Assembly (NCBI GenBank): GCA_022825895.1
Contig: JAJDVX010000015.1
Coordinates: 45,121 to 109,120, forward strand
DNA: 64,000 bases
Source of the DNA: Chloroflexota bacterium
Lineage (GTDB): Bacteria; Chloroflexota; UBA11872
Reading direction: 5' to 3'
In this document: positions 1 through 64,000 of the stretch, piece after piece
Layout of the letters: every line of letters starts with the position of its first letter
Position numbering within the stretch: the stretch's first letter is position 1
Notes under the pieces: generated by a model
What the model was told of the DNA's origin: nothing
Databases searched by the model: none
The model's input: the letters and a program-made list of their open reading frames with translations, nothing else
Translations under genes and position numbers: made by a program

Positions 1-2
1 GT

Positions 3-212
3 CAACTGGCGCTTGCCTGGAACCTGGGGCAGCCCGGAATCACCGCGCCGATCGTTGGACCGCGGACCCTGGAGCATTGGAAGGACAATTTGGGCGCGCT
101 GGTAGTTACGGTGACGGACGCTGACCGTGAGCGGCTGGATGCCGTCGCACCGCCCGGTCGAATGATTGCGCCCTACTACGAGGCCCAGTGGGGACCGCGC
201 ACGTACCGGTAA
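3..212 (+). CDS. aldo/keto reductase, C-terminal fragment (5' end outside window)
   Basis: Frame-3 translation ...LAWNLGQPGITAPIVGPRTLEHWKDNLGALVVTVTDADRERLDAVAPPGRMIAPYYEAQWGPRTYR* matches the conserved AKR C-terminus; stop TAA at 210-212. Confidence 0.6.
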   Translation, partial: QLALAWNLGQPGITAPIVGPRTLEHWKDNLGALVVTVTDADRERLDAVAPPGRMIAPYYEAQWGPRTYR

Positions 213-231
213 TCCGAGAGAGGACGAAGCC

Positions 232-1437
232 ATGCGGGTGCATGCCAGCCTGAGCGGTGGTCGGTTTCCCGAAACGAGCCTGACGAGCCTGGAGCCGGAG
301 CCGTCGTTTACCAGGGCTGAGTACCAGGAACGATTGGCGCGCGTGCAGGCGGCGATGGACGCCCAGGGCCTGGACGCGCTGGTGGTGATGAACCCGGCGA
401 GCGTGTTCTACCTGTCCGGTTACCAGACTTTCGCGGTTGACGGCGGGGCCTGCCTGGTCGTGCCCGGCGACGGCGAACCGGCACTAGTGATGGATCCGCC
501 GGAGTTCGGCGGCGCCCTGCTGGGCGTGTGGTTCGAGGACCTGCACGGGTATCCGGCAGACATCGATCGGCCAGTGTATGCGGCCGAGTTGGTGGGCGAG
601 CACGGAGCCACGCGCGGACGCATTGGGCTTGACGGCGCTGTCTGGGGTGCGACAACGGCGTTCTACGCCGAGCTGGCACACGCGTTACCGCTGGCGGAGC
701 TTATCGACGCGACCGATCTGCTGGTCGAACTGAAGCGGCGCAAGTCGGCCGCTGAGATCGAGCACGTTCGCAGCGCAGCGGTGGCTACCCAGGCGGCGGT
801 GGCGGCCGCGACGGCGGCGGCGGCGGCCGGCGTTTCTGATGGTGAGATCGCGGGGGCGGCGTTCGCTGCCATGGCGCAGGCCGGGAGTGAGTACCCATGC
901 CTGTCGCCGATCGTCACCAGCGGCCCGCGCTCGGGGATGTTGCACACCACGCACAAGCGCCACACGATTCAATCGGGCGACAACGTACTGCTGGAGATCG
1001 GGGGTTGCGTGCAGCGCTACACGGCGCCGCAGATGCGCACGCTGACCATCGGCCCGCCTTCGGCGGAGGTGCGCAGAGCCGCCGACGCGTGCCTTGCCGC
1101 CCTGAATGCCGTCCTGGAGGCCATGGGACCGGGCGTGGCCGCGAGCGACGCGGCCGACGCGGGCTGGCGCGAGCTGAAGGCCGCGGGCGATGACCTGGTG
1201 TTTCACGGCACGTTCGGCTACGGCATCGGGGCAGGATTTCCACCGAACTGGGCCGACGGTTCCGGCTTCATTCGGAGCGACGCGGACAGCGTGCTGGAGC
1301 CTGGCCTGGTGTTTCACCACCCGGTCGCCGTGCGGCGGCTTGGCGAGTTTGGAGTGGCTTTCAGCGAGACCAGCGTGATCACCGAGGATGGCTGCGAAGT
1401 CTTGACGCATGGTCCGCGCGAACTGATCGAGCGGTAG
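232..1437 (+). CDS. M24 family metallopeptidase (Xaa-Pro aminopeptidase/creatinase-like)
   Basis: ORF track gives 166..1437, but codon 166 is TTG; ATG at 232 is preceded by GAGAGAGGA RBS. Creatinase-like N-domain (VMNPASVFYLSGY), then M24 pita-bread core (HTTHKRHTIQSGDNVLLEIGG). Confidence 0.8.
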   Translation: MRVHASLSGGRFPETSLTSLEPEPSFTRAEYQERLARVQAAMDAQGLDALVVMNPASVFYLSGYQTFAVDGGACLVVPGDGEPALVMDPPEFGGALLGVWFEDLHGYPADIDRPVYAAELVGEHGATRGRIGLDGAVWGATTAFYAELAHALPLAELIDATDLLVELKRRKSAAEIEHVRSAAVATQAAVAAATAAAAAGVSDGEIAGAAFAAMAQAGSEYPCLSPIVTSGPRSGMLHTTHKRHTIQSGDNVLLEIGGCVQRYTAPQMRTLTIGPPSAEVRRAADACLAALNAVLEAMGPGVAASDAADAGWRELKAAGDDLVFHGTFGYGIGAGFPPNWADGSGFIRSDADSVLEPGLVFHHPVAVRRLGEFGVAFSETSVITEDGCEVLTHGPRELIER

Positions 1438-1442
1438 ATTCC

Positions 1443-2177
1443 ATGGGAAGGCATCAGGTCGGGATTGTGTGGCCGGAGCCTGTGCAGGACGGCCATTGGG
1501 TGGAACTTCAGCAGTTTCTCGGCCCTGAACTCTGGTTGGACATCGAGCCGGTGAGGACCGAGCCGGAGCCGGAACAGAACATCACCGTGGCGCTGGTGAA
1601 GGGTTTAGCGCGGGATCCCGAGAACGGACACGCGGCGGGACGGCTGGCTGAACGCGGGGCGCGGGCCGTGGCATACGGATGCACCTCGGGCAGCTATGTG
1701 CTGGGTCCCGACGGGGACGCGGCCATCATCGAACAGATCAAGGCTGCATCCGGTCTGCCGGCCACAACGACATCGGCCGCCGTTGTGGAGGCCCTGCAAA
1801 CGCTGGGAGCAGAATCGGTTGCGGTGCTTTCGCCGCATATCGACGCCCTGAACGAACGGCTGCGCGCCTACCTGGAAGCCTTGGGGTTCCGGGTAGCGGC
1901 AATGGTCGGGTTGAACCTCAGTTGCGATATCGAAGCCGTGGAGCCGGCGGAGACGCGGGATATCGTCGCCTCGCAAGTGGACAAGCCCGATGCGGACGCC
2001 GTGTTCATCAGCTGCACGGGGATGCGGACGGCGGAAGTCATCAGCGAGATGGAGACCTCGCTGGGCAAGCCCGTGGTCACGGCCAATCAGGCGACGCTCT
2101 GGCACGTCGGTCAGCTTGCGGGAGTCGGGATGATCAGGCCTGAGCGAGGACGGCTGCTCGCAGCTACGCCGGCGTAA
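1443..2177 (+). CDS. Asp/Glu/hydantoin racemase superfamily protein (arylmalonate decarboxylase/maleate isomerase-like)
   Basis: 244 aa, ATG start. Two-lobed racemase-like pattern with conserved Cys regions (AYGCTSGS ... VFISCTGMRT). Confidence 0.65.
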   Translation: MGRHQVGIVWPEPVQDGHWVELQQFLGPELWLDIEPVRTEPEPEQNITVALVKGLARDPENGHAAGRLAERGARAVAYGCTSGSYVLGPDGDAAIIEQIKAASGLPATTTSAAVVEALQTLGAESVAVLSPHIDALNERLRAYLEALGFRVAAMVGLNLSCDIEAVEPAETRDIVASQVDKPDADAVFISCTGMRTAEVISEMETSLGKPVVTANQATLWHVGQLAGVGMIRPERGRLLAATPA

Positions 2178-2315
2178 CCTCGGAAACTCCCGCCGCCGGC
2201 CCTCGACAGACCTATGGTGAAGAATCGCCGATGCTGTTTGACCGTACTTTCGGCGCCCGGTCCGCATGTATCAGACTCACCCCGGACGGGCGACCGGTCT
2301 GAAGCCGAACGGTCG

Positions 2316-3488
2316 CTATTCTGCTGCAATCTGGACGATTTCCCAGGGGATGAGGCGACCCGCTGTTCGCATTTGGGATTCGGCGCCCCCGTACACCACG
2401 GCTGTTTCGGACGGCGGCGATTCCTGGGAGAGCTGGCGCTGAACACGAAGCGCCCCACTGAACAGGCTTGAGTTTGGGGTCTGGGACGACTTGGCCTCGA
2501 CCAGCGTCAGACGTGATGGATGTTCAATGACCAGGTCGACTTCGGCGCCGTCCCGATTCCGATAGAAGTAGAGGCCGCGCGTTTCGCCGCGGTTCAGCCG
2601 ATGTTTGACGATTTCCGAGACGACCCACGTCTCGAATATGGCGCCGCGCAGGGGATGCGTGCGTAGCTGCTGCGGGGTGCGTATCCCCATAAGCCAGCAG
2701 GCGAGGCCGGTGTCGTAGAAGTGCAGCTTTGGTGTCTTGACGAGTCGCTTGCCGAGGTTCCGGTGATACGGCGGCAGACGGAAGACGAGGTAGCTGGCTT
2801 CCAGGACGCCGAGCCAGGCCTTGGCCGTCGGCTGGGTTACCCCGCAATCGCTCGCCAGCGACAGGAAGTTGACCAGTTGTCCGGTGCGACCCGCGCACAA
2901 CTCGACGAATCGCTGAAAGATTGCCAGGTCGCCGACCTGGCTGATGGTCCGCACGTCGCGTTCCACGTAGGTGGCGACATAGGAGCGGAGCCACTCCGAA
3001 GGGTCGAGTCCCCGGTCGAAGATTCGGGGATAGCCACCGGCGAGCATGGCCGCCTCCAACGTTTCCGGATGCTTGGCGAAGCGCACGACTTCGCGACGTG
3101 CGAGCGGCAGGAGGTGATGGACCGCTGTTCGCCCGGCCAGCGACTGGCTGACCGACTGGACCAGGGCCAGATTCTGCGAGCCGGTGAGAATCCAGCGGCC
3201 CGGTCGCGGATCGGCGTCGATGATTCCCTGCAGGTAGGCCGGAAGATCGGGGGCCCGCTGCACTTCGTCAATGATGGCGCCGTCGGGATACCGGGCCAGG
3301 AAACCCCGGGGGTCTTCGGTTGCGAAGGCCCGTGTGTCCGGCGCCTCCAGGCTGACGTATGTGTGCCCGGGGAACACGGTCCGCGCGAGGGTGGTCTTGC
3401 CGCTCTGGCGAGGCCCTGTCAACGTGATGGACGGCGACTTCTGCGCCGCCTGTAGCAATCGGGGAGCGAGGTCGCGCGGGATGGTCAT
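2316..3488 (-). CDS. AAA+ ATPase, DUF4143-type (AAA_14 N-domain + DUF4143 C-domain)
   Basis: Walker A GPRQSGKTTLAR, Walker B-like AIIDEVQRAPDL; C-terminal DUF4143-like region. ATG start at 3486-3488. Confidence 0.8.
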   Translation of the reverse strand: MTIPRDLAPRLLQAAQKSPSITLTGPRQSGKTTLARTVFPGHTYVSLEAPDTRAFATEDPRGFLARYPDGAIIDEVQRAPDLPAYLQGIIDADPRPGRWILTGSQNLALVQSVSQSLAGRTAVHHLLPLARREVVRFAKHPETLEAAMLAGGYPRIFDRGLDPSEWLRSYVATYVERDVRTISQVGDLAIFQRFVELCAGRTGQLVNFLSLASDCGVTQPTAKAWLGVLEASYLVFRLPPYHRNLGKRLVKTPKLHFYDTGLACWLMGIRTPQQLRTHPLRGAIFETWVVSEIVKHRLNRGETRGLYFYRNRDGAEVDLVIEHPSRLTLVEAKSSQTPNSSLFSGALRVQRQLSQESPPSETAVVYGGAESQMRTAGRLIPWEIVQIAAE

Positions 3489-3509
3489 ATACAGATTCTA
3501 GTGCCGAAA

Positions 3510-3546
3510 CTCGGCTAATTCAAAGTCTGATTTTGAATTAGCCGAG
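3510..3546. promoter_or_regulatory. AT-rich perfect 15-bp inverted repeat (terminator of upstream minus-strand gene and/or operator)
   Basis: ctcggctaattcaaa-gtctgat-tttgaattagccgag. Perfect palindrome in a 37-nt AT-rich island between two minus-strand genes, in a 67% GC background. Confidence 0.5.
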
Positions 3547-3602
3547 TTCCGTTACCTTTCCGGGAGCGTAGAGCGATCCGAGGGCCTGGAGTCGGGGGCA
3601 GG

Positions 3603-5249
3603 TCAGCCGGTCGGGTTGGCGTCCTCCGATGTGAATTGGAATGAGTAGAGTTCGGCGTTGCGGAGGGTGAATCGGAGGCGGCGGTAGGGAGCGCCGGGGC
3701 GGCGGGGATCGAGGTCGCCGGGATTGGCGTGGGGGATCCTGGGGCTGCCGTTCCAGGTGACCGTGTGGTCCACGTCATCGCCGGCGAAGGTGTCGCAGTC
3801 GGATTCGGCTGCGCCGGTGAGTGGTCGGTCCTGCGCGTCGGTGACTTCCACGCGCAGATAGCCCCCGGGGCGGCAGCGGGCGTTAATGCGCAGGCGGTTG
3901 CCGGGGGCGACCATGGGCTCGGTGACGATGAGACCTTCGCGTTCGCGGCCCGCGTCCAAGGACACGAATCCGTCCCGCCGCATGCGGGCCAGGCCCAGGG
4001 CGTAGCCGACGTTGCTCATGTCGTTGACCTCGGGCAGGTGATCCCAGGCGGTGGATCCGTCGTACTGCTCGGGCGGGCCGGCGAACCACCAGTCGTGATG
4101 GTTTCGCGAGCCGCCGTAGTAGACGCGCAGTTCACCGTCGTTCGCCACCGGCGCGCTGGACACGTTGACCATGAACTGATCCCAGGCGCCGGACGGCCCC
4201 GGTTCCAGCCACGGGCGACCCGGCCACACGCGCCGCCAGCTGCGCCCGTCCCGGCTGTGGGTCAGCTCCACGTGCATGGTGTTGCTGACCATGTTGAACA
4301 CACCCATGAAGCCGAGCCATTGGGCGCCGATGCGGTATAGCGACATGCCGTAGAAGGAGGTATCGAGATTGTCGATGTCCGGGTCCGGGGCCAGCACGAG
4401 TCGGGGCCGGGTCCAGTGGTGAAAGTCGGCGCTTTCCATCATGAAGACACGGCGGCGGTTGCGACCGCCCGGCTGGTCCGTGGCTACGTCGTATGTGGGC
4501 GTACCGCCGGTTGGTCCCAGCGGCGGAAGGCGCAGCGGGTCGGGCGCTCCGACCATAAACGGATGGCGGGTAATGGCGAGATAGGCGCGGGATTCAGGAT
4601 CGACGGCCACGATCGCCGTGTCATCCAGTCGCGCGCGCTCGGCACCCACCACCGGGGGCTCGTCCAACGGTGCCCAGTGGATGCCATCGGGCGAGACGCC
4701 GTGACGAACGACTCCGCCGCCGACTTCCTCCTCGCTCGGCGGCACGTGGAAGTAGAGCGCCTTGTAGCGGCGCGAGTCGTCGGTTTCCCAGGGATCGCGC
4801 AGCAGGCCCATCGAGTGGGGCGAGCCGTCCACTTCCGATCCCATCACGATGTTGGTGTCCTGACCTTCGTGGGTGAACATGCCCATGGGGGGCTTTGTGA
4901 ATGTCTCGCCGTCGTCGGTGTGGGCGTAGAGGTAGCGCATGCGGGCGTTGGCCCAGGCGTGGATGGTGCCGCCTTCGCCGCGAGCCAGCTTGTCGCGGTC
5001 CAGCCACCAGTCCTCGTACATGCAGTGGGTGCGGCCGGTTTCGGCATCGTGCCAGGCCTGCCAGCCATTGAAGGAGAAGTAGGTGACGTGTTCCCAGGGC
5101 CGGTCGGCCTGGATGACGGGGTTGGCCGGGGACTTCCTGGGCCTGTGCACGGTGCGGGTGATGTTGGCGACGGCGCTGACCACGCCGTTGTCGAAGAAGT
5201 ACTGTGGCGCGTCGCCGATGACGAGTTCCGTCGGGTCCAGGCGTGGCAT
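3603..5249 (-). CDS. hypothetical protein, putative beta-propeller glycoside hydrolase-like
   Basis: 548 aa, ATG start. Trp/Asp/Gly-rich repeats (WHDAETGRTHCMYEDWW, SRDGRSWRRVWPGRPW) typical of 5-bladed propeller GH32/43/130-like folds. No secure family call. Confidence 0.45.
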   Translation of the reverse strand: MPRLDPTELVIGDAPQYFFDNGVVSAVANITRTVHRPRKSPANPVIQADRPWEHVTYFSFNGWQAWHDAETGRTHCMYEDWWLDRDKLARGEGGTIHAWANARMRYLYAHTDDGETFTKPPMGMFTHEGQDTNIVMGSEVDGSPHSMGLLRDPWETDDSRRYKALYFHVPPSEEEVGGGVVRHGVSPDGIHWAPLDEPPVVGAERARLDDTAIVAVDPESRAYLAITRHPFMVGAPDPLRLPPLGPTGGTPTYDVATDQPGGRNRRRVFMMESADFHHWTRPRLVLAPDPDIDNLDTSFYGMSLYRIGAQWLGFMGVFNMVSNTMHVELTHSRDGRSWRRVWPGRPWLEPGPSGAWDQFMVNVSSAPVANDGELRVYYGGSRNHHDWWFAGPPEQYDGSTAWDHLPEVNDMSNVGYALGLARMRRDGFVSLDAGREREGLIVTEPMVAPGNRLRINARCRPGGYLRVEVTDAQDRPLTGAAESDCDTFAGDDVDHTVTWNGSPRIPHANPGDLDPRRPGAPYRRLRFTLRNAELYSFQFTSEDANPTG

Positions 5250-5409
5250 GGGCTGCGTCTTTGCTGGGCTGGCCTCCAGGTGCGCGTCACCTTAGCGGGC
5301 GCGCGAGGATTTGTAAGCGCCGGAACGGTCAGCGACTATCGAGCCGTGTCCACGCTGGCTCATCTCAATCGCAACGGAAACGCGCACCAGCGCCGAAAGG
5401 GGAATCGGT

Positions 5410-6426
5410 GTGACGGCTGACAGCCGGCCGCTCATCGGGCTCATGCTCGGCGACAGCTGCGGCATCGGGCCCGAGGTTGCCGTGAAGGCGAGGGCCTCCA
5501 AGGCCGTCGGCGAGCACGCTCGAGTCGCGATCGTCGGCGACGTGCGCGTCCTCGAGCAAGGCATGCTGGACGCCGACCTGAGATTCGACTACGACGTCTA
5601 CGAGACGCTCGCGGAAGTGACCTGGCCCCGTCGCTCTGTTCCGGTCGTGGACCTCGGCAACGTGGATCCAAGCCAGTTCGAGCGTGGCCAGGTCTCGCCC
5701 GAGTCCGGCCGAGTCTGCGGCGAAACCCTGAAGCACATGATCGGTCTCGCGTTGGCGGGAGACCTGGACGCCATCTGCTACGCCTCGCTGAATAAGACCG
5801 CCCTGCACCAGGGAGGCTGGCGATTTCCCGACGAGGCCCACATGTTCGCCGACTTCGCCGGGTACGACGGTCTCTTCGGAGAGATGAACGTCATTCCTGA
5901 GTTCAGCACGTTCAGGGTCACCTCACACGTCGCGCTGCGCGACGCGGTCGACCTGATCACGCCCGACCGCGTGAGCGCCGTGGTGCGCCTGGCTGACCGA
6001 ACGCTGCGACGCATGCGGCAACGGACTCCGCGAATCGGGGTCGCCGCGTTGAATCCTCACGCGGGAGAAAACGGCTTGTTCGGCGACGAGGAAATCCGGA
6101 TCATTCGCCCCACCGTCGAGCGGCTCCGGGCCAAGGGCCTTCAGGTGTCCGGACCCATCCCGTCGGACACGATCTTCCTGCGAGCGAAGCGCGGGGAATT
6201 TGATGGCGTGGTGATGATGTACCACGACCAGGGACAGATCGCGACCAAGTTGCTCGGTTTCGGTAAGGGCGTCACCGCCCTTGTCGGCCTGCCCGTCACG
6301 TTCACAACTCCGGCGCACGGCACGGCCTTCGATATCGCCGGACAGGGTATTGCCGACTCGGGTGGCCTCGAGTACGCACTACGCCTCGCGACCCGGCTCG
6401 CGGCTCGAACCTCGCCTGACGACTAG
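5410..6426 (+). CDS. pdxA: PdxA family dehydrogenase (4-hydroxythreonine-4-phosphate dehydrogenase / PdxA2-like)
   Basis: GDSCGIGPEV, NPHAGENG, HGTAFDIAGQG motifs diagnostic of PdxA family; 338 aa. Confidence 0.85.
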   Translation: MTADSRPLIGLMLGDSCGIGPEVAVKARASKAVGEHARVAIVGDVRVLEQGMLDADLRFDYDVYETLAEVTWPRRSVPVVDLGNVDPSQFERGQVSPESGRVCGETLKHMIGLALAGDLDAICYASLNKTALHQGGWRFPDEAHMFADFAGYDGLFGEMNVIPEFSTFRVTSHVALRDAVDLITPDRVSAVVRLADRTLRRMRQRTPRIGVAALNPHAGENGLFGDEEIRIIRPTVERLRAKGLQVSGPIPSDTIFLRAKRGEFDGVVMMYHDQGQIATKLLGFGKGVTALVGLPVTFTTPAHGTAFDIAGQGIADSGGLEYALRLATRLAARTSPDD

Positions 6427-6810
6427 CCGCGCGTTTGGGAGTGTTCAGCCGGAAATCAAGCGGCGACGCCGTCGGGCCTGACCAATCACTCGCCGGCGGG
6501 CGGCGCGCATCACCAAGTCAAAGTTCGGTCCCTGCTCGGCCGCGGCCAAAATCGTGAGCGCACGGTTGAAGGCCGCCAGGTCACCCGAGTCAATCGATTG
6601 ATCCGCCGCCCAGGTCGACAGGGCCCGCAAGACTGCTCGCCGCGGTTCCTGTACGAGCGCCCGCGCGGTCGAGGGCGCGTCGCTGTGAAGATTCTGTTGG
6701 GGAGTCGCCGGAGGTGCCGTCGTGCCGATCAAGAGCCGGTGTCCTTGCGAAATGCCGGCGACGGAAGAAGACCGCCGCGTATGAACATATCTTCTCAGGC
6801 ATGAGATATT

Positions 6811-6866
6811 CTGTCAATATTGCAATACATGATCAATAATGGCACTATGGGATGCGTGATTGACAG
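6811..6866 (+). promoter_or_regulatory. AT-rich promoter/operator region upstream of HTH gene
   Basis: Inverted repeat ctgtcaat(6811-6818)...attgacag(6859-6866). Sigma70-like TGTCAA-N17-AATAAT or TTGCAA-N17-CACTAT. Only strongly AT-rich stretch in a ~450 bp apparently non-coding region. Confidence 0.3.
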
Positions 6867-6878
6867 TCGCAGTTGAGC

Positions 6879-7367
6879 ATGACCGGGCGGAATAGCGACG
6901 GACGTCAGGAGTTCCCACGCCGACTGCGTGCTTACATGGGCTACGCCGACCGCACGTTGGACGAGGTGGCGCGGAGCCTGAGCGCCGCCGGTGTGCCGGC
7001 CAGTGCCAGCACCGTCAATCGCTGGTCGCGCGGACAGTCGGTGCCGAATATCGTCGCGGCCCAGGCGCTGGGGCGGCTTGTCGAGGAAGCCGGCATGACT
7101 CCGGCCGGTGAAGGCGTGACCTGGCTGCTGGGCAACCGACCTCCCGGTCCGGACTCAGAACTGTCGGTCACGACGCCAGGCCTGGACGGGGCGGTGAGCG
7201 ACTGGCAGTTCCACACCGCCAGCCCGGCGCTCGCGCAGGCTCTGGCCGAGCGGGGTGTGCCCGCCGCGTACCGTAAGCCGCTCGCCGACCTGCTGGCGCA
7301 ACTGCTGGCTGAGATCGAATCAGACCAGCCGGAATCGCCGTTAGCCGACGAGGACGCCGCTAGTTAG
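6879..7367 (+). CDS. XRE-family helix-turn-helix domain protein
   Basis: ORF track start 6873 is TTG; ATG two codons later. HTH: TLDEVARSLSAAGVPASASTVNRWSRGQSVPN. Confidence 0.55.
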   Translation: MTGRNSDGRQEFPRRLRAYMGYADRTLDEVARSLSAAGVPASASTVNRWSRGQSVPNIVAAQALGRLVEEAGMTPAGEGVTWLLGNRPPGPDSELSVTTPGLDGAVSDWQFHTASPALAQALAERGVPAAYRKPLADLLAQLLAEIESDQPESPLADEDAAS

Positions 7368-7395
7368 AATGGAGCAGCTACGTCTTGGTGGCCCG

Positions 7396-7469
7396 GCGGA
7401 AGTGGCTCAGTGGTAGAGCATCTCCTTGCCAAGGAGAGGGTCACGGGTTCGAATCCCGTCTTCCGCTCC
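7396..7469 (+). tRNA. tRNA-Gly (anticodon GCC)
   Basis: GCGGAAGTGGCTCAGTGGTAGAGCATCTCCTTGCCAAGGAGAGGGTCACGGGTTCGAATCCCGTCTTCCGCTCC. Cloverleaf with anticodon loop TTGCCAA, T-loop GGTTCGAATCC. Confidence 0.9.
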
Positions 7470-7479
7470 TGAACCAGCC

Positions 7480-8154
7480 ATGTGCGCACGGTACAACTTG
7501 CACTCAAGCCCGCAGGCTCTGGCCGAGTACTTTGACGTGGCCGCAGAGGACCTCCCGCGCACGCTTCCGCTTCCCAATTTCAACGTCGCGCCCACGCAGC
7601 AGGCACCCGTGGTGCTTGACGGACCGCGACGTTTCGAGGTCATGCGTTGGGGGCTGATTCCGTTCTGGGCCAAGAGTGACCGAATCGGACGTCGAACAAT
7701 CAACGCCCGGGGTGAAACCGTGGCTGAGAAACCAACCTTCCGCGCCGCGTTTCGCAAGCGCCGGTGCCTGGTGCCGGCGGATGGGTTCTATGAGTGGACC
7801 GGGCCCCGCGGAAAACGCCAGCCCCTGAACATCCACCGAACCGACGGGCAGCCCTTGGCGCTTGCGGGCCTCTGGGAATCTCATGACGAGTTTGGGCCGA
7901 CGTTCACAATCATCACCACATCACCCAGCGAATATATGTCCGCAATCCACAGCCGCATGCCCGTAGTGCTCGAGCAAAGTAATTGGGACGCCTGGTTGTC
8001 CACCGACGATGAGGACCCGGGCTGGCGCGCCGCACTTCTCAAGCCCGCCGGAGATGACGTTCTGTCTGGCTACCCGGTCAATCCCGCCGTCAACTCGGTC
8101 GCGAACAACGGACCTGAACTCATTCAAGCCACGGAGTCCAAGCGCCTGATCTAG
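7480..8154 (+). CDS. SOS response-associated peptidase (SRAP/YedK/HMCES family, abasic-site processing)
   Basis: ORF track start 7426 lies inside the tRNA; in-frame ATG at 7480 gives N-terminal MCARY (catalytic Cys2). Conserved GLIPFWAK and CLVPADGFYEW motifs. Confidence 0.85.
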   Translation: MCARYNLHSSPQALAEYFDVAAEDLPRTLPLPNFNVAPTQQAPVVLDGPRRFEVMRWGLIPFWAKSDRIGRRTINARGETVAEKPTFRAAFRKRRCLVPADGFYEWTGPRGKRQPLNIHRTDGQPLALAGLWESHDEFGPTFTIITTSPSEYMSAIHSRMPVVLEQSNWDAWLSTDDEDPGWRAALLKPAGDDVLSGYPVNPAVNSVANNGPELIQATESKRLI

Positions 8155-8296
8155 CGTTGCATCCGCGCCCGACCCAGCTCGCCCCACAGGCCGACCAGTC
8201 CGGGAATCGCTCAGAGCTCCTCCCAGACATTCCAGCACACGCCCACGCGCGCCCGTGAGGGGTCCCAAATGGGCACGCGTCAATAACGCTCGGCAG

Positions 8297-9166
8297 CTAG
8301 CCGACGAGCGCCTTCTCCCGCTTGACCTGCTCGTGCTCTTCCAGCCAGACCTTGAGAGGAACGTCCGCGTCGGAGGGTGAGGAGCGACCGAACTCGTTGG
8401 TGGAGTGACCCATCATTTGCTTGAGGATGGGGTGCGACTCGTCGTACCAGTCCTGTGGGAACTCCATGTCGTCGCGCGTGCGGATCCAGCGGTAGCCGTA
8501 GCCGTAGAACAGGACCCGCCGGGTCACATCCGAGAAATTGGGGGTGGCGGCGTGCCAGATGCGGCGATCAAAGATGACCGCGGTGCCGGCCCTGACCTTG
8601 ACCGGGATGGCGCCCTCGGGCTGGACCTGGCCTTCGGCCGGCTCGGGGAGGGTGTTGGACAGCTGGCTGCCCGGAACGACCCAGAAGTTGCCCATGCCCT
8701 CGTTGCTGACGTCGGTGAGGAAGTAGCCGACTTTGAGTGAGATTCGCGGACGCGGGTTGGTTTCCATGTCCCGATTCATCTGGCCGGAGTCCTGATGCCA
8801 GCCCCAGGCGCTGGCGGACGGGTCGTAGGTGCCCGGTTCCCTGCCGGTGACGGCCAGATGGGTGTGGTAGAGGTAGACATTCCAGCCGAGGATGCCCCAG
8901 ACCTTGGGCAGCAGGCGTTCGTAGGCCACCATGTCGAAGAACGCGCGGTCGAGATGCACGAAGCCCAGCTTGTTGATGCGCTGGGTGATGGTCTTGTCGG
9001 TGCGGCCTTCTTCGAGGACGCCGCTTTCCATCAGGTCGTCGATGGTTTCGATCAACGATTCCCGCAGATCGTCGGGAATGGCGTCCTCGACGACCAGGAA
9101 GCCGTCGCGCTCGAACGATTCGCGCTCGTCGTCAGTCAGGGCGTATTGCAGACAACTGGGATCCAT
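8297..9166 (-). CDS. phytanoyl-CoA dioxygenase (PhyH) family Fe(II)/2OG oxygenase
   Basis: Start re-picked to MDPSCLQYALTDDERESFERDGFLVVED (ATG 9164-9166). WHQDSG...H and RRIWHAATPN motifs. Confidence 0.8.
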   Translation of the reverse strand: MDPSCLQYALTDDERESFERDGFLVVEDAIPDDLRESLIETIDDLMESGVLEEGRTDKTITQRINKLGFVHLDRAFFDMVAYERLLPKVWGILGWNVYLYHTHLAVTGREPGTYDPSASAWGWHQDSGQMNRDMETNPRPRISLKVGYFLTDVSNEGMGNFWVVPGSQLSNTLPEPAEGQVQPEGAIPVKVRAGTAVIFDRRIWHAATPNFSDVTRRVLFYGYGYRWIRTRDDMEFPQDWYDESHPILKQMMGHSTNEFGRSSPSDADVPLKVWLEEHEQVKREKALVG

Positions 9167-9249
9167 AACCGGCCTCGATCCGTCCGGGTGCGGCGGTTCA
9201 GTATAGAAATAGCGGGGGTGGGCGGTCACCTGCCAGAGGTGCCGCCGCC

Positions 9250-9732
9250 CTAGCCCGCGCCGCCCGCGTCGCCCGGCTGGGCGATGGTGACGACCCACTC
9301 GCCTTCGGCGCGTTCGACGTTCACTGCGTACCTGCCAGCCCTGGTTACCTGGGCGGAGGCCCCGCCCTCGCGACTGAGCGGCGGGATGATGCTGACCGGC
9401 GCGATGGGTTCGGCGTTGGGATCGTCCAGGGACTGAAGGGAGACGCTGAAGGGTTCGACGGTCCCGTCGTAGACGGCCTGCACGATGACCAGACCTTCAC
9501 GCAGGCCGAAGGCTTCGGTTTGACCCGGGCGCAGGCCGTCAAACGAGATAGGGCGGTCAATGGGGGTGACGGTTGGCGCCGGAGTCGATGGGGGCGTCGT
9601 GGAGTCGTCGGCGAGCAGTGCGCCGAGCACGGACGAGCGTTGCGCCGGAACCACGCCCACCACCTTGAGCGCCACAACGACGGCCAGCGCCAGCAGCACA
9701 ATGCCAAGCAGATATGAATGCACTCGCAGCAT
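9250..9732 (-). CDS. hypothetical membrane-anchored/secreted protein
   Basis: Long low-complexity N-terminus in ORF track rejected. ATG at 9730-9732 gives MLRVHSYLLGIVLLALAVVVALKVV (signal-anchor), then a ~130 aa Pro/Thr-rich linker plus domain. Confidence 0.45.
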   Translation of the reverse strand: MLRVHSYLLGIVLLALAVVVALKVVGVVPAQRSSVLGALLADDSTTPPSTPAPTVTPIDRPISFDGLRPGQTEAFGLREGLVIVQAVYDGTVEPFSVSLQSLDDPNAEPIAPVSIIPPLSREGGASAQVTRAGRYAVNVERAEGEWVVTIAQPGDAGGAG

Positions 9733-9889
9733 GGTCCGAGCGTGCGACGCCGAAGCGACGTCCGTCAACGGTCTAACGGACCGCACGCGGGCGGCCACCG
9801 GGGCATGACGAACGAGCAGCGGGTCGGGATTCGTCAGTGTTCGCCCGGCGCTGCCACAATCGGATGACACTCGCAGCGGGAGGGACGCG

Positions 9890-11665
9890 GTGCGGTACGT
9901 AGCCGTCCTGGCCCGTCGCGAAGTCCTGTTTGGGGCGTTGGCCGGGTTGCTGGCCGGGGTCGTGTTCGCGCTGGCGATGCAGGCCGAGCAGATGCGCGTG
10001 GAGGTGACCGGGCTGGCCGGGGTGTCGACCTCCGGCGCCGGGCTGGTTGTGCACCTGGTGCTTGCAACGCTGATCGGCGCTGTCGTTGGCATGCAGTACC
10101 GGCACGAGCCCGGGAGCTATGCGGCGCAGATCACGCTGGGCGTCACGTTCGGGCTGCTGGGCTGGATCCTGGGGCCGCTGACGTTTCGACCGCTGGCGGA
10201 AGGGCAGATTCCCGACTGGTCCATCGCCGTGGCGTCGGCCGGGTTTCCCAGCCTGATGGGACACATGCTCTACGGGGCGCTGACCATCGGGGGCCTGTAC
10301 TGGGCCGTGGACCGGTGGGGCGGCGGCGCCGTGCTGGCGCGTCCGAGCGAACGCGCGGCGGATCGCGTGCATCGGATCGTGGTGCTGGGCGGCGGGTTCG
10401 GCGGGATGAGCGCGGCGCAGACGCTGGAGCGGATAACGCGAAAGCGGCGCGACCTGGACGTCACGCTGGTGAGCCAGAGCAATTTCCTGCTGTTTACGCC
10501 GATGCTGGCCGAGGTGGCGTCCAGCGCGCTGGAAGCGCAGCACATCGCGGCGCCGATTCGCGCGGCCTGCCCGTTCACCAACTTCATTCACGGCGACGTC
10601 GAACGGATCGACCGCGAGCAGCGGCAGGTGCTGGTGCATGGGCGGCGCTCGGCGGAGCCGCAGGCGGTGCCCTACGACCACCTGGTGCTGGCGATGGGAT
10701 CGGTGCCGAACTTCTACGGCCTGCCGGGCCTGGCCGAGCACGCGATCACGCTGAAGACACTGGAAGACGCGGTGGGCCTGCGGCACCGGGTGCTGTCGCA
10801 GTTGGAGCGCGCCGACCATGAGACGGACGTGGAGGTTCGACAGCGGCTGCTGACGTTTGTCGTCGCGGGCGGCGGGTTTGCGGGCGCGGAGACGATCGCC
10901 GAACTGTTCGACCTGGTGTCGAGCGTTCGCCGCTACTACCAGCATCTGCGACCGGGTGACGCGCGGTTTGTGCTGGTGCATTCGCGCGACCGCATCCTGC
11001 CGGAACTTAGCGCGGAACTGGGCGCGTACGCGCTGGAGAAGCTAAGCGCGCGGGGGATCGAGTTTCGGCTGGGGCGCCGGGTCGCGGCGGCGGCCGAAGG
11101 GTCGGTGACGCTGGACGACGACACGGAGATCGCCTGCGAGACGTTCGTCTGGACGGCGGGGAACCAGCCGAATCCGCTGCTGGGAACCATGGACTGCGAG
11201 ACGAGCCGGTCCGGCCAGATCGTGGTGGACGCCACGCTAGGGGTGCAGGACAGGCCGGGGCTGTGGGCCGTGGGCGACGGGGCGCAGATTCCGGATCTCA
11301 CCAACGAGGGCCGGCCCTGTCCGCCGACAGCCCAGCACGCGCTGCGCCAGGGTAAGCGGGTGGCCCTGAACATCCTGGCGACGATCGACGGCCGGACGCT
11401 GAAGCCGTTCCGATACCGGGCGACCGGCTCACTGGTGGGGCTCGGGCACCGTACGGCGGCCGCGGAAATCTGGGGTCGCAAGTTCTCGGGGCTGCTGGCC
11501 TGGTTCATGTGGCGAACGATCTACCTCAGCAAGCTGCCGGGCCTGGAACGCAAGTCGCGCGTGGCGCTGGACTGGGCGCTGGACCTGGTGTTTCCACGCG
11601 ACATCGTGCTGACGACGGCGGCCGACGGCCGGTTCGGGTCCGACGACCCGGAGCGCGGGTCATGA
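9890..11665 (+). CDS. type II NADH:quinone oxidoreductase (NDH-2) with N-terminal ~140-aa 4-TM module
   Basis: GTG start. aa ~160-560: RIVVLGGGFGGMSAAQ, FVVAGGGFAGAE, WAVGD typical of NDH-2. aa 1-140 hydrophobic, with GPLT..PL, DWS, FP.LMGHMLYG motifs shared with the downstream gene. Confidence 0.85.
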   Translation: MRYVAVLARREVLFGALAGLLAGVVFALAMQAEQMRVEVTGLAGVSTSGAGLVVHLVLATLIGAVVGMQYRHEPGSYAAQITLGVTFGLLGWILGPLTFRPLAEGQIPDWSIAVASAGFPSLMGHMLYGALTIGGLYWAVDRWGGGAVLARPSERAADRVHRIVVLGGGFGGMSAAQTLERITRKRRDLDVTLVSQSNFLLFTPMLAEVASSALEAQHIAAPIRAACPFTNFIHGDVERIDREQRQVLVHGRRSAEPQAVPYDHLVLAMGSVPNFYGLPGLAEHAITLKTLEDAVGLRHRVLSQLERADHETDVEVRQRLLTFVVAGGGFAGAETIAELFDLVSSVRRYYQHLRPGDARFVLVHSRDRILPELSAELGAYALEKLSARGIEFRLGRRVAAAAEGSVTLDDDTEIACETFVWTAGNQPNPLLGTMDCETSRSGQIVVDATLGVQDRPGLWAVGDGAQIPDLTNEGRPCPPTAQHALRQGKRVALNILATIDGRTLKPFRYRATGSLVGLGHRTAAAEIWGRKFSGLLAWFMWRTIYLSKLPGLERKSRVALDWALDLVFPRDIVLTTAADGRFGSDDPERGS

Positions 11666-13206
11666 CGCGGCGAAGCGACCTGGCGGCGTGGCTGCTGGCC
11701 GGCGCGGTGGCCGGGCAGGTCGGCGGAGTGGTCTACGGCCTGGTGATGCGGCACCTGGGCGTCATCGAGTCCATTGCCGCGCTGGTCCGGCTGCCGCCGT
11801 CGGCGGTAGGCGGGTGGGTCGTGCACATGGTGGTGGCGGGAGTCATCGGCGCGGGTTTCGCGGCGCTGATTCGCCGCCAAGAGCACGGCGCGGGCGACCT
11901 GCTGTTCTGGGGTCTGATCTACGGGGCAGTGTGGTGGATCATCGGACCGCTGACGCTGGCGCCGCTGCTGATCCGCCGCGAGGCGCTGGCGTGGGACCTG
12001 ACCTCGGCGCAGGAGACCTTTCCGATGCTGCTGGGGCACCTGCAGTACGGCGTGACGACCAGCCTGGCCCTGCTGGTGTGGCGACGGTCAGCCTTTGAGC
12101 GGCCAACGGTTGGATGCGCGGTGCGAGGCGTCCTGGCGGGGGTGGTCGCCGCCGCGCTGACCGGCAAGGCGCTGGTTGACCAGGGGCTGCTTGGCCATTT
12201 CGTCGGAATCGGCGCTTACGATCCCTCCGGTGCCCTGTGGTTGGGAGTTCTTGCGACCGGCGCGTTGACCGGGATGGCGTTCGCGGCGGTGGTGCCCGCG
12301 GTGCGCGACAGCGCGGGCGCAGCGCTGGTGCGGGGGATGGTGTTTGGGTTCCTGGCCTGGATTCTTATTCCCATGACGGTCGTCGGCCTGGCAACCCGGG
12401 GCATGCTGCCCTGGGGCATGGGGTTTGCTCACGATGCCTTTCCGGGGCTGCTGGCCTACCTGCTTTTTGGCGGAATCCTGGGCTTGGCGTACCAGTGGCT
12501 GAGCGTGGCCTGGCGGGTCCTGTTCGACGAATCGACGACGGACGAGGACGAGGGCTACGGCACGGAGGGGCTGCGGGCGCTCGGTCGCGGATCGGCCGCT
12601 GGAATCGCGGGTGGTCTGCTGTACACCGTGATGCTGGCGCGGCTCGGCTCGTTCGAGGGCATCGCCCAGCTGATGCGGGCCGACAACGCAGCCGTCGGGG
12701 TGCTGGTGCACGCCGTTGTCTCCGTGATCTGGGGCGCGGTGTACGGCCTGCTGTTTCGGCGGCAGACGTATGGGATCGGGTCGGCGGTGGGCTGGGGCGT
12801 CGCGTTCGGGTTCTTTATCTGGGTGGTTGGACCGAACACCCTATTCGCCGTGCTGACGGGGCACACGCCGGACTGGTCGGCGGACAGCACGGCGCCGCGC
12901 ACGGCTTCGCTGGTCGGCCACCTGGTGTACGGGGCGGTCCTGGGCGTGGGATTCCACTACTTCGAGTCGCGGCACAACCCCTGGTGGCAGCCGCGCCGCG
13001 AGCGGCTGGAAGCTCGCGCGGATCAACGCCGCCGGCAGTTGCAGACGTCGGCGCCGGCGATCTGGGCGCTGGTGATGCTGGTTGCGCTCACGCTGCCGAT
13101 CGTCTTCGGCGGGTCCGACGAGATGGGACGCAACGCCATGAGGGCGGAGTCCACGTCGAGCGAGGAGCGTGGGCCGCCGATGGACGACATGCAGCCGATG
13201 CGGTGA
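11662..13206 (+). CDS. polytopic membrane protein built from ~3 tandem copies of the NDH-2 N-terminal TM module
   Basis: ATG at 11662 overlaps the NDH-2 stop (ATGA). Repeats at aa ~8-130, ~140-255 and ~300-450, each carrying VVH..V..IGA, W.IGP.T, DW, FP.LLGHL.YG-like motifs. Confidence 0.7.
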   Translation: MTRRSDLAAWLLAGAVAGQVGGVVYGLVMRHLGVIESIAALVRLPPSAVGGWVVHMVVAGVIGAGFAALIRRQEHGAGDLLFWGLIYGAVWWIIGPLTLAPLLIRREALAWDLTSAQETFPMLLGHLQYGVTTSLALLVWRRSAFERPTVGCAVRGVLAGVVAAALTGKALVDQGLLGHFVGIGAYDPSGALWLGVLATGALTGMAFAAVVPAVRDSAGAALVRGMVFGFLAWILIPMTVVGLATRGMLPWGMGFAHDAFPGLLAYLLFGGILGLAYQWLSVAWRVLFDESTTDEDEGYGTEGLRALGRGSAAGIAGGLLYTVMLARLGSFEGIAQLMRADNAAVGVLVHAVVSVIWGAVYGLLFRRQTYGIGSAVGWGVAFGFFIWVVGPNTLFAVLTGHTPDWSADSTAPRTASLVGHLVYGAVLGVGFHYFESRHNPWWQPRRERLEARADQRRRQLQTSAPAIWALVMLVALTLPIVFGGSDEMGRNAMRAESTSSEERGPPMDDMQPMR

Positions 13207-13273
13207 TTCCTGTGATCGCTGACCTGCGAGCGCGCCAACACACGCGCTGACGCCGCCAGCGTCGATAATCCGC

Positions 13274-13942
13274 CTATGGTCGTCCGGCGCGCGTGTAGTT
13301 CGTCGGGTCGCGCACGGTCTTGTAGTCCTCGAAGTCCAGCCAATGGCACCAGACTCTCCTGGGAGCTTCCACATGAAGCCGTCGATTGCTGGTTGGGCTT
13401 CTCCAGGCCGCCAGCTCAACGCGAGGGCCAGGGTTGGTACGCAAGGCGACCCACTCGAGAGCCGGACGAAGATCGGTATCGGTGGAAACGACAATGGCAA
13501 TGTCGAAATATCGACTGAATGCGTGCGTCACCAGATCAACCGCCAACTGGACATCGATGCCCTTTTCCTGCGGTTTGGAGGCTGGGAAGTCAGGGGGATA
13601 TCGCAAAGGCCGCCACGCGACGTGGACTCCCGCCGACTCCCACGCAGCGCATTGGCTCATGTGTGCTCCGTAGTTCTTCGGGTGCTTGGTAGCGTCAGGC
13701 CTTCCCGTGTACATACGAACCTGCTTTAGCTCCCGTTGGTAGCCAGCCGGGGACCGCTCAACTAGCAACTCGCCCATCGCGAGCGGGTCGAACTGGCCGG
13801 AGGTAAAGAACGCTCCAACTGGATGAAACGCGTCGCGAGCACCCATACGCGTGTTTTCCGCGTCGATATACACGACGACCCGGTTGGGCAATGGTCTCAG
13901 CCAAACAAAAAATAGCCCCGCCAGTTCATCGCCCGGAGGCAA
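13274..13942 (-). CDS. NYN (LabA-like, PIN-related) domain protein
   Basis: VVVYIDAENT, IDVQLAVDLV, IVVSTDTDL acidic motifs of NYN domain. GC ~58%, below flanks. Confidence 0.75.
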   Translation of the reverse strand: MPPGDELAGLFFVWLRPLPNRVVVYIDAENTRMGARDAFHPVGAFFTSGQFDPLAMGELLVERSPAGYQRELKQVRMYTGRPDATKHPKNYGAHMSQCAAWESAGVHVAWRPLRYPPDFPASKPQEKGIDVQLAVDLVTHAFSRYFDIAIVVSTDTDLRPALEWVALRTNPGPRVELAAWRSPTSNRRLHVEAPRRVWCHWLDFEDYKTVRDPTNYTRAGRP

Positions 13943-14078
13943 TGGACGGCGGGGAGCATTGAAAGAATTATGGGCTCAGCACTAATGCCTGTCAAGTCAG
14001 CGGCCCCAGGCCGGGCGTCGATCGGCGCTCACTTAGACGTTGGGCTTGCCGGCCCTAGCGCGACATAGATTGAAGCAA

Positions 14079-14118
14079 CCAGCCGCTGCGGAGTTTCGGA
14101 GGGTCTCGCAGCGGCTGG
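14079..14118 (-). terminator. stem-loop downstream of FAH gene (candidate intrinsic terminator)
   Basis: ccagccgctgcg-N16-cgcagcggctgg, perfect 12-bp stem, ~50 nt after the minus-strand stop at 14166. T-tract is weak. Confidence 0.35.
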
Positions 14119-14165
14119 TCGCTCCGTCAACAGCGGTACCGAAAACCTCGGCACCGCCACCAGCC

Positions 14166-14939
14166 TTATTCGGGGTAGCCGACGGTGTTGCTCAGGGTGC
14201 CGTTGCCTTCCAGCTCGACCTCGGTGACGTCGCCGCTCTTCATGGGCTCGGTGCTGCCGGAGGTGCCGGTGAAGATGGCGTCGCCAGCCTCGAGCGTCAT
14301 GTACGTCGAGACGAAGCTGACGATCTGCTCAACGTTGTAGATCAGCTCGCTGGTGTTGGTGTGCTGGACGACCTCGCCGTTGACGCGCGTGGTCATTTCC
14401 AGGTTGCCGTGGTCCAGGCCGGTGGTAACCCAGGGACCGAAGGGCGAGAACGTGTCGGCGCCCTTACCGCGCCACCACTGGCTGTCCGGCTCGCCGTTGG
14501 TCTGACCGTTCTGCCAGATGCGCTCGCTGATGTCGTTCGCGGCGCACACGCCCAGGATGTAGTCCCCGACTTCGTCCTCACTGACGCGCGAGCAGCGCTT
14601 GCTGATGATGACCGCCATCTCGCCTTCGTAGTGAAGGTCCTTGCAGCCCTCCAGCCAGGCGATGGTTCCGCCGGGATTGAGCACGGACGACGGCGGCGCC
14701 AGGAACGGCTGAGGTCGCGAGAAGGGCGGCGAGTCGCCCATGTGGCTCAGGTAGTTGCCCGCCAGGTTGACGATCTTGGTGGGCGAGGTGGGCGTGAGCA
14801 ACTGCACGTCGGCCAGGGCCACCGTGTTGCCGGTGCGCTCCAGGTCGCCGAAGAGGTCGCCCGAGATTTCGGCGATGGTGTCGCCTTCAACGATTCCGTG
14901 GTGGACTTCGCCGTCCACGCTGTAACGCGCCAGGTGCAT
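14166..14939 (-). CDS. fumarylacetoacetate hydrolase (FAH) family protein
   Basis: 257 aa; FAH-fold motifs (EGEMAVIISKRC, IFTGTSGS). ATG start. Confidence 0.85.
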   Translation of the reverse strand: MHLARYSVDGEVHHGIVEGDTIAEISGDLFGDLERTGNTVALADVQLLTPTSPTKIVNLAGNYLSHMGDSPPFSRPQPFLAPPSSVLNPGGTIAWLEGCKDLHYEGEMAVIISKRCSRVSEDEVGDYILGVCAANDISERIWQNGQTNGEPDSQWWRGKGADTFSPFGPWVTTGLDHGNLEMTTRVNGEVVQHTNTSELIYNVEQIVSFVSTYMTLEAGDAIFTGTSGSTEPMKSGDVTEVELEGNGTLSNTVGYPE

Positions 14940-15052
14940 GCTCTGCCTCCGAGTGCCATATCTGACTGTGACCGCGAAAGGATACCGCGTGGAGGCGCAG
15001 CGCCCACGCCGCGTGCCGGGAGACTGGTCAATCCGCCCTTAGAAGCAGCCGA

Positions 15053-16045
15053 TCAAACGGGCCACGCGCCGATCTTTCGCAGGGTGGCGTAGATCTCGAG
15101 TTGCTGGCGTTCCAGCGTTTCCCACTGCGCCGCGAAGTCCACGTCCGACCAGTCGAAGAAGCCGCGGCCGGTCTTCAGCCCGAAATGCCCTTCACCGACC
15201 AGGCGGCGAAGTACGGAGTGCCCGCGGTCGGCGTTGCACAGGTCGGGCCAGACGCTCTCGGTGCCGCTGAGGGCGATTTCCAGGCCGGCCAGGTCGCGGT
15301 CGCGGATAACGCCCATCAGCGGCATGCGCGGCGAGAAGGAGAAGGCCGTCAACTCGTCGATATCCGCAGCGGATATGACGCCACGGTCCACCAGGTCCAG
15401 CGCTTCGCGAAACAGGGCCTGGCGCAGCCGGTTGGCCACCTGGCCGGGCAGATCCACGTTGATTCGCACGGGTCGCAGGCCAGCGCCGCGCAGGAGATTC
15501 AGCACGGATTCCACGGTGGCCTCGCTGGTCAGCTCGCCCTTGGTGACTTCGACCATGGGACACAGGTAGGCGGGCCGGAAAAAGTGGGTGGTGGTGAAGC
15601 GGTCGGGGCGGCCGGTGGCGTCGGCCATCAGGCGGATTGGGATGCTGGACGTGTTCGAGGCCAGCACTGTGTCAGGGGCGAGATGTGGCGCCAGATCGGC
15701 GTAGACCGCGCGTTTGATCTCCACGGTCTCCGTGACGGCCTCGATGATGAGAGTTGATTCGCCGACGTCGCCAAGGTCGGTTGTGAAGTTGAGCCGCCTC
15801 GGGACTACCGCTGCCTGCGCGGACGTGACCAGGCCGTATTCGAGCATGAGCTCAAGATTTCGGGCGACCTTGCTCCGCGCGGCATCAAAGGCGGCGGGGT
15901 TGGTGTCGAGGACGGTGACCTGGTGCCCGGCCAGCGCGAATACCTGGGCGATGCCATGTCCCATGAGGCCGGCGCCGAGCACCCCGATGGGAGAACGTTG
16001 ATCAGTGATTGGAGTGGTCACCTCGTTGCGGCTCAATGGCGCCAT
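15053..16045 (-). CDS. 3-hydroxyacyl-CoA / 3-hydroxybutyryl-CoA dehydrogenase
   Basis: IGVLGAGLMGHGIAQVFALAGHQVTVLD Rossmann N-terminus and C-terminal 3HCDH domain. ORF track start 16072 is TTG; ATG at 16043-16045 preferred. Confidence 0.85.
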   Translation of the reverse strand: MAPLSRNEVTTPITDQRSPIGVLGAGLMGHGIAQVFALAGHQVTVLDTNPAAFDAARSKVARNLELMLEYGLVTSAQAAVVPRRLNFTTDLGDVGESTLIIEAVTETVEIKRAVYADLAPHLAPDTVLASNTSSIPIRLMADATGRPDRFTTTHFFRPAYLCPMVEVTKGELTSEATVESVLNLLRGAGLRPVRINVDLPGQVANRLRQALFREALDLVDRGVISAADIDELTAFSFSPRMPLMGVIRDRDLAGLEIALSGTESVWPDLCNADRGHSVLRRLVGEGHFGLKTGRGFFDWSDVDFAAQWETLERQQLEIYATLRKIGAWPV

Positions 16046-16193
16046 GCTAGGCGCGAAGTAGGCAGGCCACAACGTTGTAGGCGTCTCGGCATTTCATCTC
16101 TGGCATTCCGATCGGCGCGCTGCAGAGAGCCAGAGAGCCTGCCTGGCACGGCATTGGTGGTAAGTTTGAATCTGGCCGGGGACGGCCGATTCT

Positions 16194-16266
16194 TGGGGTA
16201 TCGTCTAGTGGTAGGACGCGCGGCTCTGGACCGTGAAGCGGTGGTTCGAATCCATCTACCCCAGCC
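16194..16266 (+). tRNA. tRNA-Gln (anticodon CTG)
   Basis: TGGGGTATCGTCTAGTGGTAGGACGCGCGGCTCTGGACCGTGAAGCGGTGGTTCGAATCCATCTACCCCAGCC. Anticodon loop CTCTGGA; resembles bacterial tRNA-Gln. Confidence 0.9.
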
Positions 16267-16350
16267 GATTCTGACGTGCCATACGCTTCGAACGCCAGCT
16301 TTGGCGAGTGACACCTCATCGCCCGCGTCAGCCCGCAATCGAGGTGACTT

Positions 16351-16932
16351 ATGTCAATGAAGCTGACGTCTAGCGACGCGCTGCTGCTGGTTGACGTGCA
16401 GAGCGATTTTTGCCCGGGCGGGGCGCTGGCCGTAACCGACGGTGACGCGGTAGTTCCGGTGCTGAACGCGTGGATCGCGGCGGCGCGGCAGGGGGGTGCG
16501 AAGGTCTTCGCTTCGCGCGACTGGCATCCGGCGGACCACCTGAGTTTTGCGGAGCGGGGCGGACTGTGGCCGCCGCACTGCGTGCAGAACACGCCGGGTG
16601 CGGCGTTTCACGTAGACCTGAACTTGCCCGAGGACACGGTGGTGGTGTCCAAGGCCGATCAGGCCGACCACGAGGCCTACTCGGCGTTCGACAGCGGAGA
16701 ACTGGCTGACCAGTTGGGCGCGGCAGGCATCCAGCGGCTGTGGGTGGGCGGACTGGCGACGGACTACTGCGTGAAGGCCAGCGTGTTGGACGCGACGCAG
16801 ATCCCGGGGCTTGACGTGCACGTGATCGTCGACGCCATCCGCGCCGTAGACGTAACGCCCGGCGACGGCAAAGCGGCGCTGGAGGCCATGCGCGAGGCCG
16901 GCGCGATCCTGGAGGACGCCGCGCCCGCATGA
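16351..16932 (+). CDS. pncA: nicotinamidase/pyrazinamidase (isochorismatase family)
   Basis: LLVDVQSDFCPGGALAV, catalytic Cys in TDYCV. GAGGTG RBS before ATG. Stop overlaps next gene start (ATGA). Confidence 0.8.
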   Translation: MSMKLTSSDALLLVDVQSDFCPGGALAVTDGDAVVPVLNAWIAAARQGGAKVFASRDWHPADHLSFAERGGLWPPHCVQNTPGAAFHVDLNLPEDTVVVSKADQADHEAYSAFDSGELADQLGAAGIQRLWVGGLATDYCVKASVLDATQIPGLDVHVIVDAIRAVDVTPGDGKAALEAMREAGAILEDAAPA

Positions 16933-18290
16933 CCGTCCCGGCGCGCGACCCCGTGCCCGCGGACGCGCTGCTGACCGACCTGTATCAACTGAGCATGATG
17001 CAGGCGTACTGGGAACACGGGCTGACGGAGACGGCGACCTTTGACCTGATCTGCCGCCGGCTGCCGCCGAACCGGAATCTGCTGATCGCCTGCGGGCTGG
17101 AAGCGGCGCTGGAATACCTGGAAGGCGTGGCGGTCACGGCGGCGGATCTGGAGTACCTGGCCTCGCTCAATCGATTCTCGATGGACTTCCTGAACCGGCT
17201 GGAGTGGCTCAGGTTCCAGGGAGAGGTGCGCGCCGTGCCGGAAGGGACGCCGGTGTTTGGCAACGAGCCGATCCTGGAAGTAACAGCATCGCTACCCGAA
17301 GCCCAGATCGTGGAGACCTATCTGCTCAGCACGATCCATCACCAGACGATGGCCGCGTCGGCCGCGTACCGGCTGGCGGCAGCCGCCGAGGGAATCCCGG
17401 TGGTGGACTTTGGCACGCGACACGCGCAAGGGGCCGCAGCCGGCGTGGACACGGCGCGCGCGGCCTATGTCGCGGGCGTGGCCGGCACCTCGAACGTGGC
17501 GGCCGGGCGGCGGTTCGGCGTGCCCGTCAGCGGCACGATGGCGCATAGCTACATCCAGGCGCACGAGCGCGAGTCGGACGCGCTGGCTTCATTTGCGGCC
17601 ACACACCACGGGACCACACTGCTGGTGGACACCTACGACATTCGCCGAGGGGTGGGTCTAGTCATCGACCTGGCGGAGCGACAGGGCGACGAATTTGACG
17701 TGGCGGCTATTCGGATCGACTCAGGCGACCTGGGGGCCAATGCGCGCATGGCGCGGGAGATGCTGGATATGTCGGGCCTGACCGCGGTTCGCATTATCGT
17801 CAGCGGCGATCTGGACGCAGAGAGAATCGCGGCGTTGGCCGAATCCGGTGCGCCGATCGACGGGTATGGCGTGGGCACGGCGCTGGCCGTGTCCACGGAC
17901 GCGCCTTACCTGGATACCGCCTACAAGCTGGCCGCGTATGCGGGGCAGGGTCGAATGAAGCTGGCCGCCTCGAAGCGCACGTGGCCTGGGCGCAAGCAGG
18001 TGTTCCGTCAGATCGACGCCGGCGCTGCCGTGCGGGACGTGCTGGGAACGGTGGATGAAGCGATGGATGGTCGCCCCCTACTCGAAACCGTCATGTCGAA
18101 TGGGCGGCGGGTCGAAGAGACAGGTCGGCCTCTGGAGGCCATTCGCCGGCACGCTGCCGACTCGCTGGCGGAACTGCCGCAATTCGTTCGCGGCCTGGAT
18201 CCCGCCGAGCCTCCGTATCCCGTTATCGTGAGCGACAAGCTTGAACGCGCGGCACGCGAACTCGCGAGCCGACTTCGGGCGGAGGCTTAG
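16929..18290 (+). CDS. pncB: nicotinate phosphoribosyltransferase
   Basis: 453 aa; LTDLYQLSMMQAYWEHG N-terminus and NAPRTase core. Coupled to pncA. Confidence 0.85.
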   Translation: MTVPARDPVPADALLTDLYQLSMMQAYWEHGLTETATFDLICRRLPPNRNLLIACGLEAALEYLEGVAVTAADLEYLASLNRFSMDFLNRLEWLRFQGEVRAVPEGTPVFGNEPILEVTASLPEAQIVETYLLSTIHHQTMAASAAYRLAAAAEGIPVVDFGTRHAQGAAAGVDTARAAYVAGVAGTSNVAAGRRFGVPVSGTMAHSYIQAHERESDALASFAATHHGTTLLVDTYDIRRGVGLVIDLAERQGDEFDVAAIRIDSGDLGANARMAREMLDMSGLTAVRIIVSGDLDAERIAALAESGAPIDGYGVGTALAVSTDAPYLDTAYKLAAYAGQGRMKLAASKRTWPGRKQVFRQIDAGAAVRDVLGTVDEAMDGRPLLETVMSNGRRVEETGRPLEAIRRHAADSLAELPQFVRGLDPAEPPYPVIVSDKLERAARELASRLRAEA

Positions 18291-18811
18291 GCTCCGGCGT
18301 CGCCTTCCTCTGCGGCACCCGGCTGCCGGGCGGCCAGTTCGCGGTCGAGAATCAGCAGGCCGGCGCCATCGTTTCCGGCGATGCGCAGCTGGCTCAGCAG
18401 GGTGCGGAGCGTGTCCTCTTCCTCAGTCTGTTCGTTCACGAACCAGTCCACCAGCGACTTGGCCTGGTAGTCACCGAGTTCGACGGCCTGGGCATACAGG
18501 GCGTTGACCGAGCGCGTCGTGCCCTGTTCCAGGGTCAGCGCCGCGGCGACGACCGACTGTGGATCGCTGTATTCAGTATCGGCCTCGTCCAGTCCGCCCA
18601 GGGTAATCGGTGTGTCGCGGGCCGCCAGGTGATCGTAAATCCGCATGCCGTGGGCCCATTCCTCTTCGCTTTGGGCGCGCATCCAGGCGGCGAAACCCTC
18701 CAAATCCAACGACTCGAAGTAGGCGGCCATGCCCAGATAGACATAGGCCGCGCTGAACTCGTGGTTGATCTGGTCGTTGAGCGCCCTGGCCAGACTTCCA
18801 TCCATGGTCAT
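18287..18811 (-). CDS. ferritin-like iron storage protein (Ftn/bacterial ferritin family)
   Basis: Start re-picked to ATG at 18809-18811 with GGAGGAGG RBS. LNDQINHEFSAAYVYLGMAAYF, EEWAHGMRIYDHL ferroxidase-centre motifs. Confidence 0.8.
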   Translation of the reverse strand: MTMDGSLARALNDQINHEFSAAYVYLGMAAYFESLDLEGFAAWMRAQSEEEWAHGMRIYDHLAARDTPITLGGLDEADTEYSDPQSVVAAALTLEQGTTRSVNALYAQAVELGDYQAKSLVDWFVNEQTEEEDTLRTLLSQLRIAGNDGAGLLILDRELAARQPGAAEEGDAGA

Positions 18812-18903
18812 CGCCGCCTCCTCCGTCTTGCTCTCGATCAAGCCTAGCGCCGCGGGCACTCAGGCTCTCATGGGTTCGACGACATCCGACCCCCGGCGCC
18901 CCG

Positions 18904-21363
18904 TCAACTTCTGGCAAAGCGTCGCAGCCGCAGCGAGTTGCCGACCACGGAAAGGTCGCTGAAGGCCATCGCGGCGGCGGCCAGCATCGGGCTGAGCTGC
19001 ACCCCCCACACCGGAAACAAGACGCCCGCGGCGACCGGAATCAGCGCCACGTTATAGGCGAAGGCCCAGAAGAGGTTCTGGCGGATCGTGCGCATGGTGG
19101 AGCGGCTGAGGCGGATAGCGGTCACCGCGTCGCGCAGATCGCCGCGCACAAGGGTGATGTCGCCGGCTTCCATGGCGATGTCGGTACCAGAACCCATGGC
19201 GATACCCAGGTCAGCCTGGGCCAGCGCGGGCGCGTCGTTGATGCCGTCGCCGACGACGGCCACGCGATGTCCGGCGGCCTGCAATTCCCGGACGATGGCC
19301 GCCTTGTCCCCGGGGCGCACTTCCGCCCGCACCTCGTCCACCCCGACCTGCCGAGCAATGGCCTGGGCTGGCGCGTTGTGGTCGCCGGTGACCATCAGCA
19401 CGCGCAGACCGAGCTGCCGCAATTGGGTAACGACTCCCCGAGCTTCCGGCCGCGGAACGTCGGCTAGCGCCATCAGGCCAGCCAGTTCACCGTCAATGGC
19501 GGCGTATATGGACGAACGGCCTTGCGCGGCCAACTCGGTACCGCGGTCCAGCGCGGCCTCAACCGACACGCCCGCGTCCGCCAGAAGATCCGCCGTACCC
19601 ACCACGACCTGACGGTTTTCGACCACGGCGCGAACGCCGCCACCGGTTACCGACGCGAACCGGTTGGCCGGCGAAAGCTCAATGCCGCGCTCGATCGCGC
19701 CATGCACGATCGCCTGACCGATGGGATGCTCGGAGTCGCGTTCAGCCGAGCCGACCAAGCGCAGGATTTCCGACTCGGGCTCGCCGTTGAGCGGAATGAC
19801 GTCCGTTATCGCGGGACGGCCGCCGGTGATGGTGCCGGTCTTGTCCAGCACCACGGTATCGATGCGCCCGGCCGTCTCCAGCGCTTCCCCGCTACGCACG
19901 AGGACGCCGAGTTCGGCGCCCTTGCCGACGCCAACCATGATGGCCGTGGGCGTGGCAATGCCCAGCGCACAGGGACAGGCAATGATCAGCACCGTGACCA
20001 TGGCAACCAAAGCGTGGGGAAGCCGCGGGTCGGGACCGACTGCCAGCCACACGCCGAGTGTCAGAAGGCTAGTCACGATCACGGCCGGCACAAAGCGGGC
20101 CGCCACCCAGTCGGCCAGCCGCTGCACCGGCGCCTTGGACGTCTGGGCCCGTTCAACCAGGGCGATGATCTGCGCCAGCATCGAGTCCTGGCCGAGGCGG
20201 GTGGGGCGAACGCGCAGGCTGCCCGTTGTGTTGAGCGTGGCGCCGATCACCTCGTCGCCCGGCCCCTTATCCACCGGAATGCTCTCGCCGGTGATCATCG
20301 ATTCGTCCAGAGCGGAGGCACCCTCGAGCACCCGGCCGTCCACGGGAACCTTCTCGCCGGGGCGCACCACGACCACGTCGTCATTTCGTACGTCGTCCAA
20401 CGCGACTTCGAGGATCTGCCCGTCCCGCTCGACGCGAGCCGTCCTGGCCCGGAGGTCCAACAGCCGCTGGATAGCCGCGGAGACTCGAGCCCGGGCGCCC
20501 ATCTCGAAATAGCGGCCAAGCAGAACCAGTCCGATGATGACGGCCGAGGCCTCGTAGTAGTGGACGTCGGCCCCGGCCACTCCGCTCAGCAGCCCCGGCC
20601 ACACCGTGACAATCAGGCTGTAGCCGTACGCGGCGCTGGTTCCCAGGGCAATGAGCGTGTTCATGTCCGTGCTCGCGCGCCGCGCCGCCAGCCAGGCGCC
20701 GCGGTAGAACGACCAGCCGGACCAGAATTGAACTGGCGTGACGAGGACGAGCACTACCCATGGGTTGCCCAGGATCTCGGGCGCCCACGGGATGAACTCC
20801 ATCGCTCCCCACATCGCCAGTGCCCCAACGCCGAGCGCGAAGGCGGCCTGAATCCCCAGCCAGCGACGTTCGCGGCGGCGACGCTCCTCCAGCCCTCCGT
20901 CGGCGGCGGCCGCGCCAGTGGAGGAATCGTTGGGCGCGTCGGATTCGAGCACGTCGAAGCCGACACGCTCCACGGCCGTCCGCAGCACGCCATGCTCGGC
21001 CTGGCCCAGCGCGTGACGTACGAGGGCCTGGCCGGAAGCCAGGTTCACGGATGCGTCAAGCACGCCAGGAACTCCCACAAGGGCGTTCTCCACCTGGCCC
21101 ACGCACGATGCGCAGTGCATGCCCTCGACCTGGAGCGTGCGCTCGGCGGTGGGCACCTCGTAGCCCTCCGCCTGAACGGCGGCGGCGACATCGGCCGCGC
21201 TGAGGTCTCGATCGGCGCGCACGGCGAGCGTTTCGTCCGCCAGATTGACCGACGCCTCAACGACACCAGGCACTTGCCCGACCACCTGCTCGATCCGACC
21301 GACGCAGGCGACGCAGTGCATTCCCGCGACGGGAAGGGTGAACGACTGCTCCGCGTCGGTCAT
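18904..21363 (-). CDS. copA: copper-translocating P1B-type ATPase with two N-terminal HMA domains
   Basis: Two [12 protein letters not shown] / [12 protein letters not shown] metal-binding domains, TM CPC ([12 protein letters not shown]), [13 protein letters not shown]. 819 aa. Confidence 0.9.
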
Positions 21364-21734
21364 GACGTCTCACCGTTTCCTCGCGCGTGCGACGAACCTT
21401 CCCGCACGCTCAATGTGGCGGCCACTCGCTCGATGGCCACGCCGGCCGAAGCCACCCGGCGCAGGTGACCCGTCCCCTTGAACACGTCCATGAGTTCCGC
21501 GATCACCCGCTCGCGCTCGGCCGGATCGTCCGAGGCGATGGCGGTGGTAACACAGGTTCTGAGGTGGCGTTCCAGGACTCCGGCGTTGACTTTCTCGATT
21601 GCGCCCTGGATGGCCAGGGTCTGCTTGAGCACGTCCACGCAGTAGGCATCATCTTCGAGCATCTTCTCGACCGCCCGGGCGTGGCCCTGGATCGACTTCC
21701 AGCGGTTGAGGAGGTTCTGAGTTTCCCGATCCAT
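21360..21734 (-). CDS. csoR: CsoR/RcnR family copper-sensing transcriptional repressor
   Basis: [19 protein letters not shown] core (Cys/His metal ligands). Stop TGA overlaps copA ATG, so csoR-copA form an operon. Confidence 0.85.
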
Positions 21735-21764
21735 CGTGTGTCTCCGAGGCGGCCAATCCCTCCT

Positions 21765-21787
21765 TACCCCACCCCCGGTGGGGTGGT
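21765..21787. promoter_or_regulatory. candidate CsoR operator (GC-rich pseudo-palindrome)
   Basis: taCCCCACCCCcggtGGGGTGGt lies 31-53 nt upstream of the csoR start. Closely resembles the M. tuberculosis CsoR operator GTAGCCCACCCCCAGTGGGGTGGGATAC (from memory). Confidence 0.55.
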
Positions 21788-21897
21788 CTTTTCGATCCTA
21801 CGACTCATCCCGGCCAAGTCAAACATCGGCCCCTGTCTTCGCGAGAGCTCTCCTCGCGCTATGTTTCAGGCCCACCACAACGTCAGGAGTCACCTCG

Positions 21898-22839
21898 ATG
21901 GAGTACCGGCGCCTGGGCCGAACGGATTTGCGCGTGTCACTCGCCAGCCTGGGGACGGGCGGCCCCAGCAAGATGGGACAGAATCGCGGCGCCACCCTGG
22001 ACGACGCCCGTCGCCTGGTCCGGCGGGCGCTGGACCACGGGATCAATTTCTTCGACACGGCGGCCAGCTACGGCGACAGCGAGCTTCTGCTTGGGCACGG
22101 GCTGGCCGGTGTGCCGCGCGACGACTTCGTCGTGGCCACGAAATACAGCCCGCTTGCCGACAACGAGTTGAAGAGTCCCGAGGGCGTGCAGGCGTCGATC
22201 GACAGCAGCCTGGAGCGCCTGGGCCTGGATTACATCGACGTAATCCAGGTGCATGGCCTGATGCCTGATCGGTACGACGCGGTCATCGAGCAGCACCTGC
22301 CGGTACTGATTGAAGCTCAGCGCGCCGGCAAGGTCGGTTTCCTCGGCGTGACCGAGCAGGCGCATGACGACGTCCACCACGAGACGTTCAAGCGGATGGC
22401 CGCCGACGGGCACTTCGACGCCTTCATGGTCGGCTACAACCTGCTGCACCAGACGGCCGAGCAGGACGTGCTGGATGCGGCCGAAGCCGCCGACATTGGC
22501 TTGATCGTGATGATCGCCGTGCGCCGCGCGCTGGGTAACCCAGAGCGCCTGCGCGAAGTCATTGCCGAACTCAAGGCGGAAGGGCACCTGGCGGCCGACG
22601 CGCTGCCTGACGACAACCCGTTGGGCTGGTTGGTGCACGGCGACGTGGAGTCGGTGCCGGAGGCGGCTTATCGATTCGTCCTGGAGCCGAGCGCCATCTC
22701 AACAGTGTTGACCGGCACCGCCAACCCCGACCACCTGGATGCCAATGTGGCTTCCATGGCCCGGGGGCCGCTGCCGCCTGAGGACCGGGCGCGGTTACGG
22801 TCGATCTTCGGCAGCCTGGCGCTGGGGCTGGGGAACTAG
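21898..22839 (+). CDS. aldo/keto reductase
   Basis: Start re-picked to MEYRRLGRTDLRVSLASLGTGG (ATG 21898, AGGAG RBS). GINFFDTAASYG, VVATKYS motifs. Confidence 0.85.
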   Translation: MEYRRLGRTDLRVSLASLGTGGPSKMGQNRGATLDDARRLVRRALDHGINFFDTAASYGDSELLLGHGLAGVPRDDFVVATKYSPLADNELKSPEGVQASIDSSLERLGLDYIDVIQVHGLMPDRYDAVIEQHLPVLIEAQRAGKVGFLGVTEQAHDDVHHETFKRMAADGHFDAFMVGYNLLHQTAEQDVLDAAEAADIGLIVMIAVRRALGNPERLREVIAELKAEGHLAADALPDDNPLGWLVHGDVESVPEAAYRFVLEPSAISTVLTGTANPDHLDANVASMARGPLPPEDRARLRSIFGSLALGLGN

Positions 22840-22861
22840 GCCCACAGCCTGATCCGCAGGC

Positions 22862-23854
22862 TCAGTCGATGGCGCCGGTGGCCCGCATGACGGTTTCCTG
22901 CACAACGCGCTCGTGTTCGAGCGATCGTTCCGGCGCCTGCTCGCCGCGCAGCGTGCGGACAAACGCCTCCAGGCTGGCCACATAGCGCGGCCGGGCCTCC
23001 AGCGTCATCGTCTGCTCGCCTTCCCGGAAACCATCGCGCGCGCTGTCCAGCGACAGCCGGACGGTCTGGGCCGGTTCCATGGGCTCCATGATGGCCCAGC
23101 CGCGCGATCCGTAGACCTCATAGCGGCGCGGCCGAGTCGGAACTTCAAGCCCGGCAATATCGACAATCGCCAGCGCACCGGGGTACTCCAGGACAGCCAC
23201 GCCGTTGTCCACGAACCCGCTCTCGGGCCGGACCCGCTGCATGAACGGCGTCACCCGGTCGGGCCGTCCCAGCGTCCAGACGACCTGGTCCAGCACGTGG
23301 CCGCACAGGTCGTAGAACACACCGCCGGCAAAGCTGGCCAGCAGTGAGTGCGTGGACGGCTCGACGTACGTGGACATGTGGGCGCGGATGGCGAATATGT
23401 CGCCCAACATCCCGCTTCGGGCCCAATTGGCAATGCGCTGATAGCCGTCGTGGTGGCGGAACATGTAGCCGAGCTGGATGTAGAGGTCCTGCTCGGCGGC
23501 TGATTCCAGCGCGCGTTCCCAGCGGGGCAGATCGTGCCCGGCCGGCTTGTCCAGCAGCAGGTGGCGGCCGGCCGCGATCACAGCCTCACCCTGTTGCAGG
23601 TTCTCCGAGTTGTCGCCCTCGGCCGCAACGGCATCGATGCTGTCGTCGCCGAGCACGGCGCTCAGATCATTCAGCCACGTCGCCTGATTCCAGGGCGCCT
23701 GGCCGCTGGCTTGGAGCTCAAGCCGGCGGTCGACGTCATCTTCATAAAGACCCACCACATCGACGTCCGGGTTGTCCAGCATCACGCTCAGCCAGCCGGC
23801 CGCATGCGGATGCTTGGTGCCCCACTGCACGAGTCGCAGAGGTGAAGCAGTCAT
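22862..23854 (-). CDS. Gfo/Idh/MocA family oxidoreductase
   Basis: N-terminal Rossmann LVQWGTKHPHAAGW...VVGLYEDD, EKP-like LLDKPAGHD. Confidence 0.8.
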   Translation of the reverse strand: MTASPLRLVQWGTKHPHAAGWLSVMLDNPDVDVVGLYEDDVDRRLELQASGQAPWNQATWLNDLSAVLGDDSIDAVAAEGDNSENLQQGEAVIAAGRHLLLDKPAGHDLPRWERALESAAEQDLYIQLGYMFRHHDGYQRIANWARSGMLGDIFAIRAHMSTYVEPSTHSLLASFAGGVFYDLCGHVLDQVVWTLGRPDRVTPFMQRVRPESGFVDNGVAVLEYPGALAIVDIAGLEVPTRPRRYEVYGSRGWAIMEPMEPAQTVRLSLDSARDGFREGEQTMTLEARPRYVASLEAFVRTLRGEQAPERSLEHERVVQETVMRATGAID

Positions 23855-23969
23855 GCTGTCAGGCTCCCCCCGAAGAGCAGATGCAATTTCACCGACAGCC
23901 TAACGCTCACGGCATCAGCCTTCATGCAGGTCGAAAGGGGTCGCAATACGCGACCGGCGCCGCAGGACG

Positions 23970-25235
23970 TCAGGACTCGTAGAGGATTCGACGCACGTCT
24001 TCAATCCGACCGTCGGCGGTGTATCGCCAGACCCCGAGGTGACCTCGGCGCAGGTCGCCATTGGTGTCCCACGCCAGCGGGCCGGAGGCGCCGTTGAAGA
24101 CGATCTCTCCGCCATCAGCCAGCGCCGCCAGCGCGCGGGCCACCCCGTCCGGACCGGTTTCGATGGACTCCCCCGGTGCAGAGCCAACGGCGCGCAGATG
24201 ATCGCGAATGACTGCGCCGTTGGTGCTATTGCCGGCCTGCGCCGCCAGGGCCAGGGCAATGGTGGCGTCATAGACCTCCCGGGCAAAGCTGCCGATCGGA
24301 GGCTCGCCGTAGGCCTCGACAAACGAGGCCTCCCACGCCGGCGCGAGTTCGCCCGGTGCGGACGATCCAATGCCGTAGGTATCGGCCAGCGCGTCCGCGC
24401 CGATGGCATTGACCAGGTCGAGGTTTCGCAGCGCACTGCCCCACACAAAACGCTCGTAAACGCCAAGCGCCAGCGCCTCACGGACCGCCAACACCGCTTC
24501 GTCCGGAAATAGCATGACGACCAGCGCCTCCGCACCGCCGACAGCGGACTCCCGCACGGCGTCGGCTATGTCAGTCTGGCCAATCTCAACGGCGACTGAC
24601 TTGAGCGAACCTTCCCAGGCTTGCGCAAACGTCTCAGCCAGTCCCTGGCCCCAGAGGTCGTCGCGGTAGAGCACACCAACGTTTTGGAATCCACGCTCAC
24701 GGGTCAATTGCGCCAGTGCCGGTCCGTACGCCCGTTGGGACAACGTGAGGCGGAAGAAGAAGTCATTGTCATCAGCCTCGGTCAGACGAGATGTGCCCGC
24801 GGCCGGACTGATGAAGGGAATCCCGGACGGCCCGGCTACGCGCTCAGCCACTGGAAACGAGTTGGCGCTGGAGCTGGGGCCCACGACTCCGTGCACACCT
24901 TCGTCTTCAATAAGGCGGCGCGCCTCGGCCACCGCCGTGTCTGGATCCAGTTTGGTGTCAGCCACCACGGCTTCGACCGGTCGCCCGAAGACACCTCCAG
25001 CCTGGTTCACGTGGGAAATAGCCAGGTGGAACGCGCGCTGTCGATCCTGGGCGTTCTGCGCGGAACCCTCGCTGATGTAGGTCAGCAGGCCGAGTTTCAG
25101 CGGTTCGGCCGGCGCTGCTTCGCCGCAAGAGTTGAGACCGGCCAAGAGAAGAGCCAACACCAGCACCCTTGCCACCACGGAGGACGCACGCGGGACTGCG
25201 CTGACGAACGGAGTCACGCCGCCCACGGGGTCCAT
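23970..25235 (-). CDS. ABC transporter substrate-binding lipoprotein, type I PBP (Leu/Ile/Val-binding-like)
   Basis: Signal + lipobox (LLAGLNSCG), ANF-receptor/LivK-like fold (HGVVGPSSSANSFP). No cognate permease adjacent. Confidence 0.7.
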   Translation of the reverse strand: MDPVGGVTPFVSAVPRASSVVARVLVLALLLAGLNSCGEAAPAEPLKLGLLTYISEGSAQNAQDRQRAFHLAISHVNQAGGVFGRPVEAVVADTKLDPDTAVAEARRLIEDEGVHGVVGPSSSANSFPVAERVAGPSGIPFISPAAGTSRLTEADDNDFFFRLTLSQRAYGPALAQLTRERGFQNVGVLYRDDLWGQGLAETFAQAWEGSLKSVAVEIGQTDIADAVRESAVGGAEALVVMLFPDEAVLAVREALALGVYERFVWGSALRNLDLVNAIGADALADTYGIGSSAPGELAPAWEASFVEAYGEPPIGSFAREVYDATIALALAAQAGNSTNGAVIRDHLRAVGSAPGESIETGPDGVARALAALADGGEIVFNGASGPLAWDTNGDLRRGHLGVWRYTADGRIEDVRRILYES

Positions 25236-25274
25236 ACCGGCTTGCCCATCGTCTGATCCGATGGCATTGCGCAG

Positions 25275-26162
25275 CTAGAACAGCTTGCGCCCGGGCACAT
25301 TCACTTGCGTTCGATACAGCGATGTGCCGGCATTGATGAATAAGCTGCGCAGGTCGGCGTCGCCCCAGGTGAAGTTGGCAACGCCCTGCGGGACGTAAAT
25401 GACGCCCAGGCAGGTCGCGTCCGGCGCGAACACCTGTACGCCGCCCGGGCCGGAAGTGTACAGGTTGCCCTCGCTGTCGATCTTCATGCCGTCCGCCAGC
25501 CCCTCGCGGTCGCCAGACAGTTCAGCCCAGACGCGGCCGCTGGTCAGCCCACCGTCGGCATCAACGTCGAACACACGGATGTGCCCGCGCATGGTGTCGT
25601 TGATGAACAGCTGCTGCTCGTCCAGCGAGAACGTGAGCCCGTTGGGCTGGTCGAAGTCGTCAACCAGCAATCGGAGCGCGCCGCTCTCGGGATCGAGCCG
25701 GTACACGCCGCGGAAATCAAGCTCCGCGTCACGGGCCACCCCGTAGTACTCCATGCGACCGAACGACGGATCGCTGAAGTAGATCGAGCCGTCACTCTTC
25801 ACGATCACGTCGTTGGGGCTGTTGAGTTCCTTGCCGTCGTAGTGGGTGGCCAGAACAGTGATGGATCCGCTGTGCTCCGTGCGCGTGACGCGGCTGGTGG
25901 CGTGTTCGCAGGTGACCAGCCGTCCCTGTAGGTCATACGTGTTGCCATTCGCCATGTTGCTGGGCTGTCGGAAGACCTCAATCCCGCCCGAAGCTGTCCA
26001 TTTGCGCATGATGTTGCCGGGCATGTCGCTGAAGATCAGGCAACCCTCAACGTGGTTCCAGACCGCGCCCTCAGTGAATTCGAATCCGCCGGCCAGTTCC
26101 TCAACCGGAGCGTCGTAGCCAACCACCTGCCGGAAACGCTCGTCGCGAATCTCAACGTTCAT
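25275..26162 (-). CDS. SMP-30/gluconolactonase/LRE family protein
   Basis: 295 aa; six-bladed propeller motifs (EGAVWN, NSPNDVIVKSDGSIYFSD, NGL). Confidence 0.8.
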   Translation of the reverse strand: MNVEIRDERFRQVVGYDAPVEELAGGFEFTEGAVWNHVEGCLIFSDMPGNIMRKWTASGGIEVFRQPSNMANGNTYDLQGRLVTCEHATSRVTRTEHSGSITVLATHYDGKELNSPNDVIVKSDGSIYFSDPSFGRMEYYGVARDAELDFRGVYRLDPESGALRLLVDDFDQPNGLTFSLDEQQLFINDTMRGHIRVFDVDADGGLTSGRVWAELSGDREGLADGMKIDSEGNLYTSGPGGVQVFAPDATCLGVIYVPQGVANFTWGDADLRSLFINAGTSLYRTQVNVPGRKLF

Positions 26163-26238
26163 GACCGTCCCCTATTCAGGGTTCTGCACAAGCTGCCTTG
26201 CCGCCGGAATGCCATTGTGACGCTCAGGACAGTCCCAT

Positions 26239-26955
26239 TCATGGACCGACCCGTGATGGCAGACATTCCAGGCGATCAAGCCATGCATCGAAATGTGGAC
26301 ATGCGACGCGGATGGCGTTCAAGCCGATGGCCTGCGCCGCTTGCGTGCCTGAGAGGGGCTTCTGGTAGCCGGCGACGAGGCGTTCAATGCGTTTAGAGGG
26401 CGCAGTCTGGGGTGAGTCGTCGATTTCTTCCGGGTTGTCGAACTGGTCCCGAATTGCCTGAAGGTCGGAGGCAAGGTTGGGCCGCCCAATCGTGTCAGCG
26501 AATCGGTGGCAGTCGCTGAAGAGCATGGCTTCAAACTCGTGCATCATCAAGTACGGAACGAACCGATCAGGATTGAAGCTGCGGCCCATAAGTTGGCGGA
26601 CGTCGTCCAGCAACTCAGCCTCGACAGTTCTCGCCCGTTCGGGCAATGGTCGCTGCTGCGCTTGAGTCCGGCCGGGCCATCCTGATGGCAGGCCGTAGTA
26701 GTCCACCATGGTCGTAACGAAGCATCCAGGATCGCCCTGTAGGTTGTTCAAGATTTCCTTCCGCACAGTCGACCAGGGCTTTACACCGCCACGACGGGTA
26801 CGTTGGCGGGCATTTCCTAGCAGACGAGCGCTGATGTCGGTAAAGCTGTGGCCATATAGGTGCGGCGCCAGCACCTGGTTGACAAAGGACTCTTCGGTCT
26901 GACCCTCGACGTGGACGCGCAGTCGGATCGCAGGTCGCCTTCCACGTCTACTCAT
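26239..26955 (-). CDS. DUF4276-like protein (putative TOPRIM-like nuclease partner of upstream ATPase)
   Basis: ATG at 26953-26955 overlaps the ATPase stop by 8 nt (ATGAGTAG). N-terminal IRLRVHVEGQTEESF (TOPRIM-like Glu), later acidic TTMVDYYG and HEFEAMLFSD. GC lower than genome. Confidence 0.6.
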   Translation of the reverse strand: MSRRGRRPAIRLRVHVEGQTEESFVNQVLAPHLYGHSFTDISARLLGNARQRTRRGGVKPWSTVRKEILNNLQGDPGCFVTTMVDYYGLPSGWPGRTQAQQRPLPERARTVEAELLDDVRQLMGRSFNPDRFVPYLMMHEFEAMLFSDCHRFADTIGRPNLASDLQAIRDQFDNPEEIDDSPQTAPSKRIERLVAGYQKPLSGTQAAQAIGLNAIRVACPHFDAWLDRLECLPSRVGP

Positions 26956-28129
26956 GGGCGGGACGACCGCCCAATTCGTTCTTCTCCCAGAGCTGGCCCA
27001 GGCTGTAGTCCTCCAGCCACTCCGCGAGTCTCTCCGCGTCGAGCCGAGAGAATTGCGTTTCCCCATTTACCCGGTCAGCCACCAGCACGTCGTCGGGGTC
27101 GAAATGATCCAGCAGGATTGGGGACTGAGTGGCGAGAATGATCTGCGTGTCGACCGACGCCTGTTTCACCAGCGAGGCCAGCAGAGTGATGGCGAACGGA
27201 TGCAGGCCAAGTTCTGGCTCGTCTAGAAGGATTACAGACGGTCGCAGGTGGACCGGCTGCGAGAGAAGGGTCGCCAAGGCGACGAAACGCAGAGTTCCGT
27301 CGGAGAAGGCCGCGGCGTCGAAATAGGCGTCGGACCCTCGATGTCGCCATTCCAGACGGATCTTGTCCTGGTTCAGCGCGAGCGGCTTGAGCTGGAAGTC
27401 CTCAAAGAAGGGCGCGGCCAATCGGACGGCGCCTTGGATTTGGGCGTACTCGTTCCGGTTCTTGAGCTGCAGCCGGAACAGGAAGGCCGCGAGGTTGGCA
27501 CCATTGGGTCGCAGAAACTGGTTGTCATGCAGATCGACAGTCCGCTTGATCGGCGAACTGGAGCCGGTGTCGTGAAAGTGGTAGATGCGACAGTTCTCAA
27601 GTTGGTCATTCACGTTCTGAACAGGCGTGCTGACCGACGGATCGCTGATTCCAGCTTCAAGATTCTGGCCTAGAGGCAACATTCCTTGCTTGGGACCGAT
27701 CTCGAATAGAGTTCTGGGACTCTCGCCGGACCTTGACATTAAGCTCACGGTGCTCGGCTCGGATCTCGCTTGATCCCAAAAGGAGACCGTCTCTTTCCTC
27801 GGGTAGAGTCCGTCGGCATCTGTCGGAGCCAAAACAATCTCGTACTCACTTTGCTCTTGGCCGGAATCACCCCTAAATGCAACGTGAATCTCTAATCTCG
27901 CCGTCACCTTCGCCCCGAAGTGCAGAGCCCGATCGGCCCCGCCTATGCGACTTACGTAGTCTTGAAGCCTCTCCGCACGGATTGCCTGAAGAAACCCGAA
28001 CACTTCGATGAAGTTGGACTTGCCCGACCCGTTGGCGCCGATGAGCACGTTGATAGGACGCAGGCACAGCTTCTCAAGATGCCTAATGCTCTTGAATCCT
28101 TGGACGCTGATGTGTTCGATTGCTGGCAT
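26948..28129 (-). CDS. ABC/AAA_21-type ATPase (SMC-like, OLD/abortive-infection ATPase family)
   Basis: Walker A GANGSGKSN, signature/Walker B region ILLDEPELGLHP, D-loop; 393 aa. GC ~55% vs ~67% background. Confidence 0.8.
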   Translation of the reverse strand: MPAIEHISVQGFKSIRHLEKLCLRPINVLIGANGSGKSNFIEVFGFLQAIRAERLQDYVSRIGGADRALHFGAKVTARLEIHVAFRGDSGQEQSEYEIVLAPTDADGLYPRKETVSFWDQARSEPSTVSLMSRSGESPRTLFEIGPKQGMLPLGQNLEAGISDPSVSTPVQNVNDQLENCRIYHFHDTGSSSPIKRTVDLHDNQFLRPNGANLAAFLFRLQLKNRNEYAQIQGAVRLAAPFFEDFQLKPLALNQDKIRLEWRHRGSDAYFDAAAFSDGTLRFVALATLLSQPVHLRPSVILLDEPELGLHPFAITLLASLVKQASVDTQIILATQSPILLDHFDPDDVLVADRVNGETQFSRLDAERLAEWLEDYSLGQLWEKNELGGRPAHE

Positions 28130-28209
28130 GCCGGCCCCCGTCAGTCGCTCAGCCTACCGCTCGCCCAGAGGCGAGGATGACGAGTGGGCGCCCATCTCCA
28201 GCCCGGTCG

Positions 28210-29091
28210 TCAGCCGGGAGAGTCGTCTGGCGAGATCACCGGCAGCGCTTCGTTCATGGCGCCGGAGCGGAAGCCCTGCAAGTCCAGCGTGACGTAGGTA
28301 AAGCCAATCGACTTCATGCCGTCGATAATGCGCTGCCGGCGCTCGGAGTCCTGGGTGAATCGAGCCAGTTCGGATTCGGGAACTTCGATGCGGGCAATCG
28401 AACCGTGGTGGCGGACGCGCAGTTCGCGGAAGCCCTCGGCGCGCAGCAGGGCCTCGCCGGCTTCGATCTGTCCAAGCTTCTCCACGGTGACCTCGATGCC
28501 GTAGGCAACGCGTGACGACAGGCAGGCTACCGCCGGCTTGTCCCAGCTGGGCAGGCCGAGACGGCGCGAGAGCTCACGGACCTCGGCCTTGCGCAGGCCG
28601 GCTTCGACCAGCGGCGCGCGAGCGCCGCGCTCGCGGCTGGCGGCCATGCCGGGGCGGAAGTCGCCCAGGTCGTCCACCACGGGCCCATACAGCATGTGCT
28701 GCACCTCACGCTCGGCCACGAACTCGCGCAGGCGGTCAAAGAGCTCGGCCTTGCAGTGGAAGCAGCGGGAACTGTCGTTGGCCCGGTAGTCCGGGTTTTC
28801 GAGTTCGCGGGTCTCAATGAACTCGTGCCGGATACCGATCTGGGCGGCAAACCGGGCGGCATCGTCGCGCTCCGCTTGAGCCAGGCTGGGCGATACGGCG
28901 GTCACCGCCAGGGCCTCAGCCCCCAGCACGTCGTAGGTCACCTTCGCCAGAAGAGTGCTGTCGACTCCCCCGGAGTAGGCCACGACTGCGCGTTCCAGGC
29001 CACCAATCGTCCGCCTCAGGAACTGCGTCTTGGCCTCGAGCGAGGCCTCAAGGTCTATGGACGGCTGGTAGACGGCGGTGGCCATAGCCAA
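28210..29091 (-). CDS. LarE-like PP-loop ATP pyrophosphatase (TIGR00268 family, ATP-dependent sulfur transferase-like)
   Basis: PP-loop AYSGGVDS, conserved Cys in PAVACLSSRVAYG. Confidence 0.75.
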   Translation of the reverse strand: MAMATAVYQPSIDLEASLEAKTQFLRRTIGGLERAVVAYSGGVDSTLLAKVTYDVLGAEALAVTAVSPSLAQAERDDAARFAAQIGIRHEFIETRELENPDYRANDSSRCFHCKAELFDRLREFVAEREVQHMLYGPVVDDLGDFRPGMAASRERGARAPLVEAGLRKAEVRELSRRLGLPSWDKPAVACLSSRVAYGIEVTVEKLGQIEAGEALLRAEGFRELRVRHHGSIARIEVPESELARFTQDSERRQRIIDGMKSIGFTYVTLDLQGFRSGAMNEALPVISPDDSPG

Positions 29092-29094
29092 ATC

Positions 29095-29535
29095 CTACGT
29101 GCCTTCGTCGCCCGTTGGATCGATGACGACCAGTGGCTCCTCGCTGATCGTCCCGCCGCGCAACCAGAAGCAGCGCATGACCGGCCGTTCGGGATTCATG
29201 AGCGAGACGATAATGAAGCGGCTGTACTCGGAATAGCCGGACTCAACAGCCTCGCGCACGTCCGTTGGCGAAGGGTAGGCGTCGCTGCGCGGGTGGGAGT
29301 GATAAAAGGCCGAGATATCCCAGCCCTGCACGTCTTCGATATCGCGCGTGGCGTTAAGCATGTCGCGCGGATCGATGGTGTAGTGCACGCGGCTCTGATC
29401 GGCGTTGCGGGCTGGGTAGACCCGCAGTGCGGTGTCGTCCTGCCCGCCAATCAGACCGCAGCACTCCAGGGGCGCCTCGTCGCGCGCCTGGCCAACGATC
29501 TGGTCGTGCTGAGCACGGGTCAGGTGAAACGGCAT
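29095..29535 (-). CDS. MPN+/JAMM family metalloprotease (Mov34/Mec+-like)
   Basis: E...HSHPRSDAYPSPTD fits JAMM motif E-x(n)-HxH-x7-S-x2-D exactly; 146 aa. Confidence 0.75.
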   Translation of the reverse strand: MPFHLTRAQHDQIVGQARDEAPLECCGLIGGQDDTALRVYPARNADQSRVHYTIDPRDMLNATRDIEDVQGWDISAFYHSHPRSDAYPSPTDVREAVESGYSEYSRFIIVSLMNPERPVMRCFWLRGGTISEEPLVVIDPTGDEGT

Positions 29536-29702
29536 AGCGCAAAGATAAGGGATTGCGGCAGTCGCTGAGCATTATCAGCCGCGGGTTTCGTCATTCCGTC
29601 AGGCTCGTTAGGATCGACGCTTGCCGGTGCGGCGCGCGAACAGAGCCGCCATGACCACTTTGACTACCGGCACCCCAGGGCGGGAGAGGATAACGGTGTC
29701 CT

Positions 29703-30965
29703 ATGCCTTTTCGTCTTCAGGGTCTCTGGCGCCACCCCAACTTCCTGAAGCTGTGGGTTGGCGGAACGGTCTCAGCGTTCGGCTCGCAGATCACCTTCCT
29801 GGCGCTACCGCTCACGGCGGTGCTGGTGCTGGATGCCTCACCGCTGCAGATGGGCGTCCTGGCGGCCATCGGCGGCCTCCCGTCGCTTGCGTTTGGAGTT
29901 GGCGTGGGCGTTTGGGTCGACCGGCTCAGAAAGCGCCGGGTAATGATCGTTGCCGACTACGGTCGCGCGCTGCTGCTGCTCTCTGTCCCGATCGCCGCCT
30001 GGCTGCAGGTGCTGCGGATCGAACACTTGTACGTCGTTGCCCTTGGCACCGGCACGCTGGGGATGTTCTTCGGCGTAGCCAATCGGTCAATTCTCCCGTC
30101 GCTGGTCTCGCGGGAGCAGTTGGTGGAAGCCAACAGCAAGCTTGCGATCGGCACGTCGGCTTCGCAGGTCGCCGGCCCGGGCGTTGCGGGGGTGCTGATC
30201 CACATCGTCACGGCGCCTGTAGCCCTGGTCGTCGACGCCGTGACCTTCGTGATTTCAGCGTTGGCGCTGCGAGGAATTCGCCACCAGGAGGCTGAACCGG
30301 CAACGTCTGTAACCGGCGACAGCATCCTGAAGCAGGCTCGCGAAGGCCTGGCCGTGGTCGGCCGAAACCGGATTCTGCTTTCCATCGCCATCGCCGTCGG
30401 GGGAATCGCCGTTTTCAACGCGATGTTCGAGGCCGTATGGCTGCTTTACGTCAACAAGCAGCTCAACGTCGAGCCGCTGGCCTTTGGCTTCCTCTTCGCG
30501 GTCAGCAGTGTGGGGTTCATGGTCGGGGCCTTCGTCGCGGAACGGCTGATCCGCTGGTTGGGCCCCGGTCCGGCCATGATCGTTGCGGTCGTCATCGCGG
30601 CGCTGAGCGACCTGGTTACCCCTCTCGCCGGAGGGCCGCTCGCAGCCGTCGTCGTGTTGCTTACCACCTCCATGTTTCTGTTCGGCATCGGCGCCACGGT
30701 GTACGGGGTTTGCCAGGGCAGCCTGCGGCAGGCGAGCACACCGCTTCGGCTTCAGGGCCGCATGAACGGCATCATGAATACCCTGGAGATTGGGCTGGTC
30801 CCGCTCGGTGCACTAGTTGGTGGGGCCTTAGCTGAAGTCGTTGGCATGCGGCCAATGCTCTTTGTCGCCGCCGGGCTTGAACTGGCCGTCGCTCTCTGGC
30901 TGTTCATATCGCCGATTCGGTCGCTGCGCGAATTGCCGGAACCTGAGGATTCCGGCGCCGCGTAG
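29703..30965 (+). CDS. MFS transporter (enterobactin-exporter EntS-like)
   Basis: 12 predicted TM segments; MFS motif GVWVDRLRKRRVM. Confidence 0.8.
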   Translation: MPFRLQGLWRHPNFLKLWVGGTVSAFGSQITFLALPLTAVLVLDASPLQMGVLAAIGGLPSLAFGVGVGVWVDRLRKRRVMIVADYGRALLLLSVPIAAWLQVLRIEHLYVVALGTGTLGMFFGVANRSILPSLVSREQLVEANSKLAIGTSASQVAGPGVAGVLIHIVTAPVALVVDAVTFVISALALRGIRHQEAEPATSVTGDSILKQAREGLAVVGRNRILLSIAIAVGGIAVFNAMFEAVWLLYVNKQLNVEPLAFGFLFAVSSVGFMVGAFVAERLIRWLGPGPAMIVAVVIAALSDLVTPLAGGPLAAVVVLLTTSMFLFGIGATVYGVCQGSLRQASTPLRLQGRMNGIMNTLEIGLVPLGALVGGALAEVVGMRPMLFVAAGLELAVALWLFISPIRSLRELPEPEDSGAA

Positions 30966-30999
30966 TGTCGGAGGCGCGCCGCGGCAACGGCGGAATCTC

Positions 31000-31029
31000 T
31001 TGACGCTCATTTTCGCCGATCCCTACAAT
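31000..31029 (+). promoter_or_regulatory. candidate sigma70-like promoter of groEL
   Basis: TTGACG-N18-TACAAT about 150 nt upstream of groEL ATG. No CIRCE consensus seen. Confidence 0.3.
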
Positions 31030-31176
31030 GGGTTGCTAACGCGATTGATTCGATCCGCGTCAGCGCGCGTGCCAAAAAACTCGGTGCGTGGCGCCTGACT
31101 GGCGGACCAGACACGACCCCCACACGAAGACCGAAGCATCCTGCTCGAGGTCAGCCGGGTCGAAAGGGACGAAAGT

Positions 31177-32802
<1,626 letters not shown>

Positions 32803-32824
32803 GTCCACGACTCGGAACGCTCAA

Positions 32825-32861
32825 CCGCCCCGCCGGCGCTAGCCGGCGGGGCGGTTTGCAT
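32825..32861 (+). terminator. intrinsic terminator after groEL
   Basis: ccgccccgccggc-gcta-gccggcggggcgg followed by tttgcatt. Confidence 0.6.
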
Positions 32862-33061
32862 TGCAACAAGTACGGGCGTAACAGCTTGTCGCCACCCTAG
32901 ATCGGGCCGAGTCCCTGCCCTGACACCCGCCCGGCGTTCGACGAGTCCTCCCTTCACTTCGCCTTTCCAGCGGCGGGCAGGCCGCAGTCAGGTTCGCCAG
33001 GCAAGCGACATCGTCCGCACGTCGCGCCACGGGTGGCTGTGAGCCCAGAATTTTGACTTCA

Positions 33062-33127
33062 CTAAAAACATTCTTTTAGGTATCATAAACAGGCCGGCAG
33101 GCCGCATGAGGTGCGGGCCTGCCGGCC
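33062..33127 (+). promoter_or_regulatory. 5' leader of metal ABC operon: AT-rich CTAAAA-N6-TTTTAG palindrome (candidate DtxR/MntR box) followed by 12-bp GC hairpin
   Basis: actaaaaacattcttttagg, then ggccggcaggcc-N12-ggcctgccggcc (33092-33127), upstream of the TTG start at 33161. Confidence 0.3.
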
Positions 33128-33160
33128 CTCGTCAGCAGGTTTGCAGCGAAAGGAAGAGCG

Positions 33161-34141
33161 TTGCGCACGCTGCGAATACTCGCCGTCCTCGCCGCAGTGG
33201 CCGTCTCCGTTGTCGTGACAGCATGCGAAGACACGTCTGTGCAGACGGACACGGACGCGAAACACCGCGTGGCGCCAGTCTCCCGCGAGGGCGGAAGGCC
33301 GTTACGGGTCGTCGCGACCACCGGGCAGATTACCGACGCGGTACGCCATGTCGGCGGAGACCGAGTTGAAGTCCATGGCCTGATGGGACCAGGCGTGGAC
33401 CCGCATCTTTACCGCGCCAGCGAACGCGATATTACTCGGCTCGAAGCAGCAGACGCCGTGTTTTGGAATGGCCTGCACCTGGAGGCCGGGATTTCTGGAG
33501 TCCTCGAACGGCTCGCCGAACTCGGGGTCCATTCAATTCGGGTGACCGATGACATTGACCGGCAACTCTTGCTGGCGCCGCCGGAATTCAATGGCGCTTA
33601 CGATCCCCACGTTTGGTTCGACTTGGATCTCTGGTCGATAACCGTCGGGACCATTCGCGACGCCCTTATCGCGATGGATCCTGAAGGCACGGCGTCCTAC
33701 CGAGCCAACGCCGACGCCTTCATTTCCCAAGTCAGAGATCTCGACTCTTATGTCAAGTCGCGAGCTATGGAGATTGACGAGCGGGTGCGGGTCTTGGTGA
33801 CCGCGCACGACGCCTTCAACTACTTTGCGAACCGCTACGGGATGGAAGTGCGCGGCCTGCAGGGCATCAGTACGGAAAGCGAGGCCAGCACGGCCGACGT
33901 ACAACAACTCGCGCAGTTCATCAGCGAACGCGGGATCCCGGCGGTCTTCATTGAGTCGTCGGTCCCCGATCAAGCCGTCCAGGCCGTGATCGAAGCTGCG
34001 GCCGCTCGTGGGCACACCGTGATTATTGGCGGCGAGATTTTCTCCGACGCCATGGGCGCTCAAGGTACGGCGGAGGGAACCTACCTTGGCATGATCCGCC
34101 ATAACATCGACACCATTGTCGAAGCCTTGGCGCAGCCGTGA
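33161..34141 (+). CDS. metal ABC transporter substrate-binding lipoprotein (ZnuA/MntC/TroA cluster A-I)
   Basis: TTG start with AGGAAGAG RBS. Signal + lipobox VVVTAC. TroA-like fold. Confidence 0.85.
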
Positions 34142-34923
34142 GGATCGGCCTCCGCACCGGCGGGGCACTCGCGATCCAGGCGACCGACCTGACGCTGGCT
34201 TATCAGCAGCAACCGGTCCTCTGGGATGTCGATCTGGAAGTTCCGCAGGGCGTACTGATGGCGATTGTGGGTCCCAACGGTGCGGGCAAGACCACCCTGC
34301 TGCGAGCGGTGTTGGGCCTCCTGAAGCCCGCCGCCGGCGAAGTGCTGGTCTTCGGACAGCCCTACGCGGATCAGCGGCGGCGCGTGGCCTACGTTCCCCA
34401 GCGCGGCAGCGTCGACTGGGACTTCCCAACCACGGCGCTCGACATCGTCACCATGGGAACGTACGGGGGGTTGGGCTGGGTGCGTCGTCCAGGCACATCC
34501 GAGCGCACTCGAGCCGCCGCCGCGCTAGCTCAGGTCGGCATGGAGTCCTATGCCGACCGCCAGATCAGCCAACTCTCGGGTGGGCAACAGCAGCGGATCT
34601 TTCTGGCTCGGGCGCTTGTGCAGGACGCCGACGTCTACCTGATGGACGAGCCGTTCCAGGGGGTCGACGCCACCACCGAACGCGCGATTGTTGAGCTGCT
34701 GCGAGCGCTGCGGGCCGACGGCAAGACCGTAGTCGCGGTACACCATGACCTCCAGACCGTAACCGAGTACTTCGACGAAGTAACGCTCCTAAACGTCCGG
34801 CGCATCGCCGGCGGACCAGTAGATCGAGTGTTTACCGAGGAAAATCTGCGCCTTACATATGGCGGTCGCGTGGCCGGCATCGGTGGACGCGCCGTCGGCA
34901 ACGACCTTGAGCCATCCTCGTGA
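34138..34923 (+). CDS. metal ABC transporter ATP-binding protein
   Basis: GTG start overlapping upstream stop. Walker [11 protein letters not shown], signature LSGGQQQR, Walker B VYLMDEP. Confidence 0.85.
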
Positions 34924-34956
34924 TTCGCACCCGTAGCCCCGCCTAGAAACGAAGCA

Positions 34957-36093
34957 GTGATAGACGTCCTGAGCGGTCTCTTCGTGGACCATACGCTGCG
35001 CACGGTCGCGCTTGGCTCGGCCACGCTGGGAATCGTCAGCGGTGCCCTTGGAGCCTTCGCCGTGCTCCGCCGACAAGCTCTTCTGGGCGATGCCATGTCC
35101 CACGCGGCGTTGCCCGGAGTGGCCCTGGCGTTTCTGCTTACCGGCAGCCGTGCGCCGCTGGTGCTAATGCTCGGCGCGGCCATTGCCGGTTGGCTGGCAG
35201 CCGCGGCCATTGTCGGAGTCGTGCGCACGTCCCGCGTCAAGGTAGACAGCGCCATGGCCTTAACGCTAAGCGTCTTCTTTGGTGCCGGGCTGGTTGTATT
35301 GACTTTCATCCAGCGTCAGCCCGCCGCTGGCAAGGCCGGGCTGGACAAGTTTCTCTTCGGACAGGCGGCCGCCATGCTTGAAAGCGACGTCATCACCATG
35401 GTGGCCGTGGGCGCTGTCGGACTCTTCGGCCTGCTGGCGCTCTGGAAGGAATTCAAGCTCCTGAGCTTCGACCCCGACTTTGCGGCAACCCTCGGCATGC
35501 CCACGCGCCGGGTGGACATTCTCCTGACCAGCCTCCTTGTGATCGCCATCGTTGTCGGACTCAAGACGGTTGGAGTGGTTCTCATGAGCGCCATGGTGGT
35601 GGCGCCCGGTGCGGCCGCCCGGCAGTGGACGAATCGTCTGGGTGTCATGGTCACCCTCTCGGCGTGTTTTGGAGCTGCCGCAGGTGTGCTGGGAGCACTG
35701 CTTAGCACCACGGCAGAGACGTCCACAGGTCCTACCATCGTGCTTGTTGCGACCGGGCTGGTGGTTGTGTCGCTCTTGTTTGCGCCCGCGCGAGGCTTGG
35801 TGTGGGTACGCATGCGCGCCTGGCGGAGCCGGCGGATGCTGGCCTTGGAAGCTGTCATCGCCGACCTGGCGTCGCTGGCGGCGCAGCACGGATCCAACGC
35901 GACGCATCCACATGACATCGGGGCCCTGAACGCAGTTCGCGGCCGCGCCGTCGTCGAACGCGCCTTGACCGAATTGGCTGCGGACGGGCTGGCTCGGCAG
36001 CACGACACCGGCGGCTGGTCGCTGACGCCCCGCGGACTGGCCGAAGCCGACCGTTTGGCCCGAAGCCGACGCGCGCCAGGAGTTGCCCGTTGA
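34957..36093 (+). CDS. metal ABC transporter permease (ABC-3 family) with C-terminal ~90-aa winged-helix-like extension
   Basis: GTG start. ~280 aa ABC-3 permease core, then ALEAVIADLASLAAQHG...ERALTELAADGLARQHDTGGWSLTPRGLAEADRL. Confidence 0.8.
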   Translation: MIDVLSGLFVDHTLRTVALGSATLGIVSGALGAFAVLRRQALLGDAMSHAALPGVALAFLLTGSRAPLVLMLGAAIAGWLAAAAIVGVVRTSRVKVDSAMALTLSVFFGAGLVVLTFIQRQPAAGKAGLDKFLFGQAAAMLESDVITMVAVGAVGLFGLLALWKEFKLLSFDPDFAATLGMPTRRVDILLTSLLVIAIVVGLKTVGVVLMSAMVVAPGAAARQWTNRLGVMVTLSACFGAAAGVLGALLSTTAETSTGPTIVLVATGLVVVSLLFAPARGLVWVRMRAWRSRRMLALEAVIADLASLAAQHGSNATHPHDIGALNAVRGRAVVERALTELAADGLARQHDTGGWSLTPRGLAEADRLARSRRAPGVAR

Positions 36094-37199
36094 CCTCGGC
36101 CCAGATCGACGTCCTCCTCGTCGCCGTCGTGGTCGCCGCCGCTTGTGCGATACCGGGAACGTTTCTGGTCTTGCGCCGCATGGCCATGATGAGCGACGCC
36201 ATCAGCCACACCGTTCTTCTTGGCATCGTATTGGCGTTCTTCGTCGTCGCTGACCTCGGCTCCCCGATTCTCATTGTGGGCGCTGCTCTGGTTGGCTTGC
36301 TCACCGTCGTTCTGGTCGAAGCCACCAGTCGCACTGGCCTGGTGCGCGAGGACACGGCAATCGGCCTGGTGTTCCCAGCCCTTTTCTCTATTGCCGTGAT
36401 CTTGATATCCAGCCTGGCAGGTGATGTGCACCTGGACAGCGATGCGGTATTGCTCGGCGAGATTGCCTTCGCGCCCTTCAACCGCTTCGCACCCTTTGGC
36501 GTCGATCTGGGACCGGTCGCAATCTGGGTCATGGGCGCCATCCTGCTCATCAACCTTGCATGTACAGCTTTGTTCTTCAAGGAATTGAAGCTGGCTACGT
36601 TTGATCCGGCCCTTGCCGCGGCGCTTGGATTCTCGCCGGCACTCGTCCATTACGGGCTTATGGCGCTAGTCTCGATCACCGCCGTTGGCGCCTTTGATGC
36701 CGTGGGGTCGATCCTGGTCGTGGCGCTCATGGTCGGTCCCCCCGCCGCTGCCTACCTGCTCACCGACCACCTGCCTCGAATGTTGGGACTTAGCGTCCTT
36801 ATCGGCGCGACGTCAGCCGCCGGCGGCTATTGGCTTGCGAGGCTGCTCGACGCCAACATCGCCGGCGCGATGGCCACGGCGGTCGGCATCGCCTTCACAC
36901 TTGTCCTACTGCTCGCGCCACGGCGCGGATTGGTCGCCGCGGCCCGGCGGCGGCGCCGTCAGCGATGGACGTTCGCCCGTCAGATGCTGCTCATTCACCT
37001 CGCCACGCACGAGGGCACGCCGACTGAATCCGACGAGAGCCACCCCGACCACATGCAGCGCCACATGCGCTGGCCCGCCGACTTTTCCGCCCGCGTGATT
37101 CAGACCGCCACCGATCGCGGCCTCGTCGTGCTCGAAGCCGAGCAACTTCGCCTCACCCCCCACGGGCGCGAAGCCGCCAAAGAAGCTGCGGTCCGTTAG
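36090..37199 (+). CDS. metal ABC transporter permease (ABC-3 family) with C-terminal winged-helix-like extension
   Basis: TTG start overlapping upstream stop. Second permease paralog with tail ...ARVIQTATDRGLVVLEAEQLRLTPHGREAAKEA. Confidence 0.8.
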   Translation: MTSAQIDVLLVAVVVAAACAIPGTFLVLRRMAMMSDAISHTVLLGIVLAFFVVADLGSPILIVGAALVGLLTVVLVEATSRTGLVREDTAIGLVFPALFSIAVILISSLAGDVHLDSDAVLLGEIAFAPFNRFAPFGVDLGPVAIWVMGAILLINLACTALFFKELKLATFDPALAAALGFSPALVHYGLMALVSITAVGAFDAVGSILVVALMVGPPAAAYLLTDHLPRMLGLSVLIGATSAAGGYWLARLLDANIAGAMATAVGIAFTLVLLLAPRRGLVAAARRRRRQRWTFARQMLLIHLATHEGTPTESDESHPDHMQRHMRWPADFSARVIQTATDRGLVVLEAEQLRLTPHGREAAKEAAVR

Positions 37200-37226
37200 A
37201 CCGCCGCGCCGCGCCGCAATCGAGGG

Positions 37227-37895
37227 TCATGCCTCATGGGTGAAGACGCTGTCGCTGACCGTCTGGCTCAATGCCACCTCGGCGTCCCCAATCCGCACCA
37301 CCAGCGGCCCGTCGAAGGGTAATCGTCGAACCACACGGGCCCGCGTGCCCGGCACAAGCCGGATCTCCGTCAGGTACTCCAGCACGGCCCGGTCGCGGTC
37401 GCGTACTCGCGCCACCACGAAATCCGTGCCATCGGCAACCCCCGTCAACTGGCGCGCATCGTCGGCTTGTAGCGCGTCCAGCGCCTCATTGGGGATCGAG
37501 TCCCCGTGCGGATCCGTTGTCGGGTCGGAGACCTTGGCGGCGATTCGCCGCTCCATCTCCTCGGAAATCACATGCTCCAGCCGGTCGGCCTCCTCGTGCA
37601 CGTCATTCCAGTCGTAATCCAGGAACTCCACCAGGAACCGTTCGATCAGCCGGTGATGGCGGACCATCTCCAGCGCGTGGCGCTCACCTTCCTCGGTCAG
37701 TTGTGCGCCCTGGTAGCGCCGGTAGTCGACCAACGCCTTCTGTCGCAGGCGTTGCAGCGCTACCGTCACCGCGCCCTGGGTCACGTCCAACTGGCTCGCC
37801 AGTTCCCCTGTCCCCACCCGCCGCTCGTGCCCGCCGGCGTCGTAGAGGGCGCGCAGATAGTCTTGGTCGCTGGCTGAAACGGGCGGGTCGGGCAT
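37227..37895 (-). CDS. DtxR/IdeR/MntR family metal-dependent transcriptional regulator with C-terminal FeoA/SH3-like domain
   Basis: N-terminal wHTH DYLRALYDAGGHERRVGTGELASQLDVTQGAVTVALQRL, metal-binding HHRLIERFL, C-terminal SH3-like domain. Confidence 0.85.
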   Translation of the reverse strand: MPDPPVSASDQDYLRALYDAGGHERRVGTGELASQLDVTQGAVTVALQRLRQKALVDYRRYQGAQLTEEGERHALEMVRHHRLIERFLVEFLDYDWNDVHEEADRLEHVISEEMERRIAAKVSDPTTDPHGDSIPNEALDALQADDARQLTGVADGTDFVVARVRDRDRAVLEYLTEIRLVPGTRARVVRRLPFDGPLVVRIGDAEVALSQTVSDSVFTHEA

Positions 37896-37967
37896 TCAAT
37901 CTTGGCGGCGAGTAGGGCCAGCAACCTAACAGGTTGGGCGCCGGCGCTGACTGGCTAGACTGCCAGC

Positions 37968-38942
37968 GTGCACAGTTTCGACCCCCCCGGGCAGCCCCGC
38001 GCGCCGCGCGCCCCTGCATTCTCACGACGAACCATCCTGGGCGCGCTGGGCCTGGCAACGCCGGCGCTCGCCGGATTGCTCCCCGCCTGCGGATCACCGC
38101 CACCCGATCCCAACATCAGCGTCTTCCTGACGGTCAACGAAATGCTGCCGGGTCCGCATCGCTTCCCCTTCGTGGTGGTTGACGGCGAACGCACGGCGGT
38201 CACCGGTGCGCGGATCCAAGTGCGCTTCCTGCGACTGGTGGGGGAACGCGACGAGTTTCGCTTCGAAGTCCCCGCCAGGGAATACGTCGCCGGCGGCAGC
38301 TACAACCACGTCCATGAAGACGGCCGGGTCCACGTCCACGACCTGGCCCGCTCCTACTACCTCGTCGACGACGCCAACTTCGACGAGGGCCTCTGGCGCG
38401 CCGACCTGGAGGTGCATCCGGCCAACGGCTCGGCCTTCTCCGCGTCTACGGTCTTCCAGGTCGGACAACGCACCGCCACTCCGAGGGTGGGAGACCCGGC
38501 GCCCGGCACCGTCCATGCCACGGTCGACGACGTCGCGGATCTCAACCTCCTGACCACCGCCGACCCACCCCTCTCGGCCCTCTACGGGCATACCGTTGCC
38601 GACGCGCTCGCCGCGAACGAGCCATTCCTTGTCGCCTTTAGCACCCCCGCCTTCTGTACGTCGGCGATGTGCGGACCGGTCACTGCCGTTGTGGGCGACT
38701 TGCACGGCCAGCTGGGCGACCGTGTGCGCTTCATCCACCTCGAGCCGTTCGATCTCAATATCGCGCGTACCGAGGGCCGCCTCGTTTGGGCAGACGTGGC
38801 GCGCGAGTGGAACCTCGAAACCGAACCCTGGGTCTTTGTCGTCGATCCTTCCGGGCGCGTAGCCGCGCGCTTCGAAGGCCTGGTCGGGGCCGCCGAACTT
38901 CGGCCCGCCATCGCCGCCGTGGCTGGACCGCCGCTGCGCTGA
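37968..38942 (+). CDS. Tat-secreted lipoprotein, hypothetical (C-terminal thioredoxin/Sco-like CxxxxC region)
   Basis: GTG start. Twin-arginine signal SRRTILGALGLATPALAGLLPAC (lipobox). C-terminal FLVAFSTPAFCTSAMCGP. Confidence 0.5.
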   Translation: MHSFDPPGQPRAPRAPAFSRRTILGALGLATPALAGLLPACGSPPPDPNISVFLTVNEMLPGPHRFPFVVVDGERTAVTGARIQVRFLRLVGERDEFRFEVPAREYVAGGSYNHVHEDGRVHVHDLARSYYLVDDANFDEGLWRADLEVHPANGSAFSASTVFQVGQRTATPRVGDPAPGTVHATVDDVADLNLLTTADPPLSALYGHTVADALAANEPFLVAFSTPAFCTSAMCGPVTAVVGDLHGQLGDRVRFIHLEPFDLNIARTEGRLVWADVAREWNLETEPWVFVVDPSGRVAARFEGLVGAAELRPAIAAVAGPPLR

Positions 38943-39421
38943 TGCGACGTCTCCTGCGGTTCCTGCCGGCACTGACTCTGCTGGCGGCCACGGCAACGCC
39001 CGTCCTGGCCCACGGCGGCGACCTCGTCTACACCGGCGCCACCGGTCCCTACCAGGTCCGCGCCTTCGCAAACTGGGCCGAAGGCTGGCTCGACTACTCC
39101 GTGGATCTCCGCAACGTCTCCACCGGTGCGCGCATCCCTGGCGCCGAAGTCAAGGTGACCGTCTTCGAGAATGGCGCCGAAATCGCCCAATACACCGCCT
39201 TCGAGTCCGGCGCCGTCTACGAGTTCGTCGAGCCGAGCCCCGAAGAAGTCCACTGGAATCTCGTACTGGACATCTCCGGCCCCCTCGGCCCCGCCAGACT
39301 CACCCACGCCCTTGACCTGGCGCCCACCAACTGGGTCCTGCCCAGCCTCCTGGTCGTCGGCGGCTTCTTCGCCGCCGTCGCCGCCCACACCTGGACCGCC
39401 CGCCGCCGCGCTCGCGCCTAG
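38942..39421 (+). CDS. hypothetical secreted protein with C-terminal TM anchor; mature N-terminus begins with His (CopC/YtkA-like?)
   Basis: In-frame ATG inside ORF 38669..39421, overlapping the upstream stop (TGATG). Signal MRRLLRFLPALTLLAATATPVLA|HGGD; TM anchor LPSLLVVGGFFAAVAAH. Confidence 0.45.
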   Translation: MRRLLRFLPALTLLAATATPVLAHGGDLVYTGATGPYQVRAFANWAEGWLDYSVDLRNVSTGARIPGAEVKVTVFENGAEIAQYTAFESGAVYEFVEPSPEEVHWNLVLDISGPLGPARLTHALDLAPTNWVLPSLLVVGGFFAAVAAHTWTARRRARA

Positions 39422-41694
39422 CTCCGCGCCGCCTCCGGCAACGTCTGGATGAAGTTGACGATGTGCCAGGTGTCCAGTTCGCCGTATCGCTCGCCGAACG
39501 CCGGCATCCCCGTTCCCTCGATCCCGTTGAACACAAACCCGAACAGCGCATCGTCCGGGTGCAGCGGCACGTGGATCACCAGGTCCAGCGGCGGCGGATC
39601 CAGCGTCGCCGCCAATGGACCGTCCCCGCGACCCGCCGGCCCATGACAGCTCACGCACTCGGCTTCATAAAGCTCCCTTCCGGCGCTGACCGAGACATCG
39701 TCCGGCGGTATCGGGTTCACCGCAGACACCGAGACGCCCTGCGGCGGTCCGATAATCAGCAGCCCTGCCCCCAGCAAGATGGCGGCAAAGCCCGCCCCGG
39801 TCCCCGCCTGCCGCACGCGCGTTGCCCATCCCTGGCGCGCCAGCGTCGCCAGCGCCAGCACAAAGCCCATCCCGGCCAGCGCCAACCCCCAGAACCGCAC
39901 CGCGACCGCCGCATCAACCTCCGCCACGCCAATCGCCGTCGGCGACCCGATGTTCAGCCGCACCGGAACTCTGGCGTCGAACGCCCCCGGCTGCCGCACG
40001 ATCGCCAGCACCTGCCACCGGCCCGCCAACGCAAAGGCATCCGTCTCCACCACGAATCTGCCGTCCTCGGTGCGAACCGGCCGCTCAACCGTCGTCCCCA
40101 GGTCGGTATCGAGATAGCGAAGCTGCAACTCCACATCCGCATCCCCGGCCCGTCCGCCGTCCGCCGTCACCACGTCAACTTCCAGCGTGTTCGGACCCGG
40201 CCGCCCCGGAACCACACGCACCCGCACTCTCGAATCGCCGCTGGCCCCCACGCCCTCCACCGCCAGCGGCACGTCCCCGCTGACCTGCCGCGCCGGCTCG
40301 CGCTCCGTCAGGAACCCGACAACCAGCAGCACACTCACGGCCAGCACGATCTCCGCGCCCACCAGCGTCCGCAGCGCCGTCTGCGCCCTCGGTCGCGCCA
40401 CACCCCCAGCCGCCAGCCTCGGCCGGGTCCACCCCAGGTTCGCGCCCCCCAGCGCCAGCAGCGGCGCCACCAGCGCCAGCTTGGCCACCAGCAAAACTCC
40501 GTACTCCGTGCTCCACAGCCGCGCCGGCTCGAGTACCTGTAACCACGCGCTATACGCCCCGGTCACCAGGATCAGGCCCACAGCCACTGTGGCAACCGCC
40601 GAGAAGCGCGCCGCAACCTCGGTGATCTCGGCGGCAACGGAGCCGTTGGGACGCGCCTGGCGCGACTCCCACGCCAGCAACAGCACTACCGGCAATCCGC
40701 CCACCCACGCCCCCACCGCCAGCAGGTGAATCAGGTCGGCCGCCAGCGCCGGCCCAACCTCGCGCAGCGCCGCGGCGTGACTGCCCAGCGAAATCGTCAC
40801 CGCCATCACCACGGCCGCCAGCGCCACCCCGCCGAATGCAACCACGCCCCGCCGCTCGTCCGGCGACGACGAACTGGCCTGGTCGGCCAGCACCAGCGCC
40901 ACCGCGAGCGCCGCGGTCCGCGATTTCCACAAAACACCCCACTGCCCCGCCCCAAACACATCCCCGAACCCCGCCAGCAGCGAGTCGCCGCCCAACACCA
41001 GGATCTGCGTCCCCAGCAGTCCAACTTGCCCCGCCAGGGCCAGCAGCCCTCCGCCCAGCAACAGCAGCGCCGTCCGCCGTTCCACGACCCGACGCCGCTC
41101 AGGCAGGGATCCCCGCCGTTGCATCAGCACCTGCAGCGGCCCGCCGAACAGCACCGCCACGCCCACGAACAGCAACCAGCGCGAAATCGCCGCCGCCGGG
41201 CTCGACTCGATCGAAGCCACCGCCACCACCACGTCCGCCGCCACCGGCTCGCCCACCCCGAACGCAAACGACCCGCGGATCACATGACCGTCAATCACCG
41301 AGAGCGTCCGCCACACCACCACGTACGTGCCGTCCGCCAGGTCACCCACAGGAACCAGCATGGCCGCGTCACTCGTTGGGTCCGCCTCCGTCGGCCCCGT
41401 GGTCACCGGCTGACCGTCGGCGTCCAGCACCTCCAGGTTGCTGTAATCCGGATCGATGGCCTCGCTGAACTCCGCGTACACCACCAGCGGCGCCGGATCC
41501 ACCGCCGTCCCCGGGCTCGGCGACGCCCGCACCAGGTTCGCGTGCGCCCCGGACGGCGCCGCCACCAGCGCCAGCGCCGTCAACGCGGCTAGAAACGCCA
41601 GGGCCAGGCGCCCGCGGCGGAGCCCAGGCCCCCGCCACGGGCCGGGTTCCCTACCCGGCGCCACGCCGACGGAACGCATAGAACGCAAGGCCAA
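39418..41694 (-). CDS. CopC-CopD fusion copper resistance/uptake protein with C-terminal mono-heme cytochrome c domain
   Basis: Signal, then CopC domain (HANLVRASPSPGTAV...GTYVVVWRTLSVIDGHVIRGSFAFGV), ~8 TM CopD domain, YtkA-like periplasmic domain, C-terminal CVSCHG (CxxCH) cytochrome c. Exact start uncertain (41694 or 41679). Confidence 0.8.
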   Translation of the reverse strand: MALRSMRSVGVAPGREPGPWRGPGLRRGRLALAFLAALTALALVAAPSGAHANLVRASPSPGTAVDPAPLVVYAEFSEAIDPDYSNLEVLDADGQPVTTGPTEADPTSDAAMLVPVGDLADGTYVVVWRTLSVIDGHVIRGSFAFGVGEPVAADVVVAVASIESSPAAAISRWLLFVGVAVLFGGPLQVLMQRRGSLPERRRVVERRTALLLLGGGLLALAGQVGLLGTQILVLGGDSLLAGFGDVFGAGQWGVLWKSRTAALAVALVLADQASSSSPDERRGVVAFGGVALAAVVMAVTISLGSHAAALREVGPALAADLIHLLAVGAWVGGLPVVLLLAWESRQARPNGSVAAEITEVAARFSAVATVAVGLILVTGAYSAWLQVLEPARLWSTEYGVLLVAKLALVAPLLALGGANLGWTRPRLAAGGVARPRAQTALRTLVGAEIVLAVSVLLVVGFLTEREPARQVSGDVPLAVEGVGASGDSRVRVRVVPGRPGPNTLEVDVVTADGGRAGDADVELQLRYLDTDLGTTVERPVRTEDGRFVVETDAFALAGRWQVLAIVRQPGAFDARVPVRLNIGSPTAIGVAEVDAAVAVRFWGLALAGMGFVLALATLARQGWATRVRQAGTGAGFAAILLGAGLLIIGPPQGVSVSAVNPIPPDDVSVSAGRELYEAECVSCHGPAGRGDGPLAATLDPPPLDLVIHVPLHPDDALFGFVFNGIEGTGMPAFGERYGELDTWHIVNFIQTLPEAARS

Positions 41695-43084
41695 CGCCAG
41701 TCACAAGTCCCAGTCCGCCAATCACCAGCCCGGCCACCGCAATCGTCAGGGCCGTCGCCGAAGCGTCCGACGCCTCCCGCGCCTGCTGCTGCGCCGCCGT
41801 GGCCACCCCCGCGATCTCGCGCGCGCTCGGCACCGGCCGCGGGAACTGCGCCACCGTGGCCGACCGCACGTCGTCGAACGTCCCGGGACCCGAAGTAAAT
41901 GTCTCGTCAACCGGCAGCCCGTCGATCGTGCCCACAAACCGGAACCGGTACGGCCCAGGCGCCGTCGGGATGAACGGCGCCACGTAGCCTCCGTCCTCGC
42001 CGCGCAGCGGCGTCAGCGCCATCTGCCGGGCGATGCCCGACGCCGACATGTCCGCCGCCAGGTGCGTCACCTCCACCACCAGGCTGTTCGCCAGGCCGTT
42101 GATGCCAACTTGCGCCTGCTGGCCGGCGTCCATCTGCATGCCGCCGGACCCACCGCCGTCCGGGATGTGAATCGTCTCTAACGCCTCGATTGTCTCGCCG
42201 CCATACGCGTACTCCTCGTGCATGTTGGTATTCAGCGTCACCCGCACTTCGTTCATGCCCGGCGCCAGCTTGCCCAGGTGCAGGTACGGACTGTAGATCC
42301 GCCCCAGCCGCACCCCATTCACGTAGAGGTGCGGATGCCCTTCGCCCGCCACGTTCGGAGCATTCACCTTCGCCGGGGCAAGCGTGAATCCCTGCGGCGT
42401 CACCTTCAGGTTCGCCCCGCCCAGCGGATCCGGCTCCAGGCTGATCGCGACTCTCATCCCGGCGGGCGCCTCCACGTGGCCAACCTCTTCCGGCGCCGGC
42501 GGCATCGCCGGAACGTTGATCGTGGTCGCCGCCTGCACCGGCTGCCCGTCCACCACGTATTCGCTGTGGCCATTCGTCTGCAGTGTCACCCGGATCTCAC
42601 GGTCCCCGGGTGCAACGCCCTTCAGGTGGAACCACTCGCCGTAGGCTCGGCCCACCTTCTCGCCGTCCACGTAAACGTGCGCGTGCCCCTCGCCGTGCAC
42701 GTCCGCCTGATTCACCCGCTCCGGCGCGAACACAAAGCCGGTGGGGATGATGTGCACGTTGATTCCATCGATCGGATCGACCTCCGCCGTCACCTCCACT
42801 GCCATCCCCGACGTCTCCACCGTTCCACCGTGCTCGTGACCGCCGTCCGCGGCCTGGCCCGAACCCTGGTGATCGTCGCCCGCCCGCGTCACCGACAGGT
42901 ACACCCCATTCGGCTGCCCCTCATACGCCGGCTCCACCAGGAACCCGACGTCAAAGGTGAAGCCATGAACCTCACGTCCCTCGTGCGCCCACACCACGCT
43001 CGCCGCAGCCACTAGCCCGACCGCGGCAAGCGCCAACGCCGGCAGGCTGTGCCTCAAGCGCGGCCGGCGATTCCAGACTCGCAT
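41651..43084 (-). CDS. secreted His-rich protein with internal tandem-duplicated ~90-aa domain and C-terminal TM anchor (putative copper-binding)
   Basis: Start re-picked to MRVWNRRPRL (ATG 43082-43084, GAGG RBS). Repeats DPIDGINVHIIPTGFVFAPERVNQADVHGEGHAHVYVDG... and DPLGGANLKVTPQGFTLAPAKVNAPNVAGEGHPHLYVNG... Confidence 0.55.
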   Translation of the reverse strand: MRVWNRRPRLRHSLPALALAAVGLVAAASVVWAHEGREVHGFTFDVGFLVEPAYEGQPNGVYLSVTRAGDDHQGSGQAADGGHEHGGTVETSGMAVEVTAEVDPIDGINVHIIPTGFVFAPERVNQADVHGEGHAHVYVDGEKVGRAYGEWFHLKGVAPGDREIRVTLQTNGHSEYVVDGQPVQAATTINVPAMPPAPEEVGHVEAPAGMRVAISLEPDPLGGANLKVTPQGFTLAPAKVNAPNVAGEGHPHLYVNGVRLGRIYSPYLHLGKLAPGMNEVRVTLNTNMHEEYAYGGETIEALETIHIPDGGGSGGMQMDAGQQAQVGINGLANSLVVEVTHLAADMSASGIARQMALTPLRGEDGGYVAPFIPTAPGPYRFRFVGTIDGLPVDETFTSGPGTFDDVRSATVAQFPRPVPSAREIAGVATAAQQQAREASDASATALTIAVAGLVIGGLGLVTGVGLAFYAFRRRGAG

Positions 43085-43185
43085 CAACAAACCTCGCAGT
43101 TTCGGCGCATCCCCGCACGACACTTCTCGTCCCTACGGGATTCGCCCATTTGGTCCGCGCACCTGCGTGCGCGGCTGGGAGCCAT

Positions 43186-43545
43186 CTACTGCAAGGCCAA
43201 CCTGGGCGGCGGCCGCGGCGTCCCAATAGTCATGCGGCATGCCCGCCCAACATCCAATCGAACACGCTCGAACAGGCACACGACCAGCACAACGGCCAGT
43301 AATGCCGGCATCACCCCCACCGGAAACGGCGACGACTGCTCCGGAAACTCACCCGTCGTGTCAGCCGCTCCTGCCCCATCCGCCTCCGGCAATGTCCACG
43401 GCAAGTGAATGTGATCGTGCCCCTCATGCCCGTGCGGCGTAACCACCCCAAGCATCGGCGCCGCACTCGTCACCAAAGACGGCGCCAGCAAGGCCGCCAC
43501 GGCCAGAACCAGCACGGCAGCCGCCACAACTCGCCTGAACCTCAT
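43186..43545 (-). CDS. small secreted/membrane-anchored His-rich protein
   Basis: Signal MRFRRVVAAAVLVLAVAALLA, then HGHEGHDHIHLP, C-terminal TM helix. Sits in the copper cluster. Confidence 0.4.
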   Translation of the reverse strand: MRFRRVVAAAVLVLAVAALLAPSLVTSAAPMLGVVTPHGHEGHDHIHLPWTLPEADGAGAADTTGEFPEQSSPFPVGVMPALLAVVLVVCLFERVRLDVGRACRMTIGTPRPPPRLALQ

Positions 43546-43586
43546 GCAGCCAGACTATCTGAACTCAACGCGCCAGGACCCAGGCC

Positions 43587-44468
43587 ATGGCCGGAAGCCC
43601 CATCAACGTCCCAGGGACTCCAGTCGCTCTCGCCATCGGGCAGAATCCCGCCAGGTCCTCCACCCCGTATTCGCAAAGGCCGGTCCCCTTGAGCAATCCC
43701 CCCTATGCCTTCGGCGACGACGACACCGCCGCCGAACGCCATCGCATGCTCGCCTACATATTCGCGCCGGAAATCAAGAGCTTCCTTCGCCACGTGCCGC
43801 CCGATCCCACGCTGGTGATCGACCTTGGCTGCGGCCCCGGCTTCACCACCCGCCTGCTCGCCGACTCCCTCAACGCCCGAAAAACCGTCGGCCTCGACAC
43901 CTCACGGCCCTTCCTGGACATGGCCGGCCGTGATTCCCACGACGGACTCGGCTTTGTCCACCACGACGTAACCCGGGCGCCCTTCCCCACCGGAGCCGCT
44001 GACGTCCTCTTCTGCCACCTGCTGCTGCCGCATCTCGCCGAACCGGCCGGCGCCCTTCGCACCTGGGCCTCGCAGCTACGCCCGGCCGGCCTCCTGCTCG
44101 TCGACGAGGTCTCCGACATCCAAACTACCAACCCGACTTTCCGCACCTACCTGGACGCCGCCGAACGAATGCTCGACGGCATCGGCGGCGACCTCTACGT
44201 CGGCCGCCGAGTCGAAAGCCTCGGCCGCGTCCCCGGCCTGCGCCGCATCTCCAGCCGCCTGGTCAAGAACCCCGTCGCCACCGCCGCCTGCGCCCGCATG
44301 TTCCGACTGAACCTCGACGCCTGGGGCCCCAACCCCCACGCCGCCCTCTCCCCCGAGGACATCAGCGCCCTCGGCTCCGCCCTCGACGACCTCGCCACCT
44401 CCACCGCCACCAACGAAATCCACTGGCAAATGCGCCAAATCATCTTCAAAGCCACCACCGGCGGCTGA
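43587..44468 (+). CDS. class I SAM-dependent methyltransferase
   Basis: Motif I VIDLGCGPGFTT, motif II/III VLFCHLLL. ATG start. Confidence 0.7.
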   Translation: MAGSPINVPGTPVALAIGQNPARSSTPYSQRPVPLSNPPYAFGDDDTAAERHRMLAYIFAPEIKSFLRHVPPDPTLVIDLGCGPGFTTRLLADSLNARKTVGLDTSRPFLDMAGRDSHDGLGFVHHDVTRAPFPTGAADVLFCHLLLPHLAEPAGALRTWASQLRPAGLLLVDEVSDIQTTNPTFRTYLDAAERMLDGIGGDLYVGRRVESLGRVPGLRRISSRLVKNPVATAACARMFRLNLDAWGPNPHAALSPEDISALGSALDDLATSTATNEIHWQMRQIIFKATTGG

Positions 44469-44590
44469 CTAAACGACGCCCGGCCCGCGCCGTAGTACAC
44501 TCATTCAAAGGTTCCCCCCCGATGACAAGAGCCCAAGGGGCCCTCTCCGGCAACGGAGTAGTTGGGGGGGTCACTCTTTAATGGGCCAAC

Positions 44591-45253
44591 CTAGTAGTAG
44601 GCCCTCGTCTTATTCTTAAAGACATCAATCTGACTGAGCACGGCCGGACTAACCAGATCAAAGAATCCTGACTTTCCTCGCTCATACTTGCGAAATACTG
44701 CCCAGCATATGTAGTCGGCTACTTGAAGACCGTAGTGAGCACGGGAATCGTGATGCACGATGTGGTACCGCAGACGATTGGGAATTCTCCTGGACAGTGT
44801 GTGCCGCACCGACTTCTCGAGTGCTTCCCGCCGTCTCCGGTAAGGGACAGTATCGGTAATAACGATTACTTCTTTGGCCTCGGACTTCGACTCTCTCAAG
44901 ACTACGCGTCGGAGCAGGGAACCGAGCATCTCCGCGTAGAACCTCCCGTCAGGTGTCAGAGAAGGTTCGGTTTTGCGTTTCTCTACAATCAACGCATCAA
45001 TACTGAAGTGATCAAGGTGGGATCCGATGATGTCAAAGACCCTGCCACGAACATGTCGGTTGTCATGAGCGCAGTGGAAGTACTCGGTCGCTAGGCCATA
45101 CTCCAGGCAGTCGTACTTATACGCATCCAGCGCCTCATACATCCGAAACGGCCGCTCCATGCTCACGCTCGTCAGCACGAAATAGCGAGTCCCGCGCGCG
45201 CTGAAATCAAGGTTCCCCGACTCGTCCAGGAATATGTACACGCAGTCGCTCAC
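44591..45253 (-). CDS. DUF3800 family protein
   Basis: GTG start at 45251-45253 (ORF track extends to 45358). CVYIFLDESGN N-terminus and GLQVADYICWAV C-terminal motif typical of DUF3800. GC ~52%. Confidence 0.65.
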   Translation of the reverse strand: MSDCVYIFLDESGNLDFSARGTRYFVLTSVSMERPFRMYEALDAYKYDCLEYGLATEYFHCAHDNRHVRGRVFDIIGSHLDHFSIDALIVEKRKTEPSLTPDGRFYAEMLGSLLRRVVLRESKSEAKEVIVITDTVPYRRRREALEKSVRHTLSRRIPNRLRYHIVHHDSRAHYGLQVADYICWAVFRKYERGKSGFFDLVSPAVLSQIDVFKNKTRAYY

Positions 45254-45401
45254 CGGCGGCCCAGGCCCTTTCCTCGTAGTCGCCCCACTGGACAACACAT
45301 CCCGACGTTTCGCCGGAGCCCTGGGATTCCGCGCCACGCGCGCGGAGTCCCACGGCACCCTGCGTACCCGCCCGGCGGCTCAAGACCGCGATCCGCGTAT
45401 C

Positions 45402-46457
45402 ATGCCCCACACCCCAACCGCTGCCACTCTCATGAACCTCGACAGCCGCACCTGGGACGCCCGCTACGGCCGCGGCATCCTGGCGGAACATGGGTCCCAA
45501 TACACCGACTACATCGCCGTCACCTCCCCCAGCGCCTGGGCCGTGGTGGAGCCGTTGCTCCCCCATCCGCCGCGCGCCCTCGAGTTCCAGCGCGGCATGG
45601 ACGAGGAATACCTCGAGGCCCTGATCCAGCGCCTGCCCGACGCCGAACTCGTTTTGGCCATCGGCGGCGGAAACGCCCTGGACGTGGGCAAAGTCGCCGC
45701 CTGGAAGCTCGGCAAGCCGCTGGTCATGATCCCCACTATCGTCTCCACCGGCGCCATCTTCCAGGCCCCCGTCGCCTTCCGCCGCCAGCCCGTCTGGCAG
45801 TTCTACTTCGACACCATCGCGCCCGAATACTTGCTCCTGGACTACGACGTCATCGCCGCCGCGCCCCCGCATCTCAACCGCGCCGGCATGGGCGAGTGCA
45901 TCTGCATCCTCGGCCACGTCGGCTCCTGGCGCTGGTGGGCCGGCAACCGTACGGACGGTATCCCGTGGGACCAATCGGTGGCCGACGCCACGCATTCCTG
46001 GGTCCGCCGACGCTGCCGCGACTTCGCCGCCGGCCTGGACGCCGACGGCCGCCCCAACGACGAGTCCCTCCGCATCGCCAGCGAAGTCAACCGCGAGCGT
46101 TACGACGTCCCCACCCACGACCTCAAGGTCTCCCACAGCATCGACCACACCTTCGTCATGGCCTTCGAGTGGGTCCACGGCTACGAACTCATCCATTCGG
46201 AAGTCGTCTCCCTCGGCGCTCTCATCAACGCCTACGTCTACGAGTGGGGCTTCGACGAAACCAAGGCACTCCTCGACGCCTGCCAGGTGCGCTACCGGCC
46301 TGCCGACATCGGCTGCACCTGGGACGAGGTCAAGGCCGTCCTCGCCAACCTGAACGAACTCAACGACCGCCTCGGCCACGCCCAAAACTGGTTTCATCGC
46401 AATTCGCTCTCCGACCAGTCGTTCCAACAGATGGCGGACGCAATCGACGCACCGTAA
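45402..46457 (+). CDS. iron-containing alcohol dehydrogenase / dehydroquinate-synthase-like superfamily protein
   Basis: Start re-picked to ATG 45402. LAIGGGNALDVGKVAAW ... MIPTIVSTGAIF nucleotide-binding pattern of DHQS/Fe-ADH/glycerol-dehydrogenase fold. Confidence 0.7.
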   Translation: MPHTPTAATLMNLDSRTWDARYGRGILAEHGSQYTDYIAVTSPSAWAVVEPLLPHPPRALEFQRGMDEEYLEALIQRLPDAELVLAIGGGNALDVGKVAAWKLGKPLVMIPTIVSTGAIFQAPVAFRRQPVWQFYFDTIAPEYLLLDYDVIAAAPPHLNRAGMGECICILGHVGSWRWWAGNRTDGIPWDQSVADATHSWVRRRCRDFAAGLDADGRPNDESLRIASEVNRERYDVPTHDLKVSHSIDHTFVMAFEWVHGYELIHSEVVSLGALINAYVYEWGFDETKALLDACQVRYRPADIGCTWDEVKAVLANLNELNDRLGHAQNWFHRNSLSDQSFQQMADAIDAP

Positions 46458-46490
46458 GACCACCATGAGCCCATTCCTTCAGAGTCAGCC

Positions 46491-47558
46491 ATGACCAACG
46501 TCCGCCTCGCCATCGTCGGCTGCGGCACCATCTCCAGGCTCAACGCCCCCGGCTACCTGGAACATCCCCAATGCGAGGTCGCCGCCCTCTGCGACCCCGC
46601 CCGCGAACGCGCCCAACAGCGTGCGGCCGAATGGGGCATCACCCCCCGCATCTACACCAGCTACGACCAATTGCTCGAAGACCCTGAAATCGACGCCGTC
46701 GAACTCCTCACCCCGACCCCGCTCCACGCCGATCAGTCCATCGCCGCCCTGAAAGCCGGCAAGCACGTCTCCTGCCAGAAACCCATGGCCCGCAACCTCC
46801 AGGAAGCCGCTCGCCTCGCAGACGCGGTAGCCCGGGCCGGCACCTTCTATCGGGTTACGGAGAACTTTCTCTACTACCCGCCCCTGGTCAAGGCCAAGAA
46901 ACTCATCGAGAGCGGCGTCATCGGCGATCCCAACATGGTCCGCATGCGCGTCGTCGTTACCAGCGTCGAGGCCGAATCCGAGCGCCTGCCCCTCGCGCCC
47001 GACGCCCTCACCTGGCGCCGCGACCCCTTGCTCAACCCCGGCGGCCTGCTCTACGACGAGGGCGCCCACAAGTACGCCACCGCCATGTGGTGGGTCGGCG
47101 AACCTGCCACTGTCAGCGCCACCGTCACCCGCACCGACGACTACATGGTCGATGCGCCCAGCGTCGTCGTCTGGCGGTTCAAAGACGCCAATTGCCTGGC
47201 CGTCTTCGAATACTCCAGCGCCCCCGACATGCGCATCCGCGCCCCCTACTACGCCCTCGACGACTTCTTCGAGATCCAGGGCACAAAGGGCCTGATCTGG
47301 GTCACCCGCTGCAGCGGCGAAATGCTGGACCTGCCGCCCGTGATGCTGCATACCGGCTCGGAAACCGTCAGCTACCAGGTCCCCATGGACTGGATCGAAG
47401 GCTTCAAGGGCGCCGCCCGCGACTTCATCGACGGCATCCGCGCCGGTCGCCAGCCGCGCCTGGACGTCCACGACTCAACCAAAGTGCTTCGCGCCTCCCT
47501 GGCCGCCTACGCCTCAGACGCCGCCCAGCGCCCGATCGACCCAAGTACCCTGACCTGA
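46491..47558 (+). CDS. Gfo/Idh/MocA family oxidoreductase
   Basis: VRLAIVGCGTISRLNAPG Rossmann, VSCQKPMAR (EKP motif). Confidence 0.8.
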   Translation: MTNVRLAIVGCGTISRLNAPGYLEHPQCEVAALCDPARERAQQRAAEWGITPRIYTSYDQLLEDPEIDAVELLTPTPLHADQSIAALKAGKHVSCQKPMARNLQEAARLADAVARAGTFYRVTENFLYYPPLVKAKKLIESGVIGDPNMVRMRVVVTSVEAESERLPLAPDALTWRRDPLLNPGGLLYDEGAHKYATAMWWVGEPATVSATVTRTDDYMVDAPSVVVWRFKDANCLAVFEYSSAPDMRIRAPYYALDDFFEIQGTKGLIWVTRCSGEMLDLPPVMLHTGSETVSYQVPMDWIEGFKGAARDFIDGIRAGRQPRLDVHDSTKVLRASLAAYASDAAQRPIDPSTLT

Positions 47559-47585
47559 CGTTCGGAGACTCCGGGGAATCTCGAA

Positions 47586-47948
47586 GTGGAAGTCAAGGGC
47601 GTCGACTTCATCTGGACCATCGCCTCCGACGTCGAAGAGACGTCCCGCTTCTACCGCGACGTGCTCGGCCTCACGCCCACCGGAATCCACGACGCCGACT
47701 GGCGCGAATTCCAGGCCGGCTCCACCACCCTGGCCGTCACCCCCGCCCACGTAGGCCTGCATCCGCCCCGGGTCCTAATGGCCCTCGCCGTCGACGATGT
47801 GGACGCCGCGCTCCAGGAAGCCCGCGAAGCCGGCGCCATTGTTCTCCACGAAACCCGCGACACTCCCGCTTGTTTGAACGCCATGATCGCCGACCCCGAC
47901 GGCAACCCCATCTGGCTCCACCAACGCAAAGATGGCACCGCCGGCTAG
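47586..47948 (+). CDS. VOC family protein (glyoxalase/bleomycin resistance/dioxygenase fold)
   Basis: GTG start. VDFIWTIASDVEETSRFYRDVLGL. Confidence 0.7.
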   Translation: MEVKGVDFIWTIASDVEETSRFYRDVLGLTPTGIHDADWREFQAGSTTLAVTPAHVGLHPPRVLMALAVDDVDAALQEAREAGAIVLHETRDTPACLNAMIADPDGNPIWLHQRKDGTAG

Positions 47949-48025
47949 CCGCCCCTAGGCCGGCGCAACCAGCCTAATCTTGGCTAACGCCGCCTCGACC
48001 TCGCCCGCTTGAACGGACTTCCCAC

Positions 48026-48394
48026 ATGTCCCTGCAAACCATCTGGCCACTCATCAACGTCACCGATATGGACCGTTCGCTGGCCTTCTACCGCGACGGC
48101 CTGGGATTCGAAATGGTCGCCTCGTGGGAGACCTCTCACGGCGTCGCCTGGTGCCGCCTGAAGCGCGGGCCCGTCAGCCTCATGCTCCAGATCGCCGGAG
48201 GCAAAGTCCCGCCCCCCGTCGAAGGCCAGGCCGCCGAACTCTACATCCTCTGCGACGACGCCCGCGCCCTCCACGCCGAATTCACAGCCCGCGGCATCCA
48301 CGCCACCGAACCCCAAAACATGGTCTACGACATGCTCCAATTCCGAGTCACCGACCCCGACGGCTACCCCCTCTGGTTCGAAAACCAGGTGTAA
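48026..48394 (+). CDS. VOC family protein (glyoxalase/bleomycin resistance fold)
   Basis: LINVTDMDRSLAFYRDGLGFEMV ... DPDGYPLWF. Confidence 0.7.
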   Translation: MSLQTIWPLINVTDMDRSLAFYRDGLGFEMVASWETSHGVAWCRLKRGPVSLMLQIAGGKVPPPVEGQAAELYILCDDARALHAEFTARGIHATEPQNMVYDMLQFRVTDPDGYPLWFENQV

Positions 48395-48443
48395 TGTCCG
48401 GCCATCACCGTTCCACTGTTGCCGTTCGGCGACGGCCAGATGC

Positions 48444-48770
48444 TTGTCTATACGACTGATATACAATCAAGGCGTCGGTCACGAATGTACCGAGCGTGGA
48501 AGGGCAATCCGCGTGGCGCAGGTGAACTTAAGAGTCAACGACGAGCGCTTGGCTCTCATCGACCGTGGCGCCGCGATTCGGGGAGTTACGCGAACGGAGT
48601 TCGTGCTCCGGGCAAGTGAAGCTGCAGCCCTCGAAGCGTTGAACGAGCGCCCCGTTATCGCACTCGACGACGAAGCGTACGACGCGTTCGTGGCTGCGCT
48701 TGACGCACCAGACGAACCAAGTGCGCGCCTGCGTGAATTGGCTGCCCGCAAACCGCTGTGGGAGCGCTAA
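48444..48770 (+). CDS. DUF1778 (TacA-like, RHH) antitoxin of GNAT toxin
   Basis: VNLRVNDERLALIDRGAAIRGVTRTEFVLRAS...IALDDEAYDAFVAALDAP matches TacA/DUF1778. True start may be GTG near 48513 (GAAGGG RBS). Confidence 0.7.
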   Translation: MSIRLIYNQGVGHECTERGRAIRVAQVNLRVNDERLALIDRGAAIRGVTRTEFVLRASEAAALEALNERPVIALDDEAYDAFVAALDAPDEPSARLRELAARKPLWER

Positions 48771-49261
48771 CCAGGCCAACGCTCATCAGCCGACGTCATG
48801 ACCTCTCGCAATTCGACTGCGGCGTGGACAGCCTCAATACGTGGCTACGGCGCTGGGCCCGCCTGAACGAGACTCGAGGCGGCGCACGGACCTATGTGGT
48901 CTGCGATGGCGACAAGGTAGTCGCCTTCTACAGCCTGGCCGCCACCTCGGTGGAGCGGAGCCGCGTCTCGTCCCGCGTCGGGCGAAACATGCCTGATCCG
49001 CTGCCTGCGATCCTGCTAGGCCAGCTCGCCGTGGACACCTACTGTCAAGGCCGGGGACTCGGTTCGGACTTGGTCGTCGACGCCGCCAGGCGCGCTCTTG
49101 CCGCCGCCGATCTCATCGGTGCGCGCGCTGTCATCGTCCAGGCGCTAGACGATCGAGCACGGGCGTTCTACGAGTCCTTTGGCTTCCGCCAATTCTCGGA
49201 TCGAGAATCCCTGATGCTGCTCACTCGGCTCTCCGAACTAAGGTCCGCGCTGCCGCCGTAG
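48758..49261 (+). CDS. GNAT family acetyltransferase toxin (TacT-like)
   Basis: ISRRHDLSQFDCGVDSLNTWLRRWA N-terminal pattern of TacT-type toxins, acetyl-CoA motif QGRGLGSDLV. Overlaps antitoxin end. Confidence 0.7.
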   Translation: MGALTRPTLISRRHDLSQFDCGVDSLNTWLRRWARLNETRGGARTYVVCDGDKVVAFYSLAATSVERSRVSSRVGRNMPDPLPAILLGQLAVDTYCQGRGLGSDLVVDAARRALAAADLIGARAVIVQALDDRARAFYESFGFRQFSDRESLMLLTRLSELRSALPP

Positions 49262-49453
49262 CGCATTAGTCCGCGACGAGTTCCCGTCGCCCTCGCCGCT
49301 GAAACCTGTCGATCGCTCCAACGTCCCCTCTGGCGGGGCGGCCGCCTGTTAGAGTCGCGATCCGCCAGAGGGGTAGTTGTCCATCAACGTGGCATCGGCT
49401 GCGCGGTGCGGGCGCGGCCCTGACCAGTCGGTCAGGTTCGGTCCGGAACTTAC

Positions 49454-49885
49454 CTACGAAGTCTCCGACTCCCCATGCTCGCAGTTGAACTGCCACGTAA
49501 TCCCGAACTTGTCCGTGCAGGCCCCAAAGTAGGCCCCCCAGAACATGTCCGCCGGCGCCATCTGCACGCTCCCACCCTCGGAAATCTTCGCGAAGAACTC
49601 GTCCGTCTGTTCGCGGTTCTCCGTCGTGTAGGAAACCGAGAAATTCGTGCCCTGCACGTGCGGCGGACCAAACCCGGGCATCACGTCGCTACCCATCAGC
49701 ACGCTCGACCCAATCGGATACGACACGTGCATGATCTGGTCCTTGGCCTCCTCGGGGACTCCCATGTCCGGCGGTCCGTCCGCGAACGTCTGCACAATCG
49801 CAAAGTCCCCGCCAAACACCGACCGGTAAAACTCAAACGCTTCGCGGCAGTTGCCGTCAAAGTTCAGATAGATGCTCAGCGACAT
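49454..49885 (-). CDS. VOC superfamily protein, PhnB-like
   Basis: MSLSIYLNFDGNCREAFEFYRSVFGG ... GITWQF, characteristic of PhnB/3-demethylubiquinone-like VOC proteins. Confidence 0.7.
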   Translation of the reverse strand: MSLSIYLNFDGNCREAFEFYRSVFGGDFAIVQTFADGPPDMGVPEEAKDQIMHVSYPIGSSVLMGSDVMPGFGPPHVQGTNFSVSYTTENREQTDEFFAKISEGGSVQMAPADMFWGAYFGACTDKFGITWQFNCEHGESETS

Positions 49886-50185
49886 CCGTGTCTCCCTGGA
49901 GCTAGCCGGCTGGCAACTGCGGTACCCGCCCGTACCGACTCGATACGAACCACGGCTGACACTGCCGGACCAAGATGACCAATTCTAGCGGCGGGAATCC
50001 TCGATCAGGCGCATTCAATGAATCGGCGTCCATCCACCATCGTTGCAATAGTCGACAAGACTCGTCCCTCTGGATTCGCGTCTCACGATCCTTACTGGCT
50101 TCAGCCAGCCTTTCATCAGCCGTTGATCAAATCGACTCTGCATCCAGTCGCACGAAAGCTCCTCAGCCCAGAATCGCCAGCAACC

Positions 50186-51022
50186 TCACCCGCCGATCGG
50201 AAACGCAAGCTCAAGACGGTGGGCAGCGGCGATATCCAGGATGGCCTGATGGATTCGACCGTTACTGAAGATGCAGCGACGGCTCGCGAAACTCGCCGGC
50301 TCGCCCCTCACGTTGGTGACGAGGCCGCCGGCTCGTTGGACCAACAATCCGGCGCCGGCGTGGTCCCACCACTTGACGCTGCTGAACATCGCGCCGTCGT
50401 AACGACCCGCCGCCACCCAGGCTGTCTCCAGCGCCGCGGAACCGGTAAGGCGCACGCGGTGGAATGTACGTGCGGCCTCCGCCAGCGCGGCGTTATAGCG
50501 TCGATCATCCTCGGCGTCTATCCCACGCTGCGCCCACGCCACGGTGCTCTCGGACGGATTGGTCCGACCGGTAACCTCGACGACCCGGCCATTGAGCATC
50601 GCCTGGCCGTCAGCCAGCGCCGTGAACATCTCGTCGCGCACCGGGTCATAGATCGCGGCGGCGTCTGGTTTCGTATCGCGCGTGTGAGCCACGCTCACGC
50701 AAAACTGCGGCTGCCCGCGCGAGTAGTTGTCGGTGCCGTCCAGAGGGTCGATTACCCAGACGTCAGGCCCGTCGATGTCCTCGTCGTCCGCGAATTCCTC
50801 CGAATAGACCGTGTGCGCTGGCACGCGCTCCGCCAGCACCTCGCGAATTGCGCGGTCGGCGGCAAAGTCGGCGTCCGTGACCACGGTGCGCTCACCCTGC
50901 CAGGTCTTCCACTGCACGCCCAGCAACTCGGACTCGAAGCTCCGCAACAACTCGGCGCCGGCGGCCCGGGCGGCCGTCTCCGCTACGTCCAGCAGCCCGG
51001 CCGGGTCGGTCGGGCCAGCCAC
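50186..51022 (-). CDS. inositol monophosphatase family protein (SuhB/HisN/CysQ-like)
   Basis: VIDPLDGTDNY, WDHAGAGLL motifs. Confidence 0.8.
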   Translation of the reverse strand: MAGPTDPAGLLDVAETAARAAGAELLRSFESELLGVQWKTWQGERTVVTDADFAADRAIREVLAERVPAHTVYSEEFADDEDIDGPDVWVIDPLDGTDNYSRGQPQFCVSVAHTRDTKPDAAAIYDPVRDEMFTALADGQAMLNGRVVEVTGRTNPSESTVAWAQRGIDAEDDRRYNAALAEAARTFHRVRLTGSAALETAWVAAGRYDGAMFSSVKWWDHAGAGLLVQRAGGLVTNVRGEPASFASRRCIFSNGRIHQAILDIAAAHRLELAFPIGG

Positions 51023-51024
51023 TC

Positions 51025-51474
51025 TCAGACTGCCGTCGTGGGCATTTCGGCCAGCGCCTTGCGCAGGCCCTGCGTCCAGCCGCGCACGTTGCGACGCAGG
51101 CTGAATCGCGCGAAGAAGCCCAGCGGACCCAGCGTGCGCGGACCGGACGCCGTCTGTCGAATCCGAACGCCCGTGCCGCCTTCGACTGGTCGCAATTCAA
51201 TCGACATGCCGCGAGTGAGTCCGGCCTTGCTACCGGTCCACGAGGCCGAGTGACCCAGGTCGACCTCGGTGATCGTGTAGATGAATGTCATCCGCTCGCG
51301 TCCGGTCTTCTGTCGAAACCGGAAACCGGGCACCCAGTTGCCCGCGGTAAGCCGCTCGGCGTCCTCGATCGTGGTGTTCCACTTCTGCCAGTCGTTGATC
51401 GTGCTCACCAGTTGCCAGATCGTGTTGACTGGCGCCATGAGTTCAACACTCGCGCTTTCTTCAATCACCGACAT
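51025..51474 (-). CDS. SRPBCC (START/Bet v1-like, polyketide cyclase-like) domain protein
   Basis: 149 aa; pattern WQLVSTINDWQKWNT typical of SRPBCC. Confidence 0.65.
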   Translation of the reverse strand: MSVIEESASVELMAPVNTIWQLVSTINDWQKWNTTIEDAERLTAGNWVPGFRFRQKTGRERMTFIYTITEVDLGHSASWTGSKAGLTRGMSIELRPVEGGTGVRIRQTASGPRTLGPLGFFARFSLRRNVRGWTQGLRKALAEMPTTAV

Positions 51475-51605
51475 CTCCTAACCCCGGGCCGCGCGCGGTC
51501 ATCCCGTCCGCGCAACCGGCAATCTTACGCCGCCTGGCAAGCATCCGCCCTGTGGACGTTACGCTACAGCAGAACCCAAAAACCAACTCACCCCGAGGAG
51601 TGCTG

Positions 51606-52772
51606 ATGGACCCGCTGGGATTTGTAGACGCTCACGTACGTGACCTGCGAGAGCGCGGCCTTTTCCGGCAACTGCCGGTCTTGCAGTCTCCACAAGGCCC
51701 GCGCATCCGCATCGGCGGCCGTGAACTCATCAACATGTCGTCCAATGACTACCTTGGGCTGGCCAACGATCCGGCTCTGCGGGAAGCGGCAATGGCCGGT
51801 GCGGAGACCTGGGGTGCCGGCGCCGGCGCGGTGCGCACGATCGCGGGCACGCTTGACATCCATGAGGCGTTGGAAGCCGAAATCGCCGCCTGGAAAGGCG
51901 TGGAAGCCACGCTCGTCTTCCAGTCAGGCTTCGCGGGCAACCTGGGCACGATTCCGGCACTGGTTGGCCGCGGTGACGTCATCCTCAGCGATGAACTCAA
52001 TCACGCCAGCATCATCGATGGCTGCCGATTGAGTCGCGCCGAAATCCGCCGTTTCGCTCACGCGGACGCCGACTCGCTGCGCGAGCAACTGGCGACCTGC
52101 GCCCCCGATCAGCGCAAACTGGTCGTTACCGACGGCGTGTTCAGCATGGACGGCGACATCGCCCCGCTGCCCGACATTTGCGACGCGGCCGAGGCGTTCG
52201 GCGCCATGGTGATGGTGGACGACGCCCACGGCAGCGGTGTGCTGGGTCGCGGCGGTCGCGGCAGCGTCGACCACTTCGGCCTGCACGGTCGCGTGCAGAT
52301 TCAGCTAGGCACCCTCTCCAAGGCCATTGGCTCCATGGGCGGCTACATCGCGGGAAGCCATGCCCTTCGCGACTACTTGACGCAGACCGCCCGACCCGTG
52401 CTGTTCTCCACCTCGCATCCGCCCGCAGTGGTTGAAACGACCCGCGCGGCCATCCGCGTCCTTAGCCAGGAATCCGAGCGCGTCGAAAGGCTCTGGGACA
52501 ACGCCCGGTTCTTCAAGCAGGGCCTCGCCAACCTGGGCATGGACCTTGGTCGCAGTGCCACGCCCATCACCCCGGTCATCGTCGGCGAAGCCGAACGCGC
52601 CCACGCCCTCAGCGACCGGCTGCGGCAGAGCGGCGTCTTCGTACAGAGCGTGGCCTTTCCGACCGTCCCGCGCGGCGCCGCGCGAGTACGGGCCATGGTG
52701 AGCGCCGCCCACAGCCGGGAGGATTTGTCCCAGGCCATCGACGCCTTCGGCGAGGCGATGCGCGGGCTCTGA
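51606..52772 (+). CDS. class II PLP-dependent alpha-oxoamine synthase (glycine C-acetyltransferase Kbl / BioF-like)
   Basis: Start re-picked to ATG 51606 (GAGGAG RBS). MSSNDYLGL, DDAHGSGVLG, TLSKAIGSMGGY (PLP-Lys). Confidence 0.8.
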   Translation: MDPLGFVDAHVRDLRERGLFRQLPVLQSPQGPRIRIGGRELINMSSNDYLGLANDPALREAAMAGAETWGAGAGAVRTIAGTLDIHEALEAEIAAWKGVEATLVFQSGFAGNLGTIPALVGRGDVILSDELNHASIIDGCRLSRAEIRRFAHADADSLREQLATCAPDQRKLVVTDGVFSMDGDIAPLPDICDAAEAFGAMVMVDDAHGSGVLGRGGRGSVDHFGLHGRVQIQLGTLSKAIGSMGGYIAGSHALRDYLTQTARPVLFSTSHPPAVVETTRAAIRVLSQESERVERLWDNARFFKQGLANLGMDLGRSATPITPVIVGEAERAHALSDRLRQSGVFVQSVAFPTVPRGAARVRAMVSAAHSREDLSQAIDAFGEAMRGL

Positions 52773-52841
52773 CCCTTCGCATCCTCGAATGGCGGCGGAG
52801 CGGTGCTAGCATCGCGCCCCCGCGCTTGCCCGGAGTCTGTG

Positions 52842-53909
52842 GTGTCTGAGTCGCTTGACGATCTGCGGCGAGACATTGACTCCCTGGATGAGGAATTAGT
52901 CACGCTGCTCGGACAGCGCGCCGAGCTTGTCCGAAAAATCGGCCACCGCAAGGCGGACGCTGGAACCCCCGTCTTCGATCCCGGGCGAGAGCGCGATGTG
53001 TTGGCACGGGTCACGGCAATCAACCCGGGCCCATACGACGACGATCACATTCAAGCGATCTACCGCGAGATCATGGCCGCCTCACGGAGCCTCGAGGAGC
53101 CACCCCGTGTCGGCTATCTGGGCCCGCCCCACACCTTTAGCCACCAGGCCGCGCAACTGTACTTTGGACGCCTCGCGGATCTGACGCCGCTCAATTCATT
53201 CCGAGACATCTTCGACTTCGTCGATCGCTCGCCGCGCATGTCCGGCGTGGTTCCCATCGAGAACACCACCAGCGGCACGATCGGCGAAACGTTGGATCTC
53301 TTCGTCACCCGCATGGTGTATATCCAGGCGGAGATTCAGCTTCCGGTCTCGCACAACCTGCTGGCGCTCGCGGATTCACCGGCCTGGGCCCGAGTTTTCT
53401 CGCACCCACACGCCATCGCCCAGTGTCGCGGCTGGATCGAGCGACACCTCGGCACAACGCCCATCCTGGAAGTGGCAAGCACCGCGGAAGCCGCCCGGCG
53501 GGCAAGCTGCGAACCGGACGCCGCTGCCATTGGACCGCTCAGCGCGGCGGAGGCCTTTGGCCTGGAAGTGTTACAGCAGGACATCCAGGACATTGCCTCG
53601 AACCGAACCCGCTTTTACGTGATTGGCGACAAGCCCGCCGCGCGGACCGGCCGCGACAAGATGGCGCTGATGGTTGCCGTGCACGACCGCGTGGGGGCAC
53701 TGCACGACGTGTTGAGTTGCCTTCGCGAACACGAACTGAATCTCAGCTTCATCCAGTCGCGACCCTCCCGACTGAAACCGGATGACTACATCTTTTTCCT
53801 GGAAATGACGGGGCACCCCGACGATGCGCACGTCCAAGACGCGCTGCACGTTCTGGCCGAGTCGACCGTGCTCACACGCGTCCTCGGCGCCTGGCCAGTT
53901 AAAGCGTAA
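52842..53909 (+). CDS. pheA: bifunctional chorismate mutase / prephenate dehydratase (P-protein)
   Basis: CM domain LDDLRRDIDSLDEELVTLLGQRAELV, PDT domain VGYLGPPHTFSHQAA, C-terminal ACT. Start uncertain (GTG 52803/52839/52842). Confidence 0.8.
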   Translation: MSESLDDLRRDIDSLDEELVTLLGQRAELVRKIGHRKADAGTPVFDPGRERDVLARVTAINPGPYDDDHIQAIYREIMAASRSLEEPPRVGYLGPPHTFSHQAAQLYFGRLADLTPLNSFRDIFDFVDRSPRMSGVVPIENTTSGTIGETLDLFVTRMVYIQAEIQLPVSHNLLALADSPAWARVFSHPHAIAQCRGWIERHLGTTPILEVASTAEAARRASCEPDAAAIGPLSAAEAFGLEVLQQDIQDIASNRTRFYVIGDKPAARTGRDKMALMVAVHDRVGALHDVLSCLREHELNLSFIQSRPSRLKPDDYIFFLEMTGHPDDAHVQDALHVLAESTVLTRVLGAWPVKA

Positions 53910-53921
53910 GCCGACTCGTCG

Positions 53922-54740
53922 TCAGCCCGGTCGGGCCTCCTCGATCGCCGCCCGCATTTCCTCGACCTTTCCCCTAACCGCCGACGCGTAGTCCAGGCCA
54001 TCGCCCGCCCAGAGCGCTGAGCGTCCCGCGTTGATGAGCACACCCTCGGGCGCCGGCCCAAACCCGGCCTTCACCGTGGCCTCGAGCGCTCCCCCCTGGG
54101 CACCAACGCCCGGCGCGAGGATCGGCATGCCAACTGCAAGTCTGCGAACCGTACCGACATCTTCGGGACGAGTTGCGCCAACCACGACGCCGAGATTTCC
54201 GAGTTCATTCCACTCGGCCAGACCCCTCGCCAGTCGCAGGTACACCGGCTCTCCGTCGCCGGTCATCAGCCCCTGCAGGTCGTCCGCGCCGGGATTGCTG
54301 CTGCGCAGCCAGGCGAACGCGCCACGGTCGGGCCGCTCAATCAAGGGCTGGATTGCGTCGCGGCCGCCCCACGGATTGAACGTGATGGCGTCGGCGTCGA
54401 GGAAGTCGAAGAGAAAGTCGGCGTACCGCTCGGACGTGTCGGACACATCGCCGACTTTGTTGTCCGCGAGTAGCAGCGCACGGTCGCCGACCGCGTCGCG
54501 CAGGTCACGCAGCAGCCGCAAGCCGTCTGGCCCCAGCGTCAGGTAAAACGGGACGTTCGGCTTGAAGGCCACGACCACGTCGGCGCAGGCCTCCACGACC
54601 TCGGTCAGGAATGCACGCGCCCCGTCCACCGAACGCGGCAGGCCCGCAGGCAAACGCTCCAGGTCCAGGTCAAGGCCCAGGCACACCCAGGACTTCTTCG
54701 CTTCGGCCTCACGCCAAAGTCGCGCGGCGAACCCGGTCAC
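53922..54740 (-). CDS. pyrF: orotidine 5'-phosphate decarboxylase (type 2)
   Basis: WVCLGLDLD, VVAFKPNVPFY, LLADNKVGDV motifs. Confidence 0.85.
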   Translation of the reverse strand: MTGFAARLWREAEAKKSWVCLGLDLDLERLPAGLPRSVDGARAFLTEVVEACADVVVAFKPNVPFYLTLGPDGLRLLRDLRDAVGDRALLLADNKVGDVSDTSERYADFLFDFLDADAITFNPWGGRDAIQPLIERPDRGAFAWLRSSNPGADDLQGLMTGDGEPVYLRLARGLAEWNELGNLGVVVGATRPEDVGTVRRLAVGMPILAPGVGAQGGALEATVKAGFGPAPEGVLINAGRSALWAGDGLDYASAVRGKVEEMRAAIEEARPG

Positions 54741-54871
54741 GGGTGGTCTGTCCTCGCTGTCACGTCGTCACAGCTCCTGAGCGTGGGACCTGCCTTTTGA
54801 GACCGAAGCAGCCCAGTCCTATACTCAGCCCCGCGTAAAGCGCCGCTAGGCGCCAGCCGCTGGGGGCAGGC

Positions 54872-55099
54872 ATGGGTCTCTTAGATTTTTTGAAGCGCGA
54901 GAAGAAAGTGACGGCCGTCCGCCACACGATCAAGGTGATGCCGCGCGAAACCCTTCGAACGATCGCCGAACGGGAGTATGGCGACCAGGACAAGTGGGAA
55001 ATCATCTTCAACAAGAACAAGTGGCGGTTCGACGGAGCCGATCCGAGCACGATCTATCCGGGCATGGACCTGGATATTCCGGAGATCGAGTCGGACTAA
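54872..55099 (+). CDS. small LysM domain protein
   Basis: HTIKVMPRETLRTIAEREYGD...IYPGMDLDIP matches LysM. 75 aa; GC ~54%. Confidence 0.6.
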   Translation: MGLLDFLKREKKVTAVRHTIKVMPRETLRTIAEREYGDQDKWEIIFNKNKWRFDGADPSTIYPGMDLDIPEIESD

Positions 55100-55126
55100 C
55101 GCCGGAGCTTGGGCTTCTGAGCATCA

Positions 55127-55214
55127 GGTGCCGAAGGTCGGGATCGAACCGACACGAGGGATGAACCTCACTGGTTTTTGAGACCAGCGCGTCTACCAGT
55201 TCCGCCACTTCGGC
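55127..55214 (-). tRNA. tRNA-Leu (anticodon CAA), type II long variable arm
   Basis: Minus strand: GCCGAAGTGGCGGAACTGGTAGACGCGCTGGTCTCAAAAACCAGTGAGGTTCATCCCTCGTGTCGGTTCGATCCCGACCTTCGGCACC. Confidence 0.85.
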
Positions 55215-55216
55215 CT

Positions 55217-55292
55217 TGGCAGGAGTGGAGGGACTCGAACCCCCGACCTACGGTTTTGGAGACCGTTGCTCTTCCAGCTGAGCTACACTCCT
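55217..55292 (-). tRNA. tRNA-Trp (anticodon CCA), CCA encoded
   Basis: Minus strand: AGGAGTGTAGCTCAGCTGGAAGAGCAACGGTCTCCAAAACCGTAGGTCGGGGGTTCGAGTCCCTCCACTCCTGCCA. 2 nt from tRNA-Leu. Confidence 0.85.
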
Positions 55293-55414
55293 TCCTCGCT
55301 CGTAAGCTAGCACAGGGGCTCCCGCTAGCCTGAGGCTGTTGAGCCGTCGGGCGTCGCACGCATACCCACCGTTTTGAGGCGGACTGCGCCCCCTGGGCTA
55401 CGCCGGAATCCAGC

Positions 55415-56005
55415 ATGGCCGACTTGCCCGCGGGCCTCACCTTTCGAGCCGTCGATGCGTCAACCTGGCCCGACTTCGAGCGCCTCTTCACATCACGCGG
55501 CGCGCCGCACTATTGCTGGTGCCTTCCCTACCGTGCGACTCGTGACGAGATGCGCCAGCGTGACCGCGCCACCCTGAAGGCCGGTATGGCCCGGCGCATC
55601 TGCCAGGGGGAGCCGGTCGGCTTGCTGGCGTACGACGGCGACGGACCGATCGGGTGGTGTTCCATCGCCCCTCGCCCGACCTTCCCGCGCCTCAAGACCT
55701 CGAGTGTCAACGGCGCCGCAGCCGCCATCGACGCGTCAATCTGGTCCCTGACCTGCTTCTTCGTTCCGCGACGGCTACGCGGCCAGGGGCTCGCCTCACG
55801 CCTGCTGAACGCAGCCATCGACCACGCACGAAGCCAGGGCGCCGCGGCGGTAGAGGCCTATCCCGTTGACCCGGAGTCCCCCAGCTATGGGTACGGCGGC
55901 CGTCGACCGATGTTCGCCGCCACCGGGTTTCGCGACATTGGACGCCTTGGCAAGCGCCGCTACGTGATGCGACTCGACTTGCCAGGCGCTGCGAACGCTC
56001 CCTGA
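55415..56005 (+). CDS. GNAT family N-acetyltransferase
   Basis: 196 aa; acetyl-CoA binding RRLRGQGLASRLL. Confidence 0.75.
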   Translation: MADLPAGLTFRAVDASTWPDFERLFTSRGAPHYCWCLPYRATRDEMRQRDRATLKAGMARRICQGEPVGLLAYDGDGPIGWCSIAPRPTFPRLKTSSVNGAAAAIDASIWSLTCFFVPRRLRGQGLASRLLNAAIDHARSQGAAAVEAYPVDPESPSYGYGGRRPMFAATGFRDIGRLGKRRYVMRLDLPGAANAP

Positions 56006-56012
56006 ACGACGC

Positions 56013-56768
56013 TCAGCGTCGGCGCGGCGTGTACGAGTACAAGGTGCCAATCTGCTTGTAGCCCACCAGCGGATACAACAGTGCCCCAGTGTGGCTCGCG
56101 GCCAGCACGGCCAACCGCGAGCCGAATCGCCTGTCATCGCGCAGCATCCGGCACATCAGTGATCGACCGATACCGCGGCGTCTGAACTCCGGCTTCACGT
56201 ACAGGTTGGCGCACCAGGTCGCCCCGTTGACTGCAGCGCTGCTCACCCATCCCACCGGATCGCCATCGACCAGGGCGGCGTACATGCGCAACGGTGCGTC
56301 CGGCGTGAGGTGTTCGGGAAGAATCTGTCGGCGGCGGACCGCCGTGTTCACCTGGTCCGCCAGCTCGGCGTCCAGCACGCGCACGATCGTGGTCGGTGGC
56401 GCGATCCGTGGAATCCGCCGCAAGTGGTGGACCATGACCGGCTCGGTAAACCCCAGACGGTAGTCCAGCGCCCGGTAGCCAGCCCGAATTGGCGCGTCAG
56501 ATTCCCCAGCCGCGCAGATCGCGCAGATGGCGAACTGACCTCGCGTGTGCCGCTTGACGATCCGCACGGTCTGCTCCGGCGTGCCCCCATGCGCGAACCA
56601 CTCTTCCCTCCGATATCGCCCGCGCCGGCGCGGCGCGTCACGCGTCACCCAGAGCCCGTCAACCCGCTCGGCCAGATATGGATGCGTGAAGCTACGCGGC
56701 ACGCAAATCCCGCGCGCGAAGACTTCCAAGGCCCAATCCAGAAGGCGCACGTCCTCTACCGCGCGCAA
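56013..56768 (-). CDS. GNAT family N-acetyltransferase (C-terminal GNAT fold)
   Basis: YVKPEFRRRGIGRSLM acetyl-CoA motif in the C-terminal half. Confidence 0.6.
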   Translation of the reverse strand: MRAVEDVRLLDWALEVFARGICVPRSFTHPYLAERVDGLWVTRDAPRRRGRYRREEWFAHGGTPEQTVRIVKRHTRGQFAICAICAAGESDAPIRAGYRALDYRLGFTEPVMVHHLRRIPRIAPPTTIVRVLDAELADQVNTAVRRRQILPEHLTPDAPLRMYAALVDGDPVGWVSSAAVNGATWCANLYVKPEFRRRGIGRSLMCRMLRDDRRFGSRLAVLAASHTGALLYPLVGYKQIGTLYSYTPRRR

Positions 56769-56805
56769 GGCGGGTCTTCGCTGCGTCGGACATCTCCGGC
56801 CCGCC

Positions 56806-57066
56806 TCATGGGTGACGATACGCCTCCCGCCTGTGGGCCAATCGCACCGCCAGGATCACAAGCCTATCGGCAAGGACTTCATACACGACGCGATAGTCGC
56901 CGACTCGGATCCGCCGCAGACCGCGCAGCTCACCTTTCAGCGCGCTGCCAGCCAGCGGATGTTCTGCCAGCCCATCGATCGCCCGAACTATGCGACGGCG
57001 ATCCGAACGCGGAGCCCGTGCCAGTTCCCTCGATGCACTCCGCTTAATCCGAAGCGAGTAGCTCAC
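56806..57066 (-). CDS. RelE/ParE family type II toxin
   Basis: 86 aa; IVRAIDGLAEHPLAGSALKGELRGLRRIRVGDYRVVYEV typical RelE/ParE. Overlaps upstream antitoxin. Confidence 0.75.
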   Translation of the reverse strand: MSYSLRIKRSASRELARAPRSDRRRIVRAIDGLAEHPLAGSALKGELRGLRRIRVGDYRVVYEVLADRLVILAVRLAHRREAYRHP

Positions 57067-57265
57067 GCCTGACCTGGTCCCAGTCCAGCACTGGATCGGA
57101 GGGATCCCGCAACCGTTCGATGGCTACGGTGAGATCGTCAAAGTCCTCCAGATAGCGTTCCAGCGCCTGCCGGACGACATCGGCGCGGCTTCGTTTCAGT
57201 TGCGCCGCGGCCTCATCCAGCGCCCCAACAAGGGCATCGGGCACGCGTGCCGTGATCTGGGCCAT
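57044..57265 (-). CDS. ribbon-helix-helix (CopG/RelB-like) antitoxin
   Basis: MAQITARVPDALVGALDEAAAQLKRSRADVVRQALERYL RHH fold. 73 aa, ATG at 57263-57265. Confidence 0.7.
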   Translation of the reverse strand: MAQITARVPDALVGALDEAAAQLKRSRADVVRQALERYLEDFDDLTVAIERLRDPSDPVLDWDQVRRELLASD

Positions 57266-57300
57266 CTCAACTCCAATCTCTCAGCCTGACTTCAAGTAAA

Positions 57301-57319
57301 GTCAATTGAGTCATTTGAC
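57301..57319. promoter_or_regulatory. candidate RHH-antitoxin operator in AT-rich promoter region
   Basis: GTCAA-ttgagtcat-TTGAC inverted repeat, ~35 nt upstream of the antitoxin start. ~40% GC local. Confidence 0.3.
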
Positions 57320-57403
57320 ATTACTACAAACTCAAGCGATCGCGACACCGTTGCGATTCCGGGGCTTGATGCAGCAATCAGCGGCTCGCGCCGATGCACC
57401 CAA

Positions 57404-57478
57404 TGGCTCCTCGGGCAGGACTCGAACCTGCAACCCTGCGGTTAACAGCCGCACGCTCTACCATTGAGCTACCGAGGA
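57404..57478 (-). tRNA. tRNA-Asn (anticodon GTT), CCA encoded
   Basis: Minus strand: TCCTCGGTAGCTCAATGGTAGAGCGTGCGGCTGTTAACCGCAGGGTTGCAGGTTCGAGTCCTGCCCGAGGAGCCA. Confidence 0.85.
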
Positions 57479-57541
57479 ATGGCCGCCTGATATGAGGACT
57501 TGCCGCGAAAGCGACCTTCGCCGCAAGTCGCCGCGCTTAGC

Positions 57542-57652
57542 CTAAGCGCCCGCTTCCGACTCGTCTTCGACGCCCATCAGGCTCTTGGCTTTCCGAAACA
57601 GGACCGCCAGAACCCCAAGGACGACCGCAAGCACGCCGAGCTTCTTGATCAT
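57542..57652 (-). CDS. small 36-aa single-TM protein (below ORF-track length cutoff)
   Basis: MIKKLGVLAVVLGVLAVLFRKAKSLMGVEDESEAGA*. ATG start; 29/36 codons end in G/C, matching genome codon bias. Confidence 0.3.
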   Translation of the reverse strand: MIKKLGVLAVVLGVLAVLFRKAKSLMGVEDESEAGA

Positions 57653-57795
57653 CTGTTGCGCCCGTGGGTAACCGACTGCAAGGAGATATCGCGAGAATAG
57701 CAAAGTCCTATCCGGCGCCCCTTCGCCGAACCAGGCGAGGCCAGCCCCCAGGCTCCGCGGCTAGACTTGCCCGATCCCCGAGCCGGGTCGCCCGC

Positions 57796-59079
57796 ATGAC
57801 TGACCTACAGACGTTTCTCTCAGTAGACGACGCGCTGGAGCGCATCCTACGAGGCTTCACCCCGTTGCCAGCGCGCCACACCCCGCTGGCCGAGGCCCTA
57901 GGCTTGGTCGCCGCCGAGGACGTGCTGGCACGCGACAACGTCCCGGGCTTTGACAATTCGGCCTACGACGGCTACGCCGTACGCGCCGCGGACCTTGCAC
58001 AGGCCTCGGCGGACACACCAGCCCAACTGCGAGTCGTGGACGAAATCCCCGCCGGACGCGTGAGCCCGCTTACCCTGCAACCCGGCGAGGCGGCGCGGAT
58101 CATGACCGGCGCACCCGTTCCCGCCGGCGCTGACGCCGTGGTGCCGTTCGAGGACACCGACCGCACCGACTGGGGTTACCTGGGAAGCGACCCGCTCAGC
58201 GCTTCTGGCGACCGCCGCGTGGTGGCCGTGCTGGAAACCGCGGCGCCCGGCGAAAACGTTCGCCCAGCGGGCGGCGACATCTCGGCCGGTTCGGTCGTCG
58301 TCGAGGCCGGCCGCCGCCTCGGGCCCGCCGAAATCGGCGTGTTGGGCTCGGTTGGCGTCACCACGGTCCGCGCCCATCCCCGCGCCAGCGCGGCCATCAT
58401 CCCCACGGGCGATGAAATCGTGGAGATCGACGCCGGTATCCGACCCGGCCAGATCCGCAACAGCAACGCCTGGGCCCTCGAAGCCGCCACCCGCACGCTC
58501 GGCGCCCGGCCGAACCGATTGCCCATAACCGGCGACACCGTCGAAGCACTGCAAGCCGCCCTGACGACCGGGGCGGAGTCCGACGTTATCGTCACCATCG
58601 GCGGGGTCTCGATGGGCGACTTCGACCTCGTCACGAACGTCCTCGGCTCCGAGGGCCGCATGGACTTCTGGCAGATCAACATGCGCCCCGGCAAGCCCCT
58701 GGCGTTCGGCTACGTGCACGGCACGCCTGTCATCGGCCTTCCCGGCAACCCCGTGTCCAGCATCGTCTGCTTCGCCCTGTTCGTGCGTCCCGCCCTGCTG
58801 CGCCTGATGGGCCACCGCAACCTCACCCACCCGCGGGTCCGGGCGGTAGCCGGTGAGCGCCTACGCAGCGCCCAGGGCAAGCGCACGTTCCTGCGCGCAC
58901 AGCTTCGCCGAAGGAACGGCCAACTCGTCTGCACCTCCGCCGGCGATCAGAGTTCGTACCGGATGTCGTCCCTTGTCGCCGGCAACGGCCTGGCCGTGCT
59001 GCTCGAAGACCAGACCATCGAGCCTGGCCAGCGCGTGGACGTACTGGCCCTGGACTCCGAGGCACTGCTGCAACTCTGA
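57796..59079 (+). CDS. moeA: molybdopterin molybdotransferase MoeA (gephyrin E-domain family)
   Basis: Start re-picked to MTDLQTFLSVDDALERIL (ATG 57796). GFDNSAYDGYAVRAAD, IVTIGGVSMGDFD. Confidence 0.85.
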   Translation: MTDLQTFLSVDDALERILRGFTPLPARHTPLAEALGLVAAEDVLARDNVPGFDNSAYDGYAVRAADLAQASADTPAQLRVVDEIPAGRVSPLTLQPGEAARIMTGAPVPAGADAVVPFEDTDRTDWGYLGSDPLSASGDRRVVAVLETAAPGENVRPAGGDISAGSVVVEAGRRLGPAEIGVLGSVGVTTVRAHPRASAAIIPTGDEIVEIDAGIRPGQIRNSNAWALEAATRTLGARPNRLPITGDTVEALQAALTTGAESDVIVTIGGVSMGDFDLVTNVLGSEGRMDFWQINMRPGKPLAFGYVHGTPVIGLPGNPVSSIVCFALFVRPALLRLMGHRNLTHPRVRAVAGERLRSAQGKRTFLRAQLRRRNGQLVCTSAGDQSSYRMSSLVAGNGLAVLLEDQTIEPGQRVDVLALDSEALLQL

Positions 59080-59116
59080 CCGGCAAACCGCCGTCGTTGA
59101 TACGATGCACGCCGTC

Positions 59117-59192
59117 GGGCGCGTAGCTCAGCTGGTTAGAGCGCGCGGTTCACATCCGCGAGGTCATAGGTTCGAGTCCTATCGCGCCCACC
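59117..59192 (+). tRNA. tRNA-Val (anticodon CAC)
   Basis: GGGCGCGTAGCTCAGCTGGTTAGAGCGCGCGGTTCACATCCGCGAGGTCATAGGTTCGAGTCCTATCGCGCCCACC. Confidence 0.9.
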
Positions 59193-59225
59193 GCTCCTGG
59201 TCGCCGACCAATACCGCGTTCCACG

Positions 59226-60467
59226 TCATAACGCAGTCTTGGGGCGCTCCTTTGTCGGATCGACGAACGGTACTCGCACGACTTCGGCATCCACGGGACC
59301 GTCTGCCGGCAGTTGGACGTTGACGCGCGTTCCGCGTCTCCAATGCGACCGCGGCATCACCGCCAGCGCGATGTTCGACTGGTGGTTGGGCGACCAGAAC
59401 GCACTGGTCACGTAGCCCACGGCCTTGCCGGACTCCTCGTCACTGACCAGGTAGAAGTCCTCGTTGTACCAGGTCAGCGGCTCACCGCCGACCTTAAGGC
59501 CCACGAGTCGCTGCGTCACGCCGTTGGCCTTGATTCTGGCCAGGGCCTCCTTGCCGATAAAGTCGCCCTTGGTCAGGTCCACCTGCCATCCCAACCGAAC
59601 TTCGAACGGGTTGTTCTCAATGTCCAGATCCTGGCCGTATGACAGGATCCCGGCCTCGATTCGACGGATGTGGCTCGGTGCGATTACTCGCAGGTTGAAC
59701 TCTTGCCCCTGCTCCAGGATGTGCGGCCACACCTCATCCGCATGCCGCATCGCACCGTGCAAGTAAATCTCGAAGCCGACTTCGGCTGAGAATCCTGTAC
59801 GCGAAATCGTCACGGCGTGCCCGTTCAGCGTGTCGTGTATCAGGCCGTAGTAGGGAATGTCCCTGATGTGGGATCCGAACATCTTCTCCATCAGTAACAC
59901 CGACTTTGGACCTTGAATCTGGACTGGCGACACATCAATCTCGCGGATGTCCACGTTGAACCTGGCTTGGGAATTGACTCCCTGCGCCCAGAGCAATACG
60001 TCGGAATCGGAGATACTGAACCAAAACTCGTCCTCGGCCACGCGCAGTAGCACCGGATCGTTGATGACGCCGCCATACTGATTACAAAGAATCACGTAGC
60101 GGGCCTGCATTGTGGGAACGCGACTGTGCACGTCACGCGTGATCAGCAGGTCCACAAAGTCCGCCGCCTCCGGGCCCTTGATCCGAATCTGCCGCTCGAC
60201 CGCCACATCCCACATGCTCACGTGCTCAGTCAGGTACTTGTACTCCTCCAGCAGCCCGCCATCCTCGGGCTTGATATAGGCCCGCGGGTGATACATGTGG
60301 TTATAGGTCGTGTAGGCCCAACAACCAGCCGCCTTCGACAAATGCCACCACGGTGACTTTCTGATCCGAGTCGATATGAGGATCCGGGCGTCGCTGTTGC
60401 CGCTCTGCCGCAGGTTTATGGGCAGTTCGCGACGCTTGAGACCGTCGATTACTAGACGCTGAGCCAT
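59226..60467 (-). CDS. aminomethyltransferase (GcvT) family folate-binding protein
   Basis: 413 aa; GcvT-fold region (WDVAVERQIRIKGPEAADFVDLLITRD; GFSAEVGFEIY). GC ~58%. Confidence 0.75.
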   Translation of the reverse strand: MAQRLVIDGLKRRELPINLRQSGNSDARILISTRIRKSPWWHLSKAAGCWAYTTYNHMYHPRAYIKPEDGGLLEEYKYLTEHVSMWDVAVERQIRIKGPEAADFVDLLITRDVHSRVPTMQARYVILCNQYGGVINDPVLLRVAEDEFWFSISDSDVLLWAQGVNSQARFNVDIREIDVSPVQIQGPKSVLLMEKMFGSHIRDIPYYGLIHDTLNGHAVTISRTGFSAEVGFEIYLHGAMRHADEVWPHILEQGQEFNLRVIAPSHIRRIEAGILSYGQDLDIENNPFEVRLGWQVDLTKGDFIGKEALARIKANGVTQRLVGLKVGGEPLTWYNEDFYLVSDEESGKAVGYVTSAFWSPNHQSNIALAVMPRSHWRRGTRVNVQLPADGPVDAEVVRVPFVDPTKERPKTAL

Positions 60468-60617
60468 CGGACGACCTCCAGTGGTTTGGCAATTCCGTTG
60501 CCTTCACATTGACACGCTATCCCTAGGCCCTGAGTTGGAATACTCGTCGTTGACTTATGCGCGAAGGTTCGTAGGACCTTCATCCGCACACCAACCTGAA
60601 ACTCCCACGCACTCGAT

Positions 60618-63086
60618 TCACGCTCGCATCTTCCGGCCCTGCGGATCGTACAGCGGCTCCTTCGCAACCGTCGCCGGCATTCGCTCGCCGAAGTACACGA
60701 CGTCCACGCCTGTCCCCGGCTTTGTATGGCTCGCGGGGAGATAGCCATAGATGATCCCTCGACCAATCGTGTGACCGTAGTTCGCGCTGGTCACATGCCC
60801 CAGCACACGCTGACCGTCCATAATCGGCTCCTTCCCCATCACCACAGCGCCTGGATCGTCCAGCGTCATGCAGCACAGCCTGCGCCGCGGACCCCGCGCT
60901 CGAATGTCCCGCAGCGCCTCCCTGCCGATGAAGTCGCCCTTCCGCATCCGCACCGCGAAGGCCGTGCCGGCCTCATACGGGTTGTATTCGGTGTGGATGT
61001 CGTTGCCCCACAGCCGGTAGCCCTTTTCCAAGCGCAGCGAGTCGAAGGCGCCGCCGCCCGCGGCGATGACGCCGAGCGGCTGGCCCGCCTTCCAGACCGT
61101 CTCCCAGAGCCTCAGGCCTTGCTCAACGGGCGCGTACACCTCCCAGCCAAGCTCGCCCACATATGAGATGCGTAGCGCCAACGCCGAAACGTCGGCAATC
61201 GCAATTCGCCTGGCTGTCAAATACGGAAACCCGGCGTCGGTCACGTCGTCCGCGCAGACACGGTCCAGCAAATCGCGCGCCTTCGGCCCCCAGAGTCCAA
61301 TGCAGCACAACTCCGCTGACGTATCGGAAACCGTGACCGAGCCATCATCCGGCACGTGCATCTGGATCCAGCCAAAATCGTGCAGCCCCATCGCTCCACC
61401 TGTAACAACCATGAAGCGGTGCTCCGCCAGGCGCGTCACGGTCAGGTCACACTTGATCCCACCGCGCGGCGTAAGCATGGGGGTGTAGGTGATCGTCCCG
61501 ACCGGCCTGTCCATCTGGTTGGCCGTGAGGCGCTGCAGCGCGGCCAGCGAACCAGGGCCAGTGATTTCGAACGTGGCAAAGGGCGTGAGGTCGAACATGG
61601 CCACCCGTTCGCGCGTGGCCGCGTGCTCGGCCGCGATGGTCGGCGACCATTCGCGGGCTTCCCAGCCCTCCCGCACCGCGCCCGACACGGTCAGGGAGTC
61701 GAGCAGGCCCTCGTTCGCCTCGTACCACTCAGGTCGTTCCCAGCCAGCGCTCTCGAAAAAGGCAGCCCCAAGCTGGCACTGCCGCGAATGGAAGGGCGAC
61801 AACCGCAGGTTCCGAGGCTCGGCGATCTGCTGCCGCGGGTGGATGATGTCGTACACCTCGCGGTATTGCTGCGCGGCGCGCGCCCGCACGTAGGCGCGGT
61901 CATGGGCGTGCGCGTGGAAGCGGCGCATGTCGCACTCCCGCAGATCGCTGGTCGGCTCGCCGTTCACAATCCACTCGGCCACCGCCTTTCCCACGCCGCC
62001 GGCGTGCGTGATCCAGACCGCCTGCGCCGACCAGAACCCGCCAACCTGCGGCGACTCGCCCAACACCGGAAATCCGTCCGTAGTGAACGAGAAGATGCCG
62101 TTCAACGTGCGTGTCAGCCCCGCGCCCTCGAGGCTGGGCATCAGCTCACCAGCGGCCGCCCGTGCCCTCTCGAAGTGCTTGGGTACGAACGGCAACTCCG
62201 CCGGCGCAATCGGCGCTTGGTCATAGTCGACAAGGTCGGCGGCCTCCACCAGCATCGGCTCGTGCCGGTACGACCCGATGCCGTAGCAGTCGCCCTCCTG
62301 GCGGAAGTACATCGCGGCGTCTTGGTGGCGCACCAGGGGCTGGGATATCTCCTCGGTTGCGCCGGCCAGTGCTTCGATCGGCGTGGTAACCGCATAGAGG
62401 TGCTGCATTGGCGACAGTGGAATCGGCACCCCAGCCATTTCGCCCACCATCGGCGCCCAGATACCTGCGGCCGCGATCACCAGGTCCGTCCGAATCTCAC
62501 CGTGGGTGGTCCGGACTCCGCGAATCCTGCCGCGGGCGATATCGAGTCCCGAGACTTTCACCTTGCCGTGAAAACTCGCGCCGTTGCGTTCGGCCTCCCT
62601 CGCCATGGCCTCGGCCGGCCTCGTCGCCTTGGTGTGGACGTCGGATGGGACATACAGCGCGCCAAGGATTCGATCCGACAGCACCGGAACGAGGTCGCGG
62701 GCCTCGCGGGGACTGAGCAGATGCGCATCCACGCCCCAGCTCAATCCATACCCGGCCTTGCGCTTCAGGTCGACGATACGCTCAGGTGTCCACGCAACCT
62801 CGAGGCTGCCTACGGTTTTGGCGCATGGGACACCGTCGAGTTCCAGTTGGGTCCACAGATCCACGCTATGGCGCGCAAACCCTGTCATCGTCTTCGAGGG
62901 ATTCAACTGAAACACCAGCCCCGGGGCGTGAGACGTTGATCCGCCGGTTTCAAACAGCGGTCCCTGCTCGACGACCACGACGTCGCGCCAGCCGAGCTTC
63001 GTCAGGTGATACGCCACGCTGCAGCCGACGATTCCCGCGCCAATGATGACCGCTCGGGCCTGTCTCGGAGTCATGCGTGCGGACAT
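60618..63086 (-). CDS. dimethylglycine/sarcosine dehydrogenase family protein (FAD DAO domain + GcvT-like domain)
   Basis: N-terminal RAVIIGAGIVGCSVAYHL FAD Rossmann, DAO domain, C-terminal GcvT-like aminomethyltransferase domains; 822 aa. Confidence 0.85.
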   Translation of the reverse strand: MSARMTPRQARAVIIGAGIVGCSVAYHLTKLGWRDVVVVEQGPLFETGGSTSHAPGLVFQLNPSKTMTGFARHSVDLWTQLELDGVPCAKTVGSLEVAWTPERIVDLKRKAGYGLSWGVDAHLLSPREARDLVPVLSDRILGALYVPSDVHTKATRPAEAMAREAERNGASFHGKVKVSGLDIARGRIRGVRTTHGEIRTDLVIAAAGIWAPMVGEMAGVPIPLSPMQHLYAVTTPIEALAGATEEISQPLVRHQDAAMYFRQEGDCYGIGSYRHEPMLVEAADLVDYDQAPIAPAELPFVPKHFERARAAAGELMPSLEGAGLTRTLNGIFSFTTDGFPVLGESPQVGGFWSAQAVWITHAGGVGKAVAEWIVNGEPTSDLRECDMRRFHAHAHDRAYVRARAAQQYREVYDIIHPRQQIAEPRNLRLSPFHSRQCQLGAAFFESAGWERPEWYEANEGLLDSLTVSGAVREGWEAREWSPTIAAEHAATRERVAMFDLTPFATFEITGPGSLAALQRLTANQMDRPVGTITYTPMLTPRGGIKCDLTVTRLAEHRFMVVTGGAMGLHDFGWIQMHVPDDGSVTVSDTSAELCCIGLWGPKARDLLDRVCADDVTDAGFPYLTARRIAIADVSALALRISYVGELGWEVYAPVEQGLRLWETVWKAGQPLGVIAAGGGAFDSLRLEKGYRLWGNDIHTEYNPYEAGTAFAVRMRKGDFIGREALRDIRARGPRRRLCCMTLDDPGAVVMGKEPIMDGQRVLGHVTSANYGHTIGRGIIYGYLPASHTKPGTGVDVVYFGERMPATVAKEPLYDPQGRKMRA

Positions 63087-63157
63087 CCCTGCAGATCTCC
63101 CTTGTCAGATCATGAATGATGACGGCTGCGTCGATCTACCCCGGTGGCTTCATATGT

Positions 63158-64000
63158 TCACTTGGAGATTAGTGTCCGTACGACCTCCACGGCTCGCCCG
63201 ACATCAACCCCTAACGCCACCCGCACGGGCCCGTCGCCGAAACTCGCGACGGTTCGACCTCGCTCATCCCCATCCGTGACGACCTCCACCTGCGCGCGTC
63301 GATACGTCAGGAGTTCAGGCTCAACGGCCGCCGCCACAGCCAGGGGATCGTGCAGATAGAACTCCTGCACACCCGCTCGCTCCCGAAAGCTGTTCGCCAG
63401 GATGCGGTTCCCCAATTGGGCGGACCTGGACGTGCCCTCGAACCACAGCGGGCCGCCGTCGCGGTGCATGGAGGTCTTGTGGGTCACGTCCAGTCCGACG
63501 AGAGTGACGGGCACCCCGGACGCGAATACGCCGTTCGCGGACCACGGATCTTCAAAGATGTTGAATTCGGCGTGGGGCGTAATGTTGCCGGGCACATCAA
63601 CAGCTCCGCCCATGACGACGATCTCCGAGATGGCCTTGGCAACGTCAGGCCGACGGTCCAGTGCCGCGGCCACGTTTGTCAGCGGCCCAAGCGCAATGAC
63701 AGATACCTGTCCGGGCGCCGCAAGAGCGCGGTCGTGAATGAAGTCGACGGCGTCCGCTCGACGCGGTTTCCGCGCAGTGGAAGGCAAGTCGACCCCAAGA
63801 CCATCGGTGCCGTGCACGTGGTACGCATACGAAAACGAGCCCCGCGCCGGTCGGTCGGCGCCTGCGGCGACTGCTACAGCCCGCCCCCCGGCAACGTAAT
63901 CGAGGAGACGCAGCGCATTCCGGGTCGTCTGCGCAAGCGTGGCGTTGCCCCCGACGGTCGTGATGCCCTCAATGTGCAAGTCCGGGCAGTTCAATGCCAT
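63158..64000 (-). CDS. inosine-uridine preferring nucleoside hydrolase family protein (N-terminus beyond window end)
   Basis: ORF open to 64000. VTLVGLDVTHK, HDPLAVA motifs of the IUNH family. Missing the DxDxxxDD N-terminus. Confidence 0.75.
   Translation of the reverse strand: MALNCPDLHIEGITTVGGNATLAQTTRNALRLLDYVAGGRAVAVAAGADRPARGSFSYAYHVHGTDGLGVDLPSTARKPRRADAVDFIHDRALAAPGQVSVIALGPLTNVAAALDRRPDVAKAISEIVVMGGAVDVPGNITPHAEFNIFEDPWSANGVFASGVPVTLVGLDVTHKTSMHRDGGPLWFEGTSRSAQLGNRILANSFRERAGVQEFYLHDPLAVAAAVEPELLTYRRAQVEVVTDGDERGRTVASFGDGPVRVALGVDVGRAVEVVRTLISK

Follow-up and report, generated by a model that had tools for sequence, protein, structure and literature searches.

A type II NADH dehydrogenase fused to a membrane module and its three-module membrane partner point to an undescribed two-subunit form of NDH-2

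The window analysed here, a 64,000-nucleotide stretch of a Chloroflexota genome, contains two consecutive genes on the forward strand, called here A and B. According to the list of open reading frames, gene A (9890-11665, +) opens with GTG and encodes 591 residues, a length in line with that of its homologs P0127-P0134. Gene B (11662-13206, +) opens with ATG and encodes 514 residues, and has more than 264 homologs of 450-540 residues. Both the placement of the two genes and the ATGA overlap at 11662 are as claimed in a sequence-only reading of this DNA. The features of the locus are as follows.

9878..9885, +: GGGAGGGA (GGGAGGG), Shine-Dalgarno-like, six bases 5' of the gene A GTG (direct sequence reading)
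9890..11665, +: gene A, encoding a type II NAD(P)H:quinone oxidoreductase with an N-terminal membrane module (ORF, Pfam, PDB relatives, model)
9890..10324, +: A_N, four-helix DUF1440/DUF6789-like module, aa 1 to about 145 (homology to B1, B2 and B3; AlphaFold helices)
10052..10054, +: His55 codon of A, second membrane helix, outer-leaflet side; first residue of the polar pair
10262..10264, +: His125 codon of A, fourth membrane helix, GH..YG motif; second residue of the polar pair
10325..10369, +: variable linker between A_N and NDH-2, aa 146-160 (pLDDT below 50 at aa 147-156; poorly conserved columns)
10370..11602, +: NDH-2 catalytic part, aa 161-571 (Pfam, PDB sequence matches, invariant motifs, Foldseek)
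10973..10993, +: LVHSRDR, aa 362-368 of A, with His364 at the canonical acidic NADH-ribose position of NDH-2
11327..11353, +: TAQHALRQG, aa 480-488 of A, family form of the NDH-2 quinone motif AQxAxQ
11662..11665, +: ATGA, start of B over stop of A, translational coupling (direct sequence reading)
11662..13206, +: gene B, three-module membrane partner with 13 predicted membrane helices (ORF, homologs, AlphaFold)
11662..12081, +: B1 module, aa 1-140, with His55 and His126 (hhalign, alignment, model)
12082..12537, +: B2 module, aa 141-292, degenerate, both His gone (His pair in 0 of 85 homologs)
12538..12981, +: acidic linker (D/E-EG-x-G-T-x-GLR) and B3, aa 293-440, with His350 and His420 (Pfam DUF6789/DUF1440 region)
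12964..13107, +: E435-x-R-xx-P-W-W, amphipathic helix (aa 445-460) and last membrane helix (aa 464-482) (conservation, model)

The product of gene A matches Pyr_redox_2 (PF07992) over residues 162-488 (E 2.8e-49) and NDH2_C (PF22366), which covers the C-terminal amphipathic membrane helices, over residues 513-571 (34.7 bits, cut-off 27.7); residues 1-155 have no match in Pfam. Its two GxGxxG motifs, for FAD (aa 166-172) and for NAD(P)H (aa 327-332), contain six glycines (G167, G169, G172, G327, G329 and G332) that show no variation in 75 homologs. Results of a PDB sequence search show that the best solved relative is the mycobacterial NDH-2 9mqy (E 2.9e-54). Foldseek comparison of the A model with NDH-2 structures gives TM values of 0.85-0.94, among them 9mqz (E 3.5e-35, target TM 0.85) and the enzymes of C. 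thermarum and S. aureus (TM 0.89-0.90). Identity to solved NDH-2s is about 30%, and within the fused clade it reaches 54-62%, across phyla. Judged by these sequence and fold matches, A is a genuine NDH-2 with complete NDH-2 domains.

Two sites of the enzyme take a family-specific form. The quinone motif AQxAxQ reads T-A-Q-H-A-L-R-(E/Q)-G, in which the first five positions agree and the last Gln is replaced by Arg (R486 in 73 of 75 family members); T480, A481, Q482, H483, A484 and G488 are invariant in the same 75. The acidic residue that ends the second strand of the NADH domain and is linked to NADH preference is absent, and its place is taken by His364, which aligns with the Asp of 'LLD' in 9mqy. 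His364 is conserved in 74 and Arg368 in 71 of the 75 sequences, which suggests that A may use NADPH or have dual specificity. The exchange leaves A inside the NDH-2 fold family.

Four related modules make up the membrane part of the two proteins: residues 1-148 of A, and residues 1-140, 141-292 and 293-445 of B. All comparisons among them are significant, with E values of 2e-6 to 1e-19 in pairwise blastp under composition-based statistics, Smith-Waterman z scores of 8.3-25.5 for the six module pairs against 300 shuffles, and hhalign probabilities of 99.6-100% between module family profiles (E about 5e-25 to 3e-41 over 128-140 columns). The proposal that gene B holds three copies of the N-terminal module of A is thus borne out, so B arose by duplication of one unit. 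The repeat limits first read from the sequence (about 8-130, 140-255 and 300-450) are roughly right, although the helical spans of the AlphaFold model run over residues 2-140, 150-288 and 299-437. The motifs VVH, W.IGPLT..PL, DWS and GH..YG, singled out in the same reading, turn out to be conserved columns of the four-way module alignment. The model of B is a single compact domain (pLDDT 89.6, pTM 0.88). In the model of A, the helices of A_N lie at residues 10-32, 49-69, 77-103 and 119-145, beyond a low-confidence linker from the enzyme, and its block-mean pLDDT ranges over 61-93, a lower score that fits the absence of its partner.

The sequence-only reading placed the module outside named families and offered DUF1206 as a guess; results of profile searches show otherwise on both counts. 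DUF1206 matches neither the modules nor the whole proteins, even at E<=10. DUF6789 instead matches residues 309-439 of B at a borderline 27.7 bits (cut-off 27.1), and DUF1440 (YagU, COG3477) matches 75 of 85 B homologs at E<=1e-3 (best 1.7e-14), scoring only 19.4 bits on B itself (cut-off 34.7). A_N, B1 and B2 taken singly match no Pfam model and are linked to B3 through hhalign. On the strength of these matches, the module does belong to the named, uncharacterised families DUF6789/DUF1440 (YagU-like). No significant match was obtained between the module profiles and E. coli YagU itself by hmmsearch or hhalign (probability <=1.4%), and NCBIfam holds no informative model for B. A sequence-profile search of the PDB with the B family returned nothing at E<=10. 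Fold searches of the PDB with the B model gave generic helical-hairpin or transporter noise alone, with TM<=0.17 to CLC and MFS proteins, and no structural similarity to solved cytochrome b subunits was seen. The fold predicted for B has no counterpart among solved structures.

The pairing of the two genes was surveyed in 79 related loci from at least eight phyla, 76 of which include upstream DNA. They come from Chloroflexota, Actinomycetota, Armatimonadota, Bipolaricaulota/Acetothermia, Deinococcota, Bacillota, Calditrichota and bins labelled Thermotogae. An NDH-2 gene lies just 5' of B in all 76 informative loci, counting one (L062) in which an IS3-type insertion separates the two genes. The hydrophobic N-terminal module that the sequence-only reading described, with its four predicted membrane helices, is present in frame in 72 of the 76, and 62 allow stop and start to overlap by four nucleotides as NTGA. 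The best 120 homologs of A measure 546-675 residues at 88-100% query coverage. Linkage and fusion are therefore kept in essentially all informative loci, which supports the two genes as a dedicated pair. Because both hold across phyla, neither outcome that was to count against that proposal, an insignificant repeat alignment or an extension and linked neighbour missing from related genomes, was found. The cassette also occurs in cultured actinomycetes, namely Kibdelosporangium aridum DSM 43828, Thermocatellispora tengchongensis DSM 45615, Actinomadura scrupuli KCTC 19488, Planotetraspora silvatica NBRC 100141 and Allosalinactinospora lopnorensis CA15-2.

The flanks are otherwise unconserved, with no third gene family common beyond single clades among the 79 loci. 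The sole recurrent neighbour, in 12 loci (Chloroflexota/Dehalococcoidia and one Armatimonadetes bin), is a membrane-anchored DM13-domain protein (Pfam 'Electron transfer DM13', E 1.4e-13) whose gene immediately precedes the pair in the same orientation. Most loci lack DM13, as does the 64-kb window, where the divergent upstream gene at 9250-9711 was considered as a hidden DM13 homolog and rejected. A search with the N-terminus of A by itself brought up mainly short sequences resembling free-standing modules; these (P0121-P0124) proved to be frameshifted assembly fragments whose tails correspond to an alternative frame, 10315-10821 of the window, and they do not speak against the fusion. Two shorter one- or two-module relatives (P0126 and P0251) are contig-end fragments with uninformative context.

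Three of the four modules keep a polar pair, usually two His, borne by the second and the fourth helix and predicted to lie about 6-7 residues beneath the outer surface next to invariant Trp, Tyr and Pro. The His/His pair is found in A_N in 60 of 75 homologs and, among 85 homologs, in B1 in 55, in B3 in 75 and in B2 in none. In 12-35% of the orthologous modules it is replaced by D/N/Q/E/Y/F/L: the second-helix His gives way to D/N/Q/E in 11 of 75 A modules and to Q or N in 10 of 85 B3 modules, and the fourth-helix His to Y, F or Q in some modules. Both residues are lost jointly in B2 and in five B1 sequences (L/L). The first and third helices of the module are Gly-rich (GxxxGxxxG and GxxxG). 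On the predicted cytoplasmic side, B2 carries an Arg224, invariant among homologs, near the end of its third helix, and E435, W441 and W442 of B are likewise invariant. The outer-face His pair together with these invariant cytoplasmic motifs suggests that the modules may do more than anchor passively.

Taken together, the findings on the A-B pair suggest a membrane-embedded form of NDH-2 with two subunits that has not been described before. That A and B jointly make up a conserved type II NAD(P)H:quinone oxidoreductase, integral to the membrane and working as outlined below, is a proposal we consider about evenly balanced. The best reading of its architecture is an obligate 1:1 complex that would embed the NDH-2 in a four-module, 17-helix membrane domain. 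Translational coupling presumably yields the two proteins at about 1:1. The single module of A would most likely pack against the three of B, giving a 17-helix bundle that may hold the flavoprotein on the cytoplasmic face, with the NDH-2 domain tethered to the A module by what is probably a flexible linker of about 15 residues. By the positive-inside rule both ends of a module would be cytoplasmic, matching an NDH-2 domain that uses NAD(P)H. Electrons would pass, by homology, from NAD(P)H to FAD and on to menaquinone at the ordinary NDH-2 site, and Arg224 and E435-x-R-xx-PWW of B probably dock the NDH-2 domain.

The membrane domain may serve as an anchor or as a quinone channel. Since NDH-2 already has C-terminal membrane helices, an anchor seems redundant, and the membrane domain would therefore do something else; B is larger and better conserved than simple anchoring would call for. 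The bundle probably does more than anchor passively, and its His pairs may be outer-leaflet sites for a quinone/quinol headgroup or for a proton relay. A bolder version, which we regard as improbable, has the 17-helix domain make NDH-2 a new class of membrane-spanning NAD(P)H dehydrogenase, in which the outer-leaflet His-pair sites would bind a cofactor or quinol and so couple NAD(P)H oxidation to transmembrane charge or electron transfer. Such coupling might take the form of an internal redox loop, or of electrons exported to a partner, for instance the DM13 protein.

Other explanations of the locus differ in what they make of the bundle. That B is unrelated to A, the extension of A being a mis-called start or an assembly artefact, might be read from the short fragments P0121-P0124, which resemble separate genes, but these are frameshifted and intact 591-residue orthologs exist; with fusion and linkage holding across phyla, such incidental adjacency is in effect refuted. 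A transmembrane electron conduit, in which the His pairs ligate heme b or a metal near the outer face and electrons run from NAD(P)H through FAD and quinone to an extracytoplasmic acceptor, by analogy with NOX/MsrQ-type systems or with electron export through Ndh2 in Listeria, is in our judgement unlikely. The four-helix module is laid out like a b-type cytochrome bundle, helices two and four carrying the His and helices one and three being Gly-rich, and in B2 and five B1 sequences the two His are lost jointly. A DM13 electron-transfer gene lies directly upstream in 12 loci, and E. coli yagU is divergent to the periplasmic aldehyde oxidoreductase genes paoABCD. The His positions, however, vary among D/N/Q/E, Y and F, which is unusual for axial heme ligands, and each module has one pair, on the outer side only, so that the inner side offers no cofactor site that could connect with FAD. 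Most loci, the window included, lack DM13, and most host lineages are aerobes.

The bundle could also be a proton, ion or solute channel or transporter that NDH-2 energises, gates or redox-regulates, or could make NADH oxidation electrogenic, a possibility to which we give rather little credence. Channels are commonly built as pseudo-tetramers of four-helix units with glycine-zipper helices, 17 membrane helices far exceed anchoring needs, the His/Asp/Gln substitutions at the outer-leaflet polar pair are as expected of a proton or ion site, and YagU is induced by external acid. Against this, the membrane helices show no conserved chains of Lys, Glu or Asp, unlike those of redox-driven pumps, their conserved columns being mostly Gly, Trp, Tyr, Pro and Thr. 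No solved transporter was matched at the fold level, CLC and MFS proteins included, and to our knowledge NDH-2-coupled transport is without precedent.

NDH-2, against which drugs are directed in mycobacteria and Plasmodium, is the textbook case of a respiratory enzyme that is monotopic, does not pump and consists of one subunit. A fused module and a 13-helix partner, kept across at least eight phyla, are at odds with that picture, and the enzyme may do something not yet recognised, for example at a second quinone site, by relaying protons or electrons, or through a change in the nucleotide it uses. The pair offers a biochemical handle on the uncharacterised YagU/DUF1440/DUF6789 families, and the cultured actinomycete carriers make the cassette directly testable. 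The bolder membrane-coupled version of our proposal would, if true, supply the first molecular function for this superfamily.

Among known systems, YagU/DUF6789 proteins are single modules of about 150-200 residues, whereas the A-B pair comprises four, divided 1+3 and joined to a flavoenzyme. YagU resembles the modules, by eye, in a His on its second helix and a GH motif on its fourth. The wider superfamily has a single experimental datum, silent on quinones: acid induces E. coli YagU, and the protein has a part in acid resistance (PMC2270276). A search of the literature on DUF1440, DUF6789 and YagU found no mechanistic work and no molecular function for either family. Ndh/YjlD of Bacillus subtilis, itself among the PDB relatives of A, is a precedent for an NDH-2 that can depend on a co-encoded accessory protein, YjlC, for membrane or quinone access; YjlC is described as specific to Bacillales and as assembling with Ndh into fibres or tubes (PMC13433803, PMC13524794). 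In contrast to YjlC, a helical membrane plug-in, B is a 13-helix integral repeat protein whose repeats are also fused to the enzyme, and the two have no Pfam family in common.

The Ndh2 of the Listeria/Lactiplantibacillus FLEET system is a specialised NDH-2 beside small membrane proteins that feeds a dedicated route instead of the general chain (PMC9888254). The likeness lies in an NDH-2 beside a membrane partner in cell-wall-rich 'Terrabacteria' lineages. The FLEET partners EetA/B, PplA, DmkA/B and FmnA/B are unrelated to the DUF1440-type module, and pplA, eetA/B, dmkA/B and fmnA/B were not found as conserved neighbours among the 79 loci. The extension of FLEET Ndh2 is C-terminal, that of A N-terminal; electron export is a feature of FLEET and a merely possible role of the A-B system.

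Searches of the literature on NDH-2 with membrane-spanning extensions returned no description of the A-B architecture, and the words transmembrane, fusion and DUF are all missing from a 2025 preprint on how NDH-2 evolved. Canonical NDH-2 is described as a single-subunit monotopic protein (PMC5220320, PMC13433803). A shares with it both Rossmann domains, both GxGxxG motifs, the NDH2_C helices, the TAQHA part of the quinone motif and the fold. It differs in having His364 in place of the acidic ribose reader and Arg for the last Gln of AQxAxQ, and, as the point of novelty, in its fused four-helix module and its 13-helix partner B.

The NDH-2 (type II NAD(P)H:quinone oxidoreductase) gene carries an N-terminal membrane module and directly overlaps a partner gene composed of copies of the same module:

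9890-11665, plus strand: gene A, NDH-2 with N-terminal membrane module (591 aa); GTG start, with GGGAGGG read from the sequence six bases before it
11662-13206, plus strand: gene B, partner of module repeats (514 aa); its ATG shares ATGA with the TGA of gene A

Four modules, A aa 1-148 (A_N) and B aa 1-140, 141-292 and 293-445 (B1, B2, a degenerate copy, and B3), are all mutually similar. Module pairs reach E values of 2e-6 to 1e-19 in blastp with composition correction, and their Smith-Waterman scores lie 8.3-25.5 SD over same-composition shuffles, which excludes an artefact of hydrophobic composition. Profile-profile comparison of the four sub-alignments, each built from 75-85 homologs, reaches 99.6-100% probability across some 130-140 columns, with E values between 5e-25 and 3e-41. 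All three methods thus bear out the sequence-only reading, which had proposed tandem copies in B and a further copy on A and had named profile-profile significance as the check; the motifs it listed correspond to conserved columns of the merged four-module alignment. The AlphaFold model of B (pLDDT 89.6, pTM 0.88) shows three repeats of a long, short, long, long, short, long helix pattern. Beyond these repeats, aa 445-460 form an amphipathic helix and aa 464-482 the thirteenth membrane helix. Clustered at 50%, the module family is small, with 491 representatives at E<=1e-3, mostly of B-type and A-type architectures.

The product of gene A is a genuine NDH-2 that is extended at its N-terminus. 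Its Pfam search assigns aa 162-488 to Pyr_redox_2 (E 2.8e-49) and aa 513-571 to the NDH-2 C-terminal membrane domain, over the cut-off of that family, with no match in aa 1-155. Among solved structures, mycobacterial NDH-2 (9mqy, E 2.9e-54) ranks first, and the enzymes of C. thermarum, B. subtilis (YjlD), S. aureus and yeast come next. The AlphaFold model of A (pLDDT 83, pTM 0.73) superposes on solved NDH-2 enzymes at target TM-scores between 0.85 and 0.94, the enzyme part being a member of this fold family, and displays four long helices across aa 10-145 connected to the enzyme by a low-confidence linker (aa 147-156). The quinone motif is the invariant TAQHALR(E/Q)G. His364 (74/75 homologs), followed by Arg368, occupies the position of the acidic residue normally reading the NADH ribose, and these two residues hint that A may use NADPH or both nucleotides. 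Chloroflexota metagenome bins supply the nearest genome records, at a protein identity of 96%; public labels read 'NAD(P)/FAD-dependent oxidoreductase' or 'NADH dehydrogenase' for A and 'hypothetical protein' or 'YagU' for B.

The module, not recognised as a named family in the sequence-only reading, does have a name. B3 scores narrowly over the Pfam cut-off for DUF6789 and under that for DUF1440 (YagU family), and among 85 B orthologs DUF1440 is matched by 75 (best E 1.7e-14) and DUF6789 by 18; many carry the JGI label 'YagU involved in acid resistance'. The initial guess of a DUF1206 relationship found no support in the profile search. With E. coli YagU itself, a more distant relative, the module gives no significant alignment. 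External acid strongly induces yagU, and the gene has a part in acid resistance (PMC2270276); we found no other functional literature on the YagU-type module, and no mechanistic work on DUF1440, DUF6789 or YagU. In E. coli K-12 (L084; NC_000913.3, 297770-303605), the DUF1440 type gene yagU is oriented divergently from paoABCD, the periplasmic aldehyde oxidoreductase genes. This adjacency, for which a literature search returned no report linking the two, is a possible hint that the DUF1440 superfamily may work with redox enzymes.

With each species represented by a single genome, a scan yielded 340 relatives of B, the best 79 loci of which were examined. Their hosts comprise Chloroflexota and Dehalococcoidia, Actinomycetota (including five cultured type strains), Armatimonadota, Acetothermia/Bipolaricaulia, Trueperaceae, Bacillota, Calditrichaceae and bins labelled Thermotogae. 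Thermocatellispora tengchongensis and Kibdelosporangium aridum are among the cultured carriers. An NDH-2 homolog (49-98% identical) ends at or just before B in 76/76 loci with upstream DNA, and its frame runs upstream into an A_N-like module in 72/76; of the remaining four, two run into a contig end, and in the other two the reading frame is broken. The N-terminal extension and the conserved neighbour, whose survey had been proposed from the sequence, therefore recur together across phyla. A four-base start/stop overlap (NTGA) with the NDH-2 stop is available in 62/76 loci. The pair is separated only in L062, where it lies 1.35 kb apart and the 3' end of the B gene is out of frame:

3630-4983 of L062, two transposase ORFs on the minus strand: IS3-type element exactly between the NDH-2 and partner genes

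Every one of the 120 best-ranked database homologs of A is a long form (546-675 aa, covering 88-100% of the query). Cross-phylum linkage, fusion, stop/start overlap and long-form homologs together exclude chance adjacency or an annotation artefact. Database 'proteins' of 180-230 aa such as P0121-P0124 start like A_N and then shift into an alternative frame (10315-10821, plus strand); considered as stand-alone module genes, they were rejected as frameshifted fragments from error-prone assemblies.

No third gene is common to the 79 loci, and flanks vary by clade. In 12 loci (L023, L026, L027, L029-L032, L038, L046, L052, L063, L065), a same-strand gene about 19 nt upstream of the fused NDH-2 gene (e.g. 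L026:1847-3049) encodes a membrane-anchored protein whose C-terminal domain matches Pfam 'Electron transfer DM13' (E 1.4e-13). This arrangement points to an operon of three genes, with NDH-2 and B, in those lineages; the DM13 gene is absent from the window. Here, the divergent gene at 9250-9711 (minus strand) encodes a protein of ~153 aa with an N-terminal membrane anchor and a Pro/Thr-rich linker, without a match in the Pfam search or similarity to DM13, and its position is kept in 17 loci, all close Chloroflexota relatives. An NYN-domain gene (13274-13942, minus strand; Pfam E 3.1e-11) lies between gene B and an FAA-hydrolase gene, and its presence in only 7 of ~18 close relatives marks it as a variable insertion. 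The ~9-kb cassette segment is flanked by tRNA-Gly(GCC) (7396-7469, plus strand) and tRNA-Gln(CTG) (16194-16266, plus strand); the listed SRAP peptidase ORF (7426-8154) overlaps the former, so that its true start is probably further downstream. Elsewhere in the window, 39418-41694 and 41651-43123 (both minus strand) have a G+C of 0.69-0.72 and strong negative GC skew. By eye, the first encodes a 758-aa protein that seems to combine a CopC-like domain with a CopD-like membrane domain of several helices and, at the C-terminus, a CxxCH cytochrome c motif; a 490-aa His-rich exported protein adjoins it. The region 39418-43123 is probably a copper-handling locus.

Arg-rich segments precede the first helix of the module, link the second to the third and follow the fourth. 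Under the positive-inside rule they would place both module ends in the cytoplasm, a topology that suits a cytoplasmic NDH-2 domain. In each of A_N, B1 and B3, the second helix has a His at a depth of ~seven residues and the fourth has one at ~six, positions that would put both in the outer leaflet, where the pair adjoins invariant Trp, Tyr and Pro. Both His are present in 60/75 A_N, 55/85 B1, 75/85 B3 and 0/85 B2 sequences, and substitutions are mainly polar (D/N/Q/E, or Y), a pattern more in keeping with hydrogen bonding or the handling of protons than with strict ligation of heme. GxxxG-type motifs in every module helix, with GxxxGxxxG in the first, suggest tight packing. Arg224 (B2) and E435-x-R-xx-P-W-W after the last module are invariant cytoplasmic residues peculiar to B, and are candidates for docking the flavoprotein.

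We consider it about an even chance that A and B are obligate partners in a complex of roughly 1:1 stoichiometry, in which A_N would pack with B to complete a four-module bundle, and the bundle would hold NDH-2 in a 17-helix membrane domain. Given the membrane helices that NDH-2 already possesses, and the size and high conservation of the bundle, the bundle would add a function, most plausibly quinone/quinol or proton handling at the putative outer-leaflet polar sites. The helix arrangement, the DM13 gene directly upstream in 12 loci and the proximity of yagU to paoABCD would also suit a cofactor-bearing electron conduit, but the His pair is not strict and an inner-side cofactor site is absent, making this unlikely. 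A channel or transporter, a reading favoured by the pseudo-tetramer layout and by YagU's connection with acid, seems quite improbable given the lack of buried charged networks and of any fold match. The observation of a fused and repeated module is confirmed, and its original interpretation, a dedicated membrane anchor or quinone-channel partner built by duplication of one unit, is partly supported.

The description of NDH-2 as 'single-subunit monotopic', as given in reviews, does not fit A, and membrane-spanning or fused forms go unmentioned in a 2025 preprint on NDH-2 evolution. Among NDH-2 enzymes with dedicated partners, the nearest precedents are FLEET Ndh2 of Listeria and Lactiplantibacillus (PMC9888254) and B. 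subtilis Ndh with YjlC (PMC13433803, PMC13524794). The FLEET partners and YjlC are unrelated to the DUF1440/DUF6789-type module shared by A and B.

Follow-up and report, generated by a model that had tools for sequence, protein, structure and literature searches.

The two adjacent genes described here belong to HEC-01, a catalogued candidate antiphage system, and do not represent a new kind of system. The best explanation of the pair, to which we give a probability of about 0.6, is a chromosomal HEC-01 module made of an OLD-like ATPase and a Toprim protein that, by analogy, would work as an ATPase-gated nuclease in defense. HEC-01 stands for Hma-embedded candidate 01 of PADLOC-DB v2 and was defined by Payne et al. 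2024 (bioRxiv 10.1101/2024.01.29.577857) as an ABC ATPase plus a TOPRIM protein whose metal site is conserved. Within the window (the whole 64-kb stretch of Chloroflexota DNA analyzed), gene 1 (26948..28129, minus strand) codes for a 393-amino-acid ABC ATPase of the SMC/Rad50-head type without a coiled coil, equivalent to HEC-01A, and gene 2 (26239..26955, minus strand) codes for a 238-amino-acid DUF4276 protein with an OLD-like Toprim and helical domain, equivalent to HEC-01B.

Gene 1 matched the HEC-01A profile PDLC04175 of PADLOC with an E value of 4.3e-133 (441.8 bits), residues 3-390 covering positions 5-362 of 363, and 10 HEC-01A profiles were among the 25 PADLOC matches listed for it. 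Gene 2 matched the HEC-01B profile PDLC04188 (8.5e-75, 249.4 bits), and all five of its PADLOC matches were HEC-01B profiles. Given that both matches were full length and very high scoring, the pair is not an unnamed variant, as an earlier sequence-only reading of this DNA had thought possible; the core of that reading, an ATPase and Toprim pair within the broad OLD-like group, agrees with both the family matches and the folds. The locus shares with HEC-01 the two-gene layout of ABC ATPase and DUF4276 protein, adjacent on one strand (here with an 8-nt overlap), and its predicted folds agree with those in Payne et al. However, the family was found embedded in Hma (helicase-methylase-ATPase), whereas this pair adjoins metabolic genes (LarE, JAMM, lactonase, and a solute-binding protein), with neither methylase nor helicase adjacent, and Hma embedding is probably not required. 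The relatives of gene 2 are numerous, with 5759 found at an E value of ≤0.001 among 90%-identity clusters; grouping at 50% identity reduced these to 3631 clusters.

On the minus strand, gene 1 lies upstream and is followed by gene 2, the two sharing the 8-nt overlap ATGAGTAG (26948..26955, minus strand), which holds the TAG stop of gene 1 and places the start codon of gene 2 inside the end of gene 1. The strand had been left unstated in the previous description. The start of gene 2 is an internal ATG at 26955 within a 275-amino-acid open reading frame that ends at 26239, and this choice agrees with the N termini of homologues and with the HEC-01B profile (residues 10-232 aligned to positions 13-226 of 230), so that both the length of ~238 amino acids and the 8-nt overlap proposed at first sight were confirmed. 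Among 85 related loci, with start codons picked by a heuristic, the junction was most often a 4-nt overlap (25 loci), an 8-nt overlap (14 loci), or a gap of a few nucleotides. The two genes are translationally coupled, which fits these short overlaps, and are always inherited together: in every one of the 86 related loci, which come from over ten phyla, the ATPase was directly upstream of the DUF4276 gene, and the pairwise identities of the two proteins were correlated (r = 0.70). No paralogues of either gene were found within the 64-kb window.

The classification of gene 1 as an ABC/AAA_21-type ATPase was borne out by an AAA_21 match of 2.4e-32, far beyond chance, and by an ABC head fold in the predicted model, which was nearest to SMC/Rad50 heads and to the defense ATPases PtuA and AriA; by sequence, the solved relatives in the PDB were limited to weak SMC, OLD, and PtuA matches, with nothing stronger. 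The two motifs recognized by eye were both in place, with GANGSGKSN covering residues 31-39 and LLDEPELGLHP residues 301-311. Read from the sequence, the Walker A or P-loop GANGSGKS (residues 31-38; 28016..28039, minus strand) and the Walker B plus D-loop ILLDEPELGLHP (residues 300-311; 27197..27232, minus strand) contained a series of positions that were invariant in 30 homologues, namely, G31, N33, G34, G36, K37, and S38 in the former and D303, E304, P305, E306, L307, G308, L309, H310, and P311 in the latter. Besides the ABC head fold, gene 1 has Walker A, Walker B with the catalytic glutamate, and an SDG motif that is signature-like. The exception is the H-loop histidine of ABC ATPases, in place of which gene 1 has T334-Q335-S336 (27122..27130, minus strand), invariant in 85 and in 30 homologues and located after the predicted strand 329-333; judging from ABC ATPase topology, this triplet appears to occupy the H-loop position. 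The aligned SMC of Pyrococcus likewise lacks a histidine there, so gene 1 is not unprecedented in this respect.

The most variable part of the ATPase is an insertion at about residues 86-178 (27596..27874, minus strand), little conserved across the 85 homologues and with pLDDT values of <50 at residues 135-154 of the predicted model. It is the fastest-evolving part of the pair: between syntenic relatives, its identity was 20 to 46%, whereas the other blocks were mostly 73 to 100% identical, falling to 50 to 56% in two of the relatives (L010/L011). This pattern makes the insertion a candidate sensor region.

Gene 2 matched the DUF4276 HMM with an E value of 4.5e-50 across the whole 192-position profile, and the VHVEGQTEE, DYYG, and HEFE motifs reported beforehand are all present. 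In the predicted fold, a four-stranded parallel sheet lies between helices, as in Toprim domains, and the Toprim glutamates E17 and E21 (VEGQTEE; 26893..26907, minus strand) directly follow strand 1 (residues 10-16) and precede a helix at residues 19-34; E17 was kept in 328 of 330 relatives and E21 in 327. Their spacing matches that of E400 and E404 of BpOLD, to which they would be equivalent. The usual DxD site of Toprim domains, at the end of strand 3 (residues 78-85), is occupied by D85-Y86-Y87 (26695..26703, minus strand), and here only the first aspartate of the motif is present. D85 was conserved in 327 of 330 relatives, but position 87 was Tyr in 315, Phe in 8, and Asp in none of the 330. 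The motif reads D-[YFL]-Y. The earlier assignment to DUF4276 with a TOPRIM-type nuclease therefore stands as far as family and fold are concerned, although the canonical DxD is absent.

A second metal site is probably formed by H139-E140-F141-E142 (26530..26541, minus strand), where the helical part begins, with E140 kept in 329 of 330 relatives and E142 in 328. In BpOLD, the two-metal site includes E400, E404, T506-x-E508, and the catalytic K562 (PMC6755086). E140 and E142 would correspond to T506-x-E508, which has a similar location in BpOLD, D85 may correspond to D455, and the near-invariant K199 in the helical C-terminal half (26359..26361, minus strand; Lys in 323 of 330 relatives) is a possible counterpart of K562. 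The residues E17, E21, D85, E140, E142, and K199 run in the same order as the BpOLD site, and it is this order together with secondary structure, rather than three-dimensional superposition, on which the individual equivalences are based. The model of gene 2 was nearest to OLD C-terminal regions and then to GajA and AriB; as modeled, the protein joins a Toprim domain to a helical one and so has the architecture of the nuclease region at the C terminus of class 2 OLD proteins. Searching PDB sequences with a profile made from relatives of gene 2 retrieved none, even at an E value of ≤10. Given the second aspartate missing from the subfamily and the glutamine at the H-loop of its partner, the nuclease and ATPase activities should not be assumed to be canonical.

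Several other systems combine an ATPase with a Toprim or another nuclease partner, and we compared the pair with each of them. PARIS, AbiL, MADS, Gabija, and fused OLD were rejected because each has a defining feature that the pair lacks. For PARIS, gene 2 gave no DUF4435 or AriB match at an E value of ≤0.1 (AriB is a DUF4435 protein, whereas gene 2 belongs to DUF4276), and the AriA profile covered gene 1 only in part. Many PARIS systems, moreover, are phage or satellite borne, whereas no viral homologues of the pair were found by searching IMG/VR with two family-specific peptide patterns or by tblastn against 50,697 phage records, and gene 2 matched no PHROG family. AbiL resembles the pair as a two-gene abortive infection system of ATPase and Toprim type, but gene 2 had no AbiLii or RloB match, and AbiLi matched gene 1 at 1.7e-21, far below HEC-01A. 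AbiL has been grouped with MADS3-4 among the ABC ATPase/TOPRIM systems, and the domain list of the PARIS paper has RloB (PF13707) beside DUF4276; AbiLii may well be an RloB-type Toprim protein. The suggestion that the pair might be AbiL or PARIS like was accordingly abandoned.

In MADS, the methylation-associated defense system of Pseudomonas aeruginosa, the ABC ATPase Mad3, of the AAA_15/21 type, likewise precedes the DUF4276 protein Mad4, and both are required for defense. However, NCBIfam MAD3 scored 101.9 bits against gene 1, under its cutoff of 420 bits, gene 2 had no NCBIfam or Mad4 match, and neither the mandatory MAD6-8 nor a methylase was among the flanking genes. MADS discriminates by methylation, and nothing at the pair suggests such a mode. 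Class 2 OLD proteins (BpOLD and the C-terminal region of XccOLD; PDB 6NK8 and 6NJV) carry ATPase and Toprim in one chain, unlike the two open reading frames with a stop and a separate start found here, a difference that applies to both fused classes 1 and 2. The PADLOC Old profile matched gene 1 partially (1.6e-17), sequence identity to class 2 OLD was 14 to 17%, gene 2 has Tyr for the second Asp of DxD, and there was no Toprim_OLD Pfam match. In Gabija, GajA is fused and its partner is the UvrD-like helicase GajB, whereas the genes here are split and no helicase adjoins the pair in the window. PtuA of Septu and retrons pairs with an HNH nuclease, absent here.

The composition of the pair differs from that of its surroundings. 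GC content was 57.9% in gene 1 and 59.6% in gene 2, and the region (58.6%) was the lowest-GC stretch of its length in the 64 kb, against a window mean of 65.7%, with a standard deviation of 2.3 points among stretches of equal length. GC at third codon positions was 0.70 and 0.66 in the pair versus 0.74 to 0.88 in neighboring genes. The deviation is thus real, but it had been overstated as ~55% GC genes in a ~67% GC genome. The neighbors first read as gluconolactonase and LarE/JAMM were identified as such by TIGR00268 for LarE (322 bits, cutoff of 150), Prok-JAB for JAMM, and SGL (PF08450) for the lactonase, and together with a solute-binding protein gene they lie on the same strand as the pair, from which spacers of 80 and 76 nt separate them. 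No integrase had been seen, and in a syntenic relative the genes up to ~8 kb away in both directions included none. A scan for sigma-70 consensus sites found no promoters on the strand of the pair, the lone terminator-like site, at the gene 1/gene 2 junction, was on the plus strand and thus opposite to the genes, and no meaningful direct or inverted repeats were found around the pair in the window.

The pair is mobile between genomic contexts; its GC was below that of the flanks in 82 of 84 loci, and such pairs occur in 13 plasmid records. Loci of 89% identity are found in OY764080 and OZ242271. A single close Chloroflexota clade (L001-L011 and L087) had the flanking genes in common, and in the 75 more distant loci LarE, JAMM, and lactonase were never nearby, the flanks being unrelated. 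In sister contigs, the order JAMM-LarE-GFO-AKR was kept while the pair was absent, and the genes for the lactonase and the solute-binding protein were missing as well. When the LarE-GFO spacer from one such empty contig was aligned with the window spacers, no similarity extended past the end of LarE, and in this comparison insertion is indistinguishable from deletion. Conservation of the pair with its metabolic neighbors, named beforehand as evidence that would speak against a defense module, was therefore confined to the close clade and broke down in all 75 distant loci and in the sister contigs. Both genes are under purifying selection, with dN/dS values of 0.08 to 0.22 that indicate functional genes, while dS between syntenic relatives was mosaic, at about 0.4 to 1.3.

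If the pair is an ATPase-gated nuclease, an oligomer of the ATPase might hold the nuclease inactive, as in PARIS, OLD, and Gabija. A phage-derived cue sensed through the variable insertion would alter the ATP-bound state, and the nuclease, freed or activated, would cut nucleic acid, either DNA (as OLD and GajA do) or tRNA/RNA (as AriB does). Phage replication would be halted, and the infected cell might be sacrificed in the process. The complex, its trigger, its substrate, and the defense phenotype are all drawn here by analogy; of the two published tests of other HEC-01 members, one was positive for defense and one negative. As for its surroundings in other genomes, about one-sixth of the related loci adjoin restriction-modification genes. 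In 8 of the 75 distant loci, a 1000-amino-acid N6_N4 methylase gene is immediately upstream of the pair, in one confirmed case (L029) it sits between hsdS and hsdR inside a type I restriction-modification operon, and clustering places it in such operons in three to four further loci. Some others have HEC-06, IetAS, or UvrD genes beside it. Most related loci, including this one, are not in recognizable defense islands.

An alternative that we consider unlikely is that the module acts on mobile DNA in general or in its own maintenance, by plasmid exclusion or as an addiction or toxin-antitoxin system in which the nuclease would be the toxin and the ATPase its keeper. Such pairs occur in 13 plasmid records, the ATPase fold is also that of Wadjet JetC and Rad50/SbcC, proteins whose targets are DNA ends or plasmids, and the module has been exchanged between lineages, as indicated by the mosaic dS and by a pair GC below that of the flanks in 82 of 84 loci. 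Moreover, Payne et al. 2024 (10.1101/2024.01.29.577857) saw no protection from any of their phages with the HEC-01 representative that they examined. Yet in the second published test a cold-seep member did protect Escherichia coli B from one or more of the phages T4, T5, and T7, and insertion into restriction-modification operons is typical of classical phage defense cargo. Neither toxicity nor an antitoxin-like labile partner is in evidence, and the pair here resides stably in the chromosome, where no genes of mobile elements were found around it.

Retention at one chromosomal site through divergence under purifying selection would also fit a cellular role outside defense, such as domesticated nucleic acid maintenance or repair by an SMC/Rad50/RecF-like ATPase with a Toprim partner, along the lines of RecF-RecR or Rad50-Mre11. 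This we regard as improbable, given the patchy distribution of the pair (missing from sister contigs with an otherwise identical gene order), its GC content under that of the host in nearly all loci, its occurrence in restriction-modification operons and beside other defense genes, the hypervariable insertion of the ATPase, and the matches to profiles built from defense-embedded genes. That the pair is a functional part of a metabolic operon with JAMM, LarE, lactonase, and the solute-binding protein, as the common strand, the short spacers, the lack of promoter- or terminator-like sites on that strand, and the gene order kept in the close clade might suggest, is very improbable, since it fails the comparative test in the distant loci and empty sister contigs and the composition of the pair is unlike that of its neighbors.

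Returning to the ATPase-gated nuclease, a more speculative extension, which we put forward as a long shot, is that the HEC-01B/DUF4276 clade might be a mechanistically distinct Toprim variant, with a single Asp plus Tyr for DxD and OLD-like E-x3-E, ExE, and K, whose partner ATPase, with Gln, could serve as a slow ATP-binding switch. The long retention at one site might then hint at functions that go further than classical abortive infection, e.g., tRNA/RNA targeting or the control of other mobile DNA in dense symbiont communities. HEC-01 pairs are very common, yet their activity has been tested twice, with conflicting outcomes. The locus described here provides a chromosomal, nonembedded example from an uncultured Chloroflexota lineage, and the comparative data on linkage, the insertion, the noncanonical Toprim motif, and the presence/absence polymorphism between sister lineages could guide both mutagenesis and the choice of representatives.

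The pair is on the minus strand. Its first member, gene 1 (26948-28129), codes for a 393-aa ATPase carrying the motifs GANGSGKSN and LLDEPELGLHP, and gene 2, running from an ATG at 26955 to its end at 26239, encodes 238 aa within a longer ORF of 275 aa. The beginning of gene 2 overlaps the stop of gene 1 (ATGAGTAG), and the start at 26955 agrees with the N termini of homologues and with the HEC-01B profile. In Pfam, gene 1 matched AAA_21 (2.4e-32), with SMC_N and AAA_15 weaker, and gene 2 matched DUF4276 (4.5e-50) over the whole profile. The sequence-only reading had the pair right in outline (ATPase motifs, overlapping start, and DUF4276 partner). Both proteins matched PADLOC profiles end to end, gene 1 HEC-01A (4.3e-133, 442 bits) and gene 2 HEC-01B (8.5e-75, 249 bits), and all five PADLOC matches of gene 2 were to HEC-01B. 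The PADLOC profiles AriA, mad3, AbiLi, and Old matched gene 1 far more weakly or partially, the NCBIfam model MAD3 reached 102 bits on gene 1, below its cutoff of 420 bits, and no NCBIfam model matched gene 2. The pair truly belongs to HEC-01, a class of OLD-like split ATPase-plus-Toprim modules whose defining members, an ABC ATPase and its TOPRIM-like partner, were found embedded in Hma systems (Payne et al., 2024). What had been entertained as an unnamed variant is an already catalogued candidate system, nameable by a standard PADLOC run.

The AlphaFold model of gene 2 (pLDDT, 84; pTM, 0.83) had as its top two Foldseek matches the C-terminal regions of class 2 OLD proteins (probabilities of 0.99 and 0.98). 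Among 330 distinct gene 2 relatives (35 to 100% identity), six residues were near-invariant: E17 (328), E21 (327), D85 (327), E140 (329), E142 (328), and K199 (323). From residue order and secondary-structure position, we infer that they are equivalent to E400, E404, D455, T506/E508, and K562 of the class 2 OLD nuclease BpOLD, whose site binds two Mg ions (PMC6755086). In none of the 330 does the canonical DxD keep its second Asp; at position 87, 315 sequences carry Tyr and 8 carry Phe. For gene 1, structure comparison gave scores of 21.1 for SMC and Rad50 heads, 19.0 for PtuA, 18.5 for AriA, 16.6 for the Retron Eco8 OLD, 15.1 for RecF, 14.5 for Thermus OLD, and 14.1 for GajA. Homologues showed no variation in its Walker A, Walker B/D-loop, or SDG signature motif, nor in the Gln that, within T-Q-S, takes the H-loop position normally held by a His. 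Residues ca. 86 to 178 are little conserved and partly disordered in the model.

The best-supported reading, which draws on analogy to PARIS, OLD, and Gabija, is that the pair would act as an ATPase-gated nuclease used in defense. The ATPase would gate the Toprim nuclease activity, with its variable insertion likely serving as the sensor. DUF4276 has been assigned to the Toprim superfamily, and its homologue Mad4 is a component of MADS; the PARIS paper grouped AbiL and MADS3-4 among ABC ATPase-plus-TOPRIM systems. Deletion of mad3 and of mad4 each weakened MADS defense, and the MADS methylase gene could be deleted only together with mad2 or mad3. General anti-mobile-DNA or addiction behavior, or a domesticated repair-type function, is possible, although less well supported than a defense nuclease. 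The comparative data all but rule out membership in the surrounding metabolic operon, with 0 of 75 loci outside the close clade sharing a flank with the window and three sister contigs (L088 to L090) lacking the pair.

The neighbors are as the sequence-only reading called them, namely LarE (TIGR00268, 322 bits), a Prok-JAB/JAMM protein, and an SGL-type lactonase, together with a solute-binding protein. The order JAMM-LarE-pair-lactonase was confined to the close clade (L001 to L011 and L087). The sister contigs, with GroEL 93 to 98% and LarE 74 to 76% identical, have the order JAMM-LarE-GFO-AKR (e.g., L088:6001-7996) and also lack the lactonase and solute-binding genes; since LarE runs directly into GFO there, the segment comprising these two genes and the pair is a presence/absence polymorphism. 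The spacer between the solute-binding and GFO/IDH oxidoreductase genes (23855-23969, 115 nt), empty in the window, holds differing cargo in close relatives (L002:11414-12170, L003/L004/L006:11333-12852, and L005:11110-12636), namely, an NTase_sub_bind plus NTP_transf_2 pair, a HigB toxin accompanied by an HTH protein of 407 aa, or an RVT_1 reverse transcriptase. It looks like a small variable hotspot ca. 3 kb from the pair. The MFS transporter gene adjoining JAMM (29703-30965) is absent from some relatives (compared in L003:4609-5199 and L004), L003 having an HNH endonuclease gene in its place. Tandem tRNA-Leu(CAA) and tRNA-Trp(CCA) genes, 2 nt apart, lie at 55127-55292 (minus strand); of the four further tRNA genes in the window, tRNA-Gln (16194) comes closest, ca. 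10 kb from the pair.

The low GC content noted earlier held as a deviation, the pair region being the minimum among same-length windows in the 64 kb (SD, 2.3 points), but not in size (58.6 versus 65.7%, rather than 55 versus 67%). GC3 was 0.70 and 0.66 in the pair, versus 0.74 to 0.88 in neighboring genes. Of 84 loci, 82 had a pair with lower GC than its flanks (mean difference, 6 points). Elsewhere in the window, a 582-aa ORF (31060-32808, minus strand) antisense to GroEL (31177-32802, plus strand) exceeds the real gene in length; such shadow ORFs are typical of high-GC DNA, and this one is no gene.

Gene 2 had 5,759 relatives at an E value of ≤0.001 among 90%-identity clusters (3,631 clusters at 50% identity). 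Among the best 80 of 520 confirmed loci in species-representative genomes, the closest were Chloroflexota MAGs (89% identity), and those at 56 to 66% identity came from many phyla. Many host taxa, e.g., Poribacteria, Caldilineaceae, SAR202, and Latescibacterota, are sponge associated. The ATPase gene was immediately upstream of the DUF4276 gene on the same strand in 86/86 loci, most often with 4- or 8-nt overlaps, and pairwise identities of the two proteins correlated (r = 0.70). Most distant loci had unrelated, often housekeeping, neighbors. In eight of the distant loci, a ca. 1,000-aa N6_N4 methylase directly preceded the pair, and in others the pair lay beside HEC-06, IetAS, or UvrD-type genes. 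In locus L029, it sits between hsdS and hsdR inside a type I R-M operon, and clustering suggests the same for three or four more (L039, L069, L072, and possibly L065). In a poribacterial locus (L013:146-8808) of unusual island composition, the pair follows a 1,059-aa N6_N4 methylase and two large WD40-repeat proteins (829 and 923 aa), with a UvrD-like helicase ca. 1 kb downstream, the third called gene past the pair. Annotated DUF4276-plus-AAA ATPase pairs occurred on 13 plasmid records, and gene 2 had no match in phage records, viral contigs, or PHROG families. One metagenome ORF (P0280, 497 aa, on a 7.7-kb contig) continues in frame from a HEC-01A-type ATPase into the first ca. 100 residues of a DUF4276 protein, a fused, OLD-like architecture if real, but it may reflect a frameshift or assembly artifact.

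The pair has long been resident in one Chloroflexota lineage. Against syntenic relatives, its dN/dS was 0.08 to 0.22, indicating purifying selection, with dN ca. 1.5 to 2 times that of flanking genes and gene 1 divergence concentrated in residues ca. 90 to 180. The dS values were mosaic: in L002 (8001-8717), the DUF4276 gene had 0.12, versus 0.35 to 0.7 for its own ATPase gene and flanks, and in L007:8827-10714, the module genes had 0.35 to 0.39, versus 0.65 to 0.9 for the flanks. Such low module values suggest recombinational exchange of HEC-01 alleles between lineages of the clade.

The experimental record of HEC-01 is thin and conflicting: the representative of Payne et al. (2024) gave E. 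coli no protection from any phage in their test, whereas a later study reported that one cold-seep HEC-01 shielded E. coli B from one or more of the phages T4, T5, and T7. This record is itself a modest point of interest, as are the noncanonical Toprim motif (D-Y-Y), the H-loop Gln of the ATPase, and an effector strictly conserved across phyla.

Follow-up and report, generated by a model that had tools for sequence, protein, structure and literature searches.

In Bacillus subtilis, the ycnKJI locus encodes the copper importer YcnJ and the Cu(II) protein YcnI, which uses an N-terminal His together with a Glu and carries a C-terminal transmembrane (TM) helix (PMC8424229). Cu(II) is exchanged between YcnI and the CopC domain of YcnJ (PMC12362106). 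In the same organism, CtaK (YtkA) and Sco act as CuA-assembly factors (PMC13344008). Here we describe five neighbouring genes (p1 to p5) in an uncultured Chloroflexota bacterium that most likely encode a cell-surface system for copper acquisition and delivery.

A five-gene cluster around a CopC-CopD fusion

A preliminary description of the window, the 64,000-nucleotide stretch of DNA analysed here, had reported five exported or membrane-anchored proteins with distinctive motifs, none of them in a secure named family. All five open reading frames were found at the coordinates it gave, with the motifs it described. The lack of a named family holds for p1, p2, p4 and p5, which have no above-threshold family in Pfam or NCBIfam, but not for p3, whose CopC, CopD and cytochrome domains score above threshold. 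Signal peptides were called by eye, using n-, h- and c-region features together with a post-cleavage residue that is invariant among homologues. A mature N-terminal His is exposed by p4, p2 and the CopC domain of p3 alike, and a C-terminal TM helix tethers both p4 and p2. Because most parts of the cluster are membrane-tethered ectodomains, the term "periplasmic" used previously was loose wording. Copper efflux is encoded apart from the cluster, by the separate csoR-copA locus that had been noted previously: csoR (21360-21734) and the P1B copA (18904-21363) lie ~16 kb upstream.

The p3 gene (39418..41694, minus strand; start context favours an ATG at 41679) encodes a CopC-CopD-YtkA-like-2TM-cytochrome c fusion by Pfam and NCBIfam, that is, an importer of the YcnJ type (CopC-CopD-YtkA) that has gained a c-type cytochrome at its C terminus. 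Its CopC domain (41254..41544; Pfam CopC, 67 bits) carries a His-Asp-His Cu(II)-type site that begins with the N-terminal His. The CopD membrane domain (40294..41193; Pfam CopD, 79 bits) has eight predicted TM helices, as counted from the sequence, and the NCBIfam copper_CopD alignment spans residues 168-467; p3 does not reach NCBIfam equivalog cut-offs (119 versus 195 bits; 57.5 versus 95 bits). A YtkA-like extracytoplasmic domain follows (39940..40281), with a Pfam YtkA score of 16.2 bits, under the cut-off; homologues of p3 have a precomputed PF13115 match. The c-type cytochrome domain (39421..39732), with a CVSCH motif and axial Met730, matches Cytochrome_CBB3 (43 bits) and Cytochrom_C (34 bits) in Pfam, both above threshold. 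All of these domains are on the minus strand. Across 59 homologues, the CopC site (H51, D135, H137), CopD residues H306, D320 and H323, and the cytochrome CxxCH residues (C680, C683, H684) and M730 are invariant.

The genes p5, p4 and p3 form a conserved trio, in agreement with the earlier claim of a gene set linked around CopCD. A p4 homologue lies directly upstream of a CopC-CopD-cytochrome c gene in 63 of 86 loci, an adjacency that extends to genomes in which p4 is merely 36-45% identical, and in most loci p4 has a p5-like gene upstream of it. The p5 gene (43186..43545, minus strand) encodes a small membrane protein of 119 aa with an N-terminal TM segment, a His cluster, PHGHEGHDHIHLP (residues 37-49; 43399..43434, minus strand), and a PRPPPR motif at the C terminus. 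The His cluster is conserved across 16 close loci, and the p5 homologues directly upstream of p4, in ~55 loci, share GPxLDHHFAERxPxHxH and PPxRPP(R). Genes resembling p1 and p2 also recur in distant clusters: in six distant loci p5 and p4 are separated by a p2-like gene, p1-like genes are found upstream in others, and in further genomes the cluster contains a thioredoxin-fold lipoprotein of another subfamily.

Two three-histidine domains nested within p4

The p4 gene (41651..43084, minus strand, as are the features below) encodes a 477-aa protein with a signal peptide, a beta-sandwich core, two nested Ig-like domains and a C-terminal TM anchor followed by RRR (41672..41752, read from the sequence). 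It has more than 246 homologues, every one unnamed. The N-terminal segment of the core (residues 34-70; 42875..42985) has conserved H34, E35, E51, P52, E55 and N59, with the mature N-terminal His34 and Glu51 invariant in 63/63 sequences, and forms strands 35-39, 42-48 and 59-68 in an AF2 model (pLDDT 81.6). In its C-terminal segment (residues 323-412; 41849..42118, from alignment and model), E338, H341, Y367, P373, T374, Y379, D404 and D405 are conserved; residues 421-476 are modelled as one long helix.

Both tandem domains lie within this core, and each has the pattern G-E-G-H-x-H...N-x-H. Repeat 1 (residues 90-194; 42503..42817, from alignment and AF2 model) is modelled as a 7-strand Ig-like sandwich (pLDDT 95), with E132, H134 and H136 invariant and H173 present in 62/63 sequences. 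In repeat 2 (residues 206-308; 42161..42469, from alignment), H250, H252 and H289 are kept in ~73-84% of homologues. The GEGH.H.YV.G motif reported previously appears as GEGHAHVYVDG (residues 131-141) and GEGHPHLYVNG (residues 247-257). With 47% identity over 101 aa (E=1e-36), the repeats represent a real duplication rather than a chance resemblance. H134, H136 and H173 would together form a putative metal site.

The repeat had been taken for an undescribed metal-binding module. In keeping with that idea, the three-His signature is near-invariant, with 85-98% conservation among 378 instances of the domain taken from 145 diverse proteins; by profile similarity, however, the repeat is a divergent, remote branch of the uncharacterised DUF4399 superfamily, so it is not wholly undescribed. 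The closest known families are DUF4399 (PF14347) and DUF6130: proteins matched by the p4-repeat profile (E down to 1e-95) score 62-143 bits on DUF4399 and have G-H-x-H...N-x-H in common. In contrast, p4 itself has no DUF4399 match at E<0.1, and the p4-type branch consists of tandem pairs with an invariant Arg (domain R57) that is absent from the multi-repeat branch. DUF4399 has no described function, and sequence search found no solved structure for it; nor did the p4 repeat match a solved structure or a named non-metal family. The three-histidine domain is conserved, uncharacterised and spread over thousands of proteins; at least 2,272 cluster representatives contain it, mostly as a pair. In some cases, fusions join it to CopC (P0169), Cupredoxin_1 or COX2-like (P0158, P0205), plastocyanin-like (P0163) and YtkA (P0174) domains, and 57 of the 145 proteins have His-rich stretches beyond it. 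No obvious copper context was found for the pair-type proteins of Actinomycetota.

YtkA-like proteins p1 and p2 and a candidate regulator

The p1 gene (37968..38942, plus strand) encodes a 324-aa lipoprotein with a Tat signal (twin-arginine motif SRRTILGAL, lipobox LLPAC), an N-terminal YtkA-like beta domain that the preliminary description had missed, and a C-terminal thioredoxin-fold domain. The N-domain aligns with the YtkA-like domain of p3 (hhalign, 88.5% probability, E=2.7e-6), the C-domain profile matches the thioredoxin-fold 3IA1 (E=1.6e-4), and distant members show sub-threshold YtkA and Thioredoxin_2 Pfam matches spanning the full domain length. The C230-T-S-A-M-C235 motif (C230-x4-C235; 38655..38672, plus strand) is part of an invariant TPxxCxxxxCGP, occupies the position of the thioredoxin active site and aligns to the thioredoxin WCxxC region; in alignment A4, C62, C67, G68, P69 and H89 (= H257) are invariant. 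Of the thioredoxin/Sco-like character once assigned to p1, the thioredoxin fold stands, while membership in Sco was rejected on account of CxxxxC rather than CxxxC and the lack of a SCO1-SenC match. In the family alignment, a His loop, YNHVHEDGRVHVHD (H114, H116, H122, H124; 38301..38342, plus strand), is present in the clade of the window and the L065/L071 clade and deleted from the L034/L067/L081/L084 clade.

The p2 gene (38942..39421, plus strand), whose ATG overlaps the p1 stop (TGATG), encodes a 159-aa protein with a signal peptide, a YtkA-like ectodomain and a C-terminal TM helix with a basic tail. Its predicted cleavage, VLA|HGG, supports the earlier call of a mature N-terminal His: AHGG, with HGG as the mature N-terminus, is invariant in the family alignment, as are GPY, YE and W. 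A word search yielded just 17 close homologues of p2. Similarity to YtkA comes from the p3 YtkA-like domain (hhalign, E about 1e-3) and from sub-threshold matches of distant members (E=0.03-0.06), which span positions 4-83 of the 85-position profile.

Divergent from p1-p2 is a gene for a DtxR/MntR-family metal-dependent repressor (37227..37895, minus strand; Pfam Fe_dep_repress, Fe_dep_repr_C and FeoA), a candidate regulator. It is the sole nearby regulator and adjoins a Mn/Zn-type ABC transporter (ABC-3); the metals known for this family are Fe and Mn rather than Cu. The 72-bp intergenic region between it and p1 contains the palindrome GCAACCTAACAGGTTGG (37920..37936), a candidate operator, which is exact in 12/16 close loci; besides it, the intergenic alignment has just one other conserved block.

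Proposed function and alternative explanations

From their context, we infer that p1, p2, p4 and p5 bind copper. With moderate probability, the cluster would serve to acquire and traffic copper, in analogy to YcnJ/YcnI/CtaK/Sco of B. subtilis, its fused cytochrome possibly acting as a cupric reductase. Here p4 would pass Cu(II) on to the CopC domain of p3, as YcnI does to YcnJ, and CopD would carry copper inward. The fused cytochrome c, necessarily outward-facing, could donate the electron for reduction of Cu(II) to Cu(I), either at the transporter itself or close to it. The YtkA-like p2 and p1, the latter apparently joining a YtkA-like domain to a thioredoxin-fold CxxxxC domain in one protein, may load or prepare Cu sites in membrane cuproenzymes, such as heme-copper oxidases, in a CtaK/Sco- or TlpA-like manner. 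Transcription of p1-p2, convergent with p5-p4-p3, would start from a promoter with the conserved palindrome beside the metal-dependent repressor gene. No cuproenzyme gene adjoins the cluster in any locus examined.

Copper resistance has also been ascribed to CopCD systems. The surface His sites of p4, p5, p2 and p1 might soak up excess copper while CopCD and the cytochrome detoxify it, for example by redox conversion, as in plasmid cop/pco, though we consider this unlikely. Dense His sites suit buffering, CopC and CopD were first described from resistance operons (summarised in PMC8689200), and "putative copper resistance protein D" is among the automated source names. Nevertheless, no multicopper oxidase, CopB or CopRS is found nearby, efflux is encoded separately by csoR-copA, CopCD alone leads to hypersensitivity or import (PMC8689200, PMC13344008), and the fused CopC-CopD-YtkA layout is that of the importer YcnJ.

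It is quite improbable, in our estimate, that the accessory proteins, the three-His Ig-like domains and p1-p2 in particular, handle another metal (Zn, Mn, Ni or Fe) and are only loosely tied to CopCD. Sites of three His plus a carboxylate are not copper-specific, as three-His(+Glu) chemistry also fits Zn, Ni or Fe; p1-p2 share their palindrome-bearing intergenic region with the repressor, beside the ABC-3 transporter; and pair-type relatives of other phyla do not adjoin CopCD. Against this, the linkage of p4 and p5 to CopC-CopD-cytochrome c is tight and specific over deep divergence, p1-/p2-like genes occur inside CopCD clusters even in genomes with no DtxR neighbour, and domain fusions go to the copper-type domains CopC, cupredoxin and YtkA. 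A role of the repeats as structural Ig-like spacers, or as modules that bind carbohydrate or the cell wall, with structural histidines and p4 just scaffolding p3, is very improbable. Foldseek yields only generic FN3, CARDB, PKD and CBM-associated sandwiches, and the sub-threshold Pfam matches are beta-sandwiches of PEGA, DUF2846 and CE2_N type, but even the best Foldseek hits are weak (E>=2e-3, TM about 0.5-0.6), and both a three-His signature kept across very different architectures and frequent His-rich tails are unusual for a spacer.

Comparison with known systems

The Pseudomonas and E. coli CopC-CopD systems (cop/pco; YobA-YebZ-YebY) belong to the CopC and CopD families found in p3 and share its His-Asp-His Cu(II) site (PMC8689200). 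In contrast to these, p3 is a fusion with YtkA and cytochrome c as extensions, and no CopA/CopB or YebY partner is present. Like CtaK and Sco, the p1 lipoprotein offers YtkA-like and thioredoxin-fold domains, two Cys and a conserved His (PMC13344008), and p2 is YtkA-like. The YtkA similarity of both is, however, under the Pfam threshold; p1 fuses the two functions in a single protein, with CxxxxC in place of the CxxxC of Sco, and p2, unlike CtaK, begins with His and has a C-terminal TM anchor.

Compared with ycnKJI, the cluster lacks a YcnK-type regulator, and the p4 core has no detectable kinship to the DUF1775 family of YcnI (no Pfam match at E<=10; hhalign probability 0.2%). Similarly to YcnI, p4 is encoded next to the importer gene, starts in its mature form with a His that precedes a conserved Glu, and has a C-terminal TM tether (PMC8424229, PMC12362106); in contrast to YcnI, two three-His Ig-like domains are nested inside it. 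With YcnJ, p3 shares the CopC-CopD-YtkA order, the N-terminal-His/Asp/His site and the conserved CopD His, to which it adds two TM helices and a c-type cytochrome, and the cluster adds p5, an extra conserved small membrane protein with a His motif.

A conserved three-gene core with recurrent accessories

All five ORFs of the cluster are present in the window with the motifs ascribed to them in a preliminary description, and its statement that p1, p2, p4 and p5 lack a secure family held: Pfam and NCBIfam give nothing above threshold for any of them. The csoR and P1B-type copA genes, which it had set apart from the cluster, do form a separate locus (18904-21734). Directly downstream of copA, and oriented as csoR-copA, lies a ferritin-like (Dps-type) gene (18287-18859).

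The gene neighbourhood, whose conservation had been proposed as a check, was surveyed with iterated HMM searches and six-frame ORFs over about 85-86 loci of related genomes. A homologue of p4, the 477-aa anchored protein with two three-His repeats, adjoins CopCD in 63 of the ~86 loci, and in these 63 the CopC-CopD-cytochrome c gene (p3 in the window) lies right downstream of it; the exceptions are essentially the loci with a repeat-pair match only, which have other architectures. By motif-based inspection, about 55 loci have a p5-like gene right upstream of p4. The window copy of p5 (43186-43545, - strand) carries PHGHEGHDHIHLP; besides a TM segment, p5-like proteins show the motif GPxLDHHFAERxPxHxH and, at the C-terminus, PPxRPP(R). 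The full window layout of five genes recurs in 16 close loci. Six distant loci have a p2-like gene between p5 and p4, encoding proteins with invariant AHGG, GPY, YE and W and with a C-terminal TM helix and basic tail, and a p1-like lipoprotein is found just upstream in other loci. This pattern indicates a conserved p5-p4-p3 core that p1 and p2 accompany as recurrent accessories.

Chloroflexota metagenome-assembled genomes are the source of the closest p4 relatives, which reach 92% identity. When one genome per species was scanned, p4 relatives appeared in 453 genomes, mostly Chloroflexota/Dehalococcoidia; in the few Actinomycetota among them, the repeats alone match.

One related locus (L002) also contains a lipoprotein redoxin gene (AhpC-TSA/Redoxin; 9441-10025) with an in-frame TGA at 9687-9689, and a TGA-containing redoxin lies between the p4 homologue and CopCD in four others (L029, L033, L037, L038). 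The TGA falls in the context ...FYRG[FL]F-TGA-GVCR..., which gives U-x-x-C at the thioredoxin active site; the reading past it is in frame and conserved, and 16-17 nt downstream there is a hairpin of 7-8 bp that shows compensatory changes. These redoxins are probable selenocysteine proteins with a SECIS element, which gene callers split into two. Beside the cluster in the window, where G+C falls to about 0.63, is a DUF3800 gene (44591-45358) that overlaps the start of an Fe-ADH-like gene on the opposite strand.

A CopC-CopD protein extended by a cytochrome c domain

The product of p3 (39418-41694, - strand; probable start ATG 41679) exceeds the Pfam thresholds for CopC (67 bits versus a cut-off of 23.3), CopD (79 bits versus 32.1) and c-type cytochrome. 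Its YtkA region scores 16.2 bits, below the cut-off of 25.9, and precomputed matches to this family (PF13115) are present in some p3 homologues. Scores fall below the NCBIfam equivalog cut-offs for copper_CopC (57.5 versus 95 bits) and copper_CopD (119.3 versus 195 bits). Hydrophobic segments read from the sequence place CopC outside, followed by eight TM helices, the YtkA-like domain outside, two further TM helices with a basic loop between them, and the cytochrome outside; a c-type cytochrome demands an outward-facing topology.

Candidate metal and heme ligands are invariant across 59 homologues. They comprise a putative Cu(II) site in CopC (H51, D135 and H137), of which H51 is the first residue past the predicted signal peptide (cleaved between SGA and H); H306, D320 and H323 in CopD, among which Cu ligands may be found; and C680-x-x-C683-H684 with M730 in the cytochrome. 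A word-index search with the C-terminal half of p3 returned mostly fragments, and our literature searches found nothing on CopCD-cytochrome c fusions.

An anchored protein with a repeat pair and a proposed core domain around it

Homologue lengths and N-termini place the start of p4 (41651-43084, - strand) at 43084 rather than at an upstream GTG. H34, which follows the small residue closing the hydrophobic leader, is invariant in all 63 aligned homologues; so is E51, with E55 nearly so, and E35 and a set of residues within positions 337-405 are also conserved. In YcnI, a copper-handling protein of Bacillus subtilis, a Glu about 20 residues beyond the N-terminal His and a Trp complete the site; no equivalent of this Trp was identified in p4. 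In the AlphaFold model (pLDDT 81.6) p4 is all-beta. Its two well-predicted sandwich domains (about 88-195 and 203-307) are preceded by three strands (35-68) and followed by six (325-397), and a long C-terminal helix holds the TM anchor (residues 445-471). We infer from this model that the outer two groups of strands make up a single core, with the repeat pair as an insertion.

A relationship of this core to YcnI was rejected, as the core profile, compared by hhalign with the YcnI sequence (confirmed against PDB entry 7ME6), gave a probability of 0.2%. Pfam likewise gave no DUF1775 (PF07987) match for p4, nor for any of 25 core-domain constructs at E<=10. CopC, YtkA and the p4 repeats themselves were each rejected as relatives of the core on hhalign. 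Foldseek of the whole model against the PDB retrieved generic multi-Ig receptors only, and sequence and profile searches of the PDB with p4 and its core returned nothing significant.

The p4 repeats and the DUF4399 superfamily

The two p4 repeats share 47% identity over 101 residues (E=1e-36). Repeat 1 has invariant E132, H134 and H136, with H173 in 62 of the 63 homologues; in repeat 2, 73-84% retain the equivalent His, and one subgroup has Tyr or Gln in their place. Modelled in isolation, the repeat is a seven-strand Ig-like sandwich (pLDDT 95) whose Foldseek matches in the PDB are weak and generic (FN3, CARDB, PKD and SoxZ; best E=2e-3, TM 0.5-0.6), and its profile matches no PDB sequence.

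Among 1.84 billion cluster representatives, 2,272 match the repeat profile at E<=1e-3, and 1,617 of them reach E<=1e-10. Exactly two copies are present in 116 of the best 145, and four to ten copies in 24; a lipobox-like leader occurs in 62 of these 145 and a His-rich stretch outside the domains in 57. The multi-repeat proteins, including P0139, P0140, P0163 and P0205, which the profile finds at E values of 1e-95 to 1e-55, score 62-143 bits on Pfam DUF4399 (PF14347), and DUF6130 is also matched. Pair-type relatives, with two copies, reach 16-27 bits on DUF4399 against a cut-off of 28, and p4 itself gives no DUF4399 match in Pfam at E<0.1. Because the multi-repeat proteins match this family and the pair-type proteins lie just under threshold, the p4 repeat belongs to the DUF4399 superfamily as a divergent branch. 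Its earlier description as an undescribed module thus stands in part: it has this remote family, but our literature searches turned up no work on what DUF4399 does and sequence searches found no solved structure.

The alignment of 378 domain instances shows an essentially invariant G44, with H45, H47 and H84 conserved in 85-98% and N82 in 93-95%; multi-repeat instances retain G-H-x-H...N-x-H in 94-98%. The repeat is fused to CopC in P0169 (above threshold), to Cupredoxin_1/COX2-like domains in P0205 and, just under threshold, P0158, to a plastocyanin-like domain in P0163, and to YtkA in P0174 (just under threshold). The neighbours of pair-type proteins in two Actinomycetota loci were uninformative.

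A conserved ~90-aa domain without a Pfam match (...ADIPGVFEVELE...L..L.V) closes many of the pair-type lipoproteins. Others have a cupredoxin-like start and end in ...VGYLEV.P past a His-rich linker. Both, noted for P0153, P0154, P0160, P0162 and about 27 of the 145 repeat-domain proteins, are further uncharacterised architectures of the repeat module.

p1 and p2 as putative YtkA-like proteins

The p1 gene (37968-38942, + strand) encodes a twin-arginine leader (SRRTILGAL), a lipobox (LLPAC) and C230-x4-C235; the ATG of p2 (38942-39421, + strand; predicted cleavage between VLA and HGG) overlaps its stop codon (TGATG). In profile-profile comparison with the YtkA-like domain of the p3 family, a reference that is itself sub-threshold in Pfam, the N-domain of p1 gives 88.5% (E=2.7e-6, 88 columns) and p2 a weak match (22%, E about 1e-3). 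Relatives of both remain below the PF13115 gathering score of 25.9, at best 18.5 bits for p1 and 15.2 bits for p2 (E=0.03-0.06 for the YtkA matches of p2 relatives), with matches covering 4-83 of the 85 profile positions.

The C-domain profile of p1 matches 3IA1, a Thermus thiol-disulfide isomerase (E=1.6e-4), and thioredoxins weakly; in distant p1 relatives, the Thioredoxin_2 match is sub-threshold yet full-length. Within the p1 family TPxxCxxxxCGP is invariant and aligns with the thioredoxin WCxxC active site, and His257 is invariant as well. PDB sequence and profile searches gave only the thioredoxin fold for p1 and nothing significant for p2. Together, the two domain matches identify p1 as a predicted YtkA-like plus thioredoxin-fold lipoprotein, of Sco- or TlpA-like design and outside the Sco family. 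Of the thioredoxin/Sco-like character first ascribed to p1, the thioredoxin fold is therefore upheld but the Sco assignment is not: the Cys motif is CxxxxC, not CxxxC, and neither p1 nor its relatives match Pfam SCO1-SenC. The CxxxxC spacing had also prompted us to consider a BCP/PrxQ-type peroxiredoxin, which is not supported: there is no AhpC-TSA match and the profile aligns to thioredoxins.

The convergent p2 (+) and p3 (-) genes overlap at their stop codons on a palindromic CTAG (39418-39421), an arrangement also seen in close loci. This leaves no room for a terminator, and the two transcripts must overlap.

Candidate regulatory and expression signals

Only two blocks are conserved among the 16 close loci in the 72-bp region between p1 and the divergent DtxR/MntR-family repressor gene: the palindrome GCAACCTAACAGGTTGG (37920-37936; exact in 12 of 16 related loci) and TGACTGGCTAGACTGCC. 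The palindrome, of which the window has no second copy, may resemble DtxR-type half-sites (AGGTT/AACCT), arranged differently. Immediately before the repressor gene lies a Mn/Zn-type ABC transporter (34138-37199) composed of an ATPase and two ABC-3 permeases, each with a long C-terminal extension; a gene for a substrate-binding protein was not noted next to it.

Two hexamers are conserved exactly 6 nt before start codons, TAGACT before the p1 GTG (37956-37970) and TAGTCT before the p5 ATG (43543-57), and the short stretch ahead of either start codon had no Shine-Dalgarno sequence that was noted. These features suggest leaderless mRNAs for the p1 and p5 units, with the hexamers as putative -10 elements of both. 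Scans for consensus promoters and terminators, and for inverted repeats, remained at chance level. Between p5 and p4 is a GC-rich 8-bp hairpin (CCGCGCAC-GCAG-GTGCGCGG; ~43159-43178, - strand) without a T-run, which could modulate the relative expression of p5 and p4.

A proposed role in copper acquisition and comparison with known systems

In B. subtilis, membrane-tethered YcnI binds Cu(II) through its N-terminal His and a Glu (PMC8424229), and Cu(II) is exchanged between YcnI and the CopC domain of the importer YcnJ (PMC12362106). Heme-copper oxidase function under limitation requires the YcnJ CopC and CopD sites, the YtkA domain and CtaK cooperate with Sco in CuA assembly, and no reductase is known for YcnJ (PMC13344008). 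By analogy, p4 together with p5 would capture and buffer Cu(II) at the surface in partnership with the CopC domain of p3, CopD would be the copper conduit, and the fused cytochrome could plausibly donate the electrons that reduce Cu(II). As YtkA/thioredoxin-type factors, p1 and p2 would act in delivery or thiol preparation.

We favour, with modest confidence, a copper acquisition and trafficking system. Its rivals are sequestration of copper or resistance to it, the handling of a different metal, and repeats that are purely structural. The conservation of the three His, the distribution of the repeat and the copper-type fusions together argue for a conserved metal site in the repeat, with copper as the likeliest ligand.

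A broader proposal, which we regard as less likely than not, has two parts: the G-H-x-H...N-x-H Ig-like domain, shared by the p4 repeat with the DUF4399 superfamily at large, would be an unrecognised, widespread extracytoplasmic copper module, and the cytochrome fused to a YcnJ-type protein would be the missing in-cis cupric reductase, coupling the respiratory chain to Cu(II)-to-Cu(I) reduction during uptake or cuproenzyme loading. The interest of the locus would rise if either were true. Bacterial copper import is poorly understood, with YcnJ/YcnI the best-studied system, and a natural importer-cytochrome c fusion makes the reductase question directly testable. Copper context, fusions and the three-His signature also give a functional foothold for a large DUF4399-like superfamily (at least 2,272 cluster representatives).

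CopCD-centred copper clusters are a known type of system, and p3 has the CopC-CopD architecture of YcnJ, with a putative YtkA domain and an added cytochrome. Like YcnI, p4 has a mature N-terminal His, a C-terminal TM anchor and a gene adjoining CopCD; unlike YcnI, it has two DUF4399-like three-His domains, and its fold appears to be unrelated. A protein that shares with YcnI only the design of N-terminal His and C-terminal anchor may thus be able to take over its role. New relative to known systems are the cytochrome c extension, the YcnI-like partner of apparently unrelated fold, the conserved p5 family and the YtkA-thioredoxin fusion.
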